This document shows positions 1 to 24,323 of a stretch of 24,323 bases of DNA, one piece after another. This DNA comes from a virus (lineage: Duplodnaviria > Heunggongvirae > Uroviricota > Caudoviricetes), in the IMG/VR virus record IMGVR_UViG_2645727563_000003, positions 1-24,323 of that record; one strand, written 5' to 3'. The number at the start of each line of letters is the position of its first letter. Positions within the stretch are counted from its first letter, which is position 1. The notes beneath the pieces were generated by a model. It made no database searches, was not told the DNA's origin, and saw only the letters and a list, made by a program, of their open reading frames with translations. The position numbers and the translations under genes are program-made.

Positions 1-100
1 CACGCCGTGCTTGCCTGTGGAGGGATGGTGCAGTCAGACCGCCCGTTGAAGCAGGAACCCTCCGAAATGATTCAGGCGACAGCCTGAACATAGCAGGAAT

Positions 101-120
101 CCACACCCCGAAGGGCGTGG
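101..120 (-). terminator. Stem-loop with UUCG tetraloop 6 nt downstream of the 121-aa gene stop; possible terminator or processing site
   Basis: Plus strand ccacaccc-cgaa-gggcgtgg; on the minus-strand RNA an 8-bp stem (one G-U) with UUCG loop, followed by a moderately U-rich tract. Confidence 0.3.
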
Positions 121-126
121 AGGATG

Positions 127-492
127 TCACGCTGCCTCTTTAATGTTGGCGGCTATCCATGCCGCCGTGTGCTGTTTAACCTGGTCCAGGTCGATGTATG
201 TGCCAACATATTGACTCAAATCCTGCAAGGTACCGATAAATGCATCGGTGCTCTGATCGACGAATTTATCAGCCAGGAAATCAGCAACCAGTTTTGGCAC
301 ACCATCATGTTCCGAAGGTTGTTTTTCCTCGCCACTACCACCGCCGGACGCGCCGTACCCCATCTGTTGCATGATCTGGTCAATTTCATCGCTGATATCC
401 AGCAACTCCATGCCACTCGCGGTCGCCGCTTTGGACATCAGAGCATCCAACTTATCGCTGAGATCCATTAACTCAATAGCTGATAGTGTCAT
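127..492 (-). CDS. Small acidic protein, last gene of Dar-like operon in window (DdrA position by synteny)
   Basis: 121-aa ORF; ATG overlaps the stop of the upstream 639-aa gene by 4 nt (489-492). Product name is from position only. Confidence 0.6.
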   Translation of the reverse strand: MTLSAIELMDLSDKLDALMSKAATASGMELLDISDEIDQIMQQMGYGASGGGSGEEKQPSEHDGVPKLVADFLADKFVDQSTDAFIGTLQDLSQYVGTYIDLDQVKQHTAAWIAANIKEAA

Positions 493-2408
493 GCCGCTAC
501 CCCCGCTTTCTGGATTGCTACCAACAGATCAGCCAGGTGGCGAGCTGCGCCGTTAACCAGCTCTTCGTTTTCCTCAAAACGTCCGGCAGCCTGAAGGGCT
601 GCAATCGCTTCCCGGACATTGCCCCGGGCGTTACGGATCTCCGCCATGTCAGTGCTTTGTATATCCATCACGTTATTGAGATATTCAATGGCTTTATTAG
701 CCTCTGCATCTGCTTCGCTAACCGTTTCATCAGGCTGTGCCGGGGCCGGTTCTGGCTGAGTAATCTCACCGACTTCGGCCTGCAATGCATTGATCATGCT
801 CTGCACCATTTTCTCGGTGCCAGCGCCCCCAGGAAACGCAATATTGGGGAAAGTTTTTTGAAACTGAGTTTTCAGCATTACGCGGAACTCGTCTGGTGAG
901 CTGGTGGCCAGCTCCAGAGCTTTTTGTGCATATTTGCCAAACGGACCATTAGTAAGTGTCTTCGCCAGGAAGTCGAAAGAATCCTCGCGAGGCAATAACT
1001 TCAGGTCGTACTCACTCATTTGCTGATCAGAAAGCGGGGTATCGTAAGTAGCAATGCCGTAGCGTGCATATTCATAATACGGGTCACCTTCATCAGGGCG
1101 CGGCAGAATTGCTTTGTTACCTTCAGGTATTGCGCCAGGGGCCGCCGGACGCATTTGCAGGGCATATCGATATGCACCTACAGAGACTTCTGGTTCAGGC
1201 GAAGAGCTACCGGTATCCTCCGCTGGTTCAGGTTCGACGTTTTCCGGTTTATGTTCTTCTGGTTGGACCAGGTATTCCGATACATTACCCGCTTTATAGG
1301 CTTTAAACAGCTTGCCGATCGCATCTGCCATGTCCACACCCTGTATGGATTTAGCCTTGATCATGTATACGCTGCCATCCGGATCGGTTAACTGGATATA
1401 CCCTTCGCCGCCCCCAATGAATTGCTTCATTGATGCACCATTACTGAGCGTCACTTCCCCGTCCATATGCATACGATTTTTGATACTGGCAAGGCGATCC
1501 GTCAGCGCGCGAGAGTGCCCACCAGTCATCCCCGCTGGAGCAATGGTATCGCGCCCACCAGTGCGATTGAGCTGATCAATCTCCGTCTGCAAACGCTCAT
1601 TCTCTTCATAAAGAGAATCCGCTTCCGATGCAACAGCGTTAATTTTCTGCTCCAGATCTGCCTTCTGCCCTTCTACCGCTGCCACCTGATCCGCGAGGTC
1701 GCTCATGGCATCCTCTTTCTGGTCACTGTCAGCCTGTAGTTGGGTTATTTCATCAACAAGGGCTTTTTTCTTCTTCTGCGCACGCTGGAATTTTGCCGAG
1801 TTTTTCTCTGCAAGGTTGGCAAGTTTCATGGTGACCTGCGCCAGCGTCATATCACGTCCACTCATCGGAGCAACGGTGTGAGTAACGTCTTTTTTATTCA
1901 GTAAGAACTGGAAAGCAACCAGCGTATCGCTATTGGTGATCCGGTTTTCCGCTGTCGGGCTATGAAACAGAATGCTGATAGTCTGACCATCACTGAGCGG
2001 AATAATGGCTGGCAAGACCGGCAGCCCGTTAACGTTACGTGCCCGGCCAATTTCAGCGCCGCCGATCGCGCGCGCGCCGCTCTGGGCCACATCCCCCGTT
2101 TTATCACTCCCCGCAGAGATTCCGGTACCATTCAGCTTCTGGTTCAATGCCCGGACAAATGCCTGCATGGTCCGGTGTAACTGCAAACGAGTAGAACTAA
2201 TCGCCTCCAGTAAATCCGTAGCACACCAGTGGATCGGCGTGTCATAGAAGAACGTAGCCTCGATTTCCTCCAGGGTGTTGGATTCCGTCATCAGATAGCG
2301 GTCCTCACCGGCCATTAATGCGCGATATTCATCATCAGTCACTGGCGGGGGAAGCACGTCAAGCCCAGGCTTGATCGTCACCCCTTTATTGATATTGAAC
2401 TGTTCCAT
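489..2408 (-). CDS. darA: DarA-like protein (candidate virion-packaged antirestriction component)
   Basis: 639-aa ORF, AGGAAA 8 nt upstream of ATG. Central coiled-coil segment; N-terminal region paralogous to the upstream 203-aa protein (shared LxDGQ block and KNSAKFQ motif). Sits downstream of holin-like genes as recalled for the P1 darA operon. Assignment by synteny and architecture, not alignment. Confidence 0.55.
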   Translation of the reverse strand: MEQFNINKGVTIKPGLDVLPPPVTDDEYRALMAGEDRYLMTESNTLEEIEATFFYDTPIHWCATDLLEAISSTRLQLHRTMQAFVRALNQKLNGTGISAGSDKTGDVAQSGARAIGGAEIGRARNVNGLPVLPAIIPLSDGQTISILFHSPTAENRITNSDTLVAFQFLLNKKDVTHTVAPMSGRDMTLAQVTMKLANLAEKNSAKFQRAQKKKKALVDEITQLQADSDQKEDAMSDLADQVAAVEGQKADLEQKINAVASEADSLYEENERLQTEIDQLNRTGGRDTIAPAGMTGGHSRALTDRLASIKNRMHMDGEVTLSNGASMKQFIGGGEGYIQLTDPDGSVYMIKAKSIQGVDMADAIGKLFKAYKAGNVSEYLVQPEEHKPENVEPEPAEDTGSSSPEPEVSVGAYRYALQMRPAAPGAIPEGNKAILPRPDEGDPYYEYARYGIATYDTPLSDQQMSEYDLKLLPREDSFDFLAKTLTNGPFGKYAQKALELATSSPDEFRVMLKTQFQKTFPNIAFPGGAGTEKMVQSMINALQAEVGEITQPEPAPAQPDETVSEADAEANKAIEYLNNVMDIQSTDMAEIRNARGNVREAIAALQAAGRFEENEELVNGAARHLADLLVAIQKAGVAA

Positions 2409-2409
2409 G

Positions 2410-3012
2410 TTAATTTCCTGCTTTCAGTTGCTTAAGACGGCGTTTGAGTTCGCCATTTCGGGCCTTTTCGTTATTGAGTCGGCCTGTCTCCTTATCCAGC
2501 TTCGCCCGCAAATCAGTGATCTGCTGTTGATTGAAAGACACCGAGTTCTGCGCTGATTTATAAGCGGCAACCACCTGAGCATTCCGCTGTTTTGCCTCTT
2601 GCAGGCGCTGAAAGTTGGATTTAACTGCCGGTTTCTTGTCTACCGGATTGGCAACACGCTTCGCTTTGGCGATCAGTGATTTCTGGAATTTTGCGGAGTT
2701 TTTGCGAGCCGCCTGTCCCATGACGGTACCAAGCGTCTTGATATCCGGCGACTGAGCGTTAGGAATAGCTTTTCCATTCAGTTTCACAGACGATATATCG
2801 CCAGTATCGTTTACCTGTATGGCAAGAATTTGTCCGTCGTTAAGAACCAGCTTTGCGGTTTTAACTTTAACGCCATCTTTCGTTGTTGCGCGGTTGCTGG
2901 AGTCAACCTCAATTACCGTAACCCCGGTTTTATTGATCGCCGCGATAAGGGATTTCAGCCCCTTTTCATTAACCTGGTCAAAATCGACCGTTGCATACTT
3001 ATTTTTCGTCAT
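2410..3012 (-). CDS. hdf: Hdf-like protein (paralog of the N-terminal part of the DarA-like protein)
   Basis: ORF open from 3021 (MCQM...); second ATG at 3012 has better spacing to an AGGA. Shares LNDGQILAIQ and RKNSAKFQ with the 639-aa protein, then a basic coiled-coil tail. Confidence 0.55.
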   Translation of the reverse strand: MTKNKYATVDFDQVNEKGLKSLIAAINKTGVTVIEVDSSNRATTKDGVKVKTAKLVLNDGQILAIQVNDTGDISSVKLNGKAIPNAQSPDIKTLGTVMGQAARKNSAKFQKSLIAKAKRVANPVDKKPAVKSNFQRLQEAKQRNAQVVAAYKSAQNSVSFNQQQITDLRAKLDKETGRLNNEKARNGELKRRLKQLKAGN

Positions 3013-3442
3013 CTGACACATCCTGTGCGAGATTTATTACGTAACTTCTGCGGATTTGCTGAGTAACAGGGAAAATCCGATACAACGGGTTAATGAACGA
3101 GTCGCCATGCGTAACCATGACGTTGAAATGCCACAGTCGCTCTCCTTTACCCATATATTCAGTGGGTATGTACAACCATTCACTGTTTTCGCCCTGTTCA
3201 GCCGACGTCAGACAACGTTGTTCGCCTTCAATCACTGTCGTCGGCTTCTGAACATCGCGGATCCAATATCTGACCGTTGCGCCGCGCAAAAACGGGAATT
3301 TAGACCGGTATTTGAACGGCACCCGGATGAAACCCGGTTTAATTTCCACATCACCAAGTTCTAAATGCGTGATGTCCTTGCGTTTTAGCAAATAGCGATC
3401 GGCTAAGGCTAACGCAAGAACGCATACACCCCAGCCAATCAT
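2999..3442 (-). CDS. lydB: LydB-like protein with N-terminal hydrophobic segment (possible antiholin/lysis regulator)
   Basis: 147-aa ORF; ATG overlaps upstream stop (ATGA at 3439-3442). N-terminal MIGWGVCVLALALADRYLL looks like a signal anchor. No lysozyme or peptidase motif recognised. Confidence 0.5.
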   Translation of the reverse strand: MIGWGVCVLALALADRYLLKRKDITHLELGDVEIKPGFIRVPFKYRSKFPFLRGATVRYWIRDVQKPTTVIEGEQRCLTSAEQGENSEWLYIPTEYMGKGERLWHFNVMVTHGDSFINPLYRIFPVTQQIRRSYVINLAQDVSDDEK

Positions 3443-3768
3443 TTCCCGCCTCCCTTTTTCACCAAACTTGTAAGAACATTCAGAATGCTATCGATATTCA
3501 CTCGTTTCATCCCTGAAATCACCTCATGACCGTTATTGCTGGCTATCGTTACCATTAAGTACGTAATTGATAACTCCCAGCCCTCGTGTTGCCCCAATAG
3601 GTACGCCACCGCGCCAGCTGTCACTGCAACAAAGATCTCCGTAACCAATCCCAACAAATTGCCAGACTGGCGACCGTCTCGGACATCCATCAGGAACGTG
3701 CCTATCCCACCAATTACTGAAAGCAGGAGCGCAATAGCAACTGGAGCTAATTCCTGTGTGTCAAGCAC
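3439..3768 (-). CDS. lydA: Holin-like membrane protein (LydA-like), GTG start
   Basis: 109-aa ORF with three hydrophobic segments. No in-frame ATG near the 5' end; GTG at 3768 is preceded by AGGAGGG at 5-nt spacing. Confidence 0.6.
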   Translation of the reverse strand: MLDTQELAPVAIALLLSVIGGIGTFLMDVRDGRQSGNLLGLVTEIFVAVTAGAVAYLLGQHEGWELSITYLMVTIASNNGHEVISGMKRVNIDSILNVLTSLVKKGGGK

Positions 3769-3773
3769 AAGTT

Positions 3774-3794
3774 CCCTCCTACGTTGTCAGGAGG
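3774..3794 (-). promoter_or_regulatory. SD-sequestering hairpin upstream of the holin-like gene
   Basis: On the mRNA: CCUCCU - 8 nt - AGGAGG(G) - 5 nt - GUG start; the anti-SD hexamer is perfectly complementary to the SD. Confidence 0.45.
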
Positions 3795-3835
3795 TAATGG
3801 TATGCAAAGTAACTTCTCAACCGGTCATTTGTTGC

Positions 3836-4117
3836 TTAAGAGGCATTTCTATTGAGGTGCGAATCGATAATCCTTTGTAACTTTTCAAGAATGAGCCTGT
3901 TATTGATGCTGCAAATAATAGTCACGCAATTCTGAAGACTTTCATCCATACCCTTATATTCCGCGAAATACATGCCTATAAAGCCTGCAAGTACGGCAGC
4001 AATACACTCGGCCATCAATTGCCTGCATGACGCTTCGTAACGTTTTTCACGAACCCCATTCAGAAACGAATGCACCCCGCCAAGGATGGAGAGGAGCATT
4101 ATTGTGAAATCACACAT
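3836..4117 (-). CDS. Second holin-like membrane protein, paralog of the 109-aa gene
   Basis: 93-aa ORF; AAGGA 8 nt upstream of ATG 4117. Aligns full-length with the 109-aa protein (shared LLS.IGG...FL..VR..R, AV.AG, TI.S.N, IDS.LN). Confidence 0.6.
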   Translation of the reverse strand: MCDFTIMLLSILGGVHSFLNGVREKRYEASCRQLMAECIAAVLAGFIGMYFAEYKGMDESLQNCVTIICSINNRLILEKLQRIIDSHLNRNAS

Positions 4118-4244
4118 AACTATTTCCTTAATAGTGAATTAAATATCATTGGGAAACGGTATGTACTTTGTGATTTCCACACATACTGGTTTTTGTTAAT
4201 TAAAATCCGCAGCTTGCTATAAATAACGATAGTGAGCAGAAAAT

Positions 4245-4292
4245 ATGCTAATAGGCTATGTACGCGTATCAACAAATGACCAAAACACTGCT
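4245..4292 (+). pseudogene. cin: 5' remnant of a Cin/Gin/Pin-family serine DNA invertase gene
   Basis: ATG at 4245 encodes MLIGYVRVSTNDQNTA, the characteristic invertase N-terminus; the frame then diverges and stops after 47 codons, with no catalytic domain. Confidence 0.7.
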
Positions 4293-4372
4293 TTACTCAG
4301 ACGCCACCGGAAGGAAAAATACGTATTTGCGGAGAGAATGGACAACCCGCATGGGGGGATGTTCCTCCTCCA

Positions 4373-4588
4373 ACGAAAGAAGAGCTAATGGCTATTGCAG
4401 AAGCCAGGAAATTAAGCTTAAAGGCTCAAGCGGACTCTGAAATCGCCTGGCGATAGGATGCGGTTGATGCCGGTATCGCGACGGATGAGGAAACCGCCGC
4501 GCTTTCTGAATCGAAGAAATGCCGGATCCTGCTGATGCGCGTTGATACAGCAAAACCCGTATGGCCTGTCAATCCGCAGGATATTTAA
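4373..4588 (+). pseudogene. 3' fragment of a tail fibre assembly gene (U'-like), no start, internal TAG
   Basis: Frame 2 encodes ...[64 protein letters not shown], resembling the conserved Tfa C-terminus (lambda Tfa ends ...[27 protein letters not shown], from memory). In-frame stop at 4454-4456. Confidence 0.6.
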
Positions 4589-4802
4589 CGGGGGCGTTGT
4601 AGGTGGTGACATATTCAAGCAGTTCTGTTGGATATGTCACCGTTGCTGCATCTCGCTCTACGTTAAATGTATCCGCTCCCCAGATAACACACTCCCTCAA
4701 AAATGCCTCCACCTCTGGCGAGACTTCAACCGCATCATCAGGTCGCTCTTGTTCAGAAACATAAAAACCAACGGTCGTTGGGCTGAAATACATATTCTCC
4801 AT
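4569..4802 (-). CDS. Truncated tail fibre assembly protein (U-like), N-terminal 77 aa only
   Basis: ATG 2 nt after the fibre stop. [15 protein letters not shown]... is Tfa-like; the ORF ends inside the antisense of the opposite-strand tfa fragment, so 3' ends overlap by 20 bp. Confidence 0.5.
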
Positions 4803-4804
4803 AT

Positions 4805-7800
4805 TTAGTATCCTATTGCTTCAAAATGCAAAGTCGGAATTTCGCCGAGATTGGGTGTCGTATACGACACAGTGAATCGCGTTCTTGATACGTCAGTGCC
4901 AGAATCAGTATCGCGATGCGTTGCCAGTGATTTCCCAGCCATTGATGACTGGGTCGAAAAGCTGTAACTCGCTAGTGTTGCCAGCGTTGCTATTTGTGCA
5001 TTTGGGAATTGTCTGGGGAAATTAACCCTGTAGTAATGGGTGTAGTACGTCACCCCACCAAGCACCTGCGCGTTGAAGTTACCAACTGGTGTCAGTGTCA
5101 CAGTGCCAACCTGTCGAATCATACCATTTGGGAGAATATCCCAGGCAGTTTGTCCGTTTCGCGACATACCAAATGCGGACATGTCCGGGAGTTGATTATT
5201 ACCGGTTCCGACATCCCGTTTTGCCGCTTCTCCCAATTGAAGGTATGCGAGAAGACCAGCAACATCCTTTCCACTCAAATTAGTCAGCGTATTGTCCAGC
5301 GGTTGTTTGCCCGCCAGTGCGCTCTGTACTTCGCTTTTGCTGTAGGCATCCAGATCTTTAGGCGTAAGCGTAATATCCTTCGTGCCGTCAAACGGAACGC
5401 CGTTGATATTCCGTGCAGTCTGTAGTTTTGTGGCAGTTGCAGCATTACCAGTGGTGTTCTGATTACCCGTAGTGTTTACACCTGGAAGATTAATATTGGC
5501 GGAGCCATCGAATGACACGCCGCCTATTGTGCGTGCTGTTTGCAGTTTTGTTGCAGTTGCAGCATTGCCAGTAGTGTTCTGATTACCAGTTGTATTCACA
5601 CCAGGGATGCTGTCTTTTTTAGTATATATCTGAGCCCAGCCCTCTTCGAACCCATAGCCATCACGTGATGAACGGTAATACAATCCACCATTTTTATGGT
5701 GCGCTCGGATTTGGAGAGTCCGACAACTACCTACGCCTGTATAAAAATTTGCAACGATATAAGAATCCCCGGAGCGTGTAACATTATACGCACCTGATTC
5801 GGCATTCCACGGGACCGCACCACTAGTATCGGCATAAGTTCCAGTAGCGCGTAGAGCAAAAGCAGATACATTTTCAGCTGTTAGTGTTATATCAGCAGAA
5901 CCATCAAAAGACACGCCGCTTATTTTTCTAGCAGTTTGCAACTTCGTAGCCGTTGAAGCATTGCCGTTCAAACTACCATTGATGCCGCCAGTAACATCGA
6001 GCCCATTACCGATCGTAACAGCTCCATTGGCATTGTTAATGATAAGCGGCCTTAACCTATTATAGGTTCCCAGGCTGTTACCCGAATCGGTCAACATGAA
6101 ATATGTGTTTGAGCCATCGTTTCGGATAAAGAATCCATAGTTGCCATAGGCAATGCGCAGACCATTCCCCGATTTTGAAATGATCTCACCAGTAGCCGTT
6201 AAACCGCCGTTGAGATTTCCTCCGGTTATTGGTAATGCGCCGACATCCGTGGCGGTCGGTTTAATGTGCGAACTGTAAATGACATATACCGTTCCATCAG
6301 TAAGACCAGTTGGTTTATTCGCTGTATAAGTTGGTGATGTATGAATCGTTACGCTGGCGTTACTGGTATAATCCCATTGAATATTTACACCAGTCGCATA
6401 ATTTCCGATTGCAACGTAAATATCGTAAGTATCACCAGATGTATTGACCCAGGCAAAATTTGTAAACCCTGTCGATGTGCGCTGCCATAAAGCACCAGTA
6501 ATCCCCTTCGGATTACCATTACCTGCACGCAAAACAAGTTCAGATATACCTGCCTGTTGAGGTGACCCCACGTTAAATCCCGCGCCACCAATCAACGTAA
6601 TTGAAACAACAGAACTCGCCTGTGGCATGGTTACCGTTGCTAATTTGAACCAACCAGCACCACCGCTGAATGACATTGTTGTTGAGTTGATCGTGCCTAT
6701 AGACCTTGGAGTTAGCTCAATGTTTTTAGAACCGTCAAACAATACCCCATTTATAGTTCTAGCGGTTTGTAACTTGGTCGCTGTAGCCGCGTTACCGGAT
6801 GTATTCTGATTACCCGCAACGTTAACACCAGGTAAATTAATATTCGCAGTACCATCAAAGCTAACTCCGCCGATAGTTCTTGCCGTCTGTAGTTTTGTAG
6901 CGGTTGCTGCATTGCCAGTTGTATTCTGATTGCCAGTGGCATTCACACCAGGAATGGAGTCCCTTGATGTATATACCTGCGCCCACGCTGACCATGCCGC
7001 ATCAGTGTTATCTCTTCGGGAGCGAATGAAAACCGGCGCATGTGCACCGCTCGTACCACTCCAGCCAATAAGCAACTCGCCCTCACCAGCAGCACTCGCA
7101 CCTTTCATGTGCAATACGTTGCCATACGTGGTCGGGTAGCTATTGTTGTACGCCTCGTACATTTGAATGCCAGCAGTACCCTGAGTAGAGCCACTTAACG
7201 CCGTTACGCGCCCGCGTGATACCAACGTATTGATATTAACGTCCCCTGAACCATCAAATTTAACACCGTTGATGTTTCTTGCCGTCGCAAGTTTTGTCGC
7301 GGTAGCAGCATTCCCGGTGGTGTTCTGGTTACCTGTTGTATTTACACCTGGAAGGTTGATATTGGCCGAGCCATCAAATGCCACACCGCCAATCGTGCGT
7401 GCTGTTTTCAATTTCGTCGCGGTGTCGGCGTTCCCTGTCAGTGCCCCGGTGATCCCGCCGTTGAAAGTCTGGCGTGCACTCCATGTGTTAGCCGTACTCA
7501 ACAGGGGGATCTTTTCACCGCTGGTACCGAGTTCTCTTAAACCAAGGTATTGGATAACGGCCAGTGTGCTTGTTTTAGCCAGAATATCGCGACCGACTGA
7601 CGTTAAATCAGTCTGCGCTACCGTATCCTTACCAGTGAAATAAGGCAGTTTGTTTGCACCAGTCGCAAGGGCAGCGAGCGCGGTTAAAGTTGCATCCAGA
7701 GGCTGTTTGCCTGCCAGCGCATTTGTCATTGTTGTCGCAAAGTTCGGGTCATTGCCCAGTGCTGCTGCAAGCTCATTCAGGGTATCAAGAGCTTCAGGTG

Positions 7801-8905
7801 ATGAGCCGACCAATGCAGAGATAGCAGCTCTTACATAAGCGGTCGTAGCAATCTGCGTGTTATTCGTACCCTGTGCAGCGGTAGGCGCAGTAGGTATTCC
7901 CGTTAATGCAGGACTTGCTAAAGGAGCTTTAAGAGCCAGAGCATTGTTGATAGTTGTGCTGAAATTCGGGTCGTTATTGATCGCAGCCGCTATTTCTTTA
8001 AGCGTATCCAGTGTGCCAGGTGCACCGTTGATAAGTGCCGTTATAGCTGCCTTAACAAAGGCTGTATTTGCGATCTGCGTGCTGTTTGTACCTTGCGCTG
8101 CCGTCGGCGCGGTTGGCGTTCCTGTCAGACTCGGGCTTTCTATTGGCGCTTTGGTATCAGCCAGCTCTTTTACAGACTTAACGGCTTTAGGGGTAGCCGC
8201 CATTGTTTCGCTGTCGCTGTTAGTTGCGCTACTGAGCTGAACTAATCCCTTTTGTGTTGTGCTTGCATCCTGCGCCGTATACTTGCTTTTAGCCAGATCG
8301 TAGGCTTTTTTAACCGCCAGCGAACTTGCAGCGACATCACTTCTGGTACTGGTTACAGAGTCGGAAATTTCAATGCCTATCGCGAGATCGATGCGGTCGG
8401 ATACATCTATCATTTCCTTAGTAATAGCAGATACGCCAGCAGGGATATTCACCGTACAAACAAGCAGTTCCCCATCTCCTAACTGATATGAATCGGTATA
8501 GGTTCTGGCAACAAATTCAGCCGCATGAATATGTGACGCGGTATTAACCTGATAAGAATCTTCTCCAAGGAGGTATCTTCCCTTCAGCACAATTGCATAT
8601 TTCTTACCTGCGCTAAGTGCAAGAGAAATATCCTTACGCTGCTGAATAGTTACCTGGTAGAATTCACCAATATTCACTGACGCCGCGCCAGCGGTTTTAT
8701 CACCATCCACTGAGGTGATTAACAGGTTCATCCCACCGCCAGGCTTAGGAAAAAAACCGGCATAAAATCCAGGGTCAACAATTCCCCTGAATTTTCGGTT
8801 TAGCGCGGCTGACAGATATGGTTCGTGGTATTGCACATCAGCCACCAGAGCCAACGACTCGGGTGATGGGTAAGTAACCGATGTGACAACTGTAACGTCA
8901 TTCAT
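4805..8905 (-). CDS. Tail fibre protein (S-like) with collagen-like repeats
   Basis: Start chosen at ATG 8905 (MNDVTVVTSVTYPSPE...), AAGGA 10 nt upstream, 11 nt after upstream stop; the longest ORF extends to 8992 but overlaps the upstream gene. At least seven ~40-aa repeats (PGVNTTGNQNTTGNAATATKLQTARTIGGVSFDGSANINL) and two ~75-aa N-terminal modules. Confidence 0.8.
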   Translation of the reverse strand: MNDVTVVTSVTYPSPESLALVADVQYHEPYLSAALNRKFRGIVDPGFYAGFFPKPGGGMNLLITSVDGDKTAGAASVNIGEFYQVTIQQRKDISLALSAGKKYAIVLKGRYLLGEDSYQVNTASHIHAAEFVARTYTDSYQLGDGELLVCTVNIPAGVSAITKEMIDVSDRIDLAIGIEISDSVTSTRSDVAASSLAVKKAYDLAKSKYTAQDASTTQKGLVQLSSATNSDSETMAATPKAVKSVKELADTKAPIESPSLTGTPTAPTAAQGTNSTQIANTAFVKAAITALINGAPGTLDTLKEIAAAINNDPNFSTTINNALALKAPLASPALTGIPTAPTAAQGTNNTQIATTAYVRAAISALVGSSPEALDTLNELAAALGNDPNFATTMTNALAGKQPLDATLTALAALATGANKLPYFTGKDTVAQTDLTSVGRDILAKTSTLAVIQYLGLRELGTSGEKIPLLSTANTWSARQTFNGGITGALTGNADTATKLKTARTIGGVAFDGSANINLPGVNTTGNQNTTGNAATATKLATARNINGVKFDGSGDVNINTLVSRGRVTALSGSTQGTAGIQMYEAYNNSYPTTYGNVLHMKGASAAGEGELLIGWSGTSGAHAPVFIRSRRDNTDAAWSAWAQVYTSRDSIPGVNATGNQNTTGNAATATKLQTARTIGGVSFDGTANINLPGVNVAGNQNTSGNAATATKLQTARTINGVLFDGSKNIELTPRSIGTINSTTMSFSGGAGWFKLATVTMPQASSVVSITLIGGAGFNVGSPQQAGISELVLRAGNGNPKGITGALWQRTSTGFTNFAWVNTSGDTYDIYVAIGNYATGVNIQWDYTSNASVTIHTSPTYTANKPTGLTDGTVYVIYSSHIKPTATDVGALPITGGNLNGGLTATGEIISKSGNGLRIAYGNYGFFIRNDGSNTYFMLTDSGNSLGTYNRLRPLIINNANGAVTIGNGLDVTGGINGSLNGNASTATKLQTARKISGVSFDGSADITLTAENVSAFALRATGTYADTSGAVPWNAESGAYNVTRSGDSYIVANFYTGVGSCRTLQIRAHHKNGGLYYRSSRDGYGFEEGWAQIYTKKDSIPGVNTTGNQNTTGNAATATKLQTARTIGGVSFDGSANINLPGVNTTGNQNTTGNAATATKLQTARNINGVPFDGTKDITLTPKDLDAYSKSEVQSALAGKQPLDNTLTNLSGKDVAGLLAYLQLGEAAKRDVGTGNNQLPDMSAFGMSRNGQTAWDILPNGMIRQVGTVTLTPVGNFNAQVLGGVTYYTHYYRVNFPRQFPNAQIATLATLASYSFSTQSSMAGKSLATHRDTDSGTDVSRTRFTVSYTTPNLGEIPTLHFEAIGY
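5425..7375 (-). repeat. Interspersed near-identical 120-240 bp coding repeats inside the tail fibre gene
   Basis: Copies at about 5425-5665, 5935-6025, 6715-6955 and 7255-7375 encode the 40-aa repeat; they also generate the long spurious plus-strand ORFs here. Confidence 0.7.
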
Positions 8906-8916
8906 CAAGCATATCC

Positions 8917-9351
8917 TTATGCTGTAGTCGTGTTTATGGCCATAACTGCGGTATATGTTTTGCCCACATACAGCGAGTCTTCCTGGACACAAATAATGGC
9001 GATTGGCTTGTTCTCGTTATCCAGAACAACCAGAGTGTTGAATGGGTAGTTTTTCCCTTTCTGCAACTGGCTTTGATCAAGGTCCATTCGGACAGTAATT
9101 ATCCCGCCTGAGTAGGTTGGGACGAGGTTGATGGTGCAAAATTTACTGGTCAGTTCTGCCAGCTCGAAAGCCTTTGGCAGTTCTCCAATCTCATAAGTGC
9201 CATCTCCTTTCTTAGTAACCAGTGAACTGGTACCGAAAACGGCCTTGCTGATTAAAAATCGAGAGCCTTTGTTAATGGACGATTCAGCGCGCCGCTGATA
9301 GTAATAGTCCAACAACTGACTCTTATAGAGGTTTGTTGAGACGTCAGACAT
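8917..9351 (-). CDS. Tail/baseplate-associated protein (R position by synteny)
   Basis: 144-aa ORF directly upstream of the fibre gene in the same operon; no motif recognised. Confidence 0.55.
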   Translation of the reverse strand: MSDVSTNLYKSQLLDYYYQRRAESSINKGSRFLISKAVFGTSSLVTKKGDGTYEIGELPKAFELAELTSKFCTINLVPTYSGGIITVRMDLDQSQLQKGKNYPFNTLVVLDNENKPIAIICVQEDSLYVGKTYTAVMAINTTTA

Positions 9352-9429
9352 GATTTTCCCTAATCAATGTTGTGAAGCCTCATTGTAAGAGAAGTAACTT
9401 GTCACCCCGCCCTGCGGACGGGGTGATTG

Positions 9430-10269
9430 TCAGGCGTCGCTATCCAGCAACAAATCATCTGCGCGTGTGCGATCAAACGTAGGTGTCGCTTTCACAATAG
9501 TGCCACCAGGCGTTGCGGTGATCGGGGCGCTAATCGACGTAACTCCAGTAAGGGAAGTTGTATCCGAAGTTTCAAACCAGCAGTACGCTTTTTCGGTATC
9601 AGAAATCTCGTTCAAAGTGATCATGTCGGCCTGTTCATTCACAACAACCGACAAATAGAGCGTAAGCCCATCAAACACTATATGCAGTGGCAGTAGAGGC
9701 TTTACGAACTGATTAAACTTTCTGAGAATTTCTTCTGTAATTGCGGACTGATCTATCGTGCCAGTAATACCCATTGTCCGGGCCAGGTCGTTTATGGGAA
9801 TACTGATCATCCCTCTGGAAGTCAGAAACATCTCACCGAATGTGCCGCCGGTAGTTTCCAGTGTGCTTTCTGGTATTAGAACTGTGCCATAGGGATGACG
9901 TTCAAGGTCCACCGGTGCATATATCGGATCCCATAAAACAGAAATACCATTAAATTCGCGGTAAATTGTCTGGTTTATAGGGCGTTCAGTCCCCTTAAAG
10001 TGAATCTCATCAAGCCGCTGTTGTAACAACATCGGAACGGAAGATGAGTTTGAGGTTCTGATAGTAAAGAACTGGCCAAGTTCATTTGTCCTGGTCTCCA
10101 GATCCTCCTTGCTCATGGAAAAAATAGACTTCCGGTTGGTAATTCGCTCCAACCATGGGTCAACAAAGGTGTCCATCATTGACTGAACCAAATCAGCCAA
10201 TGATTTATAGAGCAATGACTTTTGCTTAGCTGATGTAAGCCGATTATTAAACCAGGAACGTTGCATCAC
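9430..10269 (-). CDS. Baseplate/tail protein (P1 gene 16 position by synteny)
   Basis: 279-aa ORF; ATG overlaps upstream stop (ATGA at 10266-10269). Confidence 0.6.
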   Translation of the reverse strand: MMQRSWFNNRLTSAKQKSLLYKSLADLVQSMMDTFVDPWLERITNRKSIFSMSKEDLETRTNELGQFFTIRTSNSSSVPMLLQQRLDEIHFKGTERPINQTIYREFNGISVLWDPIYAPVDLERHPYGTVLIPESTLETTGGTFGEMFLTSRGMISIPINDLARTMGITGTIDQSAITEEILRKFNQFVKPLLPLHIVFDGLTLYLSVVVNEQADMITLNEISDTEKAYCWFETSDTTSLTGVTSISAPITATPGGTIVKATPTFDRTRADDLLLDSDA

Positions 10270-11699
10270 TCCTCCTCATACGAAATATTAAAGGTGGAGT
10301 TTTCTGTATCCAGATAAACGAAATCGTAAAAGCCGTTGGACTCATTCCACTCGACAAATTCCAGATAAAAGTCGCGGAAATAACCCAGCGTTTCGATAAA
10401 TGCCCAAACGTCTTTTTTCTTGATCAGGATGTACTTGCCGACACCGTTCGGATCAAAGAAATTTGAGTCGCGCCCAAATTTTGTTTCCAGTGCCGACTTC
10501 AACTCATCAGTCACGTTCTCAATAGTCAGGCTTGCCGATATCCGCCCGGTGATGGTTATCTTAAATGGTAGTTTTCTGACCTCTTTATAAGAGAATTTCT
10601 TGTTCAGTTCATTCGGTACCTTCTTAAAGGCAGTCAGGATCATTTCTTCAAGCTCTGACTGGCTTTTATTTGGATGCCATCCTGAAATAAATATCTTATT
10701 GATATTCTGAACATTATAAGCACCATCTAATTTCTCTTGCTGGCCTTCGCCCCATGCCTTTACCCAGGACAGCCCCGGGATGTTACGAACCAGAAAATAC
10801 GTATAGTCCCCGCCCCATACGACCTGATCATCATAGGCAAGGTAATATTGTGCACGGTTACGTGTGATCTCCGTTGTTTCGGCATCGGTACCTGCGGTTA
10901 TAGGTGTCGTTGTCTTAACTGAAATCAAATTAGCTAAATTAGCCGCAGAATCGACAGGCGTCAGGTTTTGGCCAGCAACCAGGGTTATATCGCCGTTGGT
11001 GCACCATACCTTAAGCGTAATGGTCGAGCCTTCTGGCGGTATTTGCCCAATTAGCCCATCACCGAATCGAACCCCCAACTGCTCGGATGGTTTATAAAAC
11101 TCAACGTAGACCTGGCTTTTACTACCGGCTAACCGGAACATAGTGCTGGAAGACCACTGCGTGGTCTTACCATCGGTCGTCACGAATACTTCCAGCTTAT
11201 AGCAGACAGCAGTGAGAGCCTTTGATAACACGACTTCCAGAAATTCTTTGGCTGCCGTAACGGTATATGTCACCTCCTGGATTTCCAACTGTGCCACTTC
11301 TACCGTACCGGTGCCGTCAACCAACCTGCATACATCCATAGTCATGTAAGGATACTGGTCGTCAGATATTAAAGGCATGTTTTTGGGGATTACCGCTGGG
11401 GCATCTTCACTTGTGGCGGTGATCTCAATCATCCCCGATGACGGTGTTGGCTTGGTACCAACGTAACTATTCGTTTCTGCCGCTGCCAGGATAGAAGAAC
11501 GCCGCGTCGCGGTCGATATAAAGCCTTCAGCCAGCGCCGCATCGGCATACTGAAAGCACCTGTAGACAATCTGGGTAATAAACAATGTCAGCATCGAGAC
11601 AAATTGAGAGCCGACAAACTTCGACCAGAATGAATCTTTCTCGACAAGCTCTTCAAACTCTGCACGAATACTGTCTTTAGTAGGTGTTGTTTTACTCAT
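10266..11699 (-). CDS. Baseplate protein (BplA position by synteny)
   Basis: 477-aa ORF; start overlaps upstream stop by 4 nt. Size and position fit a baseplate component. Confidence 0.6.
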   Translation of the reverse strand: MSKTTPTKDSIRAEFEELVEKDSFWSKFVGSQFVSMLTLFITQIVYRCFQYADAALAEGFISTATRRSSILAAAETNSYVGTKPTPSSGMIEITATSEDAPAVIPKNMPLISDDQYPYMTMDVCRLVDGTGTVEVAQLEIQEVTYTVTAAKEFLEVVLSKALTAVCYKLEVFVTTDGKTTQWSSSTMFRLAGSKSQVYVEFYKPSEQLGVRFGDGLIGQIPPEGSTITLKVWCTNGDITLVAGQNLTPVDSAANLANLISVKTTTPITAGTDAETTEITRNRAQYYLAYDDQVVWGGDYTYFLVRNIPGLSWVKAWGEGQQEKLDGAYNVQNINKIFISGWHPNKSQSELEEMILTAFKKVPNELNKKFSYKEVRKLPFKITITGRISASLTIENVTDELKSALETKFGRDSNFFDPNGVGKYILIKKKDVWAFIETLGYFRDFYLEFVEWNESNGFYDFVYLDTENSTFNISYEEE

Positions 11700-12055
11700 A
11701 GCACCACGTCCTGTGTGATAGTTATATCCCTGATACGAATGGATATTTTCAACTTATCAAAAGCATCTCCCTCGGCTACTGACAAGCCAGAAATCGGTAT
11801 GTCGGGTAAATCTACCGTCAGTTTTTGCAAAAGCATTGCCTCAACCGCAATTTGAACATGCGACAAGTTGGTCGGTTCGTGTTTAAACTGCGGTAAAACA
11901 TTGCCCCATGACGGATCTCCGTATACCTCACCCTGATAAGTGTTTAGCCACTCATATAAACGAGCGCCCCAGGCCTCCTCCTGGGACTCATACGTTTTTA
12001 CGCCGGATAACTCCAGCGTCAGCAAAGGATCAATTTCGTTATTGTTGGCCATCAA
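11696..12055 (-). CDS. Small baseplate/morphogenesis protein (PmgA position by synteny)
   Basis: 119-aa ORF, 4-nt overlap with the tape measure gene stop. Confidence 0.55.
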   Translation of the reverse strand: MMANNNEIDPLLTLELSGVKTYESQEEAWGARLYEWLNTYQGEVYGDPSWGNVLPQFKHEPTNLSHVQIAVEAMLLQKLTVDLPDIPISGLSVAEGDAFDKLKISIRIRDITITQDVVL

Positions 12056-15000
12056 TCAACTCTCGCGTAGTCATTCATCAACGGATCATCAATTGACAGT
12101 GGCACCGTGCGCATAACGCCCGGTTGAGGCGTGCTGACCTTTACGACAGTTCCCTGGCCTTTCGCCGAGTCTTTAGTGTGCTCTTCAATCCTGGCAAGCA
12201 ATGAGGTCATCTGCGCAAACAGCCGCTTCGTTTCACCATCAAGTGAAACGGTATTATCAGCCAACTGCATTGTCGGCTTGGCACCGGAGCCGCCAAGGTC
12301 ACTAATAACCTGTCCGTCTATCTGCATACGACCGGTTGGTTGCTGCAAATCGTTGGCGGCAGTCGTCACCTGGGACGTGGAGGCTGGTTCAGGCGCATTA
12401 TTTTTCCGCATCCCCGGCGAGTTGCGGAGTTTATCAAATAGTCCATCAATCCCCATTTGTGCGCCGAGTTGGTCAAAGTAACTTGAATTGCTGGCCACCG
12501 GACGTGCCTCTTCAACTGGCATAGGTGTATCAACATACACATTGCCAGCTGCCGTTGCGGTCCCCTTCCCTCGTGCACGTTCTTCGAGCGTTCCCTGAAC
12601 GACTTCCCGACGCATACCCCGGCCATTCATGAATTTGTTGACCAGATCATTCACCCCCGTAAGTTCACCAATCCGGTCTACTAATCCCCCTTTTTCAAAC
12701 GGATTTTCGCCAGGGGTAAACGCCAGGCCCGTAGACTGATCAACAAAGGCGTTTTCCGGAAGGTTATCCATTCTAGGGGATTGGCTGCCTTGTTGCTGTC
12801 TTTGTTGCTGTCTCCCCCCTTGTGAACCCGCCCCGGGGGTATAAATATCACCACCTAAATAGCGAGCACGATGAGTATTGACCTTAATCGCATACTCGCG
12901 GTTTTCCTTCGATAATTCACCGGTGCCTTTTTTCCACTTATTAATAGTGCCAAACCCGGCGTTATATGCAGTGATGGCCTCGTTCCAATCTCCCTTTGCT
13001 TGTTTCAAATAATTGCTCATGAGAAGAGCAGCAGCTTCTGCCGATTTTTCTGGATTAAAAGAATCTTCCCGAGATAATCCAGTTTCCTTACGGGCAATGT
13101 CCGTAAACTGAAACATCCCGAGCGCACCACCACTCTTTTTCCCATTAACCCATCTTAACTGGGATACTGCATTTGGATTACCATTTGATTCAGTGGCTGC
13201 TATCGCATAAAGAGTACCTTCAGGAAGGCCATACTTTTTCTCAAGTTCAGCAAAATATGGAGCCAACTTATCGAGATTTGCCTTACCTTCAGCGCCAAGA
13301 CTTCCGACTTTTACATCCAAGTTGCCATTGTTGTAGGTATCCGCAGCTTTCTGAATGTCATTCCTGGTGCCAGTGGTATTAAGCGACGATGATGACGAGC
13401 TATTTTGACCAATAGCTTTATCAATTTTCTGCAACGCGCTATTGCCCGTTTCTACGGCATTTGCATTGATTATCTGATTGGCAGTTTCTTTAACTGTTTT
13501 ATTGCTATCTTTCGCCGTATCTAGGGATGCATTTACAACACGAGTGACAATATTAGCCTTTTTAGAGGTATATTCAGTCTTAGGAGCATTGTCCTCCTGA
13601 CGTTCTTTAGCAGGTGTTTTTAATTCAGGTGTAACCTCTTTCGCATCCGCTTTATTGACTAGCTTTGATGCAACCCAGGCCACTGGGGTGCTCTGAACAG
13701 CGGCATCTGCAACCTCACCTGAAAGCTCTTTTGCGGCACTCCATAGATTACTGCCAGCTTCTTTAATGTATTTCCCTGGGTTCTTAATGAAATCAATTGC
13801 ACTATCAATTGCATCACTGAAAACCTGTTTCAGGTTATCGACAGTAAAGAAGTCTTTGATGGCGTCTAATTTTTCGTTCAGACTCTTGGTTGTGTCACTG
13901 AACCAGGCTGAAATAGCATCGCCAATCTTGGCTGTGTAATCGTTGAATGTTGTGGATATGGTGTCACCAAGGTTAGAAATATATGTTTCTAAGTTGGTAA
14001 TCCCACTATCAATGGCCTGAGCAATACTTTCCGTCGAAAATGATTGCAACATATTGCCGATATCCTCAAATCCAAGTGATTTGAGAACCTCACCAATGGC
14101 GCTGCTAATACCAGATACCAGTCCCCCCATATCGAGAACGTTAGCCAGTGTATAAGCCGCTTTTTGCTGAAAAGATGGATCTTCCCCATCCTTAAGCCCA
14201 AAGGTCCGACGTTGTGCTTCTGTATCATTCCAACCGGTTACCGCATCATAGATACCTCCAGCCACCGTGCCGACTAGCGGAATTGCGCGTAAAGCCCCCT
14301 TTGCAAGAGCCTTAACACCTAGTTTCCCCAATCCCTTAGTTGCAAGTTTTCCGGCACCGCGAGTAGCCAATTCGCCAGCTTCTTTGGCAGCAGCTTTTTT
14401 CCCACCAAAGCCCAATAAGCTTGCAACTTTTTTTATACCTAAAGCGCCTAGTGCCATCGAGCCAACTTTCTTTAGTACCCCACGGCCAAAAATAAGGGAA
14501 GCAATACCACCGGCCCCCTTCCCTAACAGGCTAAATAGTTTGGACAGCAAGCCGCCCTTCTTTTTCCCGGTGTTTTTGGCTATCTGATCAAGGGCGCTGA
14601 GAATCTTGTCATTGCCCTCTTTAATTTCGCTGGTCTGCTCCTGAAGTTCCTGAACCGTCCGTTTTTGGGTGTTAACCTGAACGACATCGGCACTATTTTG
14701 CGATTTACGCCTAAAAAAACCTTTTCTACGGCTGTTATCGTCATTGCCACGAATCACATCGGCAATAGACTTTCTGGCACCATTAAGCGATCCACCAACT
14801 TCTTTTGATATCCCGCCAAGCTCCTTCCCTGCTGCCCACAATGGACCAGCAACGGCATAACCTAACGCATCGACGGCACGAGTCTCTGAAGGGTTACCTA
14901 TGCCTTCAGCTACTTTTGACAGTTTTTTTAATAAACCTGATTCAGCATTTAGACGCTCATCATCCTCTTTGCGCCTGGCCTTTTCAGCACGTTCAGCACG

Positions 15001-15801
15001 GGCATCTTCCGCTGCGGCCTTACTCCCTGACTTTCCAATAAAACGACCACGCGCATCGCGTTGGTTTTGGCTTTTTTGCGCACCGCCTTTTTGATCGAAC
15101 ATTTCGCGAGCGTGTTCGGCTGCTTCGGTCCGTTGTGCCTTTATATCCTCTGGTATAGCCTTCCTGCGTCGTTTTTTACCCTTTGGTGTAGTTGATTTGG
15201 CCTGCTGTTCCTGTTGAGCAATGCCCTCCTGAACTACACGAGAAACGTCCCCTAAATTAAGCCGTTTCATTGCGTCAACAATAGGGTCTACTGATGGCGC
15301 ATTGGCCACAAAGTCTGGCCGGGAATTTTCGATTGTTCGATTTAATGCCGACACACTGCGAGATACTGGGTCAACCGTTGCAACGCGTTCCCCTTTCAAA
15401 TCACGAGCGAGTTTGACCGTTTCTAACCGCTGTGCTTTAACATCCTCTGTTATTGCCTCTCTTCGTCTATTTGGGGGATTGTGCGCTGTTGGTGCAGCCT
15501 GCTGTGCACGGTTAGTGACTTTGTCCTCCCGTATACGAGAAACGTCCCCTAAATTAAGCCGTTTTATTGCGTCAACAATAGGGTCCACTGATGGCGCATT
15601 GGTCACAAAGTCAGGACGTGAATTTTCGATTGTGCGATTTAATGCCGACACACTGCGAGAGACAGGATCAACAGTTGCAACTCGTTCCCCTTTCAAATCT
15701 TCAACAGCTTCCCGAATACCTGCAAGCTCTTCCAGCTCTTTCGCGCTGGCGGTTTCAACTGTCCTTATAACATCGTCAATATTGGCGTTTTTTCTTTCCA
15801 T
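12052..15801 (-). CDS. sit: Tape measure protein with lytic transglycosylase (SLT) domain, Sit-like
   Basis: 1249-aa ORF. Gly/Ala/Lys-rich hydrophobic block typical of tape measures; SLT-like motif LPEGTLYAIAATESNGNPNAVS...GALGMFQF; internal ~99-aa tandem duplication near the N-terminus. Confidence 0.75.
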   Translation of the reverse strand: MERKNANIDDVIRTVETASAKELEELAGIREAVEDLKGERVATVDPVSRSVSALNRTIENSRPDFVTNAPSVDPIVDAIKRLNLGDVSRIREDKVTNRAQQAAPTAHNPPNRRREAITEDVKAQRLETVKLARDLKGERVATVDPVSRSVSALNRTIENSRPDFVANAPSVDPIVDAMKRLNLGDVSRVVQEGIAQQEQQAKSTTPKGKKRRRKAIPEDIKAQRTEAAEHAREMFDQKGGAQKSQNQRDARGRFIGKSGSKAAAEDARAERAEKARRKEDDERLNAESGLLKKLSKVAEGIGNPSETRAVDALGYAVAGPLWAAGKELGGISKEVGGSLNGARKSIADVIRGNDDNSRRKGFFRRKSQNSADVVQVNTQKRTVQELQEQTSEIKEGNDKILSALDQIAKNTGKKKGGLLSKLFSLLGKGAGGIASLIFGRGVLKKVGSMALGALGIKKVASLLGFGGKKAAAKEAGELATRGAGKLATKGLGKLGVKALAKGALRAIPLVGTVAGGIYDAVTGWNDTEAQRRTFGLKDGEDPSFQQKAAYTLANVLDMGGLVSGISSAIGEVLKSLGFEDIGNMLQSFSTESIAQAIDSGITNLETYISNLGDTISTTFNDYTAKIGDAISAWFSDTTKSLNEKLDAIKDFFTVDNLKQVFSDAIDSAIDFIKNPGKYIKEAGSNLWSAAKELSGEVADAAVQSTPVAWVASKLVNKADAKEVTPELKTPAKERQEDNAPKTEYTSKKANIVTRVVNASLDTAKDSNKTVKETANQIINANAVETGNSALQKIDKAIGQNSSSSSSLNTTGTRNDIQKAADTYNNGNLDVKVGSLGAEGKANLDKLAPYFAELEKKYGLPEGTLYAIAATESNGNPNAVSQLRWVNGKKSGGALGMFQFTDIARKETGLSREDSFNPEKSAEAAALLMSNYLKQAKGDWNEAITAYNAGFGTINKWKKGTGELSKENREYAIKVNTHRARYLGGDIYTPGAGSQGGRQQQRQQQGSQSPRMDNLPENAFVDQSTGLAFTPGENPFEKGGLVDRIGELTGVNDLVNKFMNGRGMRREVVQGTLEERARGKGTATAAGNVYVDTPMPVEEARPVASNSSYFDQLGAQMGIDGLFDKLRNSPGMRKNNAPEPASTSQVTTAANDLQQPTGRMQIDGQVISDLGGSGAKPTMQLADNTVSLDGETKRLFAQMTSLLARIEEHTKDSAKGQGTVVKVSTPQPGVMRTVPLSIDDPLMNDYARVD
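15232..15707 (-). repeat. Tandem direct duplication (297-bp period) inside the tape measure gene
   Basis: Two ~165-180-bp copies starting near 15232 and 15529, by eye well over 90% identical, both encoding LKGERVATVDPVSRSVSALNRTIENSRPDFV.NAPSVDPIVDA.KRLNLGDVSR. Confidence 0.8.
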
Positions 15802-15882
15802 GATCTTATCGCCTACCGTTTCGGTTTAAGTTTTTCTTCCAGTTTCTCCAACAGGAAAAACGCATAGGATTCAGTAAGCCTT

Positions 15883-16764
15883 TCAGCGTCCTGAATCGGT
15901 ATACCCCCATACAAAACCAGGTTGGACACTAAGGTCTGATAGCTTTTCAATCCCCACCTGTGGAATGAAGTCGGTAGCCCGAAAGGGCACCCACAGACGG
16001 GTATATGCACCCTCTGTGGACTCCTTTTTATCCTGATTTGGGCATTGATGCGGCGGGAGACGAAGACGCATTTCACCTTTATCGATGTAGCACGGTAAAC
16101 CGTGTTCGAGCTTTTCATGAGCCAGTCGGATGTGGGCCGCCAGCTTCATAAATTCAGTATCAATGGCCATCCGTTTAATCGTTTCATAACGACGCTCAGC
16201 CTGATCTTCACGAGTACCGCTAACATCGTTATAAAGCTCACACTGATAAGCGAATTCCCAAAAACGCAAATCAACGATCGCTTCTTTGAATTCCGCGTCG
16301 TCTTCAGGTGGCAATGCTGCACGGCGCATCTCCAGCATTTCCATTGCCCAACCATCAAGCGGCACGATACGCCATTGATAAGGTACTCCCTCTACAGACA
16401 CCTCAATATCGTCAATGAAAGGTTCCACTTCCAGGACCTGGATATCTTCAGCCAGAGCATTCATATCGCAATCGTAATAATGCTCTTTACCGCAATGTTT
16501 ACAGGTGTAGGTGAATGTCTCGACCGGTGTTTCACGGGAGCCGGTAAATATCCACCATAACGCGGTAATCCGGTCCTGCGCCGTCCATGTCAGGGGATCA
16601 TGTTTCGCGGGTTCAGCCAGCAAGGCTTTTAAATACGCCGTTGTCTGTTGTTCTTGTTCCTCCGGTGTTATCGAGTTGAAACGCATCGCATCAGCAATAT
16701 TTGGCTGACGGAACTGGATCAATTCAGTTGGCCGCGATGGTAGCGGGAAAAGAGGTAAAAGCAT
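15883..16764 (-). CDS. Tail morphogenesis protein (PmgB position by synteny)
   Basis: 293-aa ORF between tube-like and tape measure genes; cysteine cluster CKHCGKEHYYDCD. Confidence 0.55.
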   Translation of the reverse strand: MLLPLFPLPSRPTELIQFRQPNIADAMRFNSITPEEQEQQTTAYLKALLAEPAKHDPLTWTAQDRITALWWIFTGSRETPVETFTYTCKHCGKEHYYDCDMNALAEDIQVLEVEPFIDDIEVSVEGVPYQWRIVPLDGWAMEMLEMRRAALPPEDDAEFKEAIVDLRFWEFAYQCELYNDVSGTREDQAERRYETIKRMAIDTEFMKLAAHIRLAHEKLEHGLPCYIDKGEMRLRLPPHQCPNQDKKESTEGAYTRLWVPFRATDFIPQVGIEKLSDLSVQPGFVWGYTDSGR

Positions 16765-16778
16765 CCTTGCTCCTTAAT

Positions 16779-17390
16779 TCAAAGAGAAAAGCTAAAGCCC
16801 AGAAGGGAAGCCAAAGAACTTGAGGATTGGTTAAACGTGCTGTGCAATGCGAAGGTCATTGGGAATGACTTAAATTCAGTAACCTGATCTCGCGCATAGG
16901 TGACATCGCCGGTAGTGACCGGGAATACCGTCATCTCATTTTCCAGTTTGGTTAAGCCGGAAGACAGCAACCGATAAATACGCACATTGAGCAAATATTT
17001 AGACGGTATATTCCCGGTACCGTCCGGATTGATCACCCGACTTTTTGCCGTCTTAAACCAGTCCAAAACGAGGCCATCAACGGTATCCCTGACCATCATT
17101 GTTATCTGCCCAGGCGAACGCTCCGTTGGTTGAAGGATATTCCCTCCGCCGATTTTAATCGTTTCATATTCGATGCTGTAATCGTGGTAGGTAATATCTT
17201 TGGCAAAGAAGTCTGCCCCCTCCAGTCCATCAACTTCGACAGAGAACTGCCATCCTTGCGCGAACAGCATTTTGTTCATGATGATTGACGTCAGCTTACC
17301 AACTTCCCGTTCACCAACGCCGGAGCCAAATAATGTCGTCGTTAATGCCGAAGATACATAAGACTTTACTGAAGCAACATTAAACCCCAT
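16779..17390 (-). CDS. Putative tail tube protein (Tub position by synteny)
   Basis: 203-aa ORF upstream of the chaperone-position gene and tape measure; assignment by order and size. Confidence 0.5.
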   Translation of the reverse strand: MGFNVASVKSYVSSALTTTLFGSGVGEREVGKLTSIIMNKMLFAQGWQFSVEVDGLEGADFFAKDITYHDYSIEYETIKIGGGNILQPTERSPGQITMMVRDTVDGLVLDWFKTAKSRVINPDGTGNIPSKYLLNVRIYRLLSSGLTKLENEMTVFPVTTGDVTYARDQVTEFKSFPMTFALHSTFNQSSSSLASLLGFSFSL

Positions 17391-17400
17391 ATCAGCCCCC

Positions 17401-18008
<608 letters not shown>

Positions 18009-18047
18009 TTGTCATTTGTGACAGTATGCTCGCAATCGTAGTGATTA

Positions 18048-18587
18048 CTACCACCAACTGCTAGCTTTCTTCTCTCTAGCTTTTCCTTCGCTTTGCAGTA
18101 AATCTTTACTTCCTGTAGAAATATTTCTATTTGCATCAGCCTCAGACTGAATTACATCTGTCTTAGCTGCTCTCTCCTTCAACTCCTGCTCTATAAAATC
18201 GTTTTCTCGCTGGACACGAGCCGCTTTTGCTTGCAGTTCGAGTTTCATGCTTTCGAGTTGCAGCTTGCGAAGCTCATCCTCATAAGCTTGATCTCGCTTC
18301 TTGTCATTTGCTAGCTCGGCTTCTCGTTTCGCTCTACGTTCATTTTCTGCAGCAACACGCTGTTTTTCGCGTGCAGCAGCGGCAGATGCTGCTTTTTCTC
18401 TTCTAATACGTTCAGCTTGTGCTTGTTGGCGAATAAGTTCTTTTCTGGCATCCTCAGCTTGCTGCTCTTTAGCTCGCCCTTCATTTTCCGCTTGAGCAAT
18501 AGCAGCAATTTGACTTTGCAACGAGTTAGCCAAGGCAGTGCCTACACTAAACGTAGAAAAGATTAGAAATAAAATAATTTTATTCAT
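18048..18587 (-). CDS. Secreted, highly charged coiled-coil protein (TolA-like repeat character)
   Basis: 179-aa ORF; signal peptide MNKIILFLIFSTFSVGTALA then Ala/Glu/Lys/Arg/Gln-rich helix. Visibly lower GC than the tail genes. Confidence 0.65.
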   Translation of the reverse strand: MNKIILFLIFSTFSVGTALANSLQSQIAAIAQAENEGRAKEQQAEDARKELIRQQAQAERIRREKAASAAAAREKQRVAAENERRAKREAELANDKKRDQAYEDELRKLQLESMKLELQAKAARVQRENDFIEQELKERAAKTDVIQSEADANRNISTGSKDLLQSEGKAREKKASSWW

Positions 18588-18590
18588 AAA

Positions 18591-19112
18591 TTATTTCTTT
18601 TCTGGACAAGTAGCATTTGGCTGAATTCGAGTTTCATTATCTTTAGTTGAAATAAGCACAGCAAGCCCCGTTGTAAACTGGCATGCTTTACCAACTTGAG
18701 TTGAAGTGAACACCTTAGTTCCTTCTTTATAAGTCAGTGAAACACCTTCAACAATTGTTTTATCACTAACCAAAGAACCAGCCGCTGCACCAAGAGCCGC
18801 ACCACCAGTACCGCCAGCTACAGCACCCAGTGTCGATGTGCCTTTAACATTATAACCGGCAACGCCCCCAGCAACAGCTCCCAGTACCGCACCAAATGTC
18901 TGTGCCGCTTCTTTATTAGCTTTATTATCAACTTTCACTTTAGCTGGAAGCACAGAGATAATATTGACTGTCTTTGTTTCCTGCTTCGAATTCAATTGAG
19001 CGGTATCATAAACATCGGCAGCATAATCAGCACCGCTAGATTGACACCCAGAAAGAAGAATTGCAGATACAACAAGAGCGCATAAAGTATACTTTTTAGA
19101 CATAAGAATCAT
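18591..19112 (-). CDS. Lipoprotein with glycine-zipper motif
   Basis: 173-aa ORF; lipobox LSGC after a hydrophobic leader, then GAVLGAVAGGVAGY...GAVAGGTGGAALGAAAGS. Start may be the ATG at 19103 instead. Low GC. Confidence 0.65.
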   Translation of the reverse strand: MILMSKKYTLCALVVSAILLSGCQSSGADYAADVYDTAQLNSKQETKTVNIISVLPAKVKVDNKANKEAAQTFGAVLGAVAGGVAGYNVKGTSTLGAVAGGTGGAALGAAAGSLVSDKTIVEGVSLTYKEGTKVFTSTQVGKACQFTTGLAVLISTKDNETRIQPNATCPEKK

Positions 19113-19393
19113 CCCAGAAAAACAAAAACCGGCGAGAAGTTACCACGAGAACGGAAAGTAAACAAGAATACTCCCATTGACTTATATCAATTAATCAACT
19201 TTTTATAAGCTATCCCTAACTTATTGTGTATAGCTGAAAAGTCAGAGACAAGTTCACCATCTGCATTATTTCTTAAGTTAATAGTTTATTGCTAACTTAA
19301 TTTATGTATCGACTATTGATATCCATCTTAAAGTTACAATATCCCTCTGCATTATTTTTCATCACAAATAATATATCTATTGCACGACACTAA

Positions 19394-19410
19394 TCTGCTC
19401 TAATAAATTT
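19394..19410 (+). promoter_or_regulatory. C1-type repressor operator candidate upstream of the c4/icd/ant unit
   Basis: tctgctctaataaattt matches the recalled P1 C1 operator consensus ATTGCTCTAATAAATTT at 15/17. Confidence 0.55.
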
Positions 19411-19448
19411 GTATTTTTAAGTCGCGAATGCTATCTTTTTGCATCATA

Positions 19449-19477
19449 TTGACCTTTTAATCGTTCAGGCTTATAGT
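19449..19477 (+). promoter_or_regulatory. Sigma70-like promoter candidate for the c4/icd/ant transcript
   Basis: TTGACC (19449-19454), 17-bp spacer, TATAGT (19472-19477), in an AT-rich intergenic region. Confidence 0.4.
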
Positions 19478-19589
19478 TTCGCCGTCGTAGCAAATTCTGC
19501 GACCGGGTTTAGCAGCCTGAATGATTGTGCGGACAGCCGCAGATATCCGATATTGCGGTATTTTTGTGTCCGTAAAACCGCGTTACGCC

Positions 19590-19700
19590 CAAATTATGGT
19601 GGGGCGTGATGGGGAGGCTTCGGCCTGCTGGTTTCACAATCGCCAGTCTGCTAACCCCGTCACGTCCTGCCACCTGTTTAGCAGCGGGTAGCAGGTTGTT
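19590..19700 (+). ncRNA. c4: Candidate c4-like antisense regulatory RNA in the ant leader
   Basis: About 450 nt of GC-rich non-coding leader with stem-loops; ctgctaa (19648-19654) is complementary to gtttagcagc, present at 19487-19496 and 19677-19686. Boundaries approximate. Confidence 0.35.
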
Positions 19701-19724
19701 AAACCTGATTGTGAGGCCGTAACT

Positions 19725-19946
19725 ATGGTTAATGCCAATCCTTGCGCACGCCAAGAATTCATCTGGCGTTTCTATTCCTGCAAAAAACACCACTATCACT
19801 TCGTCATCGCAGCAACAGAAGACGAAGCACGCTCTCAATTGCCTGATGGCCCCTGCATTTTTACTGCCCGTTTTTCAACTAACTCGCGCAATTCACTTAG
19901 TTACTGGAACCTCCCCTTCTCTGCCGACGTTCAGGGGGTTTTATGA
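19725..19946 (+). CDS. icd: Small ORF translationally coupled to ant1 (icd-like position)
   Basis: 73-aa ORF, GAGG about 9 nt upstream; its TGA overlaps the ant1 ATG (ATGA at 19943-19946). Identity by position only. Confidence 0.4.
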   Translation: MVNANPCARQEFIWRFYSCKKHHYHFVIAATEDEARSQLPDGPCIFTARFSTNSRNSLSYWNLPFSADVQGVL

Positions 19947-20986
19947 AAAAACCTCTCGTCACCCGTAATGACATAGCCGAAGCGATCGCCCTGCATACTG
20001 CCTGTATGCCGACACGGGAGATCCCCGGCGCAATTGCCAACTATTTCATGATAACCAGACGTTTTTATACCCGAACAGATAAGGCTGTGATCAACAGGCT
20101 ACTGATAGCCGAGATCAGGGATTATTTGATTGAACAAGGACGTCTACGTTACGCAACGGTGGCAGCAGAAATGAGAAAGGAGGCACATAGAATGACCAGT
20201 AATAATTTGAATGTTAAAAAACCAGCATCTGTTGCTTCAGCTACGCCATCACCAGCTGTGAATGTTATCTCCAACACTGGAGACACAATCGACAGCCAGA
20301 CGCTGTTAAAGATGGTCAATGAAGCGCGTAAGTTATGTGGGGAACCAGAGGTTCGGAACAACAAATTCATCAAAAAAATACTCGACGAATTAGAAGGTGA
20401 GGACGGTTACACAAAAAGTGCAACCGTGCCGCCAGGTGGCGGTACGCCTATGGTTGTCATAACCATGACCTACAAACAAGCCCTGCGAGTCGCCGCGCGC
20501 GAGTCAAAAGCAGTCCGCCGTTCGCTGATCGACAAACTGGAAGAATTGCAGCAGGCAAACTCCCCTGCCCCATCGATCCCCCAAACATTACCAGACGCTC
20601 TACGCCTGGCTGCCGAGTTGGCAGAACAGAAAATGCAGTTGGAACAACAGCTGGTGGCCGCAGCCCCTAAAGTCGATTTTGCCGACCGGGTATCAGCGGC
20701 TAATGGAATCCTGATCGGGAACTTTGCAAAGGTCGTTGGACTTAAGCAAAACGCCCTTTTCTCATGGTTGCGCCAGAACGGCATTCTCATGGCTTTTGGT
20801 GCGCGCAAAAACGTACCGCGCCAGCAGTACATTAACGCCGGGTATTTCACGGTGAAAGAAGTGGTGCTGGATGATGAAAATGGCTACCAGATACGGCTGA
20901 CGCCCCAATTAACGGGTAAAGGCCAGCAGTGGTTAACTCGCAAGCTACTTGATGCTGGTTTGTTAAAACCAGTAGCAATAGGTTAA
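19943..20986 (+). CDS. ant1: Antirepressor Ant1 (long form) with KilA-C/ANT-type C-terminal domain
   Basis: 347-aa ORF; the C-terminal ~125 aa are ~65% identical to the C-terminus of the next gene (ALRLAAELAEQK...TGKGQQWL...LLDAG). Confidence 0.7.
   Translation: MKKPLVTRNDIAEAIALHTACMPTREIPGAIANYFMITRRFYTRTDKAVINRLLIAEIRDYLIEQGRLRYATVAAEMRKEAHRMTSNNLNVKKPASVASATPSPAVNVISNTGDTIDSQTLLKMVNEARKLCGEPEVRNNKFIKKILDELEGEDGYTKSATVPPGGGTPMVVITMTYKQALRVAARESKAVRRSLIDKLEELQQANSPAPSIPQTLPDALRLAAELAEQKMQLEQQLVAAAPKVDFADRVSAANGILIGNFAKVVGLKQNALFSWLRQNGILMAFGARKNVPRQQYINAGYFTVKEVVLDDENGYQIRLTPQLTGKGQQWLTRKLLDAGLLKPVAIG
20192..20986 (+). CDS. ant2: Antirepressor Ant2 (in-frame internal start within ant1)
   Basis: In-frame ATG at 20192 preceded by AAGGAGG (20177-20183) with 8-nt spacer; would give a 264-aa product starting MTSNNLNVKK. 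Confidence 0.5.
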   Translation: MTSNNLNVKKPASVASATPSPAVNVISNTGDTIDSQTLLKMVNEARKLCGEPEVRNNKFIKKILDELEGEDGYTKSATVPPGGGTPMVVITMTYKQALRVAARESKAVRRSLIDKLEELQQANSPAPSIPQTLPDALRLAAELAEQKMQLEQQLVAAAPKVDFADRVSAANGILIGNFAKVVGLKQNALFSWLRQNGILMAFGARKNVPRQQYINAGYFTVKEVVLDDENGYQIRLTPQLTGKGQQWLTRKLLDAGLLKPVAIG

Positions 20987-20998
20987 CAAAAGAAAAAA

Positions 20999-21023
20999 CC
21001 TGCCAGCAAACTGGCAGGTTTCT
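20999..21023 (+). terminator. Rho-independent terminator after ant
   Basis: cctgccag-caaa-ctggcagg followed by tttct, 13 nt after the ant stop. Confidence 0.7.
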
Positions 21024-21063
21024 GAGCAGATCGACCACCCCGATCTGGATCGAGTCAGAAAAA

Positions 21064-21080
21064 TTTGCTCTAATAAATTT
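21064..21080 (+). promoter_or_regulatory. C1-type repressor operator candidate upstream of kilA/repL
   Basis: tttgctctaataaattt matches the recalled consensus at 16/17; about 23 of the 27 bp from the core onward are shared with the copy at 19396. Confidence 0.6.
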
Positions 21081-21149
21081 CGTTTTCTAAGTGCAAAGAA
21101 TCACCATTTCGAGCTGGTGATTGAAGGTTGATGCAAATTTGGAGAAAAA

Positions 21150-21950
21150 ATGCAACAAACATTCAATGCGGATATGAATATATCAAACCTTCATCAAAAT
21201 GTCGATCCTTCAACCACTCTGCCCGTTATTTGTGGTGTTGAAATTACGACCGACCGCGCTGGCCGTTACAACCTTAATGCTCTACACAGAGCGAGCGGAC
21301 TCGGTGCCCATAAAGCGCCAGCTCAATGGCTAAGAACGCTGTCAGCCAAACAGCTCATCGAAGAGCTTGAAAAAGAAACTATGCAGAATTGCATAGTTTC
21401 GTTCGAAGGCCGTGGCGGCGGTACGTTTGCCCATGAATTGCTCGCTGTGGAGTACGCAGGCTGGATTTCTCCCGCGTTTCGGCTGAAGGTAAACCAGACA
21501 TTTATCGACTATCGAGCCGGAAGATTGCAACCTGCTATTCCGCAGAGTCTCCCTGAAGCTCTCCGTTTGGCTGCCGACCTGGCAGAGCAAAAGCAACGGC
21601 TGGAGCAAAAAATGCTTATGGATGCGCCTAAAGTCGAATTCGCCGAACGCGTTGCTACCGCCAGCGGGGTTCTAATCGGCAACTATGCCAAAGTGCTCGG
21701 CCTGGGCCAAAACTATCTCTTCACCTGGTTGCGTGATAACGGAATTCTGATCGCAACCGGTGAACGCAGGAACGTCCCCAAACAAGAATACATATCCCGT
21801 GGGTACTTCACCCTCAAAGAAACCGTGATCGATACAAGCAACGGAAGCAGGATTTCTTTCACGACTCGTATAACCGGCAAAGGTCAGCAGTGGCTAATGA
21901 AGCGATTGCTTGATGCTGGTGTGCTGGTACCTGTCGCGGCTACGCGCTAA
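21150..21950 (+). CDS. kilA: KilA-N domain protein with KilA-C/ANT C-terminal domain (KilA-like)
   Basis: 266-aa ORF; N-terminus RYNLNALHRASG...FEGRGGGTFAHELLAVEYAGWISPAFRLKV fits the KilA-N pattern; C-terminus paralogous to Ant. Confidence 0.7.
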   Translation: MQQTFNADMNISNLHQNVDPSTTLPVICGVEITTDRAGRYNLNALHRASGLGAHKAPAQWLRTLSAKQLIEELEKETMQNCIVSFEGRGGGTFAHELLAVEYAGWISPAFRLKVNQTFIDYRAGRLQPAIPQSLPEALRLAADLAEQKQRLEQKMLMDAPKVEFAERVATASGVLIGNYAKVLGLGQNYLFTWLRDNGILIATGERRNVPKQEYISRGYFTLKETVIDTSNGSRISFTTRITGKGQQWLMKRLLDAGVLVPVAATR

Positions 21951-21979
21951 CAGACGTAGTAAGAACCACCAGCATTGTA

Positions 21980-22825
21980 ATGCTGGCTAAAGTCACTTTC
22001 CTGAGCTGTATAACGATGAGCGATTTTACTTTTTCTGGCTATGAATTGGCCTGCTTTGTAACACACTCCGGTCTATCCCGTAGCGCCGGGCATATCCTGT
22101 CGCAATGTGCAAATCTCGCGGCAACAACCAGTGAATACTTCATTCACAAGCCTCACCGCATGATCGCGGCAGAAACTGGTTATAGCCAATCAACCGTCGT
22201 TCGTGCATTCCGTGAAGCTGTAAACAAAGGAATTCTGTCTGTAGAGATTGTTATCGGCGATCACCGTGAACGTCGCGCTAACCTGTACCGGTTTACACCA
22301 TCCTTTTTGGCCTTCGCACAACAAGCCAAAAATGCGCTGATTGAAAGCAAATTAAAGATCTCTTCAGCGGCAACCAAGGTTAAAGCTGTTCTCGCTAAGA
22401 CATTGGCTTTATTTAATTTTTTATCCACACCCCCATGTCAAAATGATACCCCCTCCCCCTGTCAGGATGACGTGGCAATAAAGAATAAGAAGTCACAAGT
22501 TAAAAAAACAAAAAGATCAGTTTCCGGCGGTGCCGGAACGACCAGACTCAAAAAATTGACTTCATGGATCGCTGAGGCAAAAGCAAAGGCTGACAATCTG
22601 CGGTTATCCAAAAAGCGCGCTCAAAAACATGAGTTCAAGCAGAAGGTAGAGGCGGCAGCGCGGAAATATGCTTACCTGAAGAACAAGCGTTCTCCTGATA
22701 TTGGCGGGGTATCAAACTTCGATAATCTGCCGCATTGCATGACGGTAAACGAAGCTCTTAATGCGGTATTAGCCAAAAATAAAGATAACGAACAATGGGG
22801 TATACCGGTAGGATTCAGAGGGTGA
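21980..22825 (+). CDS. repL: HTH DNA-binding protein, RepL-like (lytic replication initiator position)
   Basis: 281-aa ORF, 30 nt after kilA stop; HTH-like MIAAETGYSQSTVVRAFREAVNKGILS; basic C-terminus. Alternative start ATG 22016 (MSDFTF...); neither has a clear SD. Confidence 0.6.
   Translation: MLAKVTFLSCITMSDFTFSGYELACFVTHSGLSRSAGHILSQCANLAATTSEYFIHKPHRMIAAETGYSQSTVVRAFREAVNKGILSVEIVIGDHRERRANLYRFTPSFLAFAQQAKNALIESKLKISSAATKVKAVLAKTLALFNFLSTPPCQNDTPSPCQDDVAIKNKKSQVKKTKRSVSGGAGTTRLKKLTSWIAEAKAKADNLRLSKKRAQKHEFKQKVEAAARKYAYLKNKRSPDIGGVSNFDNLPHCMTVNEALNAVLAKNKDNEQWGIPVGFRG
22429..22470. repeat. C-tract direct repeats with flanking A-rich tract inside the repL-like gene; candidate origin element
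   Basis: acccccatgtcaaaatga and ccccctgtcaggatga are adjacent imperfect direct repeats, followed by an A-rich tract at about 22490-22515. Confidence 0.3.
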
Positions 22826-22828
22826 TAG

Positions 22829-22845
22829 ATTGCTCTAATTATAAC
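22829..22845 (+). promoter_or_regulatory. Weaker C1-operator-like half match upstream of the AT-rich operon
   Basis: attgctctaattataac matches the first 11 consensus positions exactly (12/17 overall); lies 3 nt after the repL-like stop. Confidence 0.35.
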
Positions 22846-22993
22846 CATGCATACTTTCAACACCTCTAGTTTGCCATGAGGAAAACTCATAGGCGTCCTG
22901 GTAAGATGACGTAGTTAGCAAATCAGAACGTCCCATTATTGCAATTAATAAACAACTAACGGACAATTCTACCTAACAATAAGTGGAGTTAAC

Positions 22994-23698
22994 ATGTTGA
23001 ACCGAAGAACATTTAATGTATTCTGCGATGAATCCTGTCACCTACTAAATGATCATAATAAAGTCATGGTATTGGGTGCGCTTTGGTGTCCTGGCACTAT
23101 CACAAAAAAAATTGCTAGAGACATCAAGGGATTAAAATTAAAACACAATTTAAAACCTGATTTCGAAATCAAGTGGACTAAAGTATCTGCGTCCAAAGTT
23201 GAATTTTACTTAGAGGTCGTAGATTACTTCTTCAGCAACCCAGCATTGCGCTTTAGAGGTGTTGTTGTTCCTGATAAAGAGCAACTGGACCATGCTCGAT
23301 TCCATCAAGATCACAATACTTTCTATTATAAGATGTTTTTTTATGTCTTAAAAAACATAATAGAAAGTAACAACACATACAATATCTACCTAGATATAAA
23401 AGATACTTTAGGTATTGAAAAAATTGAGAAATTAAGAGGAGTTCTTCACAATGATCGCTATGATTACAATCATGAGTCGATAAACAGAATTCAACATATA
23501 CGATCTCATGAAGTGCAACAATTGCAGCTAACGGATCTTTTCATTGGTGCGTTAGGCTACGTTCATCGAGGAATGAATAGCAACGCGGGAAAAATCCAAG
23601 TCATAAACAGGATAAAATCACATACAAACAGGGAGTTACTAAAAAGCACTCTTCCAACAGAAAGTAAATTTAATATTTTCGTGTGGGAGGCTCGCTGA
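22994..23698 (+). CDS. Hypothetical protein, possibly DUF3800-like (N-terminal FCDES motif), first gene of AT-rich operon
   Basis: 234-aa ORF, AAGTGGAG upstream of ATG. AT-rich codons unlike flanking genes. Motifs NVFCDESCH, EIKW, SHEVQQLQLTDLFIGALGY; family assignment from memory only. Confidence 0.7.
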   Translation: MLNRRTFNVFCDESCHLLNDHNKVMVLGALWCPGTITKKIARDIKGLKLKHNLKPDFEIKWTKVSASKVEFYLEVVDYFFSNPALRFRGVVVPDKEQLDHARFHQDHNTFYYKMFFYVLKNIIESNNTYNIYLDIKDTLGIEKIEKLRGVLHNDRYDYNHESINRIQHIRSHEVQQLQLTDLFIGALGYVHRGMNSNAGKIQVINRIKSHTNRELLKSTLPTESKFNIFVWEAR

Positions 23699-24162
23699 TG
23701 CTTCAAATGCCAGATTTATTGTACTTCAATGGAAGTTGGCAAGAGTATATAGACGATGTATATGATGTTGTTAGAGAAGATATTTTAATCTCTAATATAA
23801 CGTTTAAGGGTCTCCCTGTTCGATTACGTTATTCACCGGAATATGATGGGAAAGAGTTCGGATTTTGGCATTTAGTATCAGAGGGAAAAATAGAAGAAGA
23901 ACGAATACCTGATCTTGAACGGTGTAAGCGGATCCGCTGGATCGCGCATATGATAAGGAATTATGACCATTGCGATATATCATGTTGGTCTGAAAGACGA
24001 GGACCAACTGAAGAGTGGGTAATCTGGAACGAGTGTGAAAACTACGTTGTTGTGCTATCCGCACGTAGAGACTATTGGCTTCTCAAAACAGCCTATGTTG
24101 TAACCTATGACAGTAAAATCAGAACACTCAAACAAAGCAGAAAAAGAGCACTTGGGACATAA
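23698..24162 (+). CDS. Hypothetical protein, second gene of AT-rich operon
   Basis: Start ATG 23698 overlaps the upstream stop (TGATG), GGGAGG 8 nt upstream; the track's longer ORF begins at GTG 23683. 154 aa, Cys/His cluster CKRIRWIAHMIRNYDHCDISCW, no family recognised. Confidence 0.65.
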   Translation: MLQMPDLLYFNGSWQEYIDDVYDVVREDILISNITFKGLPVRLRYSPEYDGKEFGFWHLVSEGKIEEERIPDLERCKRIRWIAHMIRNYDHCDISCWSERRGPTEEWVIWNECENYVVVLSARRDYWLLKTAYVVTYDSKIRTLKQSRKRALGT

Positions 24163-24170
24163 AAAAGCTG

Positions 24171-24200
24171 AACCCGACACATATTGCTATGTATCGGGTT
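24171..24200 (+). terminator. Hairpin after the AT-rich operon (weak terminator candidate)
   Basis: aacccgaca - 12-nt loop - tatcgggtt, 9 nt after the stop; no clear T-run follows. Confidence 0.3.
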
Positions 24201-24323
24201 CGATCGCTCTTTCTACGCATGGTAGATGAGTAAGGTAAATCTAACCGATCTACTTTAGCTTTTCAATAGCTAGCTATAACTTTCCGCACATATTCTTCTG
24301 ATAATTCCAGTATGGCGGTTGGG

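Follow-up and report, generated by a model that had tools for sequence, protein, structure and literature searches.

The dar operon of phage P1 has been under study since the 1980s. Only in P1 has it been demonstrated that the Dar proteins are packaged into the head and that they protect against type I restriction (PMC9024508; PMC12810830). DarA, Hdf and DdrA were detected in P1 virions by LC-MS/MS (PMC9024508), and cryo-EM of P1 revealed 55 DarA-Hdf pairs on the inner surface of the capsid, where they touch the DNA, with which they are ejected (PMC12810830). Taken together, virion proteomics and cryo-EM place DarA, Hdf and DdrA inside the head. Deleting either hdf or darA in P1 gives particles that contain none of the Dar proteins (PMC12810830). 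Hdf was described in 2017 as a homologue of an N-terminal fragment of DarA (PMC5512222), and within the DarA-N family, known from polyvalent proteins of phages, the domain that Hdf and DarA have in common is the founding example (Iyer et al. 2017, PMC5512222).

Here, we analyzed a stretch of 24,323 nt from a Caudoviricetes record (IMGVR_UViG_2645727563_000003, positions 1 to 24,323), hereafter referred to as the window. The block on its minus strand at positions 127-4117 belongs almost certainly to a P1-like plasmid-prophage (Punavirus), of which it contains the darA operon and the adjoining lydC gene.

The block matches P1 gene for gene

When compared with P1 (NC_005856), window positions 131-4296 showed 98.5% DNA identity, with the annotated genes in the same order and of the same lengths. 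The ORF map contains six intact genes (Table 1), five of which, lydA-lydB-hdf-darA-ddrA, are collinear on one strand and correspond gene for gene to the P1 annotation. This is the order that a first-pass annotation, made from the sequence alone, had named as that of P1. All six of the ORFs it had drawn are present, and the upstream holin paralogue that it had left unnamed is P1 lydC. The P1 darA operon (NC_005856, 27542-31532, including the upstream lydC) and the window agree in the order, strand, lengths and overlaps of these genes and in the late promoter LPdar.

At the protein level, the six products differ from their P1 counterparts by a total of 17 substitutions. Over the six genes, we counted 43 synonymous and 17 non-synonymous codon changes relative to P1, with no frameshifts or stops, which indicates that the genes are maintained. 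Every one of the six proteins matches its own PHROG family; for Hdf, DdrA and LydC, which have no NCBIfam model, the family was assigned through PHROGs and Pfam. The analysis thereby establishes which genes make up the block and in what order, that they are intact, what domains their products contain and that the promoter is the one of P1. Because its DNA is this close to that of P1 itself, the gene block is an ordinary one and already known. Antisense ORFs, such as the one at 124..471 on the plus strand (115 aa), were rejected as chance occurrences: they lie opposite conserved, well-supported genes and have no counterpart annotated in that stretch of P1.

The rest of the window is also collinear with P1, through R, gp16, bplA, pmgA, sit, pmgB, tub, pmgC, the C4 RNA, ant1, kilA, repL and rlfA/B, while the remaining Dar genes (ddrB, darB and ulx) fall outside the 24-kb window. 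Departures from P1 are confined to the flanks of the block. Compared with P1, the stop codon of ddrA is TGA instead of TAA, ddrB is not found directly downstream, and the neighbouring cin gene is shortened.

Table 1. Features of the darA operon block and its ddrA-side flank in the window
Feature	Position	Strand	Length (aa)	Residue differences from P1 protein	Description
lydC	3836..4117	-	93	2	Predicted holin, LydA paralogue
LPdar late promoter	3797..3815	-			-22 box AAGTTACTT at 3815..3807; -10 hexamer TACCAT at 3802..3797
lydA	3439..3768	-	109	0	Holin; GTG start; DNA and protein identical to P1 LydA
lydB	2999..3442	-	147	2	Antagonist of the LydA holin
hdf	2410..3021	-	203	2	Head-internal protein; DarA_N and then a C-terminal helix; 23-nt overlap with lydB
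darA	489..2408	-	639	9	Head-internal antirestriction and head-size protein; DarA_N, helical region, DarA_C
ddrA	127..492	-	121	2	Dar-system head protein; start overlaps the darA stop (ATGA)
Right end of IS200/IS605-family TnpB element	1..130	+			Last tnpB codons at 1-87, right-end sequence at 88-130; flank, outside the operon

Two holin genes on either side of the late promoter

Both LydC and LydA pass the Pfam cut-off for Phage_holin_3_3 (31.1 and 30.1 bits, respectively, against 28.4), and two strongly hydrophobic stretches are present in each of them. The two proteins are 32% identical (E = 3e-14), in agreement with the paralogous holin-like pair noticed from the sequence alone, and LydC matches PHROG 1527, a holin family. 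The 147-aa protein that had been described as signal-anchored shows a single hydrophobic stretch, at its N-terminus, and is LydB: it covers the Pfam LydB profile from end to end (344.1 bits, residues 1-147 on profile positions 1-147). The start codon of lydB overlaps the stop codon of lydA (ATGA). A Pfam search of the six proteins detected neither a lysozyme nor an endolysin domain, in agreement with the first-pass annotation, which had seen no endolysin motif in this cassette.

The coordinates of LPdar were carried over from the P1 annotation with an offset of 2870. Its -22 box and -10 hexamer are contained in a 91-nt block (3760-3850) that is 100% identical to P1. Since lydC is located upstream of LPdar, it is probably outside the transcript of the other five genes. 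Hence, the idea of a Dar-like operon fused to a holin cassette needs to be amended in one respect: what lies here is an actual Dar operon, of the P1 group (Punavirus), but lydC is probably transcribed separately from it. When we searched the window for structured RNAs with Rfam at gathering thresholds, the hits were limited to the C4 RNA together with its a1/b1 targets, a long way downstream of the block.

Hdf and DarA are built on the same N-terminal domain

The 203-aa and 639-aa proteins had been proposed to share an N-terminal domain, with Hdf as a homologue of a DarA fragment. Pfam DarA_N (cut-off 27 bits) is present in both, with 144.7 bits (E = 1.5e-42) in DarA and 77.3 bits (E = 1.1e-21) in Hdf, in line with the literature (PMC5512222). 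As both scores are far above the cut-off, the paralogy of Hdf and DarA is, judged on their sequences, beyond chance. A direct BLASTP comparison of the two gave 29% identity over 105 residues (E = 0.001). The motifs that had drawn attention to the pair, LNDGQILAIQ and KNSAKFQ in Hdf and LSDGQTISIL and KNSAKFQ in DarA, are all present and represent the conserved Asp and Asn-x-basic positions of DarA-N (PMC5512222). After KNSAKFQ, the region of DarA around residues 199-282 presents weak matches to coiled-coil families in Pfam.

DarA also passes Pfam DarA_C (62.4 bits against a cut-off of 27) and the NCBIfam equivalog NF052326, antirestriction phage head protein DarA, with 1095.7 bits against a cut-off of 350. 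Identical residues amount to 630 of 639 between the window and P1 DarA, to 201 of 203 for Hdf and to 119 of 121 for DdrA. Hdf matches PHROG 1620, and DdrA matches PHROG 1855 (E = 1e-57). Both DarA and Hdf have counterparts in the solved structure of the P1 head (9ukm/9vz0): Hdf matches chain H of PDB 9ukm, which is named Hdf (E = 4e-122), and DarA matches chain I over residues 1-639. In the window, DarA-N is carried by two separate head proteins of small and medium size, in contrast to the giant multidomain proteins found among polyvalent proteins.

A proposed function by analogy with P1

For the window element, lysis timing, virion location and antirestriction activity are inferred from experiments with P1, and the following model is to be read in that light. 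In the late lytic cycle, the activator-dependent LPdar would give rise to a single transcript with lydA, lydB, hdf, darA and ddrA, one that in P1 probably runs on into ddrB. From lydA to ddrA, the genes are closely spaced and some of them overlap, an arrangement suggestive of coupled translation. LydA would act as a membrane holin restrained by LydB, and the pair would determine when the cell wall is reached by the endolysin, whose gene lies elsewhere. In Hdf and DarA, the shared DarA_N domain is followed by a long helix, and the two proteins would pair through their helices. These pairs would be placed on the inner face of the capsid, at the penton-hexon junctions, and would also contact the packaged DNA. 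Hdf and DarA would be needed for a normal head size and for the loading of DdrA, DdrB, DarB and Ulx, and the prohead protease would trim the N-terminus of DarA. Upon infection, the Dar proteins would exit the head with the DNA and, acting in cis, shield it against type I restriction enzymes, EcoA-type enzymes being the presumed target of the DarA/DdrA branch.

One could argue that Hdf and DarA are mainly capsid-assembly or head-size factors and docking sites, and that antirestriction is exerted by the Dar proteins they recruit. We consider this possible, if rather doubtful. It would fit with the binding of Hdf and DarA to the penton-hexon junctions, where they appear to stabilise the capsid, and with the loss of all other Dar proteins when either of the two is missing (PMC12810830). 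However, a role in docking or assembly and a direct protective role of Hdf and DarA are not mutually exclusive.

A TnpB element abuts ddrA

Positions 1..130 of the window are identical to Salmonella phage SJ46, in which the gene is annotated as insQ, and the TnpB protein of SJ46 passes NCBIfam guided_TnpB with 383.8 bits. The element is TnpB-only, and it is the one unusual feature that touches the block. At the junction (130/131), the right end of the element supplies the last base of the final codon of ddrA and its stop codon, so that both are regenerated; the TGA stop, in place of TAA, is due to the insertion sequence ending there. In SJ46, the element is about 1.3 kb long, with tnpB on the opposite strand, and occupies precisely the position between ddrA and the homologue of ddrB, with a ddrB-sized gene beyond it. 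The insertion sequence separates ddrA from the downstream sequence, and it could lower the expression of ddrB.

Taken further, the block could be the P1 darA operon with a Dar system that is only partly functional: the element, placed between ddrA and ddrB and transcribed in the opposite direction, would cut ddrB off from LPdar and so weaken the DdrB/DarB branch (protection against EcoB/EcoK) but leave the DarA/Hdf/DdrA branch intact. The position of the element, directly against ddrA here and exactly between the two genes in SJ46, speaks in its favour, as does the gap of only 12 nt between ddrA and ddrB in P1, which suggests that they are co-transcribed. On the other hand, the ddrA/element junction was found both in SJ46, deposited as a complete phage genome, and in 75 sequenced plasmids, so the insertion is not obviously crippling; moreover, ddrB could be expressed by read-through or from a promoter inside the insertion sequence. 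Altogether, we find a partial loss of function unlikely.

The guide RNA of TnpB would extend into the first ~16 bases beyond the right end of the element. In this case, we take those bases to be the 3' end of ddrA. The insertion motif TTAT, with GCTGCCTCTTTAATGT (ddrA 3' end) directly after it, is present in P1 relatives that lack the element. With a guide that reads the 3' end of ddrA, and with this TTAT-target in relatives that lack the insertion sequence, TnpB could cut incoming or co-resident P1-type genomes free of it at the ddrA/ddrB junction, either as a route for its own copying or as a weapon between competing P1-like plasmids, while uncoupling ddrB from the late promoter. We put this forward as a speculative idea, with low expectations. 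When the insertion sequence, in its SJ46 copy, was scanned permissively for structured RNAs, the outcome was only a sub-threshold RAGATH-18 match (28.1 against 44.9 bits), taken as chance.

Finally, a merely superficial similarity, with the block being an unrelated lysis cassette that happens to encode coiled-coil proteins, might be suggested by the weakness of the Hdf-DarA BLASTP match taken alone, but it is refuted by the DNA identity to P1, the near-identical proteins, the curated cut-offs that were passed and the full-length matches to solved P1 chains.

Relatives and the tail-fibre flank

The darA operon with the same TnpB element at its ddrA end is shared by the window and two P1-like phage-plasmids, SJ46 (98.2% identity to window positions 1-4294) and Escherichia phage RCS47. 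On the other flank of the block, the cin invertase gene is cut down to 17 codons and adjoins one fixed tail-fibre gene, whereas in SJ46 a pin-type invertase and an invertible fibre segment come after the remnant of cin. Both the variant with TnpB in the ddrA stop and the one with a reduced cin recur in many sequenced plasmids. The divergent P1-like Cronobacter phage JK004 keeps the order lydA-lydB-hdf-darA-ddrA-ddrB, with protein identities of 60-79%. Upstream of lydA, it carries a 226-aa ORF that in BLASTP matched none of the six proteins of the block, LydC included.

As an annotation, the value of these results is that the window can be recognized as coming from a P1-like phage-plasmid whose Dar/Lyd block is intact, and that the first-pass call to P1 proved accurate. 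They carry little weight as a discovery, given that the structure of the DarA-Hdf pair has already been solved in situ by cryo-EM. The lineage-specific variants that border the block, TnpB in the ddrA stop on one side and a lost cin beside a fixed tail fibre on the other, may have consequences for Dar expression and for host range among the phage-plasmids that are now common in clinical Enterobacteriaceae.

The darA operon of P1 in a P1-like phage-plasmid

The first-pass annotation had recognized the lydA-lydB-hdf-darA-ddrA arrangement of phage P1 in this block, and our comparison with phage records supports that reading. Using megablast, positions 131-4296 were 98.5% identical to P1 (NC_005856), with identity to other P1 isolates reaching 99.6%, and positions 1-4294 were 98.2% identical to the P1-like Salmonella phage SJ46. 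The matching stretch of P1 is annotated as ddrA, darA, hdf, lydB, lydA, the late promoter LPdar and lydC, followed by cin. The six minus-strand ORFs of our map agreed exactly with the coordinates and sizes first proposed, and they are tightly spaced, with ATGA overlaps at the lydA/lydB and darA/ddrA junctions, a 23-nt overlap between lydB and hdf, and a single base between hdf and darA. The entire window runs collinear with P1 from ddrA to rlfB, the C4 antisense RNA in the immunity region included, and matches more than a thousand plasmid records from Enterobacteriaceae, so its source is a P1-like phage-plasmid. The feature is thus the known P1 darA operon, and nothing in the finding itself is surprising to a specialist.

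Gene-by-gene translation showed two residue differences from P1 in each of DdrA, Hdf, LydB and LydC, nine in DarA and none in LydA. At the codon level we counted 43 synonymous and 17 non-synonymous changes, and found no frameshifts or premature stops in the genes of the block when compared to P1, which indicates that they are maintained.

Coordinates of the features described (window positions unless a locus is named)
Feature	Location	Strand	Remarks
lydC	4117..3836	minus	93 aa; ORF map
lydA	3768..3439	minus	109 aa, GTG start; ORF map
lydB	3442..2999	minus	147 aa; ORF map
hdf	3021..2410	minus	203 aa; ORF map
darA	2408..489	minus	639 aa; ORF map
ddrA	492..127	minus	121 aa; ORF map
LPdar	3815..3797		-22 box AAGTTACTT, -10 hexamer TACCAT; inside the 91-nt block identical to P1 (3760-3850)
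TnpB-only IS200/IS605-family element	1-130 (right end), junction 130/131; SJ46 locus L002 2796-4130
cin remnant	4245-4296		first 17 codons
Remnant sequence	4297-4568
77-aa ORF	4569-4802	minus	no family match
Single fixed tail-fibre gene	4805-8905	minus	1366 aa from ATG; Phage_fiber_2 repeats, Gp34 trimerisation domain
JK004 lydA-lydB-hdf-darA-ddrA-ddrB	locus L005 1304-5758		annotated solely as hypothetical proteins

Family assignments and paralogous pairs

The DarA product matched Pfam DarA_N (144.7 bits) and DarA_C (62.4 bits), and passed the NCBIfam equivalog for the antirestriction phage head protein DarA with 1095.7 bits against a cut-off of 350. Hdf matched DarA_N (77.3 bits), LydB matched the LydB family over its full length (344 bits), and the small proteins LydA and LydC were barely over the cut-off of Phage_holin_3_3. 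All six proteins had PHROG matches (DdrA-like, DarA, Hdf-like, lysis determining protein and, twice, holin), the DarA family being labelled 'released from the phage upon host infection'. In PDB 9ukm, chains I and H are full-length matches to DarA and Hdf, respectively. Regarding the proposed paralogy of these two proteins, BLASTP alone gave a modest alignment (29% identity over 105 residues, E = 0.001) covering both motifs noticed initially; their homology is secure because DarA_N is common to both, and it has already been published by Iyer et al. (PMC5512222). LydA and LydC are 32% identical (E = 3e-14), a likeness already recorded in the P1 record.

Proposed mechanism

The mechanism that we infer for this element is the one shown for P1. 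Since LPdar is annotated in P1 between lydC and lydA, its late transcript would cover lydA through ddrA, with lydC probably expressed separately. According to Pfam and the P1 annotation, LydA would act as a holin and LydB as its antagonist. Mass spectrometry of P1 virions identified the head proteins DarA, Hdf and DdrA; DarA and Hdf are listed there as determining head size and as being necessary for the Dar system to be incorporated, and DdrA as antagonizing EcoA (PMC9024508). In the 2026 cryo-EM structure of P1, 55 DarA-Hdf pairs, held by parallel helices, line the inside of the capsid at penton-hexon junctions, with a positively charged face touching DNA; the pairs are absent from particles after DNA ejection, and residues 1-69 of DarA have no visible density, as expected if the prohead protease removes them (PMC12810830). 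Earlier genetics summarised there show that loss of DarA or Hdf gives particles without any Dar proteins, that protection from EcoA and StySA depends on DarA, and that protection from EcoB and EcoK depends on Ulx, DarB and DdrB. By the published domain limits, the nine DarA substitutions fall in three areas: position 10 lies in the N-terminus that is cleaved off, positions 275, 279, 319 and 333 in the helix and penton-binding region, and positions 395, 503, 583 and 607 in the C-terminal part not resolved in the structure.

Departures from P1 around the operon

The window lacks the invertible C segment of P1 and has remnant sequence, a 77-aa ORF and a fixed fibre gene there instead. This arrangement recurs over its full length in at least five E. 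coli plasmids. The truncated cin and fixed fibre imply a host range that would be fixed, without fibre switching.

At the other end, positions 1-130 are non-P1 sequence, the right end of an element carrying the TnpB gene only and standing between ddrA and ddrB. This end is identical in SJ46, whose element encodes a protein passing the NCBIfam TnpB model, and 75 plasmid records contain the element-ddrA junction. Comparing the empty site of P1 (CCTTAT|GCTGCC) with the left junction in SJ46 (CCTTAT|CCAATGTG) and the right junction shared by the window and SJ46 (GATGTCAC|GCTGCC) places the element 3' of TTAT, within the final codon and stop of ddrA. The last bases of the element (…GTCAC) restore the Ala121 codon (GCG versus GCA in P1) and supply the stop (TGA versus TAA), so DdrA is unchanged at 121 aa. 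From known TnpB biology, the guide RNA would be predicted to match the 3' end of ddrA, making element-free relatives cleavable targets. This insertion is a minor curiosity, outside the finding proper.

Elsewhere, two different ORFs (18048-19112, minus strand) occupy the simB/simC position of P1, and may represent a swapped superinfection-exclusion module: a 179-aa DUF5384 protein, and a 173-aa product with a weak, sub-threshold TraT-like match and the PHROGs label 'DNA methyltransferase'. The sit ORF (tape-measure/transglycosylase; 12052-15801, minus strand) encodes 1249 aa versus 1140 aa in P1. Rfam matches to the C4 antisense RNA and to the a1/b1 sites that it targets (19471-19523 and 19592-19677, plus strand) correspond to the P1 immI immunity region and confirm a P1-type regulatory layout.

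Conservation in a divergent relative

Cronobacter phage JK004, with only about 72% DNA identity to the window, has lydA, lydB, hdf, darA and ddrA in the same order, followed by a ddrB-sized gene. A 226-aa ORF upstream of its lydA gave no BLASTP match among the six window proteins, LydC included. Since JK004 keeps the gene order at 60-79% protein identity, the linkage between genes for lysis timing and those for head-internal antirestriction proteins is an old and stable trait of this phage group and not peculiar to the window.

Follow-up and report, generated by a model that had tools for sequence, protein, structure and literature searches.

A probable relic of a Cin-type invertible tail-fibre switch on a P1-like phage-plasmid

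Introduction

The closest described counterpart of the locus analysed here is the Cin/C-segment system of phage P1, with cin, cixL, cixR, the sis enhancer, Sv/Sv', and U/U'. We analysed a stretch of 24,323 nt from IMG/VR virus record IMGVR_UViG_2645727563_000003 (hereafter, the window), and its locus resembles that of P1 in the backbone slot between lydC and S, in the cin promoter and the first 52 nt of cin, in a site within S that matches cixR in both sequence and position, and in convergent pairs of tip and chaperone. It differs from P1 in that cin is down to 9% of its length, the enhancer is halved, and cixL, Sv', and the 0.6-kb inverted repeats are gone. The tip cassette also differs from that of P1: it is of a smaller, P2-prophage type (~1.4 kb), and it brings an extra crossover site at 5228-5253.

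Other systems share parts of this arrangement. Gin with the G-segment of phage Mu and Pin with the P-segment of e14 belong to the same serine invertase family and use 26-bp sites with a central dinucleotide; these systems are complete, whereas the locus in the window appears to be a relic. Both p15B, with Min, and H8 plasmid A, with a Min-like recombinase, resemble the window in having more than one crossover site in the fibre gene, and the tip cassette is common to the window and the plasmids with a Min-like recombinase; unlike the Min systems, the window has no recombinase, and its remaining sites are direct, not inverted. The comparison with p15B itself follows what is known of that plasmid and notes in the P1 annotation. 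Among tail-fibre assembly proteins, the P2 gene G/lambda Tfa family is the relevant comparison. A fragment in the window, termed tfa_A here, corresponds to the Caudo_TAP C-terminal domain of that family, but it lacks the tip-binding N-terminus and contains a stop codon; a neighbouring 77-aa protein has the gene G position and an N-terminal motif of the family, but it has neither the Caudo_TAP C-terminal domain nor a matching fold in the PDB. North and colleagues are said to have described a structure of Mu Tfa in 2019.

Loss of the fibre-inversion switch in P1-like plasmids is recurrent and has already been described: a truncated or reversed cin or a modified switch, with a missing C-segment, was reported for pSvP1, pTZ20_1P, and pJIE250-3, and host-range switching was presumed lost (Venturini et al. 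2019, PMC6906374). The window is a further example. Like those plasmids, it retains a partial invertase ORF; however, the events in pSvP1, pTZ20_1P, and pJIE250-3 were IS-mediated, whereas the window has a clean microhomology junction and an intact fibre operon, and its lineage includes a plaque-forming phage. Nucleotide homology of the invertase, the sites, and the cassette places the descent of the locus from a Din-family switch. We conclude that this P1-like phage-plasmid very probably carries the non-functional remains of a Cin-type (Din-family) invertible tail-fibre switch, from which one microhomology event would have removed both the invertase and the second fibre tip. The original prediction, a decayed inversion system made from the letters alone, was thus right in outline, but it went wrong on collapsed tail-fibre assembly genes and was half wrong on deleted crossover sites.

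Results

Replicon and lineage

The window belongs to a P1-like phage-plasmid (Punavirus) with a backbone that is collinear with P1 at high identity. We found lydA, lydC, R, S, and baseplate genes with 99% identity to P1 and P1-like plasmids, and a sibling plasmid, pDC71-1 (92.5 kb), was collinear with the whole window at 96-99% identity. Based on the P1 annotation, the locus lies between the lyd lysis genes and the R-S-U fibre operon, in the slot that cin and the invertible C-segment take up in P1. Its left flank, and the final intact P1 backbone gene ahead of it, is lydC:

3836..4117, minus strand: lydC holin gene (ORF; Pfam Phage_holin_3_3; 99.5% identity to the annotated P1 lydC region)

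Using megablast with positions 3800-5200 as the query, we identified the stretch at 99.9-100% identity in Escherichia phage phi456 and, within PLSDB, in 19 plasmids that measure 91-119 kb and are mostly non-mobilizable; phi456 aligned as a single piece at 99.9% identity. P1 and its variants covered only the first 497 nt of this query (99.2-99.8% identity), a stretch annotated as lydC and DNA invertase. Sources of the lineage include human blood, sewage, gull, panda, and pig isolates, as well as Shigella.

A remnant of cin with its promoters

The features at the left end of the locus are as follows:

4123..4236, plus strand: cin promoter region and RBS, kept intact (predicted by homology to the P1 annotation)
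4123-4128 and 4144-4149, plus strand: -35 and -10 elements of P2cin (predicted from P1 homology)
4174-4179 and 4201-4206, plus strand: -35 (TTTCCA) and -10 (TAAAAT) elements of P1cin (predicted from P1 homology)
4234-4236, plus strand: cin RBS, GAG (predicted from P1 homology)
4245..4296, plus strand: 5' stub of cin (serine invertase), codons 1-17, MLIGYVRVSTNDQNTAL, 52 of the 561 nt of P1 cin
4245-4388, plus strand: residual 47-codon ORF, starting with MLIGYVRVSTNDQNTAL, in which the cin stub runs out of frame into the tfa fragment
4263..4296: recombinational enhancer (Fis-dependent), 34 of 72 bp left, inside the cin 5' coding region (P1 annotation; homology ends at 4296)

A gap-free alignment of positions 4101-4296 with P1 31517-31712 gave 99.5% identity over 196 nt that span lydC, the cin promoters, the RBS, and the cin start. 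P1 annotation coordinates were moved to the window through this alignment (4101-4296 corresponds to segment 717-912 of the P1 record, offset 3384). Within it, 4245-4296 has a single mismatch to nt 1-52 of P1 cin, which causes the change E12D, and the cin homology extends through 4296. The stub also aligned to pinE with ~91-93% identity over ~45 nt. Beyond codon 17, the 47-codon ORF at 4245-4388 has no homology. Had the invertase-like start been a chance ORF unrelated to cin, neither the 196 nt of 99.5% identity to P1 across promoter, RBS, and the first 52 nt nor the 497-nt stretch at 99.8% identity to P1 variants annotated there as DNA invertase would be accounted for. We therefore dismiss this explanation; the stub is cin by descent, as the original prediction had it, although we count 17 codons.

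No working invertase accompanies the stub. A full-length serine invertase (~185-190 aa, with a catalytic domain and a C-terminal HTH) is absent in cis, where codons 1-17 only remain, and the Fis-dependent enhancer in cis is incomplete, at 34 of the 72 bp annotated in P1. When P1 Cin and the H8 recombinase were used as TBLASTN queries, only a 19-residue stub was matched in the window and in pDC71-1, and the PGAP annotation of pDC71-1 lists no recombinase-family protein. This agrees with the earlier expectation that the invertase had been lost. A promoter and terminator scan of 3750-5000 returned one promoter-like site, compared with 2.2 expected.

The junction and the tfa_A pseudogene

Four reference cassettes (from E. 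kobei, PEC178, H8 plasmid A, and pXJW9B263-2) provided the comparison for the sequence to the right of the stub. In each, tip A followed by tfa_A (136-141 aa) faces tip B followed by a 77-aa gene, inverted 26-bp sites flank the whole, and a recombinase gene lies alongside, which is frameshifted in PEC178. Two features of the window correspond to the cassette's tfa_A end:

4292..4296: junction, a 5-bp microhomology, TTTAC, present both at cin nt 48-52 and at tfa_A nt 125-129 (from aligning the window with P1 and E. kobei)
4292..4588, plus strand: tfa_A pseudogene fragment, codons 44-141 of 141 (Caudo_TAP tail-fibre assembly gene)

From 4297, P1 goes on as AACGAAACG and the window as TCAGACGCC, and homology of the window to tfa_A begins at nt 130 of that gene, which is codon 44. 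The tfa_A frame, which differs from that of cin, reads FTQTPPEGK...WPVNPQDI and stops at 4586-4588. With its stop codon read as Q, the fragment matched Pfam Caudo_TAP (PF02413) at profile positions 36-131 (E 3.4e-22; 79.4 bits against a cut-off of 22.1), and the window sequence from 4292 onwards was 95.1% identical to that of E. kobei plasmid NZ_CP043512 and 97.4% identical to that of a P2-like prophage in E. coli PEC178.

These alignments suggest a simple in-situ deletion. One illegitimate recombination at TTTAC would have joined nt 52 of cin to nt 130 of tfa_A, the chaperone gene of the silent orientation. Such an event would have removed cin nt 53-561 (91% of the gene) together with half of the cis enhancer, and with them cixL (the invertase-proximal crossover site), tip A, and nt 1-129 of tfa_A (its first 43 codons). 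The deletion would measure roughly 1 kb, a size estimated from the lengths in P1 and PEC178.

We also considered a Cin-catalysed deletion at a quasi-cix inside cin. The candidate core, AAACA-CT-GCTTT at 4283-4294, has two mismatches; identity to P1 does not stop at its central CT but reaches TTTAC at 4292-4296, and the partner sequence in tfa contains nothing cix-like. Microhomology joining was therefore preferred.

The tfa_A fragment cannot be read as an intact gene: codons 1-43 are gone, including the start and the N-terminal tip-binding part, and a nonsense codon, TAG, stands at 4454-4456, where CAG is found in all three intact homologues (those of E. kobei, H8 plasmid A, and pCUVET16-559.2). 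This matches the original description of a 3' fragment on the plus strand with an in-frame TAG in place of Q, and PGAP labels the same stretch of pDC71-1 as "tail fiber assembly protein, internal stop." TBLASTN with the first 43 residues of tfa_A identified no copy in the window or in pDC71-1. In total, five substitutions in the fragment, located from 4454 to 4528, are specific to the window; one is the nonsense change, and three are missense changes (W to S at 4511-4513, Y to C at 4520-4522, and V to I at 4526-4528) at residues that are conserved in three otherwise divergent intact homologues. The adjacent 77-aa gene, by comparison, has 0 differences from the copy on H8 plasmid A. This pattern fits relaxed selection on the fragment, in a sample too small for a formal test. 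The orphan fragment would have gained its stop codon and missense changes after the deletion, and both it and the cin stub are probably without function.

The junction allele is present in 24 of 5426 complete E. coli genomes. All 24 of these genomes and all 19 PLSDB plasmids with the junction are 100% identical over 4297-4470, TAG included, indicating that the TAG is older than the spread of the lineage. An exact-pattern scan of IMG/VR for the junction returned nothing.

The 77-aa gene next to the fibre gene

4569..4802, minus strand: intact 77-aa fibre accessory gene ("mini-Tfa") of the expressed tip (ORF and conservation)

This 77-codon ORF starts two bases downstream of the S stop codon, and its far end overlaps the 3' end of tfa_A by 20 bp (4569-4588). 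In the original prediction, the gene was a tail-fibre assembly gene cut to 77 codons, and the overlap was part of the same collapse. If both chaperone genes had collapsed in this way, the expressed one would be reduced to an N-terminal domain of 77 codons and fibre assembly would perhaps be impaired. Two observations point in that direction. A tail-fibre assembly profile, PHROG_188, matches residues 1-31 of the protein only (E 8e-5), and no Pfam family matches at E ≤ 0.01, so that a Caudo_TAP domain is absent. Phage phi456, which has the same locus, forms plaques on E. coli K-12 MC1061, but these are reported as tiny and blurry (PMC10967188).

The comparative data contradict a truncation, and we regard collapse of both genes as extremely improbable. 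The protein is 100% identical to WP_001619155.1, which is encoded in the intact, invertible cassettes of H8 plasmid A and pXJW9B263-2, and two residues set it apart from the E. kobei copy. A homologue search among 5.8 billion proteins identified 34 clusters, in which nearly all full-length members are 77-80 aa long; those clusters with a named source come from Escherichia, Citrobacter, Enterobacter, and Phytobacter. Within this family, identity falls as low as 59%, and 23 invariant columns are distributed along the entire length. The gene directly follows tip B in every cassette examined, and in P2-like prophages without an inversion system (four records) it is the single gene separating fibre gene H from sheath gene FI, where P2 has gene G; H in those prophages matches Phage_tail_fib and, faintly, Gp53-like_C. 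The 20-bp overlap does exist, but the same convergent overlap occurs in the cassettes of E. kobei, PEC178, H8 plasmid A, and pXJW9B263-2, and it is therefore normal architecture rather than a sign of collapse.

AlphaFold predicted a compact alpha/beta fold for the 77-aa protein with high confidence (pLDDT 93). A fold search of this model against the PDB returned no match (best E 2.1), and against BFVD it returned weak matches only (E 0.02), among them a 60-aa protein of Pantoea phage LIMEzero annotated as a "tail fiber assembly protein", which is suggestive, not conclusive. The gene thus encodes a complete, conserved small accessory protein and shows no truncation. Based on its position and conservation, the protein is a predicted chaperone of the B tip. 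That phi456 makes plaques with this locus indicates that the locked fibre works.

The fibre gene and two surviving crossover sites

4805..8905, minus strand: tail-fibre gene S, 1366 aa from a P1-like ATG (MNDVTVV...), or longer if read from the TTG at 8992 chosen by the ORF lister
5228-5253: crossover site of the small tip cassette, TTCTCCCAATTG AA GGTATGCGAGAA, score 16/20; codes for LLAYLQLGE in S
7532-7557: crossover site identical to P1 cixR, TTCTCTTAAACC AA GGTATTGGATAA, score 18/20; codes for VIQYLGLRE in S

The C-terminal tip of S (~4805-5240) is the cassette-borne "B" tip, which PGAP identified as gp53-like. We scored 26-mers against the cix consensus TTCTCNNAAACCNNGGTTTNNGAGAA with a cut-off of at least 15 of 20. 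Exactly two sites in the window reached this score, compared with an average of 0.08 in shuffled windows, and there was no third such site in the window or on the whole 92.5-kb plasmid pDC71-1. A cix-like 26-mer at 4174-4199, over the -35 element of P1cin, scored 13/20 and was set aside, as this is the level of chance (5 expected per window). Of the crossover sites that the original prediction held to be deleted, the invertase-proximal one is indeed gone, but two survive within S, where they have persisted because they are coding sequence of that gene.

The site at 5228-5253 marks a cassette boundary. Homology to both E. kobei and PEC178 stops at 5244, inside the site, with PEC178 aligned at 97.4% identity over 4292-5244. 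In H8 plasmid A, the counterparts of 4439-5244 and 5225-8000 lie on opposite strands; the two plasmids therefore differ by an inversion that ends exactly at 5228-5253, which identifies it as a genuine crossover site.

The two surviving sites have the same polarity, with the central AA on the plus strand in both, and are thus in direct orientation. The segment between them cannot invert for this reason, and the pair of inverted 26-bp flanking sites of an invertible segment is missing; inverted repeats of at least 40 nt were absent from 4100-9000. Nor does the window carry two alternative C-termini with their own chaperones in opposite orientations: with the tip A sequences of PEC178 and H8 as TBLASTN queries, the window and pDC71-1 yielded the expressed tip B and no other. 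The alternative fibre C-terminus is gone, as originally supposed. With direct sites, no recombinase, and an incomplete cis enhancer, inversion would not occur and host range would be fixed; the single orientation proposed at the outset is borne out by the lack of an invertase, a second tip, and an inverted pair of sites in the window and its sibling. The late operon would then express a single fibre, S with the B tip, followed by the intact 77-aa accessory protein.

The presence of two high-scoring sites allows for a switch that acts in trans, in which a host Din-family invertase, such as Pin of prophage e14, would use them. Din invertases are interchangeable, as complementation among Gin, Cin, Pin, and Hin indicates, and pinE-like genes are common in E. 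coli chromosomes. However, sites of the same polarity make inversion impossible, and enhancer-dependent invertases disfavour deletion between direct sites. The cis enhancer is halved, and the TBLASTN searches identified no alternative tip that could be switched in. Collinearity is unbroken across 3800-5200 in all 19 plasmids and across 131-5557 in pDC71-1, and the sole deletion seen in S, that of pDC71-1, ends in 162-bp repeats and not at the sites. A switch in trans is therefore very improbable, and we retain the reading of a switch that no longer works.

Intact and decayed relatives

To place the stub among its relatives, the P1 region lydC-cin-cixL was aligned against PLSDB. Matches were found in 480 plasmids, 144 of which retain at least 80% of the query contiguously; the partial matches, among those listed, end ~52, 139, 177, and 212 nt into cin. 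Plasmid pEC15-3 carries a 129-nt cin pseudogene and a partial tfa. The plasmids of the H8 type combine a Min-like recombinase with an adjacent, decayed cin stub of ~175 nt. Since BLAST alignments to the H8/XJ plasmids end at 4292, we considered a breakpoint common to them and the window, and rejected it when a multiple alignment showed ~175 nt of decayed cin there. The retention of ~175 nt of cin indicates that the events in the H8/XJ plasmids differ from that in the window.

Three D6-like plasmids, pCUVET16-559.2, W444, and AR_0118, have the same cassette in the same locked orientation, together with invertase stubs. In AR_0118, tfa_A has a stop codon of its own, two codons from the TAG of the window. 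The invertase stubs of pCUVET16-559.2 and W444 also end at nt 52, where they are joined to different sequence, although their D6-like lineage is unrelated to the P1-type lineage of the window; the coincidence may be due to chance. A stub with this end falls within the enhancer and includes part of a weak quasi-cix core, and a Cin-catalysed event does not fit the position of the junction. It is conceivable, but quite unlikely in our estimation, that nt 52 is a preferred breakpoint or that the first ~50 nt are constrained, in which case the invertase would lock the fibre by truncating itself, a recurrent and possibly selected route; in a related proposal, the retained cin promoter would drive antisense transcription through the 77-aa gene into the 3' end of S.

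Deletion in place or capture of a cassette

The relatives also bear on how the junction arose. Against a deletion in situ, no intact ancestor with P1-type cin and cixL beside this cassette was found. The junction may instead be the scar of an acquisition, in which the tip cassette of a chromosomal P2-like prophage replaced the C-segment of P1 by an illegitimate join at TTTAC in cin on the left and a homologous or site-specific join at 5228-5253 on the right, such that the arrangement was never invertible. The distribution of the tfa_A type found in the fragment suggests as much. Intact copies occur only in chromosomal P2-like prophages (10 genomes) and on one E. kobei plasmid; no P1-like plasmid from PLSDB or from the complete E. 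coli genomes has one, and in these collections the fragment type is restricted to the deletion lineage and to chromosomes. The alignment to PEC178 over 4292-5244 stops exactly at the crossover site. Moreover, exact-pattern scans of IMG/VR and the JGI metagenomes for the hybrid cixL predicted in the ancestor identified nothing. Together, the lack of an intact tfa_A of this type on P1-like plasmids and of the hybrid site mean that the junction may date from the capture of the cassette.

However, P1-like plasmids of the H8 type already have the same cassette of tip B and 77-aa gene (97.8% identity) and the same S (97.6% identity), so that only the 146 nt at 4292-4437 need be foreign. Acquisition would also require two crossovers rather than one, and an ancestor that has escaped sampling is weak evidence. 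We therefore consider acquisition a possible history, but clearly the less probable one. It would lead to the same end state and the same present function as the deletion of an invertase and a second tip from a once invertible switch, which we prefer.

Discussion

The decay of this locus is ordinary, and its importance beyond annotation is small. For annotation, the 77-aa "hypothetical protein" can be named as the fibre accessory protein that goes with gp53-like tips and is encoded where gene G would be, and it is predicted to be a minimal chaperone that would act without the conserved Caudo_TAP domain. The site at 5228-5253 is now documented as a cassette boundary common to P1-like and D6-like phage-plasmids and to P2-like prophages. 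For the biology of the group, the locus very probably defines one widespread lineage of P1-like phage-plasmids with fixed fibre specificity, which bears on the prediction of host range for carriers of resistance genes.

Decayed switches in other phage-plasmids

In the AR_0118 plasmid (L016, NZ_CP020051.1, about 3765-4640), ~190 nt of the invertase gene are kept and fused into tip A. The silent-orientation chaperone gene of this plasmid, tfa_A, carries a TGG->TAG change 2 codons upstream of the CAG->TAG change in the window; the same silent chaperone has been pseudogenised independently of the window's copy. In the P1-like plasmid pEC15-3 (L007 8096-8754), two pseudogenes adjoin a 1474-aa fibre gene: one of cin, 129 nt long, and one of a tail-fibre assembly gene, with the N-terminus missing. 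Two further P1-like plasmids carry both a P1-type cin stub and a Min-like recombinase gene:

L003 (H8 plasmid A), 8443-8879: P1-type cin stub and Min-like recombinase
L005, 7443-7900: P1-type cin stub and Min-like recombinase

The decayed stub is about 175 nt long, with a stop at codon 9, and is flanked by lydC on one side; the Min-like recombinase gene on its other side is intact and runs in the opposite direction. In these plasmids the original invertase has been replaced, not simply lost. In the chromosome of E. coli PEC178 (L006 6018-6583), a P2-like prophage has a complete tipA-tfaA / 77aa-tipB cassette with both inverted sites present, but its recombinase gene is frameshifted.

The following invertase stubs were compared:

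Window, 4245-4296: cin stub
L004 (pCUVET16-559.2), 6106-6157: invertase stub
L015 (W444 plasmid): invertase stub

In a D6-like phage-plasmid lineage (pCUVET16-559.2 and the W444 plasmid) unrelated to that of the window, the invertase stub also ends at nt 52; the sequence joined to it differs from that in the window, and the start of the gene is duplicated over 17 bp. The common end point is either a coincidence or a hotspot.

A weak cix-like 26-mer at window 4174-4199, TTTCCACACATA CT GGTTTTTGTTAA, overlaps the -35 of P1cin and matches at 13/20, which is chance level; it may be the pseudo-cix site described in the P1 cin promoter.

Repeats in fibre gene S

Within S, a 278-nt repeat occurs in three direct copies, with 62-73% identity to the reference copy:

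Window, 5361-5638: repeat copy
Window, 6708-6985: repeat copy
Window, 7227-7504: repeat copy

The sibling plasmid pDC71-1, in which PGAP annotates S as broken, is missing about 5557-7262 of the window, and the alignments flanking the missing stretch overlap each other by 162 bp, which suggests a deletion mediated by the repeats.

The 77- to 80-aa family

Members of this family were located as follows:

Window, 4569-4802, minus strand: 77-aa gene
L010 (P2-like prophage), 4001-4243: homologue
L012 (P2-like prophage), 4001-4234: homologue

Among P2-like prophages that lack an inversion system, a 77- to 80-aa "hypothetical protein" is the sole occupant of the P2 gene G position, flanked by fibre gene H, which has a Gp53-like_C tip, and by sheath gene FI. 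Of the 77-aa homologues, the one that diverges most lies in the L010 prophage, in which a gene encoding TIR_2 and SEFIR domains (L010 1-244) adjoins the baseplate module. No Pfam domain was found in the family; AlphaFold produced a confident model, for which no fold match was found in the PDB. The 77- to 80-aa protein may be a minimal tail-fibre chaperone without a Caudo_TAP domain.

Follow-up and report, generated by a model that had tools for sequence, protein, structure and literature searches.

An old tandem duplication in the tape measure protein Sit from P1-like phage-plasmids, with a possible bearing on tail length

Tape measure proteins that carry muralytic domains, and tape measure proteins with internal duplications, are both well known. 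Here, we examined a tailed-phage (Caudoviricetes) sequence of 24,323 nucleotides, referred to below as the window (positions 1 to 24,323 of IMG/VR record IMGVR_UViG_2645727563_000003), whose tape measure gene encodes both. The locus raises two questions: whether its repeated segment is a recent acquisition, as originally predicted, and whether the extra copy makes the phage tail longer.

The gene occupies a single open reading frame (12052..15801, on the minus strand, as are all features described below) that starts with MERKN and encodes 1249 aa. Its product aligns collinearly with Sit of phage P1 over the full length apart from one inserted unit, at 89% amino acid identity, and the gene is 92-96% identical in nucleotide sequence to its counterparts in P1, P7, SJ46 and phi456. 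A match to PHROG 2533 joins Sit aa 133-1249 to positions 34-1130 of the 1130-position profile, which we counted as full length. The surrounding gene order, pmgC-tub-pmgB-sit-pmgA-bplA-16, and the sizes of these open reading frames agree with those annotated in P1 and JL22. Upstream of sit lie tub (16779..17390; 203 aa), which from the P1 annotation and a published structure encodes the tube initiator ring protein (PMC12810830), and, directly adjacent, pmgB (15883..16764; 293 aa), identified by synteny with P1 as an essential tail morphogenesis gene whose product has been proposed to act as tape measure chaperone (PMC9024508). Downstream, named from the P1 annotation, are the baseplate wedge genes pmgA (11696..12055), which overlaps the sit stop codon and whose wedge role has been described (PMC9024508, PMC12810830), and bplA (10266..11699; 477 aa). 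This placement is typical of a tape measure gene. The sequence identity and the shared tub-pmgB-sit-pmgA-bplA order confirm that the window gene is the orthologue of P1 sit in a P1-like phage-plasmid (Punavirus), and we hold this identity, jointly with the duplication history set out below, with high confidence.

The SLT lytic transglycosylase domain of Sit (aa 849-967; 12901..13257) is complete, and muralytic activity is predicted from it. The match to Pfam PF01464 (E=3.5e-27) covered profile positions 2-115 of 117 and reached 94.7 bits, where the cut-off is 21.3. Since the domain spans 68-77% of the way along Sit, it falls in the C-terminal third, as had been proposed, and it includes the stretch AIAATESNGNPNAVS...GMFQF (aa 865-899) together with the ES and AYNAG motifs. 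The TES motif (aa 870-872), GMFQF (aa 895-899; 13105-13119) and AYNAG (aa 945-949; 12955-12969) were retained in 4/4 aligned Sit proteins. From the analogous motifs of Slt70 and T7 gp16, we take Glu871 (codon 13189-13191) to be the putative catalytic residue. The closest solved chain to this region by sequence is the transglycosylase of T7 gp16 (E about 2e-4), an ejected virion protein that shares the TES...G(L/A)LGM(M/F)QFT...AYN(Q/A)G motifs. However, T7 gp16 is a head-internal protein of a podophage and not a tail ruler, carries its SLT domain at the N-terminus and shows no similarity to Sit outside it.

Along its length, Sit comprises a cap, two 99-aa units, a stretch predicted to be rich in helix, a hydrophobic segment, the SLT domain and a conserved C-terminal tail. 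The cap (aa 1-34, MERKNANIDDVIRTVETASAKELEELAGIREAVE; 15700..15801) is identical in P1, SJ46 and phi456, and its motif DVIxAVxxASxxELxxLAxI is retained in relatives whose identity falls as low as about 27%. The hydrophobic segment (aa 416-520; 14242..14556) is rich in Gly, Ala, Leu and Lys (22%, 18%, 16% and 14%, respectively), a glycine-rich character that is a trait of tape measure proteins; several of the top hydropathy windows begin within it (aa 425-503) and others at aa 551-555. It is also among the stretches of sit most divergent from P1 (dS about 1.0). A 17-aa unit placed by alignment at aa 717-733 (KADAKEVTPELKTPAKE; 13603..13653) occurs once in the window and in tandem, two to three times, in other sit alleles, as a 51-nt repeat present twice in L004 and three times in L005. 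The two N-terminal thirds of P1 Sit have been predicted to be mainly helical (PMC9024508). In an AlphaFold2 model of aa 1-420 of the window protein (mean pLDDT 51.8), long helices appeared at aa 261-333 and 370-412, and the repeat units were modelled roughly half as short helices and half as low-confidence coil with several prolines.

The repeat itself lies at the N-terminal end of Sit, just past the cap and distant from the SLT domain. At the DNA level it is a direct repeat with a spacing of 297 nt (15191-15402 and 15488-15699). Unit 1 (aa 35-133; 15403..15699) consists of block B1 (15535-15699) followed by a divergent linker, L1 (15403-15534), and unit 2 (aa 134-232; 15106..15402) of block B2 (15238-15402) and linker L2 (15106-15237). 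The two units share 71.7% of their 99 aa (E=1.8e-43, far above what chance would give), establishing that the proposed tandem duplication of about 99 aa is real. A search of the whole protein found no other significant internal repeat, and Tandem Repeats Finder made no call on the 297-nt repeat. The copies had been described as near-identical, which holds for the 55-aa block (53/55 residues alike; 92.7% identity over 165 nt) but not for the full 297-nt unit, which is 78% identical in nucleotide sequence; in the 44-aa linker, only 18/44 residues and 60.6% of nucleotides agree. P1 Sit had been suggested to be shorter by roughly the repeat: the 1140-aa P1 protein lacks precisely aa 35-133 of window Sit. 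Of the 109 aa that the window protein has in excess, the duplication makes up 99.

We examined the age of the duplication by comparing synonymous divergence between and within alleles. Between the two copies, dS was 0.28 and dN 0.017 in the 55-aa block (dN/dS about 0.06), and dS 0.94 (saturated) and dN 0.47 in the linker. These values are comparable to the divergence between different sit alleles, for which gene-wide dS was 0.14-0.36, and they overturn the reading of the duplication as recent; a recent event, leaving copies nearly identical at synonymous sites, is ruled out by the block and linker dS and by the 78% nucleotide identity. The block is under strong purifying selection in both copies. 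Linker L2 is close to the P1 linker (dS 0.10) and L1 is far from it (dS 0.88), indicating that unit 2 is the orthologue of the single unit of P1 and SJ46 and that unit 1 is the extra one, absent from P1. The PRSV motif of unit 2 (R148, S149, V150) shows at least 90% conservation throughout the family.

The duplication is also far from private to this genome. Of about 480 P1-like plasmids in PLSDB, 137 carry its junction, which was also found in 197-198 of 389-472 E. coli records (198 complete genomes) and in two phages, phi456 and vB_EcoM-673R5, a distribution that rules out a lineage-restricted event. A third to half of the relatives carry it, and not all. Linker L1 was confined to alleles with the duplication, at an identity of at least 97.7% in 137 PLSDB records, and the two-copy junction was coupled to differing downstream sit mosaics. 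The extra unit is an old duplication of the N-terminal unit that is now widespread among P1-like plasmids.

Alleles with one, two and three units all exist. Relatives at 27-52% identity have one unit, and in distant relatives the repeat region varies in length and is of low complexity. Three-copy sit was found in five records, one with an intact CDS of 1338 aa (pRIVM_C029554_1); in these alleles, which also include pXH987-OQX and the EC12/EC15 plasmids, the repeat family and its flanks match the window, and the additional unit is chimeric, joining a B2-type block to an L1 linker. The crossovers fall at different places (unit columns 135-166 versus 104-114), implying that three-copy alleles arose at least twice independently. 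Unequal homologous crossover inside the conserved 165-nt block thus continues to change the copy number. In some RefSeq records the sit start has been placed downstream of the repeat, which hides this polymorphism in protein databases.

Compared with P1 Sit (YP_006507.1, 1140 aa), annotated as 'putative structural injection transglycosylase; putative tail ruler', the window protein has the same cap, hydrophobic segment, SLT domain, C-terminus and neighbours. It differs in carrying two 99-aa units against one, its hydrophobic segment is longer by 8 aa, two Q-rich or RMDN insertions follow the SLT domain, and the divergence is mosaic along the gene (dS 0.015 to about 1.0). Alignment showed one unit in SJ46 Sit and two in phi456 Sit (WNL49372.1, 1231 aa). 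The N-terminal 500 aa of the latter are essentially identical to the window (dS about 0), whereas its C-terminal half is another mosaic, with dS of about 0.76 at aa 879-1078 and without a 10-aa loop of the SLT domain. Two-unit Sit proteins like that of the window are also encoded by pCARB35_01, NZ_CP100532.1 and other P1-like plasmids; sit of NZ_CP100532.1 is 97.9% identical over the full 3750 nt, and no record in PLSDB carried an allele identical to that of the window.

What would an extra unit do to the virion? P1 Sit has been described as a tape measure protein whose SLT domain is C-proximal (PMC9024508; PMC12810830), and was detected in virions by mass spectrometry (PMC9024508). In the cryo-EM model of the virion it is unresolved in the tube and appears as low-resolution density in the hub, and contracted particles lack it, indicating ejection (PMC12810830). 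Sit is an essential protein, and knock-down of sit abolishes plaque formation (PMC10695390). In P1, the trunk is built of 53 rings that rise by 40 Å each and measures 2100 Å in all (PMC10304247). The one published argument on Sit length assumed a tail of 120 nm, as against the 210 nm of the cryo-EM trunk. Phage phi456 forms plaques and myovirus particles, showing that a two-copy Sit works. We found no value in the literature for the tail length of two-copy phages, and no report of Sit length altering tail length in the P1 studies consulted (PMC9024508, PMC12810830, PMC10304247, PMC10695390); the role of Sit as the P1 tail ruler is inferential.

We propose a model in which the C-terminal end of Sit would be held in the baseplate hub, tube rings would polymerise around the protein up to the N-terminal cap, and the terminator would then close the tail. 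At infection, Sit would be ejected, its SLT domain cutting peptidoglycan and its hydrophobic segment helping DNA through the inner membrane. Because the duplication separates the cap from the remainder of the ruler, the cap should be displaced outward by 99 residues. The extra unit may then add about 15-19 nm, or roughly 4-5 rings of 40 Å, to the 53 rings of P1, and a third unit would do likewise. At 1.5 Å per residue, the 1140 aa of P1 Sit extend to only 1710 Å against a trunk of 2100 Å, leaving P1 Sit nothing to spare and favouring a ruler in which every residue counts. For the repeated unit, the AlphaFold2 model (mean pLDDT 51.8 over aa 1-420) does not predict one unbroken helix, roughly half of each unit being coil, and the contribution of the unit to length can therefore not be calculated reliably. 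Overall, we lean slightly towards an old duplication that lengthens the tail within a ruler and transglycosylase; for the lengthening on its own, we see an even prospect.

Precedents for length control of this kind come from other phages. In lambda gpH and T4 gp29, duplications and deletions change tail length in proportion, and in-frame deletions in the TP901-1 tape measure shift tail length linearly (PMC5099701). The length effects in these three systems were demonstrated by experiment, whereas that of Sit is predicted from sequence; moreover, unlike their length variants, the duplicated Sit unit lies at the N-terminus and is predicted to be helical only in part. T5 Pb2 and mycobacteriophage TM4 Tmp, which the P1 literature cites as precedents (PMC9024508), represent the same concept of a tail-lumen ruler with peptidoglycan-degrading activity. 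By description they stand apart from Sit as siphophage proteins, unrelated in sequence and with other enzymatic domains.

Alternatively, not all residues of Sit may count towards length, and the region after the cap, which carries conserved PRSV and KRLNLG motifs, might be a flexible and partly disordered spacer or docking region. An extra copy would then be compacted or sit in the neck lumen, leaving tail length unaffected, and would persist as nearly neutral or because it aids assembly by offering another docking motif, for instance to the chaperone PmgB, the tube or the terminator. We regard this as a serious though less likely alternative. The low-confidence AlphaFold2 model, in which coil makes up about half of each unit, is consistent with it, as are the variable, low-complexity repeat regions of relatives, which could be flexible spacers. 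The low dN/dS of the block (about 0.06) and its family-wide PRSV suggest a binding motif more than a passive ruler, and the coexistence of one-, two- and three-copy alleles in similar plasmids is as expected of a tolerated polymorphism. Parts of the TP901-1 tape measure inferred to contact the connector or initiator complex (PMC5099701) may be taken as not counting towards length. However, to span 53 rings P1 Sit already needs about 1.9 Å per residue, leaving little room for non-counting residues, and an insertion between conserved cap and body is the geometry expected to shift the end-marker.

It is improbable that Sit is no ruler at all, that is, mainly an ejected internal transglycosylase and channel protein like T7 gp16, with tail length set elsewhere. 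The resemblance of its SLT region to this internal core protein, the annotation of JL22 sit as 'internal (core) protein', and the shortfall of about 20% relative to the tube at 1.5 Å per residue all point that way, as does the historical finding that variable P1 tail lengths were reported for gene 6 mutants and not for sit mutants (PMC9024508). However, gp6 is the baseplate hub and far too small to act as a ruler (PMC9024508, PMC12810830), P1 has no other protein that is large enough, sit occupies the canonical slot between the tube and chaperone genes and the baseplate genes, and cryo-EM work assigns Sit to the tail lumen and hub, from which it leaves on contraction (PMC12810830). An assembly or sequencing artefact can practically be dismissed. 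Tandem repeats are prone to mis-assembly, and the XH987-type three-copy sit is frameshifted in its record, but in the window the reading frame is intact and the identical junction recurs in hundreds of independent complete assemblies and two phage genomes. Furthermore, the units differ at 22% of positions, which makes collapse or expansion by mis-assembly impossible.

The duplication allele is old and common, carried by at least a third of P1-like plasmids, and is as such an ordinary kind of feature. The natural one-, two- and three-unit forms of sit differ by exact multiples of 99 aa in phage-plasmids that are otherwise similar and can be induced. They offer a means, already at hand, of testing the ruler model and of probing how many nanometres each residue spans in a contractile tail of unusual length. 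More speculatively, the 99-aa unit may be a natural copy-number dial, with one, two and three units giving roughly 53, 57-58 and 61-62 rings, kept as a polymorphism in populations of P1-like phage-plasmids, for example because differing envelope or capsule thickness would favour differing tail lengths. If true, no natural polymorphism in tail length would have been described earlier at the population level in a model myophage, and Sit would be directly shown to be the ruler.

The sit gene of the window is a single long ORF on the minus strand (12052..15801, 1249 aa) whose nucleotide sequence shares 92-96% identity with sit of P1, P7, SJ46, RCS47 and phi456, and whose protein product aligns collinearly with P1 Sit at 89% identity. 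As in P1, the gene is preceded by pmgC, tub and pmgB and followed by pmgA, bplA and gene 16, and the whole window is a segment of a P1-like phage-plasmid extending from ddrA/darA through rlfA/rlfB. The tail-fibre module is unlike that of P1 and P7. Window positions 3836-8905 run from lydC (3836-4117) to S, the tail-fibre gene (4805-8905; 1366 aa, with Phage_fiber_2 repeats and a Gp34_trimer domain), with neither a cin invertase gene nor an invertible C-segment in between. Instead, lydC is followed by about 450 nt devoid of convincing ORFs and then by an ORF of 77 aa (4569-4802), which lacks Pfam matches and could be a remnant or a short tail-fibre assembly gene.

The motif string that led the original prediction to propose a lytic transglycosylase activity is present in the ORF, and lies inside a complete SLT domain at aa 849-967 (Pfam PF01464, 94.7 bits with a 21.3-bit cut-off, E=3.5e-27). 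This domain includes the motifs IAATESNGNP (aa 867-876, with the Glu871 codon at window 13189-13191, minus strand), GMFQF (aa 895-899) and AYNAG (aa 945-949), and by sequence its nearest solved chain is that of T7 gp16. That Sit acts as a tape measure and cuts peptidoglycan as well is the standard published view and is not new, as the P1 record annotates the protein as ‘putative structural injection transglycosylase; putative tail ruler’, Sit has been detected in P1 particles and identified as their SLT-bearing tape measure protein (PMC9024508), and in CRISPRi it behaves like an essential protein (PMC10695390). The cryo-EM model of the P1 virion likewise lists Sit as the tape measure protein, with Sit itself not resolved, and reports low-resolution hub density as well as absence of the tape measure from contracted particles (PMC12810830). 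Between alleles, the SLT region and the stretch that follows it rank among the most divergent segments of sit (dS 0.4-0.8). A 10-aa loop between the ES motif and GMFQF (window 13120-13170, aa 878-894) occurs in the window and P1 and is absent from phi456 and SJ46. The adjacent PmgB (window 15883-16764) gives a weak, sub-threshold Pfam match to T4_baseplate (PF12322; E=0.004, 17.2 bits, cut-off 24.5), a possible hint of a hub-assembly role instead of or besides its proposed role as tape measure chaperone.

At the N-terminal end of Sit, ~600 residues upstream of the SLT domain, a repeat search identified a direct repeat with 297-nt spacing (15191-15402 and 15488-15699), corroborating the predicted 297-bp-period duplication. 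The repeat consists of two adjacent 99-aa units, unit 1 (aa 35-133, window 15403-15699, minus strand) and unit 2 (aa 134-232, window 15106-15402, minus strand), and blastp among Sit sub-segments aligned the two at 71.7% identity over 99 aa (E=1.8e-43), with no other significant internal repeats in window Sit. Tandem Repeats Finder, run on 12000-15900, called only two trivial short repeats and missed the 297-nt repeat, because the copies are too divergent overall. We rejected an assembly artefact as the source of the repeat, given that the units are 22% divergent and that their junction is present in hundreds of independent assemblies. Two small ORFs, neither with a family match, lie in this region: a 175-aa ORF (15302-15829, plus strand) that contains the repeat, runs antisense through it and looks like a by-product of the duplication, and a 101-aa ORF (15813-16118, minus strand), for which a Pfam search was run and which overlaps the 3’ end of pmgB where phi456 annotates a small ‘Orf23’.

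Exactly aa 35-133 of window Sit are missing from the Sit proteins of P1 (1140 aa) and SJ46 (1137 aa), whereas phi456 Sit (1231 aa) carries this unit as the window does. P1 Sit had been expected to be shorter by about one repeat, and it is indeed 109 aa shorter, with the extra unit contributing 99 of these residues and small indels the remainder. Each unit comprises a 55-aa block (B1 or B2) followed by a 44-aa linker (L1 or L2). Of the two, unit 1 is the extra one, as the P1 linker is far from L1 (dS 0.88) and orthologous to L2 (dS 0.10). An exhaustive representative search returned only 19 matches, marking the N-terminal region as a narrow family, and the relatives found at 27-52% identity have a single unit; one unit is therefore ancestral for the family. 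These relatives conserve the N-terminal cap and the PRSV motif, with variable, polar sequence in between. A homologue search with the N-terminal 367 aa yielded mostly partial, near-identical fragments. No single-copy allele with an L1 linker, a possible donor if the duplication arose by unequal crossover between two alleles, was detected in PLSDB at blastn sensitivity. The single unit of P1 may be ancestral or a secondary contraction: its block is B1-like at its 5’ end and B2-like at its 3’ end, as a contraction product would be, and also has private differences in common with SJ46.

The duplication had been taken to be recent, which the divergence between its copies does not bear out. Nucleotide identity over the whole 297-nt unit is 78% (71.7% for amino acids), and is distributed very unevenly: the block (first 165 nt, 55 aa) is 92.7% identical, with 10 of its 12 differences synonymous and 53/55 amino acids shared (dS 0.28, dN 0.017), and the linker (last 132 nt, 44 aa) is 60.6% identical, with 18/44 amino acids shared (dS 0.94, dN 0.47). 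By these sequence estimates even the conserved blocks are as divergent from each other as different sit alleles are, gene-wide sit dS between the window and phi456, SJ46, pCARB35 or P1 being 0.14-0.36. Along the gene, dS over 100-codon windows varies from about 0 to about 1.0, a strongly mosaic pattern. Both block copies are under purifying selection (dN/dS about 0.06). The lower dS of the block than of the linker, combined with patchy variant sharing between copies (unit 1 of pCARB35 and of pXH987, unlike that of the window, is B2-like at unit columns 33-39), points to gene conversion between the blocks or to repeated crossover between them.

The duplication is not private to the window. Using a 201-nt probe across the L1-to-B2 junction, and defining carriers as records in which the probe was fully covered, we detected the junction in 137 of the 378 PLSDB plasmids with a match and in 198 of the 389 complete E. 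coli genomes with one (a longer N-terminal probe gave denominators of 479 plasmids and 472 E. coli records). The L1 linker alone had matches in exactly 137 PLSDB records, none of them below 97.7% identity. Escherichia accounts for 133 of these 137 carriers and Salmonella for 2, compared with 437 and 34 sit-bearing PLSDB plasmids overall, and the closest full-length PLSDB allele (NZ_CP100532.1) has the same 3750 nt at 97.9% identity. In the window, phi456 and pCARB35 the two-unit N-terminus is joined to differing downstream mosaics, and has thus moved by recombination. The two-unit allele is already in public records, one of them named ‘Sit’ in phi456, and within the limited literature collection searched we found no published mention of the repeat or of copy-number variation. 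At positions 4200-4899 of the NZ_CP031654.1 locus, RefSeq starts sit at 4899 (1013 aa) although the intact ORF starts at 4200 (1246 aa); several records have no annotated feature over the repeat region, and truncated Sit entries that start inside the repeat occur in protein databases (e.g. one beginning MTEDVKAQRLETVKLAR). Such late starts and truncated entries hide the repeat polymorphism.

Five records, recognised by a single 1198-nt matching piece, carry three units. The alleles of NZ_CP060921, NZ_CP060935, NZ_CP102674 and NZ_CP102677 are mutually identical (pXH987 type; array at 4005-4895 of the NZ_CP102674.1 locus, where sit is frameshifted in the record), and that of NZ_CP068934 (pRIVM_C029554_1; array at 3603-4493 of the NZ_CP068934.1 locus) has an intact CDS of 4017 nt encoding 1338 aa. 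The middle unit of both types joins a B2-type block to an L1 linker, a chimera that, judged from its sequence, is what unequal crossover of two-unit alleles in misaligned register is expected to yield. In pXH987 the switch falls between unit columns 135 and 166, and in pRIVM between 104 and 114; therefore at least two independent expansions have occurred. The array is still changing. Farther downstream in sit than the 297-nt array, a second in-frame tandem repeat with a 51-nt (17-aa, EANAKEITPELKAPVNS-like) unit adds to the Sit length polymorphism, being present in 1, 2 or 3 copies by allele (single copy at window 13603-13653; repeated at 6340-6441 of the NZ_CP031654.1 locus and 6339-6493 of the NZ_CP102674.1 locus). 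Sit lengths among the alleles seen range from 1130 to 1338 aa.

Taking gene identity, domain layout and repeat history as observed here, and the virion location and ejection of Sit from the literature, we propose that the C-terminal part of Sit would be anchored in the hub, with tube rings assembling around the protein up to its N-terminal cap. Contraction would then expel Sit, whose SLT domain would open the peptidoglycan and whose Gly/Ala/Leu/Lys-rich segment (aa 416-520) would assist membrane passage. The extra unit lies precisely where the conserved cap (aa 1-34) meets the Sit body, and in a ruler model it would therefore push the end-marker outwards. Tape measure gene duplications are a known phenomenon, and for lambda gpH and T4 gp29 tail length changes linearly with in-frame lengthening or shortening of the protein by duplication or deletion. 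In TP901-1, tail length likewise follows in-frame tape-measure deletions linearly (PMC5099701). A two-unit Sit is functional, since phi456 makes plaques and myovirus particles. A search for tail lengths of two-copy phages found none: the phi456 paper shows TEM images without dimensions, and the 673R5 preprint is without EM; the SJ46 and JL22 papers contain no mention of the tail or of sit.

The P1 trunk comprises 53 rings with a 40 Å rise, spanning 2100 Å of a 2450 Å tail (cryo-EM, PMC10304247). By calculation, 1140 aa at 1.5 Å per residue would span only 1710 Å (171 nm), short of the 2100 Å trunk, and P1 Sit would therefore have to average about 1.9 Å per residue, with no slack. Either Sit adopts a more extended form than a helix or P1 has an unusual ruler relationship. 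On the P1 ring figures, 99 aa would amount to 150-190 Å, i.e. 4-5 rings. An earlier argument, in which a helical stretch of about 750 residues matches a ‘120 nm’ P1 tail (PMC9024508), disagrees with the cryo-EM length (PMC10304247). An AlphaFold2 model covering aa 1-420 has low confidence (pLDDT 51.8) and divides each unit about equally between short helices and coil, which speaks against a simple length calculation. As the main alternative, the unit could serve as a flexible spacer or docking region with no effect on tail length, an account that we consider plausible if somewhat doubtful; in its favour, the 55-aa block is strongly constrained and PRSV is found throughout the family, both fitting a binding site. 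That Sit is not the tail ruler at all is a weaker alternative, and a very improbable one. The hypothesis of Sit as ruler is made directly testable by the natural alleles with one, two and three units.

Follow-up and report, generated by a model that had tools for sequence, protein, structure and literature searches.

A yfgH-yfgI-like gene pair at the sim position of a P1/P7-like phage-plasmid and its putative role in the lysogen envelope

What are the two small genes that a P1-like phage-plasmid carries in place of the P1 sim genes, and what may they do for the phage or its host? The question is raised by positions 18048-19112 of a 24,323-nt stretch of Caudoviricetes DNA (IMG/VR record IMGVR_UViG_2645727563_000003; the whole stretch is called the window below), in which two minus-strand ORFs, 18591-19112 (173 aa) and 18048-18587 (179 aa), are separated by 3 nt. 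The window is a P1/P7-like phage-plasmid. P7 (record L001) is collinear with it throughout (97%), and a blastn comparison of the window with P1 (record L002) loses homology between 18019/18020 and 19395/19396, the P1 counterpart of the lost segment being L002:2520-4032. The features of the region are the following.

17401-17967, minus strand: pmgC (P7 tubA), first gene of the tail operon, downstream of the cassette (ORF; P1 and P7 annotation)
17968-18014, minus strand: strong stem-loop with a 13-bp perfect stem, an inverted repeat between the stop codon of the yfgI-like gene and pmgC
17999-18018, minus strand: late promoter LPsit of the pmgC-tub-pmgB-sit tail operon, left cassette edge (P7 annotation, L001:4000-4019; P1 annotation)
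18020-19395, minus strand: substitution cassette standing for the P1 simC-simB-simA segment (1376 bp, 40.3% GC; blastn against P1)
18048-18587, minus strand: yfgI-like gene, P7 upf50.0, encoding a DUF5384 protein of 179 aa (PF17358)
18591-19112, minus strand: yfgH-like gene, P7 upf50.5, encoding a SlyB-family glycine-zipper lipoprotein of 173 aa (ORF and homology)
19113-19395, minus strand: AT-rich leader, presumed to hold the pair's own promoter (283 bp, 31.4% GC)
19394-19410, plus strand: C1 repressor operator Oc4 (Op51), right cassette edge (P7 annotation, L001:5395-5411, offset +13999; P1 annotation)
19592-19677, plus strand: C4 antisense RNA gene of the immI immunity operon, right of the cassette (Rfam RF01695, 69.6 bits, E 5.9e-13)

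The cassette is thus bounded by two control elements. On the left, P1 homology is back from 18019, at the edge of LPsit; on the right lies Oc4, AAATTTATTAGAGCAGA in minus-strand reading, which in the P7 and P1 annotations controls the divergent c4-icd-ant operon, and a c4-a1b1 element is found at 19471-19523. The cassette genes share the strand of pmgC-tub-pmgB-sit and immediately precede them, exactly where P1 carries simC-simB-simA, and P7 likewise has upf50.5 and upf50.0 between tubA/pmgC and Op(c4), in the same orientation. The placement of the pair at the sim position in the initial annotation is therefore borne out by the P1 breakpoints, and its description as low in GC also holds: the yfgH-like and yfgI-like genes have 42.0% and 43.5% GC, lower than pmgC (46.9%), ant1 (49.5%) and the window as a whole (46.8%), and the cassette as a whole falls at the 4.5th percentile among equal-sized segments. 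The sim region has been described as 'variable region 4' of P1-like phage-plasmids, a low-GC recombination hot spot (PMC9603915), and P1 can grow lytically without simABC (PMC10695390). The slot is occupied by no fewer than four unrelated cassettes for exported proteins, one of them a known exclusion system, and the other cassettes all code for exported or membrane proteins. The locus is most likely a two-gene cargo cassette in the exchangeable slot that P1 uses for sim.

The leader contains a candidate sigma-70 site (-35 at 19379-19374, -10 at 19356-19351), which is weak, with 9 of 12 positions matching, and sigma-70-like sites are no more numerous in the leader than in shuffled sequence. It also has a 15-nt direct repeat (19257-19271 and 19343-19357). 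The upstream DNA of five family members gives no convincing alignment, indicating that the leader is not conserved within the lineage; no sigma-E or SdiA box was seen by eye, and the regulatory DNA upstream of the pair is unrelated to that of K-12 yfgH-yfgI. At the other end of the cassette, the stem-loop overlaps LPsit and its sequence is common to P1. A 91-nt segment folds with -29.8 kcal/mol (z = -6.0; none of 200 shuffles was equal), and the structure could serve as a terminator or attenuator of cassette transcripts.

The product of the first gene is the glycine-zipper lipoprotein that the initial annotation had proposed. The lipobox L-S-G-C23 ends its signal sequence (...SAILLSG-C23-QS), with Gln and no Asp at +2 in a rule-based call, and Cys23 is invariant in 40 of 40 homologues. 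Gly/Ala-rich zipper helices extend over about residues 64-113 with invariant G74, G78, G82, G104 and G108, and a C-terminal beta domain with two invariant Cys is conserved between the phage lipoprotein and YfgH. An AlphaFold2 monomer places the helices at 64-88 and 94-113, but with low confidence (pLDDT 53). The protein is 100% identical to P7 Upf50.5 and 67% identical to K-12 YfgH (E 6e-73), and the Pfam Rick_17kDa_Anti and Gly-zipper matches that are found in many homologues are sub-threshold for it. Since homologues have 170-172 aa and their alignment begins at the second Met, translation probably starts at the second ATG, at 19103, giving a protein of 170 aa.

The product of the second gene is the same protein as P7 Upf50.0 (100% identity), has 47% identity to K-12 YfgI, and matches PF17358 (DUF5384) with E 3e-43 and a score of 147.8 bits, where the cutoff is 25, over positions 4-145 of the 145 in the profile. 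Its signal peptide ends in ALA, followed by N, and a 20-aa sig_peptide is given in the P7 annotation. The mature part has 159 aa, 41% of them charged, and no Pro, and the protein ends in -WW. It had initially been read as a secreted, highly charged coiled-coil protein, of which secretion and charge hold while the coiled-coil label is unsupported, as AlphaFold2 predicts one continuous helix (residues 3-178, pLDDT 88); in residues 31-100 hydrophobic positions are too sparse for a classical coiled coil. The model describes a predicted rod of sufficient length to span the periplasm.

Both genes belong to the same element that was annotated in P7 as upf50.0/upf50.5 in 2003, with function listed as unknown, and the P7 annotators had remarked that they resemble putative membrane and lipoprotein genes of E. 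coli K-12 (GenBank AF503408). With known P7 genes in a published variable slot, the finding as it stands is ordinary. We found no mention of DUF5384, upf50.0 or upf50.5 in the literature. In databases, the lipoprotein family is mislabelled 'DNA methyltransferase' in phrog_1277 (PHROGs) and in RefSeq, and the GenBank record of phi456 labels the pair 'minor tail protein' and 'tail tip protein'.

Taken at face value, these labels and the site 5' of the tail operon would give the pair a lytic or structural role, as a tail component, a DNA methyltransferase or a spanin-like disruptor of the outer membrane, the last also prompted by a superficial resemblance to two-component spanins (a lipoprotein plus a long periplasmic helix). 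However, in 59 of 59 contexts outside phages the homologues form chromosomal operons, and the 173-aa lipoprotein has no methyltransferase motif or Pfam match. In Rz/Rz1 spanins the i-spanin is N-terminally anchored, whereas the yfgI-like product lacks an inner-membrane anchor and begins with a short signal peptide, cleavable at an AXA site, and here the lipoprotein gene comes first. Spanin genes are late genes in or next to the lysis cassette, whereas the phage cassette is distant from the lysis genes and precedes the late promoter LPsit instead of following it, in a slot that P1 lytic growth does not need (PMC10695390). A lytic or structural role is very improbable indeed and is effectively ruled out already by homology and context.

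Homology leads instead to a host operon. In 59 of 59 species genomes from Gamma-, Beta- and Alphaproteobacteria, the DUF5384 gene directly follows a yfgH-like gene in the same orientation (56 by an automatic gap filter, the other three being overlapping stop-to-stop ORFs on the same strand), and by this adjacency YfgI is, at the level of gene order, an obligate partner of YfgH. Of 5426 complete E. coli genomes, 5420 carry chromosomal yfgHI, and in K-12 the yfgH-yfgI operon adjoins guaA. Judging from sequence, the phage pair is a paralogue of this proteobacterial envelope operon, a diverged mobile copy. The two share gene order, protein lengths, lipobox, zipper and signal peptide, and they differ in the C-terminus (-WF(N/K) on the K-12 side, -WW in the phage lineage), in GC3 (0.24-0.31 in the phage lineage and 0.43-0.50 in K-12 yfgH-yfgI) and in location, the phage lineage being found in phage-plasmids, at prophage ends and in IS-rich islands. 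Divergence from K-12 is greatest in the N-terminal half of YfgI and, in the lipoprotein, at the hairpin tip (about residues 87-98). The initial annotation had held that clear homology to housekeeping envelope proteins, combined with no effect on phage infection, would count against an exclusion or fitness module; the homology half of this is found in the identities to K-12 YfgH and YfgI given above.

The structural relationship of the lipoprotein is with SlyB. The family profile aligns with SlyB (PDB 7OJF/7OJG) from end to end (E 1.3e-9, profile residues 9-162 against SlyB 6-153), and the best Foldseek match of the low-confidence lipoprotein model is 7ojf_A (E 2.9e-6, probability 1.00, TM 0.50/0.59). 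The order of elements is common to both: lipid anchor, beta segment, two glycine-zipper helices and beta domain. Identity to SlyB is nevertheless only 24%, and SlyB is not known to have a DUF5384 partner gene. SlyB is PhoPQ-regulated and forms rings around outer-membrane proteins and lipid nanodomains. The rings of K-12 YfgH, by contrast, are AlphaFold3 models only (bioRxiv 10.64898/2025.12.22.696046). In the same study, K-12 YfgH is an outer-membrane protein that is induced upon damage to outer-membrane biogenesis and is required for tolerance of SDS/EDTA, its overexpression rescues knockdowns of outer-membrane biogenesis genes, and yfgH and slyB mutants have differing genetic suppressors, clsA and Mla, respectively (bioRxiv 10.64898/2025.12.22.696046). 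The text of that study does not mention yfgI.

The pair is widely distributed. The same genes are present in phages P7 (GenBank AF503408), SJ46, RCS47, JL22 and phi456 and in 168 PLSDB plasmids, many of them from clinical and livestock E. coli and Salmonella. In view of the recent evidence that YfgH stabilises the outer membrane, these 168 of the 628 P1-like phage-plasmids in PLSDB, about a quarter, can be counted as carriers of a candidate envelope-hardening operon. The phage copies group as a lineage of their own in 49 of 50 bootstraps, with the -WW C-terminus as its mark. This lineage turns up repeatedly at the tail-fibre end of E. coli and Salmonella prophages and also in islands rich in IS elements; one related prophage, integrated at the same attachment site, is without the pair. 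Its dN/dS of about 0.05-0.06, with dS saturated, indicates that the mobile lineage is under strong purifying selection.

This distribution bears on whether the pair is neutral hitch-hiking DNA, captured recently from a bacterial chromosome or island and without a selected function. Such an origin would fit the low GC, the known recombination hot spot (PMC9603915), the plasmid copies at least 99% identical over full length, which are compatible with a single recent capture, and the closest relatives (92% and 78%), which sit in IS-rich, IS-flanked E. coli islands. Several observations oppose it, namely the purifying selection over the mobile lineage, the independent carriage of the pair by unrelated prophages, breakpoints that fall exactly at regulatory landmarks and preserve both flanking control elements, and the state of the plasmid copies, in which both ORFs are intact and full-length in 168 of 168 cases and which make the yfgHI type the commonest of the three slot cassette types counted. 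Neutral passage is in our view quite improbable. In the donor search, none of the species-representative genomes had a YfgI of more than 59% identity. Phage TL-2011b was considered as a third type of carrier phage and rejected, the match being host chromosome within a prophage record; the segment is 99% identical to K-12 guaA-yfgI-yfgH-yfgG-pdeF, and its YfgI is identical at 179 of 179 positions.

The explanation we favour, and to which we give an even chance, is lysogenic conversion: the pair is predicted to be cargo that hardens the outer membrane of the lysogen. Transcription of the two genes would start in the AT-rich leader of the pair and run in the opposite direction to the C1-controlled c4-icd-ant operon, so that expression in the lysogen is expected, and the 3-nt gap suggests that they are translationally coupled. 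The lipoprotein would be acylated at Cys23 and sorted to the outer membrane, given its lipobox, the Gln at +2 and the experimentally shown location of K-12 YfgH, and by homology its two glycine-zipper helices may insert as a hairpin to form SlyB-like rings around lipid/porin nanodomains. The yfgI-like product would be exported and form a rod-shaped helix about 24 nm long, which probably touches YfgH or the outer membrane with its conserved C-terminal half and its aromatic end. The net effect would be an outer membrane tougher against detergent, bile, chelator or peptide stress, with lower entry of foreign phage or DNA as a possible side effect.

The homology to YfgH, YfgI and SlyB, the envelope function of YfgH, the apparently selected mobile lineage and the non-essential slot support this predicted role. 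The initial annotation had left the choice between an exclusion and a fitness module acting on the envelope; both products are indeed predicted exported envelope proteins, and the fitness half is the better supported. A simple benefit from an extra dose is not obvious, because nearly all E. coli genomes already carry yfgHI, and the mobile lineage, which diverged long ago and is under strong constraint, points to a specialised role. Against lysogenic conversion stand the weakness of the sole sigma-70-like site, the unconserved leader and the low-confidence lipoprotein model. The use of the same slot by a known exclusion gene also stands against it and points towards exclusion.

In that rival explanation, which is possible though on the unlikely side, the pair would have taken over the function of Sim, as a module dedicated to superinfection or surface exclusion. 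YfgH-like rings and the YfgI-like periplasmic rod would stop tail-tube penetration or DNA transit of P1-like or other phages, and the reach of the module could include conjugation or colicins, in parallel with the co-option of TraT by plasmids. The cassette replaces simCBA at the exact position, from LPsit to Oc4, and shares with it the slot, the strand, the flanking control elements (LPsit/pmgC and Oc4), an orientation opposite to c4-icd-ant, exported products and a non-essential nature. Sim itself is exported and reportedly keeps the DNA of superinfecting phage from reaching the cytoplasm (in references cited in PMC8546580). Exported or membrane products in every alternative slot cassette also fit exclusion, as does a constrained, diverged mobile lineage beside an intact host copy, which is consistent with a new function. 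Prophage copies of the pair adjoin tail-fibre genes at the prophage end, and exclusion lipoproteins such as Cor lie beside tail-fibre genes in other phages.

The resemblance to Sim does not extend to the sequence of SimC. The initial annotation had seen no obvious likeness to Sim; in pairwise BLASTP against SimC only, the best E-values were 0.044 and 5.0, from chance segments of 10-38 residues, and the Sim and window proteins belong to separate PHROG families. The number of genes differs, Sim has no lipoprotein, and an exclusion phenotype is known for Sim only. No PADLOC-DB defence model matched either protein at E<=0.01, nor did NCBIfam give a meaningful match for the pair. There is no sign of diversifying selection, the dN/dS being about 0.05 and the plasmid copies nearly identical, which also speaks against exclusion. 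Among the rows listed for the screens of Mutalik et al. 2020 (PMC7553319), the host yfgH/yfgI have only sub-threshold CRISPRi scores and do not appear among the Dub-seq rows. These screens are weak evidence on exclusion, as they assayed the host paralogue and not the phage copy.

TraT offers a precedent for exclusion, being a ring-forming, helix-inserted outer-membrane lipoprotein of a chromosomal family that mobile elements have co-opted for this purpose (PMC11733297). Weak TraT signals are present in the lipoprotein, but all are sub-threshold: the Pfam match to PF05818 reaches 23.1 bits against a gathering score of 31 (E 7e-5), 9fsm_A stands at rank 3 in Foldseek (E 0.22, TM 0.25/0.19), and a profile search of the PDB returned no TraT chain at E<=1. 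TraT membership was therefore rejected, leaving analogy only. TraT, which mediates IncF surface exclusion and serum resistance (PDB 9FSM), is also about 70 residues longer, carries an extracellular ring domain and has no helical partner. In the literature we found no link between SlyB-like lipoproteins and prophage exclusion. In a broader form of the exclusion reading, the '-WW' YfgH/YfgI lineage would be a housekeeping operon repeatedly co-opted by temperate phages as an entry barrier, interchangeable with Sim and analogous to TraT, which we consider unlikely. If it were true, different exclusion systems with unrelated mechanisms would take turns as cassettes in the sim slot.

For cargo of the lysogenic-conversion kind, prophage 'moron' envelope lipoproteins offer a further comparison; these include lambda Bor, phi80/N15 Cor and T5 Llp. 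Neither window protein has a Pfam or PHROG match to the Bor, Cor or Llp families. The phage pair resembles morons in containing a small outer-membrane lipoprotein and in being non-essential temperate-phage cargo of low GC with its own, here presumed, promoter. Unlike morons, it is an operon of two genes, apparently obligate, and the host has a housekeeping paralogue of it.

The window derives from a P1/P7-like phage-plasmid (Punavirus), with P7, SJ46, RCS47, JL22 and several "P1" isolates matching bases 17000-21000 at ~98% over the full length and canonical P1 covering just 66% of them. Upon alignment with P1, homology is lost exactly between 18019/18020 and 19395/19396, and the two breaks fall at LPsit and Oc4, the interval in which P1 keeps simC-simB-simA and P7 keeps upf50.0 and upf50.5 on the same strand. 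The initial annotation, which had placed a lipoprotein gene and a secreted-protein gene of low GC at the sim (superimmunity) slot, is confirmed: both ORFs are present, and the pair is real, correctly described and correctly located.

Features of the cassette and its flanks (edges from P1 and P7 annotation)
17968-18014: stem-loop between the cassette and pmgC
Left edge of the cassette: LPsit, late promoter of the pmgC-tub-pmgB-sit operon
18020-19395, minus strand: cassette, 1376 bp
18048-18587, minus strand: yfgI-like ORF, 179 aa
18591-19112, minus strand: yfgH-like ORF, 173 aa
19113-19395: leader, 283 bp
Right edge of the cassette: Oc4, C1 operator controlling c4-icd-ant
19592-19677: C4 RNA (Rfam)

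The ORFs lie 3 nt apart, and their products are 100% identical to those of P7 upf50.0 and upf50.5; the element is already known, being annotated under these names and belonging to a known protein family. As first noted, the genes are lower in GC (42.0% and 43.5%) than the window average (46.8%); the leader has 31.4%, and the whole cassette (40.3%) lies at the 4.5th percentile among equal-sized windows. The lowest-GC part of the window, ~22100-24323 (down to 0.367 per 1376 bp), spans the end of repL and P7 rapA/rapB (P1 rlfA/rlfB), another published variable region (PMC9603915). At 19484-19565 Rfam places isrK, an sRNA that binds Hfq, below its threshold (43.7 bits; gathering score 50); this match overlaps the c4 a1/b1 target element, which precedes C4.

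In P1-like phage-plasmids, the sim region is reported to be variable and low in GC (PMC9603915). Flank matches were found in 628 PLSDB plasmids, 168 of which carry the present cassette (all at least 99% identical, full length), 137 simCB and 81 a complete third cassette for two secreted proteins (158 and 215 aa). Between pmgC and Oc4 there are at least two cassettes beyond the sim and yfgHI types, and every type encodes exported or membrane proteins.

Other cassettes of the slot
L004:926-2101: third cassette, two signal-peptide proteins (phrog_3429, phrog_3933)
L005:4722-6975: fourth cassette, four genes, including one for an SH3-domain membrane protein

About 36 residues of P1 SimA (52 aa; P1 record L002:3803-3961) are identical to the N-terminus of the 215-aa protein (L004:1454-2101), so simA would be a remnant of an older cassette displaced by sim; by sequence, SimA looks like a truncated leftover of that secreted protein. 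Some cassette-bearing P1-like plasmids, NZ_CP123268 and CP057430, have IS insertions (ISKpn26-like, IS5 family, or an IS3 family member) within the pmgC-to-icd interval. P1 lytic growth proceeds without simABC (PMC10695390), and a lytic or structural role of the pair is highly improbable.

The slot common to the pair and Sim would suit a dedicated exclusion barrier replacing Sim functionally, the main rival explanation, which we regard as possible but rather unlikely. However, neither window protein resembles P1 SimC (BLASTP), and SimC BLASTP and PADLOC models gave no homology of the pair to any exclusion or defence family. SimA and SimB belong to PHROG families other than those of the pair, in keeping with the earlier remark that the pair is not obviously like Sim.

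The glycine-zipper lipoprotein proposed from sequence was borne out: the signal of the 173-aa protein ends L-S-G-C23-Q and is followed by two Gly/Ala-zipper helices. A profile built from 40 YfgH-like proteins matched SlyB (PDB 7OJF/7OJG) over the full length (E 1.3e-9). The AlphaFold2 monomer is of low confidence (pLDDT 53), with element order still SlyB-like in secondary structure, and its sole significant Foldseek match is SlyB (E 2.9e-6). TraT, whose co-option into exclusion is a precedent in favour of the rival (PMC11733297), was below threshold by Pfam (23.1 bits vs a cutoff of 31) and by Foldseek (E 0.22). Two database labels are wrong, "DNA methyltransferase" for the YfgH-like glycine-zipper family (phrog_1277), which has spread from PHROGs to RefSeq NC_050152, NC_031129, NC_042128 and NC_019445, and "minor tail protein"/"tail tip protein" for the pair in GenBank OR339795 (phi456).

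The yfgI-like protein matches DUF5384 (E 3e-43). It had been described as a secreted, highly charged coiled coil; secretion and charge hold: the signal peptide is short and ends in ALA|N, and the mature protein (159 aa) is 41% charged and lacks proline. AlphaFold2 predicts a single unbroken helix over residues 3-178 (pLDDT 88), which would be ~24 nm long at 0.15 nm per residue. Hydrophobic positions are so scarce in residues 31-100 that a coiled coil is not established, and this stretch rather resembles a charged single helix; the protein is amphipathic in its C-terminal half. In the YfgI alignment, which included genomes L017-L075, length ranges from 148 to 199 aa; the motif right after the signal peptide and the C-terminal half with its aromatic end are conserved, and the middle varies in sequence and length, as expected for a putative spacer or ruler.

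By homology, the pair has its paralogue in the chromosomal operon yfgH-yfgI (DNA identity ~69%); this operon adjoins guaA, and 5420 of 5426 complete E. coli genomes contain it. Clear homology to housekeeping envelope proteins, one half of a refuting condition set beforehand, is present (67% protein identity to K-12 YfgH, 47% to K-12 YfgI). The comparison covered 59 species genomes with a DUF5384 gene (Enterobacterales, Pseudomonas, Haemophilus, Photobacterium, Tolumonas, Nitrosomonas and several Alphaproteobacteria), and in 59/59 this gene directly follows a YfgH-like one of the same orientation; the two genes form a unit. In a recent preprint, K-12 YfgH is reported to be located in the outer membrane, to be induced by depletion of LpxC, LptD or BamA, to be required for SDS/EDTA tolerance and to protect when overexpressed, its SlyB-like rings being a model only (10.64898/2025.12.22.696046); the text of that preprint does not mention yfgI. 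Nalidixic acid sensitivity is reported for a yfgI mutant (PMC3536626), and the Salmonella Typhi operon is srgIL, regulated by SdiA (PMC11619404).

Phage YfgI clusters with eight relatives, all ending -WW, apart from guaA-linked ones ending -WF(N/K) (49/50 bootstrap support). The -WW lineage occurs at the extreme end of E. coli prophages with P2-like tails, inserted between yecD and yecE, where the pair stands beside tail-fibre and DUF4376 genes and a related prophage lacks it; at the same prophage position in Salmonella; and in E. coli islands of the IS-rich or AlpA type, which hold the closest relatives (92% and 78%). GC3 is 0.23-0.31 in the lineage vs 0.43-0.50 in K-12. A donor was not found, because no species-representative genome exceeds 59% identity in YfgI. 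TL-2011b (NC_019445) was rejected as a carrier: the last ~3.5 kb of its record (L013:5252-8785) is host chromosome, yfgI-yfgH-yfgG-pdeF, 99% identical to K-12, and the prophage apparently adjoins the host yfgHI locus.

In comparisons within the lineage, dS is saturated and dN/dS is ~0.05-0.06, a mark of strong purifying selection, and the slot is one for non-essential cargo; neutral hitch-hiking is improbable. Adjoining tail-fibre genes in prophages, and a diverged second copy kept for unclear reason though the host already has yfgHI, favour an exclusion barrier. Against it, neither dN/dS nor the plasmid copies show any sign of diversifying selection, and host yfgH and yfgI are absent from the hits in the accessible parts of large phage-resistance screens, which is weak evidence.

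The best reading, held with middling confidence, is lysogenic conversion hardening the outer membrane. The sequence places the action of the pair at the envelope: two exported proteins whose genes are translationally coupled, a lipobox and predicted outer-membrane sorting signal in the first product, and, by homology, a SlyB-type hairpin with a long-helix partner. In a lysogen, the AT-rich leader would drive transcription of the pair, pointing away from the C1-controlled promoter and lying outside it; the lipoprotein would assemble rings in the outer membrane, and YfgI would contact YfgH. The significance of the pair is modest and would rise if it were an exclusion system.

Comparison of upstream regions within the lineage shows no conservation of the leader, and the one weak sigma-70-like site in it belongs to a type occurring at chance frequency. 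A 15-nt direct repeat (AAATAATGCAGAKGG, minus strand) lies at 19257-19271 and 19343-19357, 86 bp apart, each copy containing a -10-like AATAAT, and could represent a tandem pair of promoters or the binding site of a regulator. The stem-loop at 17968-18014, with a 13-bp perfect stem (-29.8 kcal/mol, z = -6), is conserved with P1, overlaps LPsit and could be a terminator, attenuator or leader structure.

Follow-up and report, generated by a model that had tools for sequence, protein, structure and literature searches.

Three 17-bp motifs in a P7-type phage-plasmid correspond to the catalogued C1 operators Op51, Op53 and Op55

The stretch of viral DNA analysed here (24,323 nucleotides, hereafter the window) contains three copies of a 17-bp motif, each lying ahead of a different set of genes. 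This raises the question of whether a single repressor controls immunity, lytic replication and possibly an accessory operon in this element. The first-pass annotation had suggested so from an asymmetric consensus for the operators of the P1 repressor C1, ATTGCTCTAATAAATTT, which is indeed the published one (PMC8546580). The three copies were found where they had been reported:

19394..19410, plus strand: Op51 or Op(c4), probable C1 operator of P7 type, TCTGCTCTAATAAATTT, same sequence as P7 Op(c4) and ortholog of Oc4 in P1
21064..21080, plus strand: Op53 or Op(rep), probable C1 operator, TTTGCTCTAATAAATTT, identical in P1 and P7
22829..22845, plus strand: Op55, Op(rap) or Orlf, probable weaker C1 operator, ATTGCTCTAATTATAAC, with the same sequence as Orlf in the P1 annotation and Op(rap) in that of P7

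Each copy precedes a plus-strand unit, as had been described (c4 RNA/icd/ant1-2, kilA/repL, and rlfA/rlfB, the last with a GC content of 0.32-0.38), and is co-directional with it. Compared with ATTGCTCTAATAAATTT, Op51 matches at 15 of 17 positions, Op53 at 16 and Op55 at 12 (2, 1 and 5 mismatches). A search allowing up to three mismatches returns two matches in the window, where 0.15 are expected; Op55 escapes it because of its five mismatches. We also scored the window with a weight matrix trained on the remaining 18 annotated P7 operators, the three sites in question being excluded. Op51, Op53 and Op55 obtain 18.6, 25.4 and 16.2 bits, all within the range of the annotated P7 operators (13.5-28.2 bits), and the next highest site on either strand reaches 8.9 bits.

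The sites are the same, in sequence and in position, as features already described in the two best-known relatives. In P1 they are GenBank protein_bind features for 'phage repressor C1' (Oc4 for Op51, OrepL for Op53, Orlf for Op55), and in P7 they are the annotated operators Op(c4), Op(rep) and Op(rap), with base-exact alignments in the same register. The window itself belongs to a P7-like phage-plasmid of the P1 group (98% identity to P7/JL22, 96.6% to P1); its closest phage and plasmid matches are 97-98% identical mosaics, none of them an exactly identical record. The genes around the three sites are c4 RNA, icd, ant, kilA, repL and rlfAB. A tblastn search of the window gave no C1 homologue. 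The c1 gene of P7 is at 100,091-100,942, and among close relatives with these operator sites C1 is conserved throughout, at 98-100%; we infer the presence of C1 in this particular element, because its gene lies outside the window. The window has no fourth operator, such as an equivalent of P7 Op(lydC), because that stretch has been replaced here.

On these sequence grounds, we give a probability of roughly 0.93 to the following reading: the element is a P7-type phage-plasmid, and its three motifs are Op51, Op53 and Op55, the operators at which C1, the master repressor of P1 and P7, acts. Their coincidence with annotated C1 operators argues for control by a single repressor, as first proposed, and from the literature and the annotation we infer that C1 binds and represses at these sites. 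The motifs are thus already catalogued operators, annotated in GenBank, and represent known biology, not a discovery. The mapping of the dispersed C1 operators of P1 and P7, these three included, goes back to the late 1980s.

How might C1 act at each site? The repressor, whose gene would lie some 45 kb away and beyond the window, would bind each asymmetric 17-bp site in the orientation of its downstream unit. The features around Op51 are as follows:

19408..19437, plus strand: promoter P51a (P2c4), -35 TTTGTAT at 19408-19414 and -10 TATCTT at 19432-19437 (transferred from the P1 annotation, sequence-checked)
19449..19477, plus strand: promoter P51b (P1c4), TTGACC-17-TATAGT (promoter scan, P1 annotation)
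19471..19523, plus strand: a1/b1 target element of the C4 antisense RNA (Rfam RF03163, 54.6 bits)
19592..19677, plus strand: c4 antisense RNA of P7 specificity type (Rfam RF01695, 69.6 bits)
19725..19946, plus strand: icd, cell division inhibitor (ORF orthologous to P1/P7 icd, phrog_1426)
19943..20986, plus strand: ant1, with in-frame ant2, antirepressor (Pfam ANT/KilAC 5e-31, P1/P7 annotation)
20994..21023, no strand assigned: hairpin with a 13-bp stem separating ant from kilA, a probable terminator (terminator scan)

The 3' end of Op51 overlaps the -35 element of P51a, so bound C1 would shut off this upstream promoter of c4-icd-ant. P51b is downstream of Op51 and outside the operator. Left uncovered by C1, it would still produce the C4 antisense RNA, which would block antirepressor synthesis. 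The recognition bases of c4 are those of P7, not those of P1. Positions 4-17 of Op51 are invariant in 61 of 62 related loci, whereas its first three positions and the upstream DNA vary.

The second site precedes the lytic replication unit:

21046..21074, plus strand: promoter P53 (PkilA), -35 TGGATC at 21046-21051 and -10 TCTAAT at 21069-21074 (transferred from the P1 annotation, checked)
21177..21205, minus strand: antisense promoter P53as (PaskilA), TCGACA-17-TATATT (promoter scan, P1 annotation)
21150..21950, plus strand: kilA (Pfam KilA-N plus ANT)
21980..22825, plus strand: repL, lytic replication initiator with oriL inside (phrog_2418 3e-157, P1/P7 annotation)

Here the -10 hexamer of P53 falls within the operator, so bound C1 would exclude RNA polymerase, and in the lysogen neither kilA nor repL, the gene for lytic replication, would be expressed. 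In P1, C1 represses P53 through Op53 (PMC9948254). This site is invariant in 77 of 79 related loci. The -35 element of P53 contains a GATC Dam site, and GATC occurs at 21029, 21042 and 21048.

Op55 is a different case. It begins 3 bp after the stop codon of repL, ahead of the following features:

22939..22967, plus strand: predicted promoter PrlfA, TTGCAA ... GACAAT (transferred from P1, where it is itself a prediction, and checked in the sequence)
22994..23698, plus strand: rlfA/rapA, DUF3800 (Pfam DUF3800, PADLOC PDC-M04A 2.2e-95)
23698..24162, plus strand: rlfB/rapB (PADLOC PDC-M04B 1.1e-51, phrog_16230), with the start annotated in P1/P7 in a frame open from 23683

The first 11 bases of Op55 fit the consensus perfectly and all five mismatches are in the last six. 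These last bases (12-17) belong to a swappable cassette, which is rlfAB here; 64 of 77 relatives carry a Hok toxin cassette instead, which leaves only the first 11 bases of Op55. Neither the promoter scan nor a check of the sequence gave convincing promoter hexamers overlapping the site. A poorer match, lying off the predicted rlfA promoter and shortened in most relatives, leaves the regulatory role of Op55 to its GenBank annotation, and the 'possibly' that the first-pass annotation attached to the accessory operon was well placed. If Op55 works, it would most likely be as a roadblock that stops transcription arriving from kilA-repL, or else as an auxiliary site for C1.

Two candidates raised by this region were rejected. 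An IS605-family element does not account for the breakpoint at position 11 of Op55 in RCS47-like relatives, as the junction CTGGAGTCACCTGGCGTTTTCAG occurs in 64 loci, mostly without an insertion sequence, and the insertion sequence sits further in. An operator-like sequence at the predicted PrlfA (ATTGCAATTAATAAA, 22938-22954) is no operator, since it departs from the motif at positions 7, 9 and 11, which are invariant.

The main alternative retains Op51 and Op53 as real operators and takes Op55 as an irrelevant 11-bp core remnant at the cassette joint, with a promoter of its own driving rlfAB regardless of C1, as would be expected for a prophage defence system active in lysogens. We consider it unlikely. 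In its favour, the cassette variants share no more than those 11 bases, the alternative 17-mer of the Hok-type relatives (ATTGCTCTAATCTGGAG) scoring 5.7 bits. The site also lacks the T-rich flank described below, and the -35 of the predicted PrlfA is about 94 bp downstream, without overlap. The cassette has a low GC content and has been described as a recent acquisition (PMC6906374), and its two genes match a candidate defence system, PDC-M04. Yet the annotators of both P1 and P7 list the site as a C1-controlled operator under its historical name 'Op55', and its score is within the range of annotated operators. A P1vir time course groups rlfA and rlfB with the early lytic replication genes (bioRxiv 10.64898/2025.12.28.696737), in keeping with control by C1. 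The terminator scan gave no plus-strand terminator between repL and rlfA, so that a roadblock at Op55 would have transcription to block.

Both PDC-M04 component models are strongly matched by the RlfA and RlfB proteins, which are adjacent and in the same order, although PDC-M04 is a candidate system only. For this pair the P1 annotation reads 'possibly associated with lytic replication'; both genes were non-essential in a CRISPRi screen. Since DUF3800-associated motifs exist in Rfam, the rlfA leader was searched for structured RNA, with no Rfam matches at E <=1.

Could the motif copies instead be chance matches or generic AT-rich promoter sequence? They do lie in AT-rich intergenic DNA, the motif part TCTAAT doubles as the P53 -10 hexamer, and 17 of 300 dinucleotide-preserving shuffles contain a site of at least 16 bits; but the shuffles average 0.063 such sites per window against the three observed, the three match experimentally named operators exactly, the top 20 sites of the whole P7 genome are all annotated operators and the motif is confined to those positions, the unrelated 91-kb D6 genome, whose repressor is different and longer, has no site above 12.7 bits, and the diverged Cronobacter phage JK004, which encodes a C1 homologue, carries the same motif 19 times, which effectively refutes this reading.

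The resemblance between Op51 and Op53 extends past the 17-mer. The reported identity at 23 of 27 bp from the core onward is exact, and only 13 of 40 positions are identical in the 40 bp upstream. Both copies of the downstream TTTnTAAGT block, also reported before, begin at operator position 21:

19414..19422, plus strand: T-rich downstream flank of Op51, TTTTTAAGT, operator positions 21-29
21084..21092, plus strand: T-rich downstream flank of Op53, TTTCTAAGT, operator positions 21-29

The block reflects a general T-rich flank of C1 operators, which we delimit empirically to positions 19-25 and which lies outside the published operator definition. T occupies 6 of these 7 positions at Op51, 5 at Op53 and 2 at Op55. 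The flank accompanies most, not all, annotated operators, and is common to the C1 operators of P7 and JK004; the latter served as the independent test set in place of D6, which lacks P1-type operators. We rejected the block as a -10 element placed 17 bp after a '-35' TTGCTC, as its sixth position is not T. At P51a it lies within the promoter spacer, whereas at P53 it comes after the -10 hexamer; therefore, its register is kept with the operator and not with the promoter.

These patterns allow a broader reading that we advance as doubtful. The C1 element might be bipartite, of about 26-29 bp, combining the 17-mer with a phased T-tract (positions 19-25) whose spacing from the operator is constant and does not depend on the promoter register. 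Op55, devoid of the flank and of the consensus 3' third, might then be no classical operator but a conserved 11-bp joint for the exchange of accessory cassettes after repL (rlfAB/PDC-M04 versus Hok). The breakpoint between P1 and P7 inside Op51 hints that operator cores may also be module boundaries.

Under the C1-operator reading, the sites have annotation value: they fix the window as the immI/lytic-replicon region of a P1-like phage-plasmid of the P7 immunity type, where the switch elements Op51, Op53, c4 and P53 are intact. Such phage-plasmids contribute to the spread of resistance genes in Enterobacteriaceae. The T-rich flank, the position of Op55 at a cassette joint and the candidate defence pair rlfAB could refine both the prediction of C1 sites and the knowledge of which accessory genes of these elements fall under immunity control.

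The closest known system is P7 (GenBank AF503408), where all three 17-mers are identical and are placed alike with respect to c4, kilA and rapA. P7 also shares the upstream neighbours (upf50.5/upf50.0) and the c4 specificity of the window, and the two differ by a few substitutions in the flanks (e.g. 19424, 19444, 21034) and none in the sites. P1 (GenBank AF234172; Lobocka et al. 2004 as cited in PMC8546580) has the same loci, downstream genes and promoters (P51a/P51b, P53, P53as), with identical Op53 and Op55, but another c4 specificity. Its Op51 starts with AAT where that of the window starts with TCT. Homology to P1 begins only at 19396, inside Op51, because P1 carries simABC upstream whereas the window and P7 carry two membrane/lipoprotein genes. 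The principle recalls the CI/Cro operators of lambdoid phages, where a prophage repressor also occludes early lytic promoters through sites overlapping their -35 or -10 elements. However, the operators of lambda are palindromic, bind dimers and are grouped in a single immunity region, whereas the asymmetric 17-mers recognised by C1 occur one by one across the genome, with 21 annotated in P7 and 22 cited for P1 (PMC8546580).

All three 17-bp motifs that the first-pass annotation had attributed to the C1 operator are present on the plus strand, and the consensus it had given, ATTGCTCTAATAAATTT, is the published C1 consensus, of which type P1 is said to carry 22 sites (PMC8546580).

19394-19410, plus strand: Op51, TCTGCTCTAATAAATTT, exact match in the sequence.
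21064-21080, plus strand: Op53, TTTGCTCTAATAAATTT, exact match in the sequence.
22829-22845, plus strand: Op55, ATTGCTCTAATTATAAC, exact match in the sequence.

The P1 record annotates all three positions as protein_bind features for 'phage repressor C1', under the names Oc4 (former Op51), OrepL (former Op53) and Orlf (former Op55), and the P7 record annotates the counterparts as Op(c4), Op(rep) and Op(rap). In three-way alignments with P1 and P7 the 17-mers of the window coincide exactly with these features, and all three are identical to their P7 counterparts. Judged by sequence, the three motifs are the C1 operators already annotated in P1 and P7, a feature known from the biology of these phages. 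The proposal that a single repressor acts on them is supported by these annotations and by the published consensus, binding and repression being taken from literature and annotation.

The three sites are not equally good. Op51 has two mismatches to the consensus, Op53 one and Op55 five, such that a scan of the window allowing at most three mismatches recovered Op51 and Op53 and missed Op55, in which the 5' 11-bp core is perfect and the 3' third is divergent. With a weight matrix trained on the remaining 18 annotated operators of P7, the three of the window being excluded, Op53 scored 25.4, Op51 18.6 and Op55 16.2 bits, and no other position in the window exceeded 8.9 bits on either strand. Op55 is the weak member of the trio. 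When the 101.7-kb P7 genome was scanned, the 20 top-scoring sites were all annotated operators. Across 300 dinucleotide-preserving shuffles, a shuffled window contained on average 0.063 sites of at least 16 bits. The 91-kb genome of phage D6, which has a different repressor, contains no site above 12.7 bits. The motif is therefore specific to genomes using this repressor, which speaks against a similar frequency in unrelated regions.

Two observations concern these other genomes. The best P7 site without a C1-operator annotation, the operator-like ATTGCTATAATTATTTG (15.8 bits in the whole-genome scan; positions 1485-1501 of the P7 record, stretch L003), lies just upstream of c8. D6 is usually placed among the P1-like plasmid prophages. 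Its 'C1-like' repressor has 345 aa and P1-type C1 operators are absent from its genome, which argues that its immunity system uses different sites.

The promoters around Op51 and Op53 were taken over from the P1 annotation and verified in the window sequence. Op51 overlaps the -35 of P51a (TTTGTAT, 19408-19414), and the stronger-looking P51b (TTGACC-17-TATAGT, 19449-19477) lies downstream of it, uncovered. This arrangement suggests that C1 at Op51 would switch off P51a, the upstream promoter of c4-icd-ant, while C4 RNA would still be made and would block translation of the antirepressor. At the second site, the -10 hexamer of P53 (TCTAAT, 21069-21074) lies inside Op53 and the -35 carries a Dam site, so that bound C1 would occlude the promoter that serves the lytic replicon, kilA-repL. 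In both cases the geometry is what we observe, and binding and repression come from literature and annotation; P53 is reported to be repressed by C1 on the overlapping Op53 (PMC9948254). An antisense promoter is also present in the window.

21205-21177, minus strand: antisense promoter P53as.

The window lacks c1, which in P7 is about 45 kb away. Close relatives with these sites all encode a C1 protein that is 98-100% conserved. Conservation of the operators was assessed in 80 IMG/VR loci recovered with RepL. The Op53 sequence is kept in 77 of 79 related loci, and positions 4-17 of Op51 in 61 of 62. In the latter 62 loci, positions 1-3 of Op51 vary (AAT, TCT, CCT, AGT, TTC), as does, very strongly, the 25-bp stretch before the operator. 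The stretch directly upstream of Op51 (19381-19397) is the P7-type ATTGCACGACACTAATC, which resembles the operator core (ATTGCAC...CTAAT) with extra bases interrupting it and scores poorly; this is possibly the decayed remnant of a second site, or a chance resemblance. Downstream (19471-19677), the recognition bases in the c4 antisense RNA and in its targets, a1/b1 and a2/b2, are those of P7 and not those of P1 (e.g. TTTAGCAG vs TTTGACAG). On these bases, the element should be of P7 type in immI specificity and heteroimmune to P1.

The likeness between Op51 and Op53 extends beyond the 17-mer. As had been noted, 23 of 27 bases are identical from TGCTC onward, and in both sites a TTTnTAAGT block begins at operator position 21 (19414-19422 and 21084-21092). 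On the other side, the 40 bp preceding the two sites are unrelated (13/40 identical). The block is not peculiar to these two sites: T makes up 66% of positions 19-25 in the remaining 18 P7 operators and 28% of the rest of their flanks (binomial p about 3e-18), and T25 often precedes A. The same enrichment is seen in Cronobacter phage JK004, which has a C1 of only 76% identity and largely diverged operator flanks: T content at these positions is 60% over 19 sites of at least 14 bits (p about 2e-14). The tract is absent from Op55, from the bivalent ban operator in both its halves and from a few other sites. Relative to the promoters the position of the block differs, being in the spacer at P51a and past the -10 hexamer at P53, and it does not fit a -10 hexamer itself, a role that we rejected. 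From its register with the operator instead of the promoters, we infer that it is not promoter sequence and belongs to a repressor-DNA or corepressor-DNA interaction, or reflects DNA shape. Given the T-rich tract in P7 and JK004, the textbook C1 consensus may be too short.

Op55 begins 3 bp beyond the stop codon of repL. Its end lies 148 bp ahead of the start codon of rlfA and 94 bp upstream of the predicted -35 of PrlfA. No convincing promoter hexamers overlap it, and there is no plus-strand terminator between repL and rlfA. Its P1/P7 form was found in only 13 of 77 related loci. In the other 64, homology ends after ATTGCTCTAAT and continues as CTGGAGTCACC..., and the alternative 17-mer, ATTGCTCTAATCTGGAG, scores 5.7 bits only. 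Comparison of P7 with phi456, RCS47 and SJ46 delimits a replaceable cassette from operator position 12 to just past bplB.

22840-24323, window: cassette after repL, with its left joint after base 11 of Op55 (counterparts: P7 stretch L002, 4845-6672; phi456, L007, 5250-5940).

In P1, P7 and the window the cassette contains rlfA-rlfB-pmgF; the phi456-like form contains a small membrane ORF and a Hok/Gef toxin (Pfam 2e-22). The region after repL is recurrently variable, and rlf is a recent low-GC acquisition (PMC6906374). Op55 may serve as an auxiliary C1 site or as a roadblock for transcription reading through into rlfAB, which fits the grouping of rlfA/B with early replication genes in a P1vir time course (bioRxiv 10.64898/2025.12.28.696737). 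In an alternative that we regard as less likely, Op55 is a remnant core at the cassette joint and rlfAB is driven by its own promoter. The IS605-family element of RCS47 was rejected as the cause of the junction, because it sits deeper within the alternative cassette.

Over its full length the window is a mosaic that aligns with the darA-lyd, tail fibre, baseplate, sit, tub, immI and lytic-replicon segment of P1-like elements. Its part 18500-24323 shares 98% identity with both P7 and JL22, a P1-like phage-plasmid, and from base 19396 on it is 96.6% identical to P1. Rfam recognises the C4 antisense RNA and the a1/b1 target, followed by icd, ant1/ant2, kilA (KilA-N and ANT domains), repL and the low-GC pair rlfA (DUF3800) and rlfB. 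Within 19354-19396, P1 homology starts inside the operator, the break between P1 and P7 falling at Op51 position 2-3. Left of Op51, P1 has simABC, whereas the window and P7 have two membrane/lipoprotein genes.

Within 18048-19112: P7-type genes upf50.5 (weak TraT-like lipoprotein match) and upf50.0 (DUF5384).

Elsewhere (4120-8992), only the first ~20 codons of the invertase gene cin are left (MLIGYVRVSTNDQNTALL..., from about 4245), neither the invertible C-segment nor the Op(lydC) site of P7 is present, and one 1395-aa tail-fibre ORF (4805-8992, minus strand) takes the place of the switchable S/S' arrangement. Comparable losses have been reported for other P1-like plasmids (PMC6906374). The sit-like ORF (12052-15801) encodes 1249 aa vs about 1130 aa in P7, and its centre (12814-14302) is 85-88% identical to P7, with gaps, between flanks of 96-97%, a pattern that indicates mosaic replacement inside the injection transglycosylase gene.

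The rlfA-rlfB pair (22994-24162) has a GC content of 0.32-0.38, and no Rfam RNA was detectable in the rlfA leader. In a CRISPRi screen neither gene was essential for P1 to form plaques. What may be new is modest: the extended T-rich flank, the cassette joint within Op55 and rlfAB as a defence candidate. The P1 annotation describes rlfA/rlfB as 'possibly associated with lytic replication'. In PADLOC, the pair matches the two components of PDC-M04, a candidate anti-phage defence system (2e-95 and 1e-51).

Follow-up and report, generated by a model that had tools for sequence, protein, structure and literature searches.

A probable P7-type c4 antisense-RNA immunity locus in the immI operon leader of a P1-like plasmid prophage

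It has been reported that the heteroimmunity of the phages P1 and P7 rests on C4, an antisense RNA of 77 nt that acts in trans and represses ant (PMC12197685, PMC8198154 and PMC8546580, citing Citron & Schuster 1990/1992). It is also reported that this RNA is produced by processing (PMC8546580, citing Citron & Schuster 1992) and its precursor is a substrate of RNase P (PMC2190699, citing Hartmann et al. 1995). Processing and trans-repression of C4 are taken here from these parts of the P1/P7 literature (PMC12197685, PMC8546580, PMC2190699), while the present analysis deals with the sequence elements, their fold, complementarity and its covariation, the assignment to a specificity type and the gene context. 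Like C4, the CI RNA of the satellite phage P4, with its seqA/seqC sites, is an antisense RNA that is processed from an untranslated leader and shuts off downstream genes in the lysogen, and it pairs with two complementary stretches of the transcript that contains it, located upstream and downstream of the RNA; unlike C4, it causes transcription termination and not occlusion of a ribosome-binding site (all as given in PMC4825925), and it belongs to a different sequence family, as the only Rfam families matched by the DNA described below are C4, c4-a1b1 and isrK. The sar RNA of P22 is also a small antisense RNA limiting ant translation in a temperate phage, although sar is a cis-antisense transcript from the opposite strand, whereas C4 lies on the same strand as its target and uses two short loop elements (PMC12197685). 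The IsrK/STnc1160/orf45-anrP region of the Salmonella prophage Gifsy-1 has the same order of parts as the P1/P7 locus, namely a promoter, an a1/b1-type hairpin leader with a terminator, a C4-type processed RNA of about 80 nt and an antirepressor gene that is likewise reached by translational coupling (PMC4825925). It differs in that there is no separate icd, orf45 being read by the authors through the C4-type RNA, and in regulatory sign, with activation by the short RNA in Gifsy-1 and repression by C4 in P1/P7; the Gifsy-1 study makes no connection to P1 c4 (PMC4825925).

The DNA analysed here, referred to as the window, is a 24,323-nt stretch of a virus record (IMG/VR IMGVR_UViG_2645727563_000003, Caudoviricetes). 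A previous sequence-only reading had proposed that a c4-type antisense RNA is processed from the leader upstream of ant and pairs with sites on the transcript from which it stems, and this proposal is supported by the Rfam C4 and c4-a1b1 matches, the P7/P1 annotation, the covariation in 66/66 leaders and the Icd and KilAC open reading frames. The region is almost certainly a P7-type c4 antisense-RNA immunity locus, that is, the leader of the immI operon in a P1-like plasmid prophage (Punavirus), and nothing in the sequence evidence speaks against the c4 identification. RNA folding and a covariance-model search for c4 returned a C4-shaped fold and a match to Rfam C4 (RF01695) at 19592-19677 that covers the full model (1-87) and scores 69.6 bits, above the gathering cut-off of 45, and c4-a1b1 (RF03163) was matched with 54.6 bits (cut-off 46.7). 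In the window, only C4, c4-a1b1 and isrK scored meaningfully, all other Rfam families, including riboswitches and cis-regulatory leaders, having E values of at least 0.16 and scores far below their cut-offs. The covariance-model score, the fold, the a2/b2 complementarity, the upstream a1/b1 elements and the icd-antirepressor operon context are together those of the C4 family. The individual features are collected in Table 1.

Table 1. Features of the c4 locus, with positions in the window and the evidence for each assignment
Feature	Position	Strand	Evidence and remarks
C1 repressor operator Op(c4), formerly Op51, TCTGCTCTAATAAATTT	19394..19410	+	2 mismatches to consensus ATTGCTCTAATAAATTT; identical to annotated P7 Op(c4)
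Upstream promoter, counterpart of P1 P2c4/P51a; -35 at 19408-14, -10 at 19432-37	19408..19437	+	P1 annotation via alignment, homology only
Promoter, counterpart of P1 P1c4/P51b; TTGACC, 17-nt spacer, TATAGT	19449..19477	+	promoter scan 10/12; coincides with annotated P1 promoter
5' leader with a1 and b1	19484..19565	+	full-length, sub-threshold isrK match; c4-a1b1 RF03163 at 19471-19523
a1 target TTAGCAG (P7 type), in loop of hairpin 19504-19519	19509..19515	+	pairs 7/7 with a' in 66/66 leaders
b1 target GATTGTG (P7 type)	19523..19529	+	pairs 7/7 with b' in 66/66 leaders
Mature C4 antisense RNA, 77 nt	19598..19674	+	ends from P7/P1 annotation; P7 misc_RNA c4 maps here; Rfam C4, 69.6 bits
b' element CACAATC, 9-nt loop of second internal C4 hairpin	19635..19641	+	sequence, fold, covariation
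a' element CTGCTAA, 7-nt unpaired C4 junction	19648..19654	+	sequence, fold, covariation
a2 target TTAGCAG, loop of small hairpin CCUG/CGGG (19673-19688)	19678..19684	+	P1/P7 annotation mapping, covariation
'anti-a' segment CAGGUUGUUAAACCUG, function putative	19692..19707	+	self-complementary; with G.U pairs also complementary to a1 hairpin 19504-19519 and a2
b2 target GATTGTGA (19707-14), overlapping icd Shine-Dalgarno GAGG (19713-16)	19707..19716	+	pairs 7/7 with b'
icd, 73 aa; stop overlaps ant1 start (ATGA)	19725..19946	+	NF033153 phage_ICD_like, 52.7 bits
ant1 antirepressor, 347 aa	19943..20986	+	PF03374 KilAC domain, E = 5e-31; P7 annotation
ant2	in-frame internal start at 20192 within ant1	+	P7 ant1/ant2 annotation

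The closest relative of the locus is P7 (AF503408), which shares all six recognition elements, the C4 scaffold, the operator and both promoters, with an identity of 99.2% over 531 nt (19430-19960) as compared to 94.7% for P1. The curated P7/P1 features Op(c4), P51a/b, a1, b1, c4, a2, b2, icd and ant1/2 map base for base onto the window, C1 operator-like sites are found at 19394 and 21064, and the gene order is that of P7, with upf50.0 and upf50.5 followed by c4, icd, ant1/2, kilA and repL. The window departs from P7 by five substitutions, all outside the recognition elements. Three lie in the promoter region (19424, 19440 and 19479), one is synonymous (19781) and one alters Icd (19939, G72V). 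The cleavage-site sequence and the ACC that follows the C4 stem on its 3' side are identical to P7. The two sequences further differ by a 127-nt diverged stretch inside ant1, and the window, which is mosaic, is without the cin invertase and C-segment that P7 possesses. The variants at 19440 and 19479 recur identically in other loci.

P1 (AF234172) has the same architecture, scaffold and mechanism, but every one of the elements a1, b1, b', a', a2 and b2 differs from that of the window at two bases (P1 types TTGACAG and GTTAGTG), always in a compensated manner, and its upstream neighbours are the sim genes in place of the upf50.0/upf50.5 of the window and P7. With a elements of TTAGCAG/CTGCTAA and b elements of GATTGTG/CACAATC, all six elements match P7 and differ from P1, so that the specificity predicted from them is that of P7 immunity and not that of P1. 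Since the locus is identical to P7 in every working part, the sequence-only reading was right in its main claim and the feature is an ordinary one; it was already known, and the finding as given brings no new biology.

The observations on which the earlier proposal was built stand, some of them with small corrections of position. The 10-mer GTTTAGCAGC, noted as a repeat, is indeed present in exactly two copies in the 24.3-kb window, at 19507 and 19676 and not at 19487 and 19677 (the first position was off by 20), and because it is expected only 0.06 times and two copies appeared in 0/100 dinucleotide shuffles, this repeat is not explained by chance. The complementary CTGCTAA had been placed exactly, at 19648. 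The neighbouring pairing was likewise correctly recognized, CCCCGTCAC at 19655 pairing with GTGATGGGG as part of the 17-bp closing stem of C4, except that GTGATGGGG starts at 19606 and not at 19607. The antisense/target triad described on this basis is present as triad a (a1, a', a2), but a second and equally good one, triad b (b1, b' and, at 19707-13 next to the icd Shine-Dalgarno, b2), had been missed; its 8-mer TGATTGTG lies at 19522 and 19706, with CACAATC at 19635. With an expected count of 1.05, TGATTGTG alone is not rarer than chance, and triad b is accepted as real because of its covariation and not because of the rarity of this word. The leader is GC-rich as stated (53.5% G+C in 19484-19724 versus 31% in the upstream intergenic DNA), a strong structure is predicted over its whole length (z = -5.8), and the 73-aa frame said to be coupled to ant is icd, which overlaps the next open reading frame by ATGA. 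The term 'RNA switch' is loosely worded, since C4 represses as an antisense RNA in trans and does not sense a ligand as a riboswitch would.

The 77-nt C4 has a minimum free energy of -44.9 kcal/mol (z = -5.7 against 200 shuffles) and adopts the shape demanded by the family, that is, a long closing stem (17 bp) with two internal hairpins, in which exactly CUGCUAA (19648-54, 3' junction) and UUCACAAUC (19633-41, hairpin loop) are unpaired. The duplex energy of the whole leader with the whole C4 (-55.8 kcal/mol, shuffles giving -41 +/- 5.8) carries no information, since every internal helix is opened in computing it. The scaffold showed no covariation of its own within the P1-like set, as its helices are invariant there, and its structure is supported by the Rfam model and by distant homologs.

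The recognition elements, on the other hand, could be compared across 66 distinct leaders drawn from 125 loci. The collection was searched with an invariant 30-mer, which gave 119 loci; the pattern GGCCTGCTGGTTTCNNNNNNNGCCAGTCTGNNAACC gave none, as it has seven free positions between GGTTTC and GCCAGT versus six in the sequence. In the 66 leaders, a1:a', b1:b', a':a2 and b':b2 were paired in 100% of 924 cells, with 217 double-sided changes and a score that was reached by 0/500 shuffles, while slid controls gave 27-52%, and no copy lacked compensation at any of the three sites. In the leader alignment, the a2 hairpin shows one-sided U-to-C changes that leave its stem paired. Two a-types and six b-types were recognized among the distinct leaders, and 11 of the 12 possible combinations were seen, the combination in the window (P7 type) being the commonest of the 11 with 29/125 copies. 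Such combinatorial diversity of the elements together with a frozen scaffold reads as the signature of selection for trans-recognition specificity. Pairing between cognate elements is calculated at -8.5 kcal/mol for a and -11.8 kcal/mol for b, and pairing with P1-type partners at about -3 and -5. Contigs with 2-4 modules carry differing types in all 15 within-contig pairs, although the chance probability of this outcome, from the type frequencies, is about 0.13 and it is thus not significant. In more divergent C4 loci, taken from weak DNA matches, the two-triad layout is kept with unrelated element sequences and compensated stems. A search for Icd in species-representative genomes yielded only four loci, all but one of them close relatives, and tblastn of Icd against phages found P1/D6-like records only.

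Based on these elements and on what is described for P1 and P7, transcription would start from the C1-controlled promoters at about 19408-19477 and proceed through a1/b1, c4, a2/b2, icd and ant1/2, and C4 would be cut out of the operon transcript, its 5' end being generated by RNase P. The folded RNA, a long stem, would display b' (CACAAUC) as part of a hairpin loop and a' (CUGCUAA) as part of a junction, and in trans it would pair through b' with b2 and through a' with a2 just upstream of icd, masking the icd Shine-Dalgarno sequence. With icd untranslated, the coupled ant1 would remain untranslated as well and transcription would terminate early inside icd. Rho-dependent termination within icd was reportedly described by Biere et al. 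in 1992, and loading of Rho would fit the C-rich, G-poor composition of the gene (C 0.30, G 0.18). In the absence of the Ant antirepressor, C1 repression would hold, and with it lysogeny and superinfection immunity. As specificity would be determined by the element sequences, the C4 of the window should repress P7-type but not P1-type targets.

One further reading extends this c4 explanation and does not replace it. The a1/b1 leader may be the P1/P7 counterpart of IsrK: its first 82 nt or so (19484-19565) would be set free as a short RNA through partial termination at a hairpin and U-run, and this RNA would pair with the a'/b' elements of C4, both in trans and, in the read-through transcript, in cis, and would act as a decoy or activator for icd/ant; this suggestion is tentative, and we regard it as somewhat more likely to be wrong than right. 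The leader matches isrK (RF01394) over its full length (1-77/77) with 43.7 bits and E = 2.6e-8, a score that is nonetheless below the Rfam gathering cut-off of 50 and hence short of family membership, and above-cut-off isrK matches lie directly 5' of C4 in distant C4 loci. Three hairpins can be distinguished in the leader, one at its 5' end (19484-19503), that of a1 (19504-19519) and one that resembles a terminator (19536-19559, dG = -8.9 kcal/mol) and runs into the U-run UAUUUUUGUGU, although this third hairpin was not flagged by a simple terminator scan and has a larger loop than the IsrK consensus. As in IsrK-type RNAs, the middle hairpin is complementary to a downstream processed RNA (a1:a' 7/7, covarying), and the perfect covariation of a1/b1 with a'/b' in 66/66 leaders implies that pairing between the leader and C4 is under selection.

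In Gifsy-1, the short IsrK stops at its own terminator and the read-through product is the antirepressor mRNA, anrP translation rises 139-fold when IsrK is supplied in trans, and a helix with the pairs G28:C162 and G31:C159 has been proven by compensatory mutations (PMC4825925). When the Gifsy-1 sequence was rebuilt from the primer table of that paper (nt 95-134 and 146-190 only), this helix corresponded to a1 (UUGGCG) pairing with a' (CGCCAA) of a C4 homolog, and the start AUG of 'orf45' coincided with the 5' end of that homolog. The under-induction of icd and ant1 in a P1vir-infected hfq mutant is only a hint in the same direction, IsrK being described by Rfam as Hfq-binding. On the other hand, a short leader RNA is putative in P1/P7, the authors of the IsrK study take their results to mean that an ORF is activated structurally and not that a repressor RNA is titrated (PMC4825925), and the primary P1 papers may already give a1/b1 a role; no statement connecting the a1/b1 leader with IsrK turned up in the searched literature. 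If this reading holds, immI would be a three-RNA circuit composed of a decoy/activator, an antisense repressor and a target, IsrK/STnc1160 and c4 would be one family under two names, the a1/b1 elements, which are only 'putative' in the P1 genome annotation, would gain a function, and the Gifsy-1 'orf45' would be the 5' part of a C4-type RNA.

It could also be argued that the leader is a purely cis-acting structured attenuator, producing no trans RNA, in which the repeats form alternative intramolecular helices. This would accommodate the strong structure of the leader as a whole, the cis a1:a' pairing demonstrated in the Gifsy-1 homolog (PMC4825925) and a long-range helix of 16 bp formed by the a1 hairpin (19504-19519) with 19692-19707, which has a pair probability of at least 0.98 in the full leader and a duplex energy of -23.8 kcal/mol. 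The helix is paired in 95.1% of cells across the 66 leaders, but its covariation there does not rise above shuffles and 19692-19707 also forms a self-complementary hairpin, and for these reasons it was set aside as a part of the mechanism; D6-type loci retain only half of the helix and distant loci none of it. Trans action and heteroimmunity are reported for the near-identical P1/P7 elements (PMC12197685 and PMC8546580), and the combinatorial diversification of the elements on a frozen scaffold counts against an action purely in cis, as do, at their non-significant level (about 0.13 by chance), the always differing types on multi-module contigs (15/15 pairs), so that we consider an attenuator of this kind very improbable. 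Equally improbable is the view that the plasmid prophage is decaying and the locus no longer active, which the mosaic window without the P7 cin invertase and C-segment might suggest. The operator and the two promoters, the six elements and the genes icd, ant1/ant2, kilA and repL are all intact, with 97-100% identity to their counterparts in functional phages. That the leader encodes a small c4 repressor protein (the 56-aa ORF at 19521-19691), for which it can be said that c4 was first annotated as a protein (record X15639 has 'c4: CDS') and that this ATG-initiated ORF runs across C4 in the window and in P7, is rejected as hardly conceivable because the frame is not kept across the 66 leaders, about one third of which have a 1-nt indel that breaks it, while several contain stop codons and others have lost the ATG, and in addition the ORF has no Pfam match and the variation of the leader is compensatory at the RNA level.

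The locus is thus best regarded as a P7-type c4 locus, and this assignment is of practical use. Related phage-plasmids often carry resistance genes in E. coli and Salmonella, and the type allows a prediction of which of them are able to superinfect or share a host with the present one and which are not. The modular code, with at least two a-types and six b-types on a frozen scaffold, represents a natural set of orthogonal RNA repressor-target pairs, and the homology between the a1/b1 leader and IsrK joins two literatures and makes the function of a1/b1 directly testable. The recognition code and the IsrK link may be worth more than the finding itself.

The element is the already-known c4/immI locus, in its P7 specificity type, and the finding is real. 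Exactly two matches above curated Rfam cut-offs were obtained in a whole-window scan, namely the C4 antisense RNA (19592-19677, 69.6 bits, cut-off 45) and the 'a1, b1 targets of C4 antisense RNA' (19471-19523, 54.6 bits, cut-off 46.7). Over 531 bases surrounding the finding, identity to phage P7 is 99.2% and to phage P1 94.7%; taken as a whole, the window represents a P1-like plasmid prophage of mosaic make-up. The curated order in P7 and P1 is C1 operator, promoters P51a and P51b, a1, b1, the 77-nt c4 RNA, a2, b2, icd, ant1 and ant2, and every feature was mapped onto the window through a three-way alignment with both phages, and Icd and Ant1 are confirmed by NCBIfam NF033153 and Pfam PF03374, respectively. 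The c4-type antisense RNA proposed by the sequence-only reading was therefore right, supported as it is by the Rfam C4 match, the annotation transfer from P7 and P1 and the covariation in 66 distinct homologous leaders. RNA folding agrees with it: the 77-nt RNA folded alone reaches -44.9 kcal/mol (z = -5.7) and leaves precisely the a' junction (7 nt) and the loop that holds b' unpaired. A protein product of c4 is excluded, because the 56-codon ORF at 19521-19691 is frameshifted, stop-interrupted or start-less in many homologs.

Features of the c4/immI locus in window coordinates, all but the last row transferred by three-way alignment with P7 and P1
Feature	Position	Remark
C1 operator	19394-19410	
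Promoter TTGACC-17-TATAGT	19449-19477	also detected by promoter scan
a1	19509-15	
b1	19523-29	
C4	19598-19674	
b'	19635-41	
a'	19648-54	
a2	19678-84	
b2	19707-14	
icd	19725-19946	
ant1	19943-20986	
ant2	from 20192	
Second C1 operator-like site TTTGCTCTAATAAATTT	21064-21080	1 mismatch; ahead of kilA/repL; corresponds to Op(rep)/Op53

The motifs on which the earlier proposal was built are present, with some corrections of position. The repeat GTTTAGCAGC has two copies, the only ones in the window (chance mean 0.06; two copies in 0 of 100 shuffles), which start at 19507 and 19676 rather than at 19487, a 20-base slip, and 19677, off by one; CTGCTAA lies at 19648 as had been read, CCCCGTCAC is found at 19655, and GTGATGGGG begins at 19606 instead of 19607. 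The pairing suggested between the latter two belongs to the C4 closing stem. Of the target/antisense arrangement, triad a (a1, a', a2) had been recognised, while triad b (b1, b', b2) had been overlooked. The leader is GC-rich as described, at 53.5% G+C versus 31% in the A+T-rich intergenic DNA upstream, and the 73-codon frame (19725-19946), whose stop overlaps the next start codon in ATGA, is indeed the sole conserved ORF ahead of the antirepressor gene.

The complementarity between C4 and its targets is maintained by selection. The homologs comprised 10 diverged plasmid copies, phage D6 and 119 viral contigs chosen by a shared invariant 30-mer of the C4 scaffold, yielding 125 complete leaders and 66 distinct sequences, in which two a-types (TTAGCAG, TTGACAG) and six b-types (GATTGTG, GTTAGTG, GTACATG, ACGAATG, ACTTACG, ACTTGTG) combine in 11 of 12 possible ways. 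Throughout, a' is complementary at 7/7 positions to both a1 and a2, as is b' to b1 and b2. Pair counts agree for both pairing sets (C4 with a1/b1 and C4 with a2/b2): 100% of 924 cells are paired, with double-sided changes at 8 pairs (217 cells); the covariation score was attained by 0 of 500 shuffles, and controls slid by 1-3 columns were 27-52% paired. The scaffold helices of C4 and leader showed no variation among the 66 leaders, and a frozen scaffold with varied elements is the pattern expected under selection that diversifies recognition while keeping the fold. Distant C4 loci (the second D6 module, lambdoid Stx phages, mEp460, the ST64B type and a Klebsiella plasmid) share this arrangement, b2 again lying against the Shine-Dalgarno sequence, and have unrelated element sequences and compensatory changes in the C4 stems.

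Among the collected loci, six viral contigs of ~42-103 kb carry 2-4 c4 modules each (L029/L063/L109/L130; L026/L086/L113; L077/L102/L131; L066/L074; L108/L120; L115/L119), and no two modules on one contig share both their a-type and their b-type, some differing in just one of the two, a pattern that is not significant (estimated P about 0.13). Another locus, L135, lies on a 2.9-kb contig (JAFAFU010000019.1) of a 'Bacillota bacterium' MAG with immI ~95% and Icd 97% identical to the window, the likeliest explanation being mis-binning of a P1-like enterobacterial fragment.

With regard to specificity, all six recognition elements are the same in P7 as in the window, whereas P1 has a two-base difference in each of the six, all compensated. 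Predicted cognate duplexes reach -8.5 (a) and -11.8 (b) kcal/mol, versus about -3 (a) and -5 (b) kcal/mol with P1-type partners. At this locus the window differs from P7 only at 19424, 19440, 19479, 19781 (synonymous) and 19939 (Icd G72V), all five outside the recognition elements. The change at 19939, G-to-T relative to both P7 and P1, also extends the T-run behind a weak hairpin just upstream of the ant1 start (19917-19946), a stretch marked by the terminator scan, though at chance-expected frequency.

Before processing, the leader is predicted to form a 16-bp helix, with a probability of at least 0.98, between the a1 hairpin (19504-19519) and CAGGUUGUUAAACCUG (19692-19707), which lies between a2 and b2. 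Once C4 has been excised, the predicted partner of this self-complementary segment is a2, in a 10-bp helix. Two of its U residues, facing the variable purines of a, take both a-types by G.U wobble. The long-range helix is 95% paired across the 66 leaders, in which its covariation was not above that of shuffles, and D6-type loci retain it only in part while distant ones lack it; the data are compatible with a putative function for it.

The upstream elements a1 and b1 are labelled 'putative' targets in the P1 record, and since they covary perfectly with a' and b', their pairing with C4 is under selection. In distant loci the stretch directly upstream of C4 matches Rfam isrK above the cut-off; under permissive thresholds, the window leader at 19484-19565 matches the full model with 43.7 bits (E = 2.6e-8), below the cut-off of 50, in four parts: a 5' hairpin, the a1 hairpin, b1, and a hairpin (dG -8.9 kcal/mol) followed by UAUUUUUGUGU. 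In Gifsy-1, it has been shown that the short IsrK RNA stops at its own terminator, that the antirepressor mRNA arises by read-through past it, that the central part of IsrK base-pairs, both in cis and in trans, with a sequence downstream (pairs G28:C162 and G31:C159 proven by compensatory mutations), that IsrK in trans raises antirepressor translation 139-fold, and that STnc1160, a processed RNA of ~80 nt downstream of IsrK, 'shares complementary sequences' with it (PMC4825925). Nucleotides 95-134 and 146-190 of Gifsy-1 were rebuilt from the mutagenesis primers in that paper, in agreement with every base numbered there, and the rebuilt sequence is a C4 homolog: G114:C175 is a pair in the C4 closing stem, C159-A164 (CGCCAA) is a' and IsrK U26-G31 (UUGGCG) is a1. 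The C4 homolog has a UUAUGG motif at its 5' end, whose AUG is AUG107 of 'orf45', the frame running on through the C4-type RNA; the counterpart motif in the window spans the annotated C4 5' end at 19598. The counterparts are therefore IsrK and the a1/b1 leader, STnc1160 and C4, and the proven helix and a1:a'. P1 c4 is not mentioned in PMC4825925, and no paper linking it with IsrK was found in the literature searched, which did not extend to primary P1 papers. By analogy, the window leader might release a short RNA counteracting C4, a tentative and somewhat doubtful suggestion given a sub-threshold isrK score and a putative terminator. The isrK and C4 matches adjoin in many lambdoid, ST64B-type and D6-type phages (loci L138-L141, L143), in whose records C4 is often annotated inside an antirepressor or Rha CDS. 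Further study might be worthwhile only for the modular specificity code and for the equivalence with IsrK.

Elsewhere in the window (3820-7400), the cin invertase and invertible C-segment of P7 have essentially no counterpart, with only two short ~86% stretches matching, and the S tail-fibre ORF (4805-8992, minus strand) forms one frame of 1395 aa whose C-terminal part differs; the tail fibre therefore appears fixed and non-switching. About 127 nt inside ant1/ant2 (20338-20465) have no blastn match to P7 between flanks 98% identical, and may be a variable spot in Ant; another P1-like plasmid has a 126-bp gap at the ant1/2 position (PMC6906374). The middle of the sit gene (Sit transglycosylase; 12741-14507) is 86-88% identical to P7 and gapped, the ORF (12052-15801) encoding 1249 aa versus 1130 aa in P7. 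Upstream of the c4 promoter (18048-19112, minus strand) lie genes for a DUF5384 protein and a lipoprotein with a weak TraT-like match, which are upf50.0 and upf50.5 of P7, where P1 instead carries the sim superimmunity genes.

Both b2 and a2 are complementary to C4 elements and cover the icd ribosome-binding site. The icd gene is C-rich and G-poor (C 0.30, G 0.18) and coupled to ant1 through the ATGA, and Biere et al. in 1992 are said to have described Rho-dependent termination before ant when icd is untranslated. According to PMC12197685, PMC8198154 and PMC8546580, C4 is a 77-nt trans-acting RNA produced by processing, which represses Ant synthesis and explains the heteroimmunity of P1 and P7; its precursor is described as an RNase P substrate in PMC2190699, and antagonism of the C1 repressor by Ant is documented in the literature. 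In the proposed mechanism, C4 from the prophage's own leader would bind a2/b2 and leave icd untranslated, whereupon ant would be neither translated nor fully transcribed. The outcome would be that lysogeny is kept, together with immunity to P7-type, not P1-type, superinfecting genomes.

Follow-up and report, generated by a model that had tools for sequence, protein, structure and literature searches.

Two adjacent AT-rich genes in a 24,323-nucleotide stretch of caudoviral DNA (hereafter the window, i.e., the whole stretch analysed) are the long-annotated, functionally uncharacterised genes rlfA and rlfB of bacteriophage P1, as identified by sequence comparison, and comparative data characterise the pair as a swappable, horizontally mobile cargo cassette of P1-like phage-plasmids. 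We put a probability of roughly 0.45 on the reading that rlfAB is a self-contained mobile cassette for phage defence, exclusion, or abortive infection, and not a lytic replication unit; most of this weight lies on its being defence-type cargo and far less on how RlfA and RlfB divide the work. Although P1 is a classic among model phages and a workhorse of cloning and transduction, rlfA and rlfB have carried placeholder names since its genome was annotated, and the GenBank record describes them as "possibly associated with lytic replication." The comparative data speak against the "replication-linked" name and for a widespread mobile cassette, one built on the enigmatic DUF3800 nuclease that is also a companion of retrons and CRISPR effectors. 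With a DUF3800 protein at the core of its cassette, P1 would thus provide an easy genetic system for studying DUF3800 function. The window itself offers no novelty: P1 has these same genes, operator, and low GC content, and the family has already been catalogued as a defence candidate.

Identity and organisation of the gene pair

Megablast searches against phage records gave 97.4% DNA identity to P1 rlfA/rlfB over 1372 bp, 98.7% to the P7 genes rapA/rapB, and 99.9% to the P1-like phage-plasmid JL22. The coding region is 100% identical in a plasmid of E. coli S51 (NZ_CP015997.1) and was found in 121 of 5426 complete E. coli genomes (~2%), nearly always on plasmids of roughly 85-115 kb. Gap-free alignment with the P1 proteins showed 232 of 234 identical residues for RlfA and 152 of 154 for RlfB, such that the sole protein difference from P1 RlfA/RlfB (RapA/RapB in P7) consists of four amino-acid substitutions, i.e., G46E and E74D in RlfA and D50N and D90N in RlfB. 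Each gene differs from its P1 counterpart by nine synonymous and two non-synonymous codons. Judging by these mostly synonymous differences and by homologs in many phyla, both open reading frames are real genes.

The synteny kilA-repL-Op55-rlfA-rlfB is common to P1 and the window, as are the operator and the low GC content. The kilA gene (21150-21950) encodes KilA-N and ANT domains, and repL (21980-22825) lies 5' of the pair. The initial annotation had correctly equated this position, 3' of kilA-repL and Op55, with that of P1 rlfA/rlfB, but had suggested that the two genes could be divergent rlf homologs or a replacement module. The near-identity of both proteins to those of P1 shows that this reading was wrong. 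Full-length alignment with P1 at similar composition, which the annotation itself had named as evidence against its proposal, is what we found, the P1 pair being equally low in GC (0.364, compared to 0.368 here).

The first gene, rlfA, occupies 22994-23698 on the plus strand and encodes a DUF3800 protein of 234 residues that is predicted to be an RNase H2-fold nuclease. The second, rlfB, extends from its ATG over 23698-24162 on the same strand and encodes an alpha+beta protein of 154 residues without a Pfam family. The stop codon of rlfA (TGA, 23696-23698) shares one base with the start codon of rlfB (ATG, 23698-23700); this TGATG overlap at 23696-23700 bears out the earlier proposal of a translationally coupled two-gene unit. 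Shine-Dalgarno-like sites precede both genes (GGAG at 22985-22988 for rlfA; GGGAGG at 23685-23690 for rlfB). The AT-richness that had been noted relative to the flanks was likewise reproduced by calculation: GC content is 0.352 for rlfA, 0.391 for rlfB, and 0.368 for the pair, compared to 0.468 for the whole window, 0.508 for the upstream gene kilA, and 0.456 for repL. Only 1.6% of 1169-bp segments are equally AT-rich, and the ten lowest are all at the rlfA-rlfB region. A hairpin with a 14-bp stem at 24170-24201 closes the operon; a terminator scan scored it as an intrinsic terminator of the minus strand, and it was assigned to the convergent gene pmgF, which lies beyond the end of the window according to its position in P1.

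Operator, promoter, and expression

A C1 operator, Orlf (formerly Op55), is located at 22829-22845 on the plus strand, directly 3' of the repL stop codon. Its sequence, ATTGCTCTAATTATAAC, is base-for-base that of the annotated P1 operator, in agreement with the operator-like 17-mer noticed in the initial annotation, and P7 is annotated with the same site. A promoter-like site, PrlfA, follows at 22939-22967 on the plus strand, comprising a -35 element TTGCAA (22939-22944), a 17-nt spacer, and a -10 element GACAAT (22962-22967). The P1 annotation lists this site as a predicted sigma-70 promoter, whereas a consensus promoter scan did not call it. The pattern TTGmAC-N17-GAmAmT recurs 5' of rlfA homologs in Citrobacter, Cronobacter, Biostraticola, and Scandinavium, where the flanks are unrelated. 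Folding of the 151-nt leader was not notable (z -1.37).

A distance of 94 nt separates the operator from the PrlfA -35 element further downstream, so bound C1 would be expected to stop read-through from kilA-repL rather than to occlude PrlfA. Moreover, the left half of Op55 is kept in plasmids that have different cargo, and the operator is therefore a repL backbone element at the cargo junction. The earlier description of the operon as possibly repressor-controlled is thus doubtful as far as the cassette itself is concerned. In the preferred reading of rlfAB as a defence or exclusion cassette, the genes would be expressed from their own weak promoter, with the upstream C1 operator serving mainly to stop kilA-repL read-through in the lysogen. 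According to an RNA-seq study of P1vir infection, rlfA/B belong with the replication genes, and rlfB, like repL, is counted among the early lytic replication factors (bioRxiv 10.64898/2025.12.28.696737).

Carriage of rlfAB among P1-like phage-plasmids

We surveyed 516 plasmid records that have repL in common with the window. Only 100 of these repL-bearing P1-like plasmids (~19%) contain the pair. In the pair-less records sampled, homology to the window ends at 22839, inside the operator, or in a few cases slightly earlier, within repL; the cargo that replaces the pair at the same junction is either a small open reading frame with hokD, or an ail/lom gene with another open reading frame. A published comparison describes rlfA-rlfB-pmgF as a low-GC variable region (PMC9603915), and replacement of this region has been described in individual plasmids (PMC6906374). 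A genome-wide CRISPRi screen of P1 scored both rlfA and rlfB as non-essential (PMC10695390). The suggestion that the pair is acquired cargo is thereby strengthened by its patchy carriage, by the hok and ail/lom genes at the same junction, and by its place in a published low-GC variable region.

These observations bear on the function implied by the original annotation. On the replication-linked reading, an R-loop or primer at oriL (which lies within repL) would be processed by RlfA, acting as an RNase H-type enzyme in the course of P1 lytic replication, and RlfB would be its accessory subunit. The location of the pair directly 3' of repL and oriL and behind a C1 operator would suit such a role, as would the predicted RNase H2 fold of RlfA and the grouping of rlfA/B with repL during P1vir infection. 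However, ~81% of repL-bearing P1-like plasmids lack the pair, CRISPRi shows it to be non-essential for P1 plaque formation, and homologous pairs are found, in the absence of repL, on the chromosomes of many phyla, typically within restriction-modification (R-M) operons or islands. Low GC content and a cassette-borne promoter-like site further mark the genes as foreign cargo. Together, optional carriage, published replacement, and CRISPRi non-essentiality argue against a replication-linked function, and we consider it very unlikely.

Pairing and spread of RlfA and RlfB

The distribution of the pair was determined using one genome per species, for a total of 185,579 species genomes. RlfB relatives were detected in 477 of these and also in P1-like and other viral contigs. 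Among the 80 bacterial loci kept, an RlfA homolog was encoded directly 5' of RlfB in 79, the remaining locus being at a contig end, and the start/stop overlap of the two genes is conserved across genomic loci. Starting instead from RlfA in viral contigs, an HMM detected RlfB directly 3' in 73 of 80 loci. Seven loci gave no HMM match: one had no callable rlfA open reading frame, two were cut by contig ends, and two had only 474-480 nt downstream; the last two comprised a divergent RlfB that was missed by the HMM and recognised by eye (L169), and an IS21-like element in the place of RlfB (L133). RlfB follows RlfA in about 74 of 76 assessable viral loci. This strict pairing shows that RlfB is an obligate partner of RlfA.

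RlfA and the DUF3800 family

The initial annotation had likened the first protein to DUF3800, and profile searches support this: RlfA scored 53.1 bits against Pfam DUF3800 (PF12686), where the cut-off is 21 (E 7.6e-14). The FCDES and SHE...LQLTDL blocks that had caught attention correspond to residues 10-14 and 171-182, respectively. DUF3800 domains are characterised by an N-terminal DE motif and a C-terminal QxxD motif (PMC7736814), and RlfA contains both, as D12-E13 and Q178-L-T-D181. D12, E13, and D181 are invariant among RlfA relatives and Q178 is nearly so (at least 90%); the invariant carboxylate set is kept across phyla at >50% identity.

The predicted structure of RlfA has the RNase H2 fold. 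RlfA nevertheless lacks any Pfam RNase_HII match and any PDB sequence match, and hhalign comparison of its profile with E. coli RNase HII (RnhB) returned a probability of 0.2 and no alignment. For the two proteins, neither single-sequence queries nor a profile yielded anything usable from PDB sequences, and NCBIfam has no family for RlfA or RlfB. The likeness to RNase HII/H2A is thus one of predicted fold, sequence homology being undetectable, and RlfA differs from these enzymes in additional invariant residues (S14, C15, H16, K60, W61, and K136). Lacking a sequence-level match, the catalytic residues were mapped by fold and not by sequence; from fold and conservation we infer that D12, E13, D134 (or D137), and D181 are the likely catalytic carboxylates.

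DUF3800 proteins have been described as effectors of type VII retrons and, in TPR-DUF3800 form, as accessories of Cas12a2/a3 and type VI-F systems (PMC7736814, PMC10910872, PMC12669027). Like them, RlfA has the Pfam domain, both the DE and the QxxD motif, and a fold predicted to be RNase H2-like. In contrast to these systems, rlfAB is accompanied by no reverse transcriptase, TPR, or CRISPR component, and the partner is the small RlfB. An Rfam scan of 21900-24323 (E <= 10) found none of the structured RNA motifs associated with DUF3800 (DUF3800-I to XI) near rlfAB, and no other credible RNA.

RlfB and its possible relationship to RNase toxins

The RlfB family comprises 1790 representatives at E < 0.001 among 1.84 billion proteins; the best 150 of these relatives are mostly stand-alone proteins of about 150-190 residues. 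Conservation was calculated over 146 representatives with a median identity to the query of 34%. H58 is conserved in 100% of them, F56, W57, R69, R75, R78, W81, and W97 in 92-98%, and C76 in 89%. In the predicted structure, the near-invariant residues at 56-81 lie in the helical region ahead of a four-stranded sheet. The Cys/His cluster that had been pointed out in this protein is indeed present here (H91, C92, C96, and C112), but is not conserved in the family, and a zinc site was rejected for this reason. We also rejected the RefSeq name "oxidoreductase," which is supported by no search.

Searches for distant relatives of RlfB gave little. A Pfam scan of 25 family members at E <= 10 returned noise only, the RlfB profile matched PDB sequences at E 1.3 or worse, and Foldseek detected no significant match in the PDB (best E 0.054). 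In view of this non-significant Foldseek result, the weak resemblance of the RlfB model to RelE/colicin D RNases is treated as a lead only. Relatives with N-terminal extensions provided no informative fusion, since the extensions appear spurious by eye and contain no Pfam domain. Natural truncated variants of RlfA and RlfB, which we sought as a clue to a toxic partner, were also uninformative: they derive from contigs in which kilA and repL are also called truncated, or in which both genes are deleted. As kilA and repL are truncated too, these variants are consistent with frameshift-prone assemblies.

The RelE/colicin D lead raises the alternative of a toxin-antitoxin addiction module, in which RlfB would be a small RNase toxin of the BECR fold and RlfA its neutraliser; the cassette would then stabilise the P1 plasmid prophage or a carrier island, and any defence effect would be secondary. 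RlfB has an inventory of residues (H58, R69, R75, R78, and E62/E66) typical of metal-independent RNases, the overlapping A-B gene order resembles that of antitoxin-then-toxin operons, a hok toxin can take the place of the pair at this P1 site, and SymE and PIN/MazE are found in its neighbourhood in other genomes. A strain-specific DUF3800 gene was also found to be "essential" by Tn-seq in Legionella (PMC7811196), which would be antitoxin-like behaviour and counts against the defence or exclusion reading. On the other hand, the structural match of RlfB is not significant, profile searches of PDB sequences and Pfam were empty, and the near-invariant residues of RlfB lie in the helical region before the sheet. 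Nor would an antitoxin be expected to keep invariant RNase H-type carboxylates and >50% identity across phyla, and RlfA lacks a DNA-binding domain. We regard a toxin-antitoxin function as rather unlikely.

Genomic company and a possible role in defence

The immediate flanking genes of the pair were compiled for 68 loci from different species. Among these 123 genes, 19 encode HsdS and 13 contain HSDR_N; further flanking genes encode SIR2, AAA_15/21, SymE, and RhuM. Every hsd gene points in the same direction as the pair, the arrangement being hsdR-hsdM-hsdS-A-B or hsdM-hsdS-A-B-hsdR, and in an Anaerolineales metagenome-assembled genome the order is hsdR-mazE-PIN-DUF3800(RlfA)-RlfB-hsdM-hsdS.

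Both proteins matched the PADLOC models for the candidate system PDC-M04 (M04A, E 2.2e-95; M04B, E 3.5e-51), with the genes adjacent, in A-B order, and overlapping by 1 nt. The embedding of the pair in type I R-M operons fits the origin of PDC-M04 as a defence candidate. PDC-x entries are unpublished and unvalidated candidates (PMC11811056), and other PDC candidates have failed upon testing (PMC12409345); PDC-M04 has no reported phenotype, and the literature that we searched contained neither a mention of it nor an experimental report of an anti-phage phenotype for the pair. The anti-phage role suggested in the initial annotation is plausible by association, given the PDC-M04 matches and the type I R-M embedding.

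This genomic company also bears on whether the pair could act for P1 against its host. Early in P1 lytic growth, rlfAB might serve counter-defence, for example by destroying a host immune RNA, msDNA, or RNA:DNA intermediate of a retron or CRISPR system. Retron msDNA or R-loops would be conceivable substrates of an RNase H-type nuclease, the pair is linked to C1 and grouped with lytic replication genes in the P1vir RNA-seq, and P1 has other anti-defence genes, namely darA and darB. The co-oriented embedding of homologous pairs in host type I R-M operons and DISARM-like loci fits host defence instead, as does the listing of the family among defence candidates (PDC-M04), and we consider counter-defence very unlikely.

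Returning to a defence or exclusion cassette as the preferred reading, we infer complex formation, the identity of the effector, its substrate, its trigger, and any defence phenotype as follows. RlfA, a putative metal-dependent nuclease with the RNase H2 fold, would be the effector, since DUF3800 is what several immune contexts have in common and RlfA keeps an invariant carboxylate set. RlfB, made in stoichiometric amounts through translational coupling, would bind RlfA and hold it inactive or direct it; as the faster-evolving partner of the two, it may be the infection sensor. Infection by another phage would trigger the RlfA-RlfB complex, whereupon RlfA would cut RNA:DNA hybrids or structured RNA and thereby block replication of the invader or arrest the cell. 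Two further considerations weigh against this model. A system that protects the lysogen would be expected to be expressed in the prophage state, whereas the P1vir data group rlfA/B with replication genes. In addition, RlfA has no sequence match to RNase HII and its catalytic mapping is fold-based.

The position of the pair in hsd operons is reminiscent of PrrC, an anticodon nuclease encoded within the EcoprrI type I R-M operon. In both cases, a type I hsd operon has a nuclease-type gene inserted into it or at its end, in the same direction. Unlike PrrC, to which it has no sequence or domain relation, rlfAB is a module of two proteins, and its P1 copy adjoins no R-M genes. It is conceivable, though quite improbable, that rlfAB is a two-enzyme immune module, consisting of an RNase H2-fold nuclease and a small His/Arg RNase-like protein, that acts as a PrrC-like back-up guard of type I R-M. 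If so, a phage that disables or evades restriction would unleash the pair on RNA or RNA:DNA hybrids, and the copy in P1 would have been captured as a means of countering competing phages.

The pair is also found in other surroundings. In Citrobacter it is located between RhuM and SymE, and in Cronobacter at the end of an integrase-bearing island. A third contig with the same P0007 protein, from a Logan run assembly, has the pair just 3' of a P4-like satellite primase. Finally, in one metagenome contig, a DISARM-like locus next to Cas13a contains a methyltransferase-DUF3800 fusion with an RlfB-like gene after it.

Boundaries of the rlfA-rlfB cassette

Comparison of the window with loci L092 and L094 places the end of the conserved backbone, and the start of swappable cargo, inside the C1 operator (22829–22845). 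The sequence ATTGCTCTAAT is retained in plasmids that carry hok or ail/lom cargo, and divergence begins directly after it. Because the boundary falls within the operator, we propose that the operator core is a possible junction for recombination in a cargo hotspot flanked by repL and bplB. Downstream of the operator, a promoter-like pattern, TTGmAC-N17-GAmAmT, is present at 22939–22967, 5' of rlfA. This pattern is kept 5' of rlfA homologs across five different genomic contexts (the window and loci L003, L009, L012, and L013); such conservation suggests that the rlfA-rlfB cassette and its own promoter-like site travel together. Beyond rlfB, a hairpin with a 14-bp stem and a T-run on the minus strand (24170–24201) probably terminates transcription of both rlfB and the convergent pmgF, a gene located past the window end.

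Elsewhere in the window, another low-GC patch (GC 0.34–0.36; about 19000–19600) lies upstream of the 19943–20986 ORF. Judging from where it lies with respect to kilA in P1, that ORF corresponds to ant1/ant2. This patch may represent a further region of variable or cargo DNA.

Genomic neighborhoods of the homologs

In the three loci sharing protein P0007 (L003–L005; two from Citrobacter and one from a run assembly), a RhuM-family gene (7988–9016) lies directly 5' of the pair. Protection against T4, T5, and T7 has been reported for PDC-S05, a RhuM-domain candidate among the PADLOC phage-defence candidates (PMC12881386). The pair in these loci is therefore part of a small defence islet, alongside a SymE toxin gene. 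A metagenome contig (L011) contains a DISARM-like locus with SNF2 and DEAD/MZB helicases that adjoins two Cas13a genes; here, at 5321–10471, a DUF3800 domain forms the C-terminus of a 1556-aa N6-methyltransferase (Eco57I-type), and an RlfB-like gene follows the fusion gene.

RefSeq names for RlfB (23698–24162 in the window) vary between 'oxidoreductase', 'replication protein', 'hypothetical protein', and no annotation; none of the searches supported 'oxidoreductase'. In locus L133 (4690–7384), an IS21-like element with istA/istB-type ORFs occupies the expected place of rlfB, directly 3' of the rlfA homolog. Locus L169 (4543–5229) encodes a divergent RlfB, substituted at W57, that was missed by the RlfB HMM.
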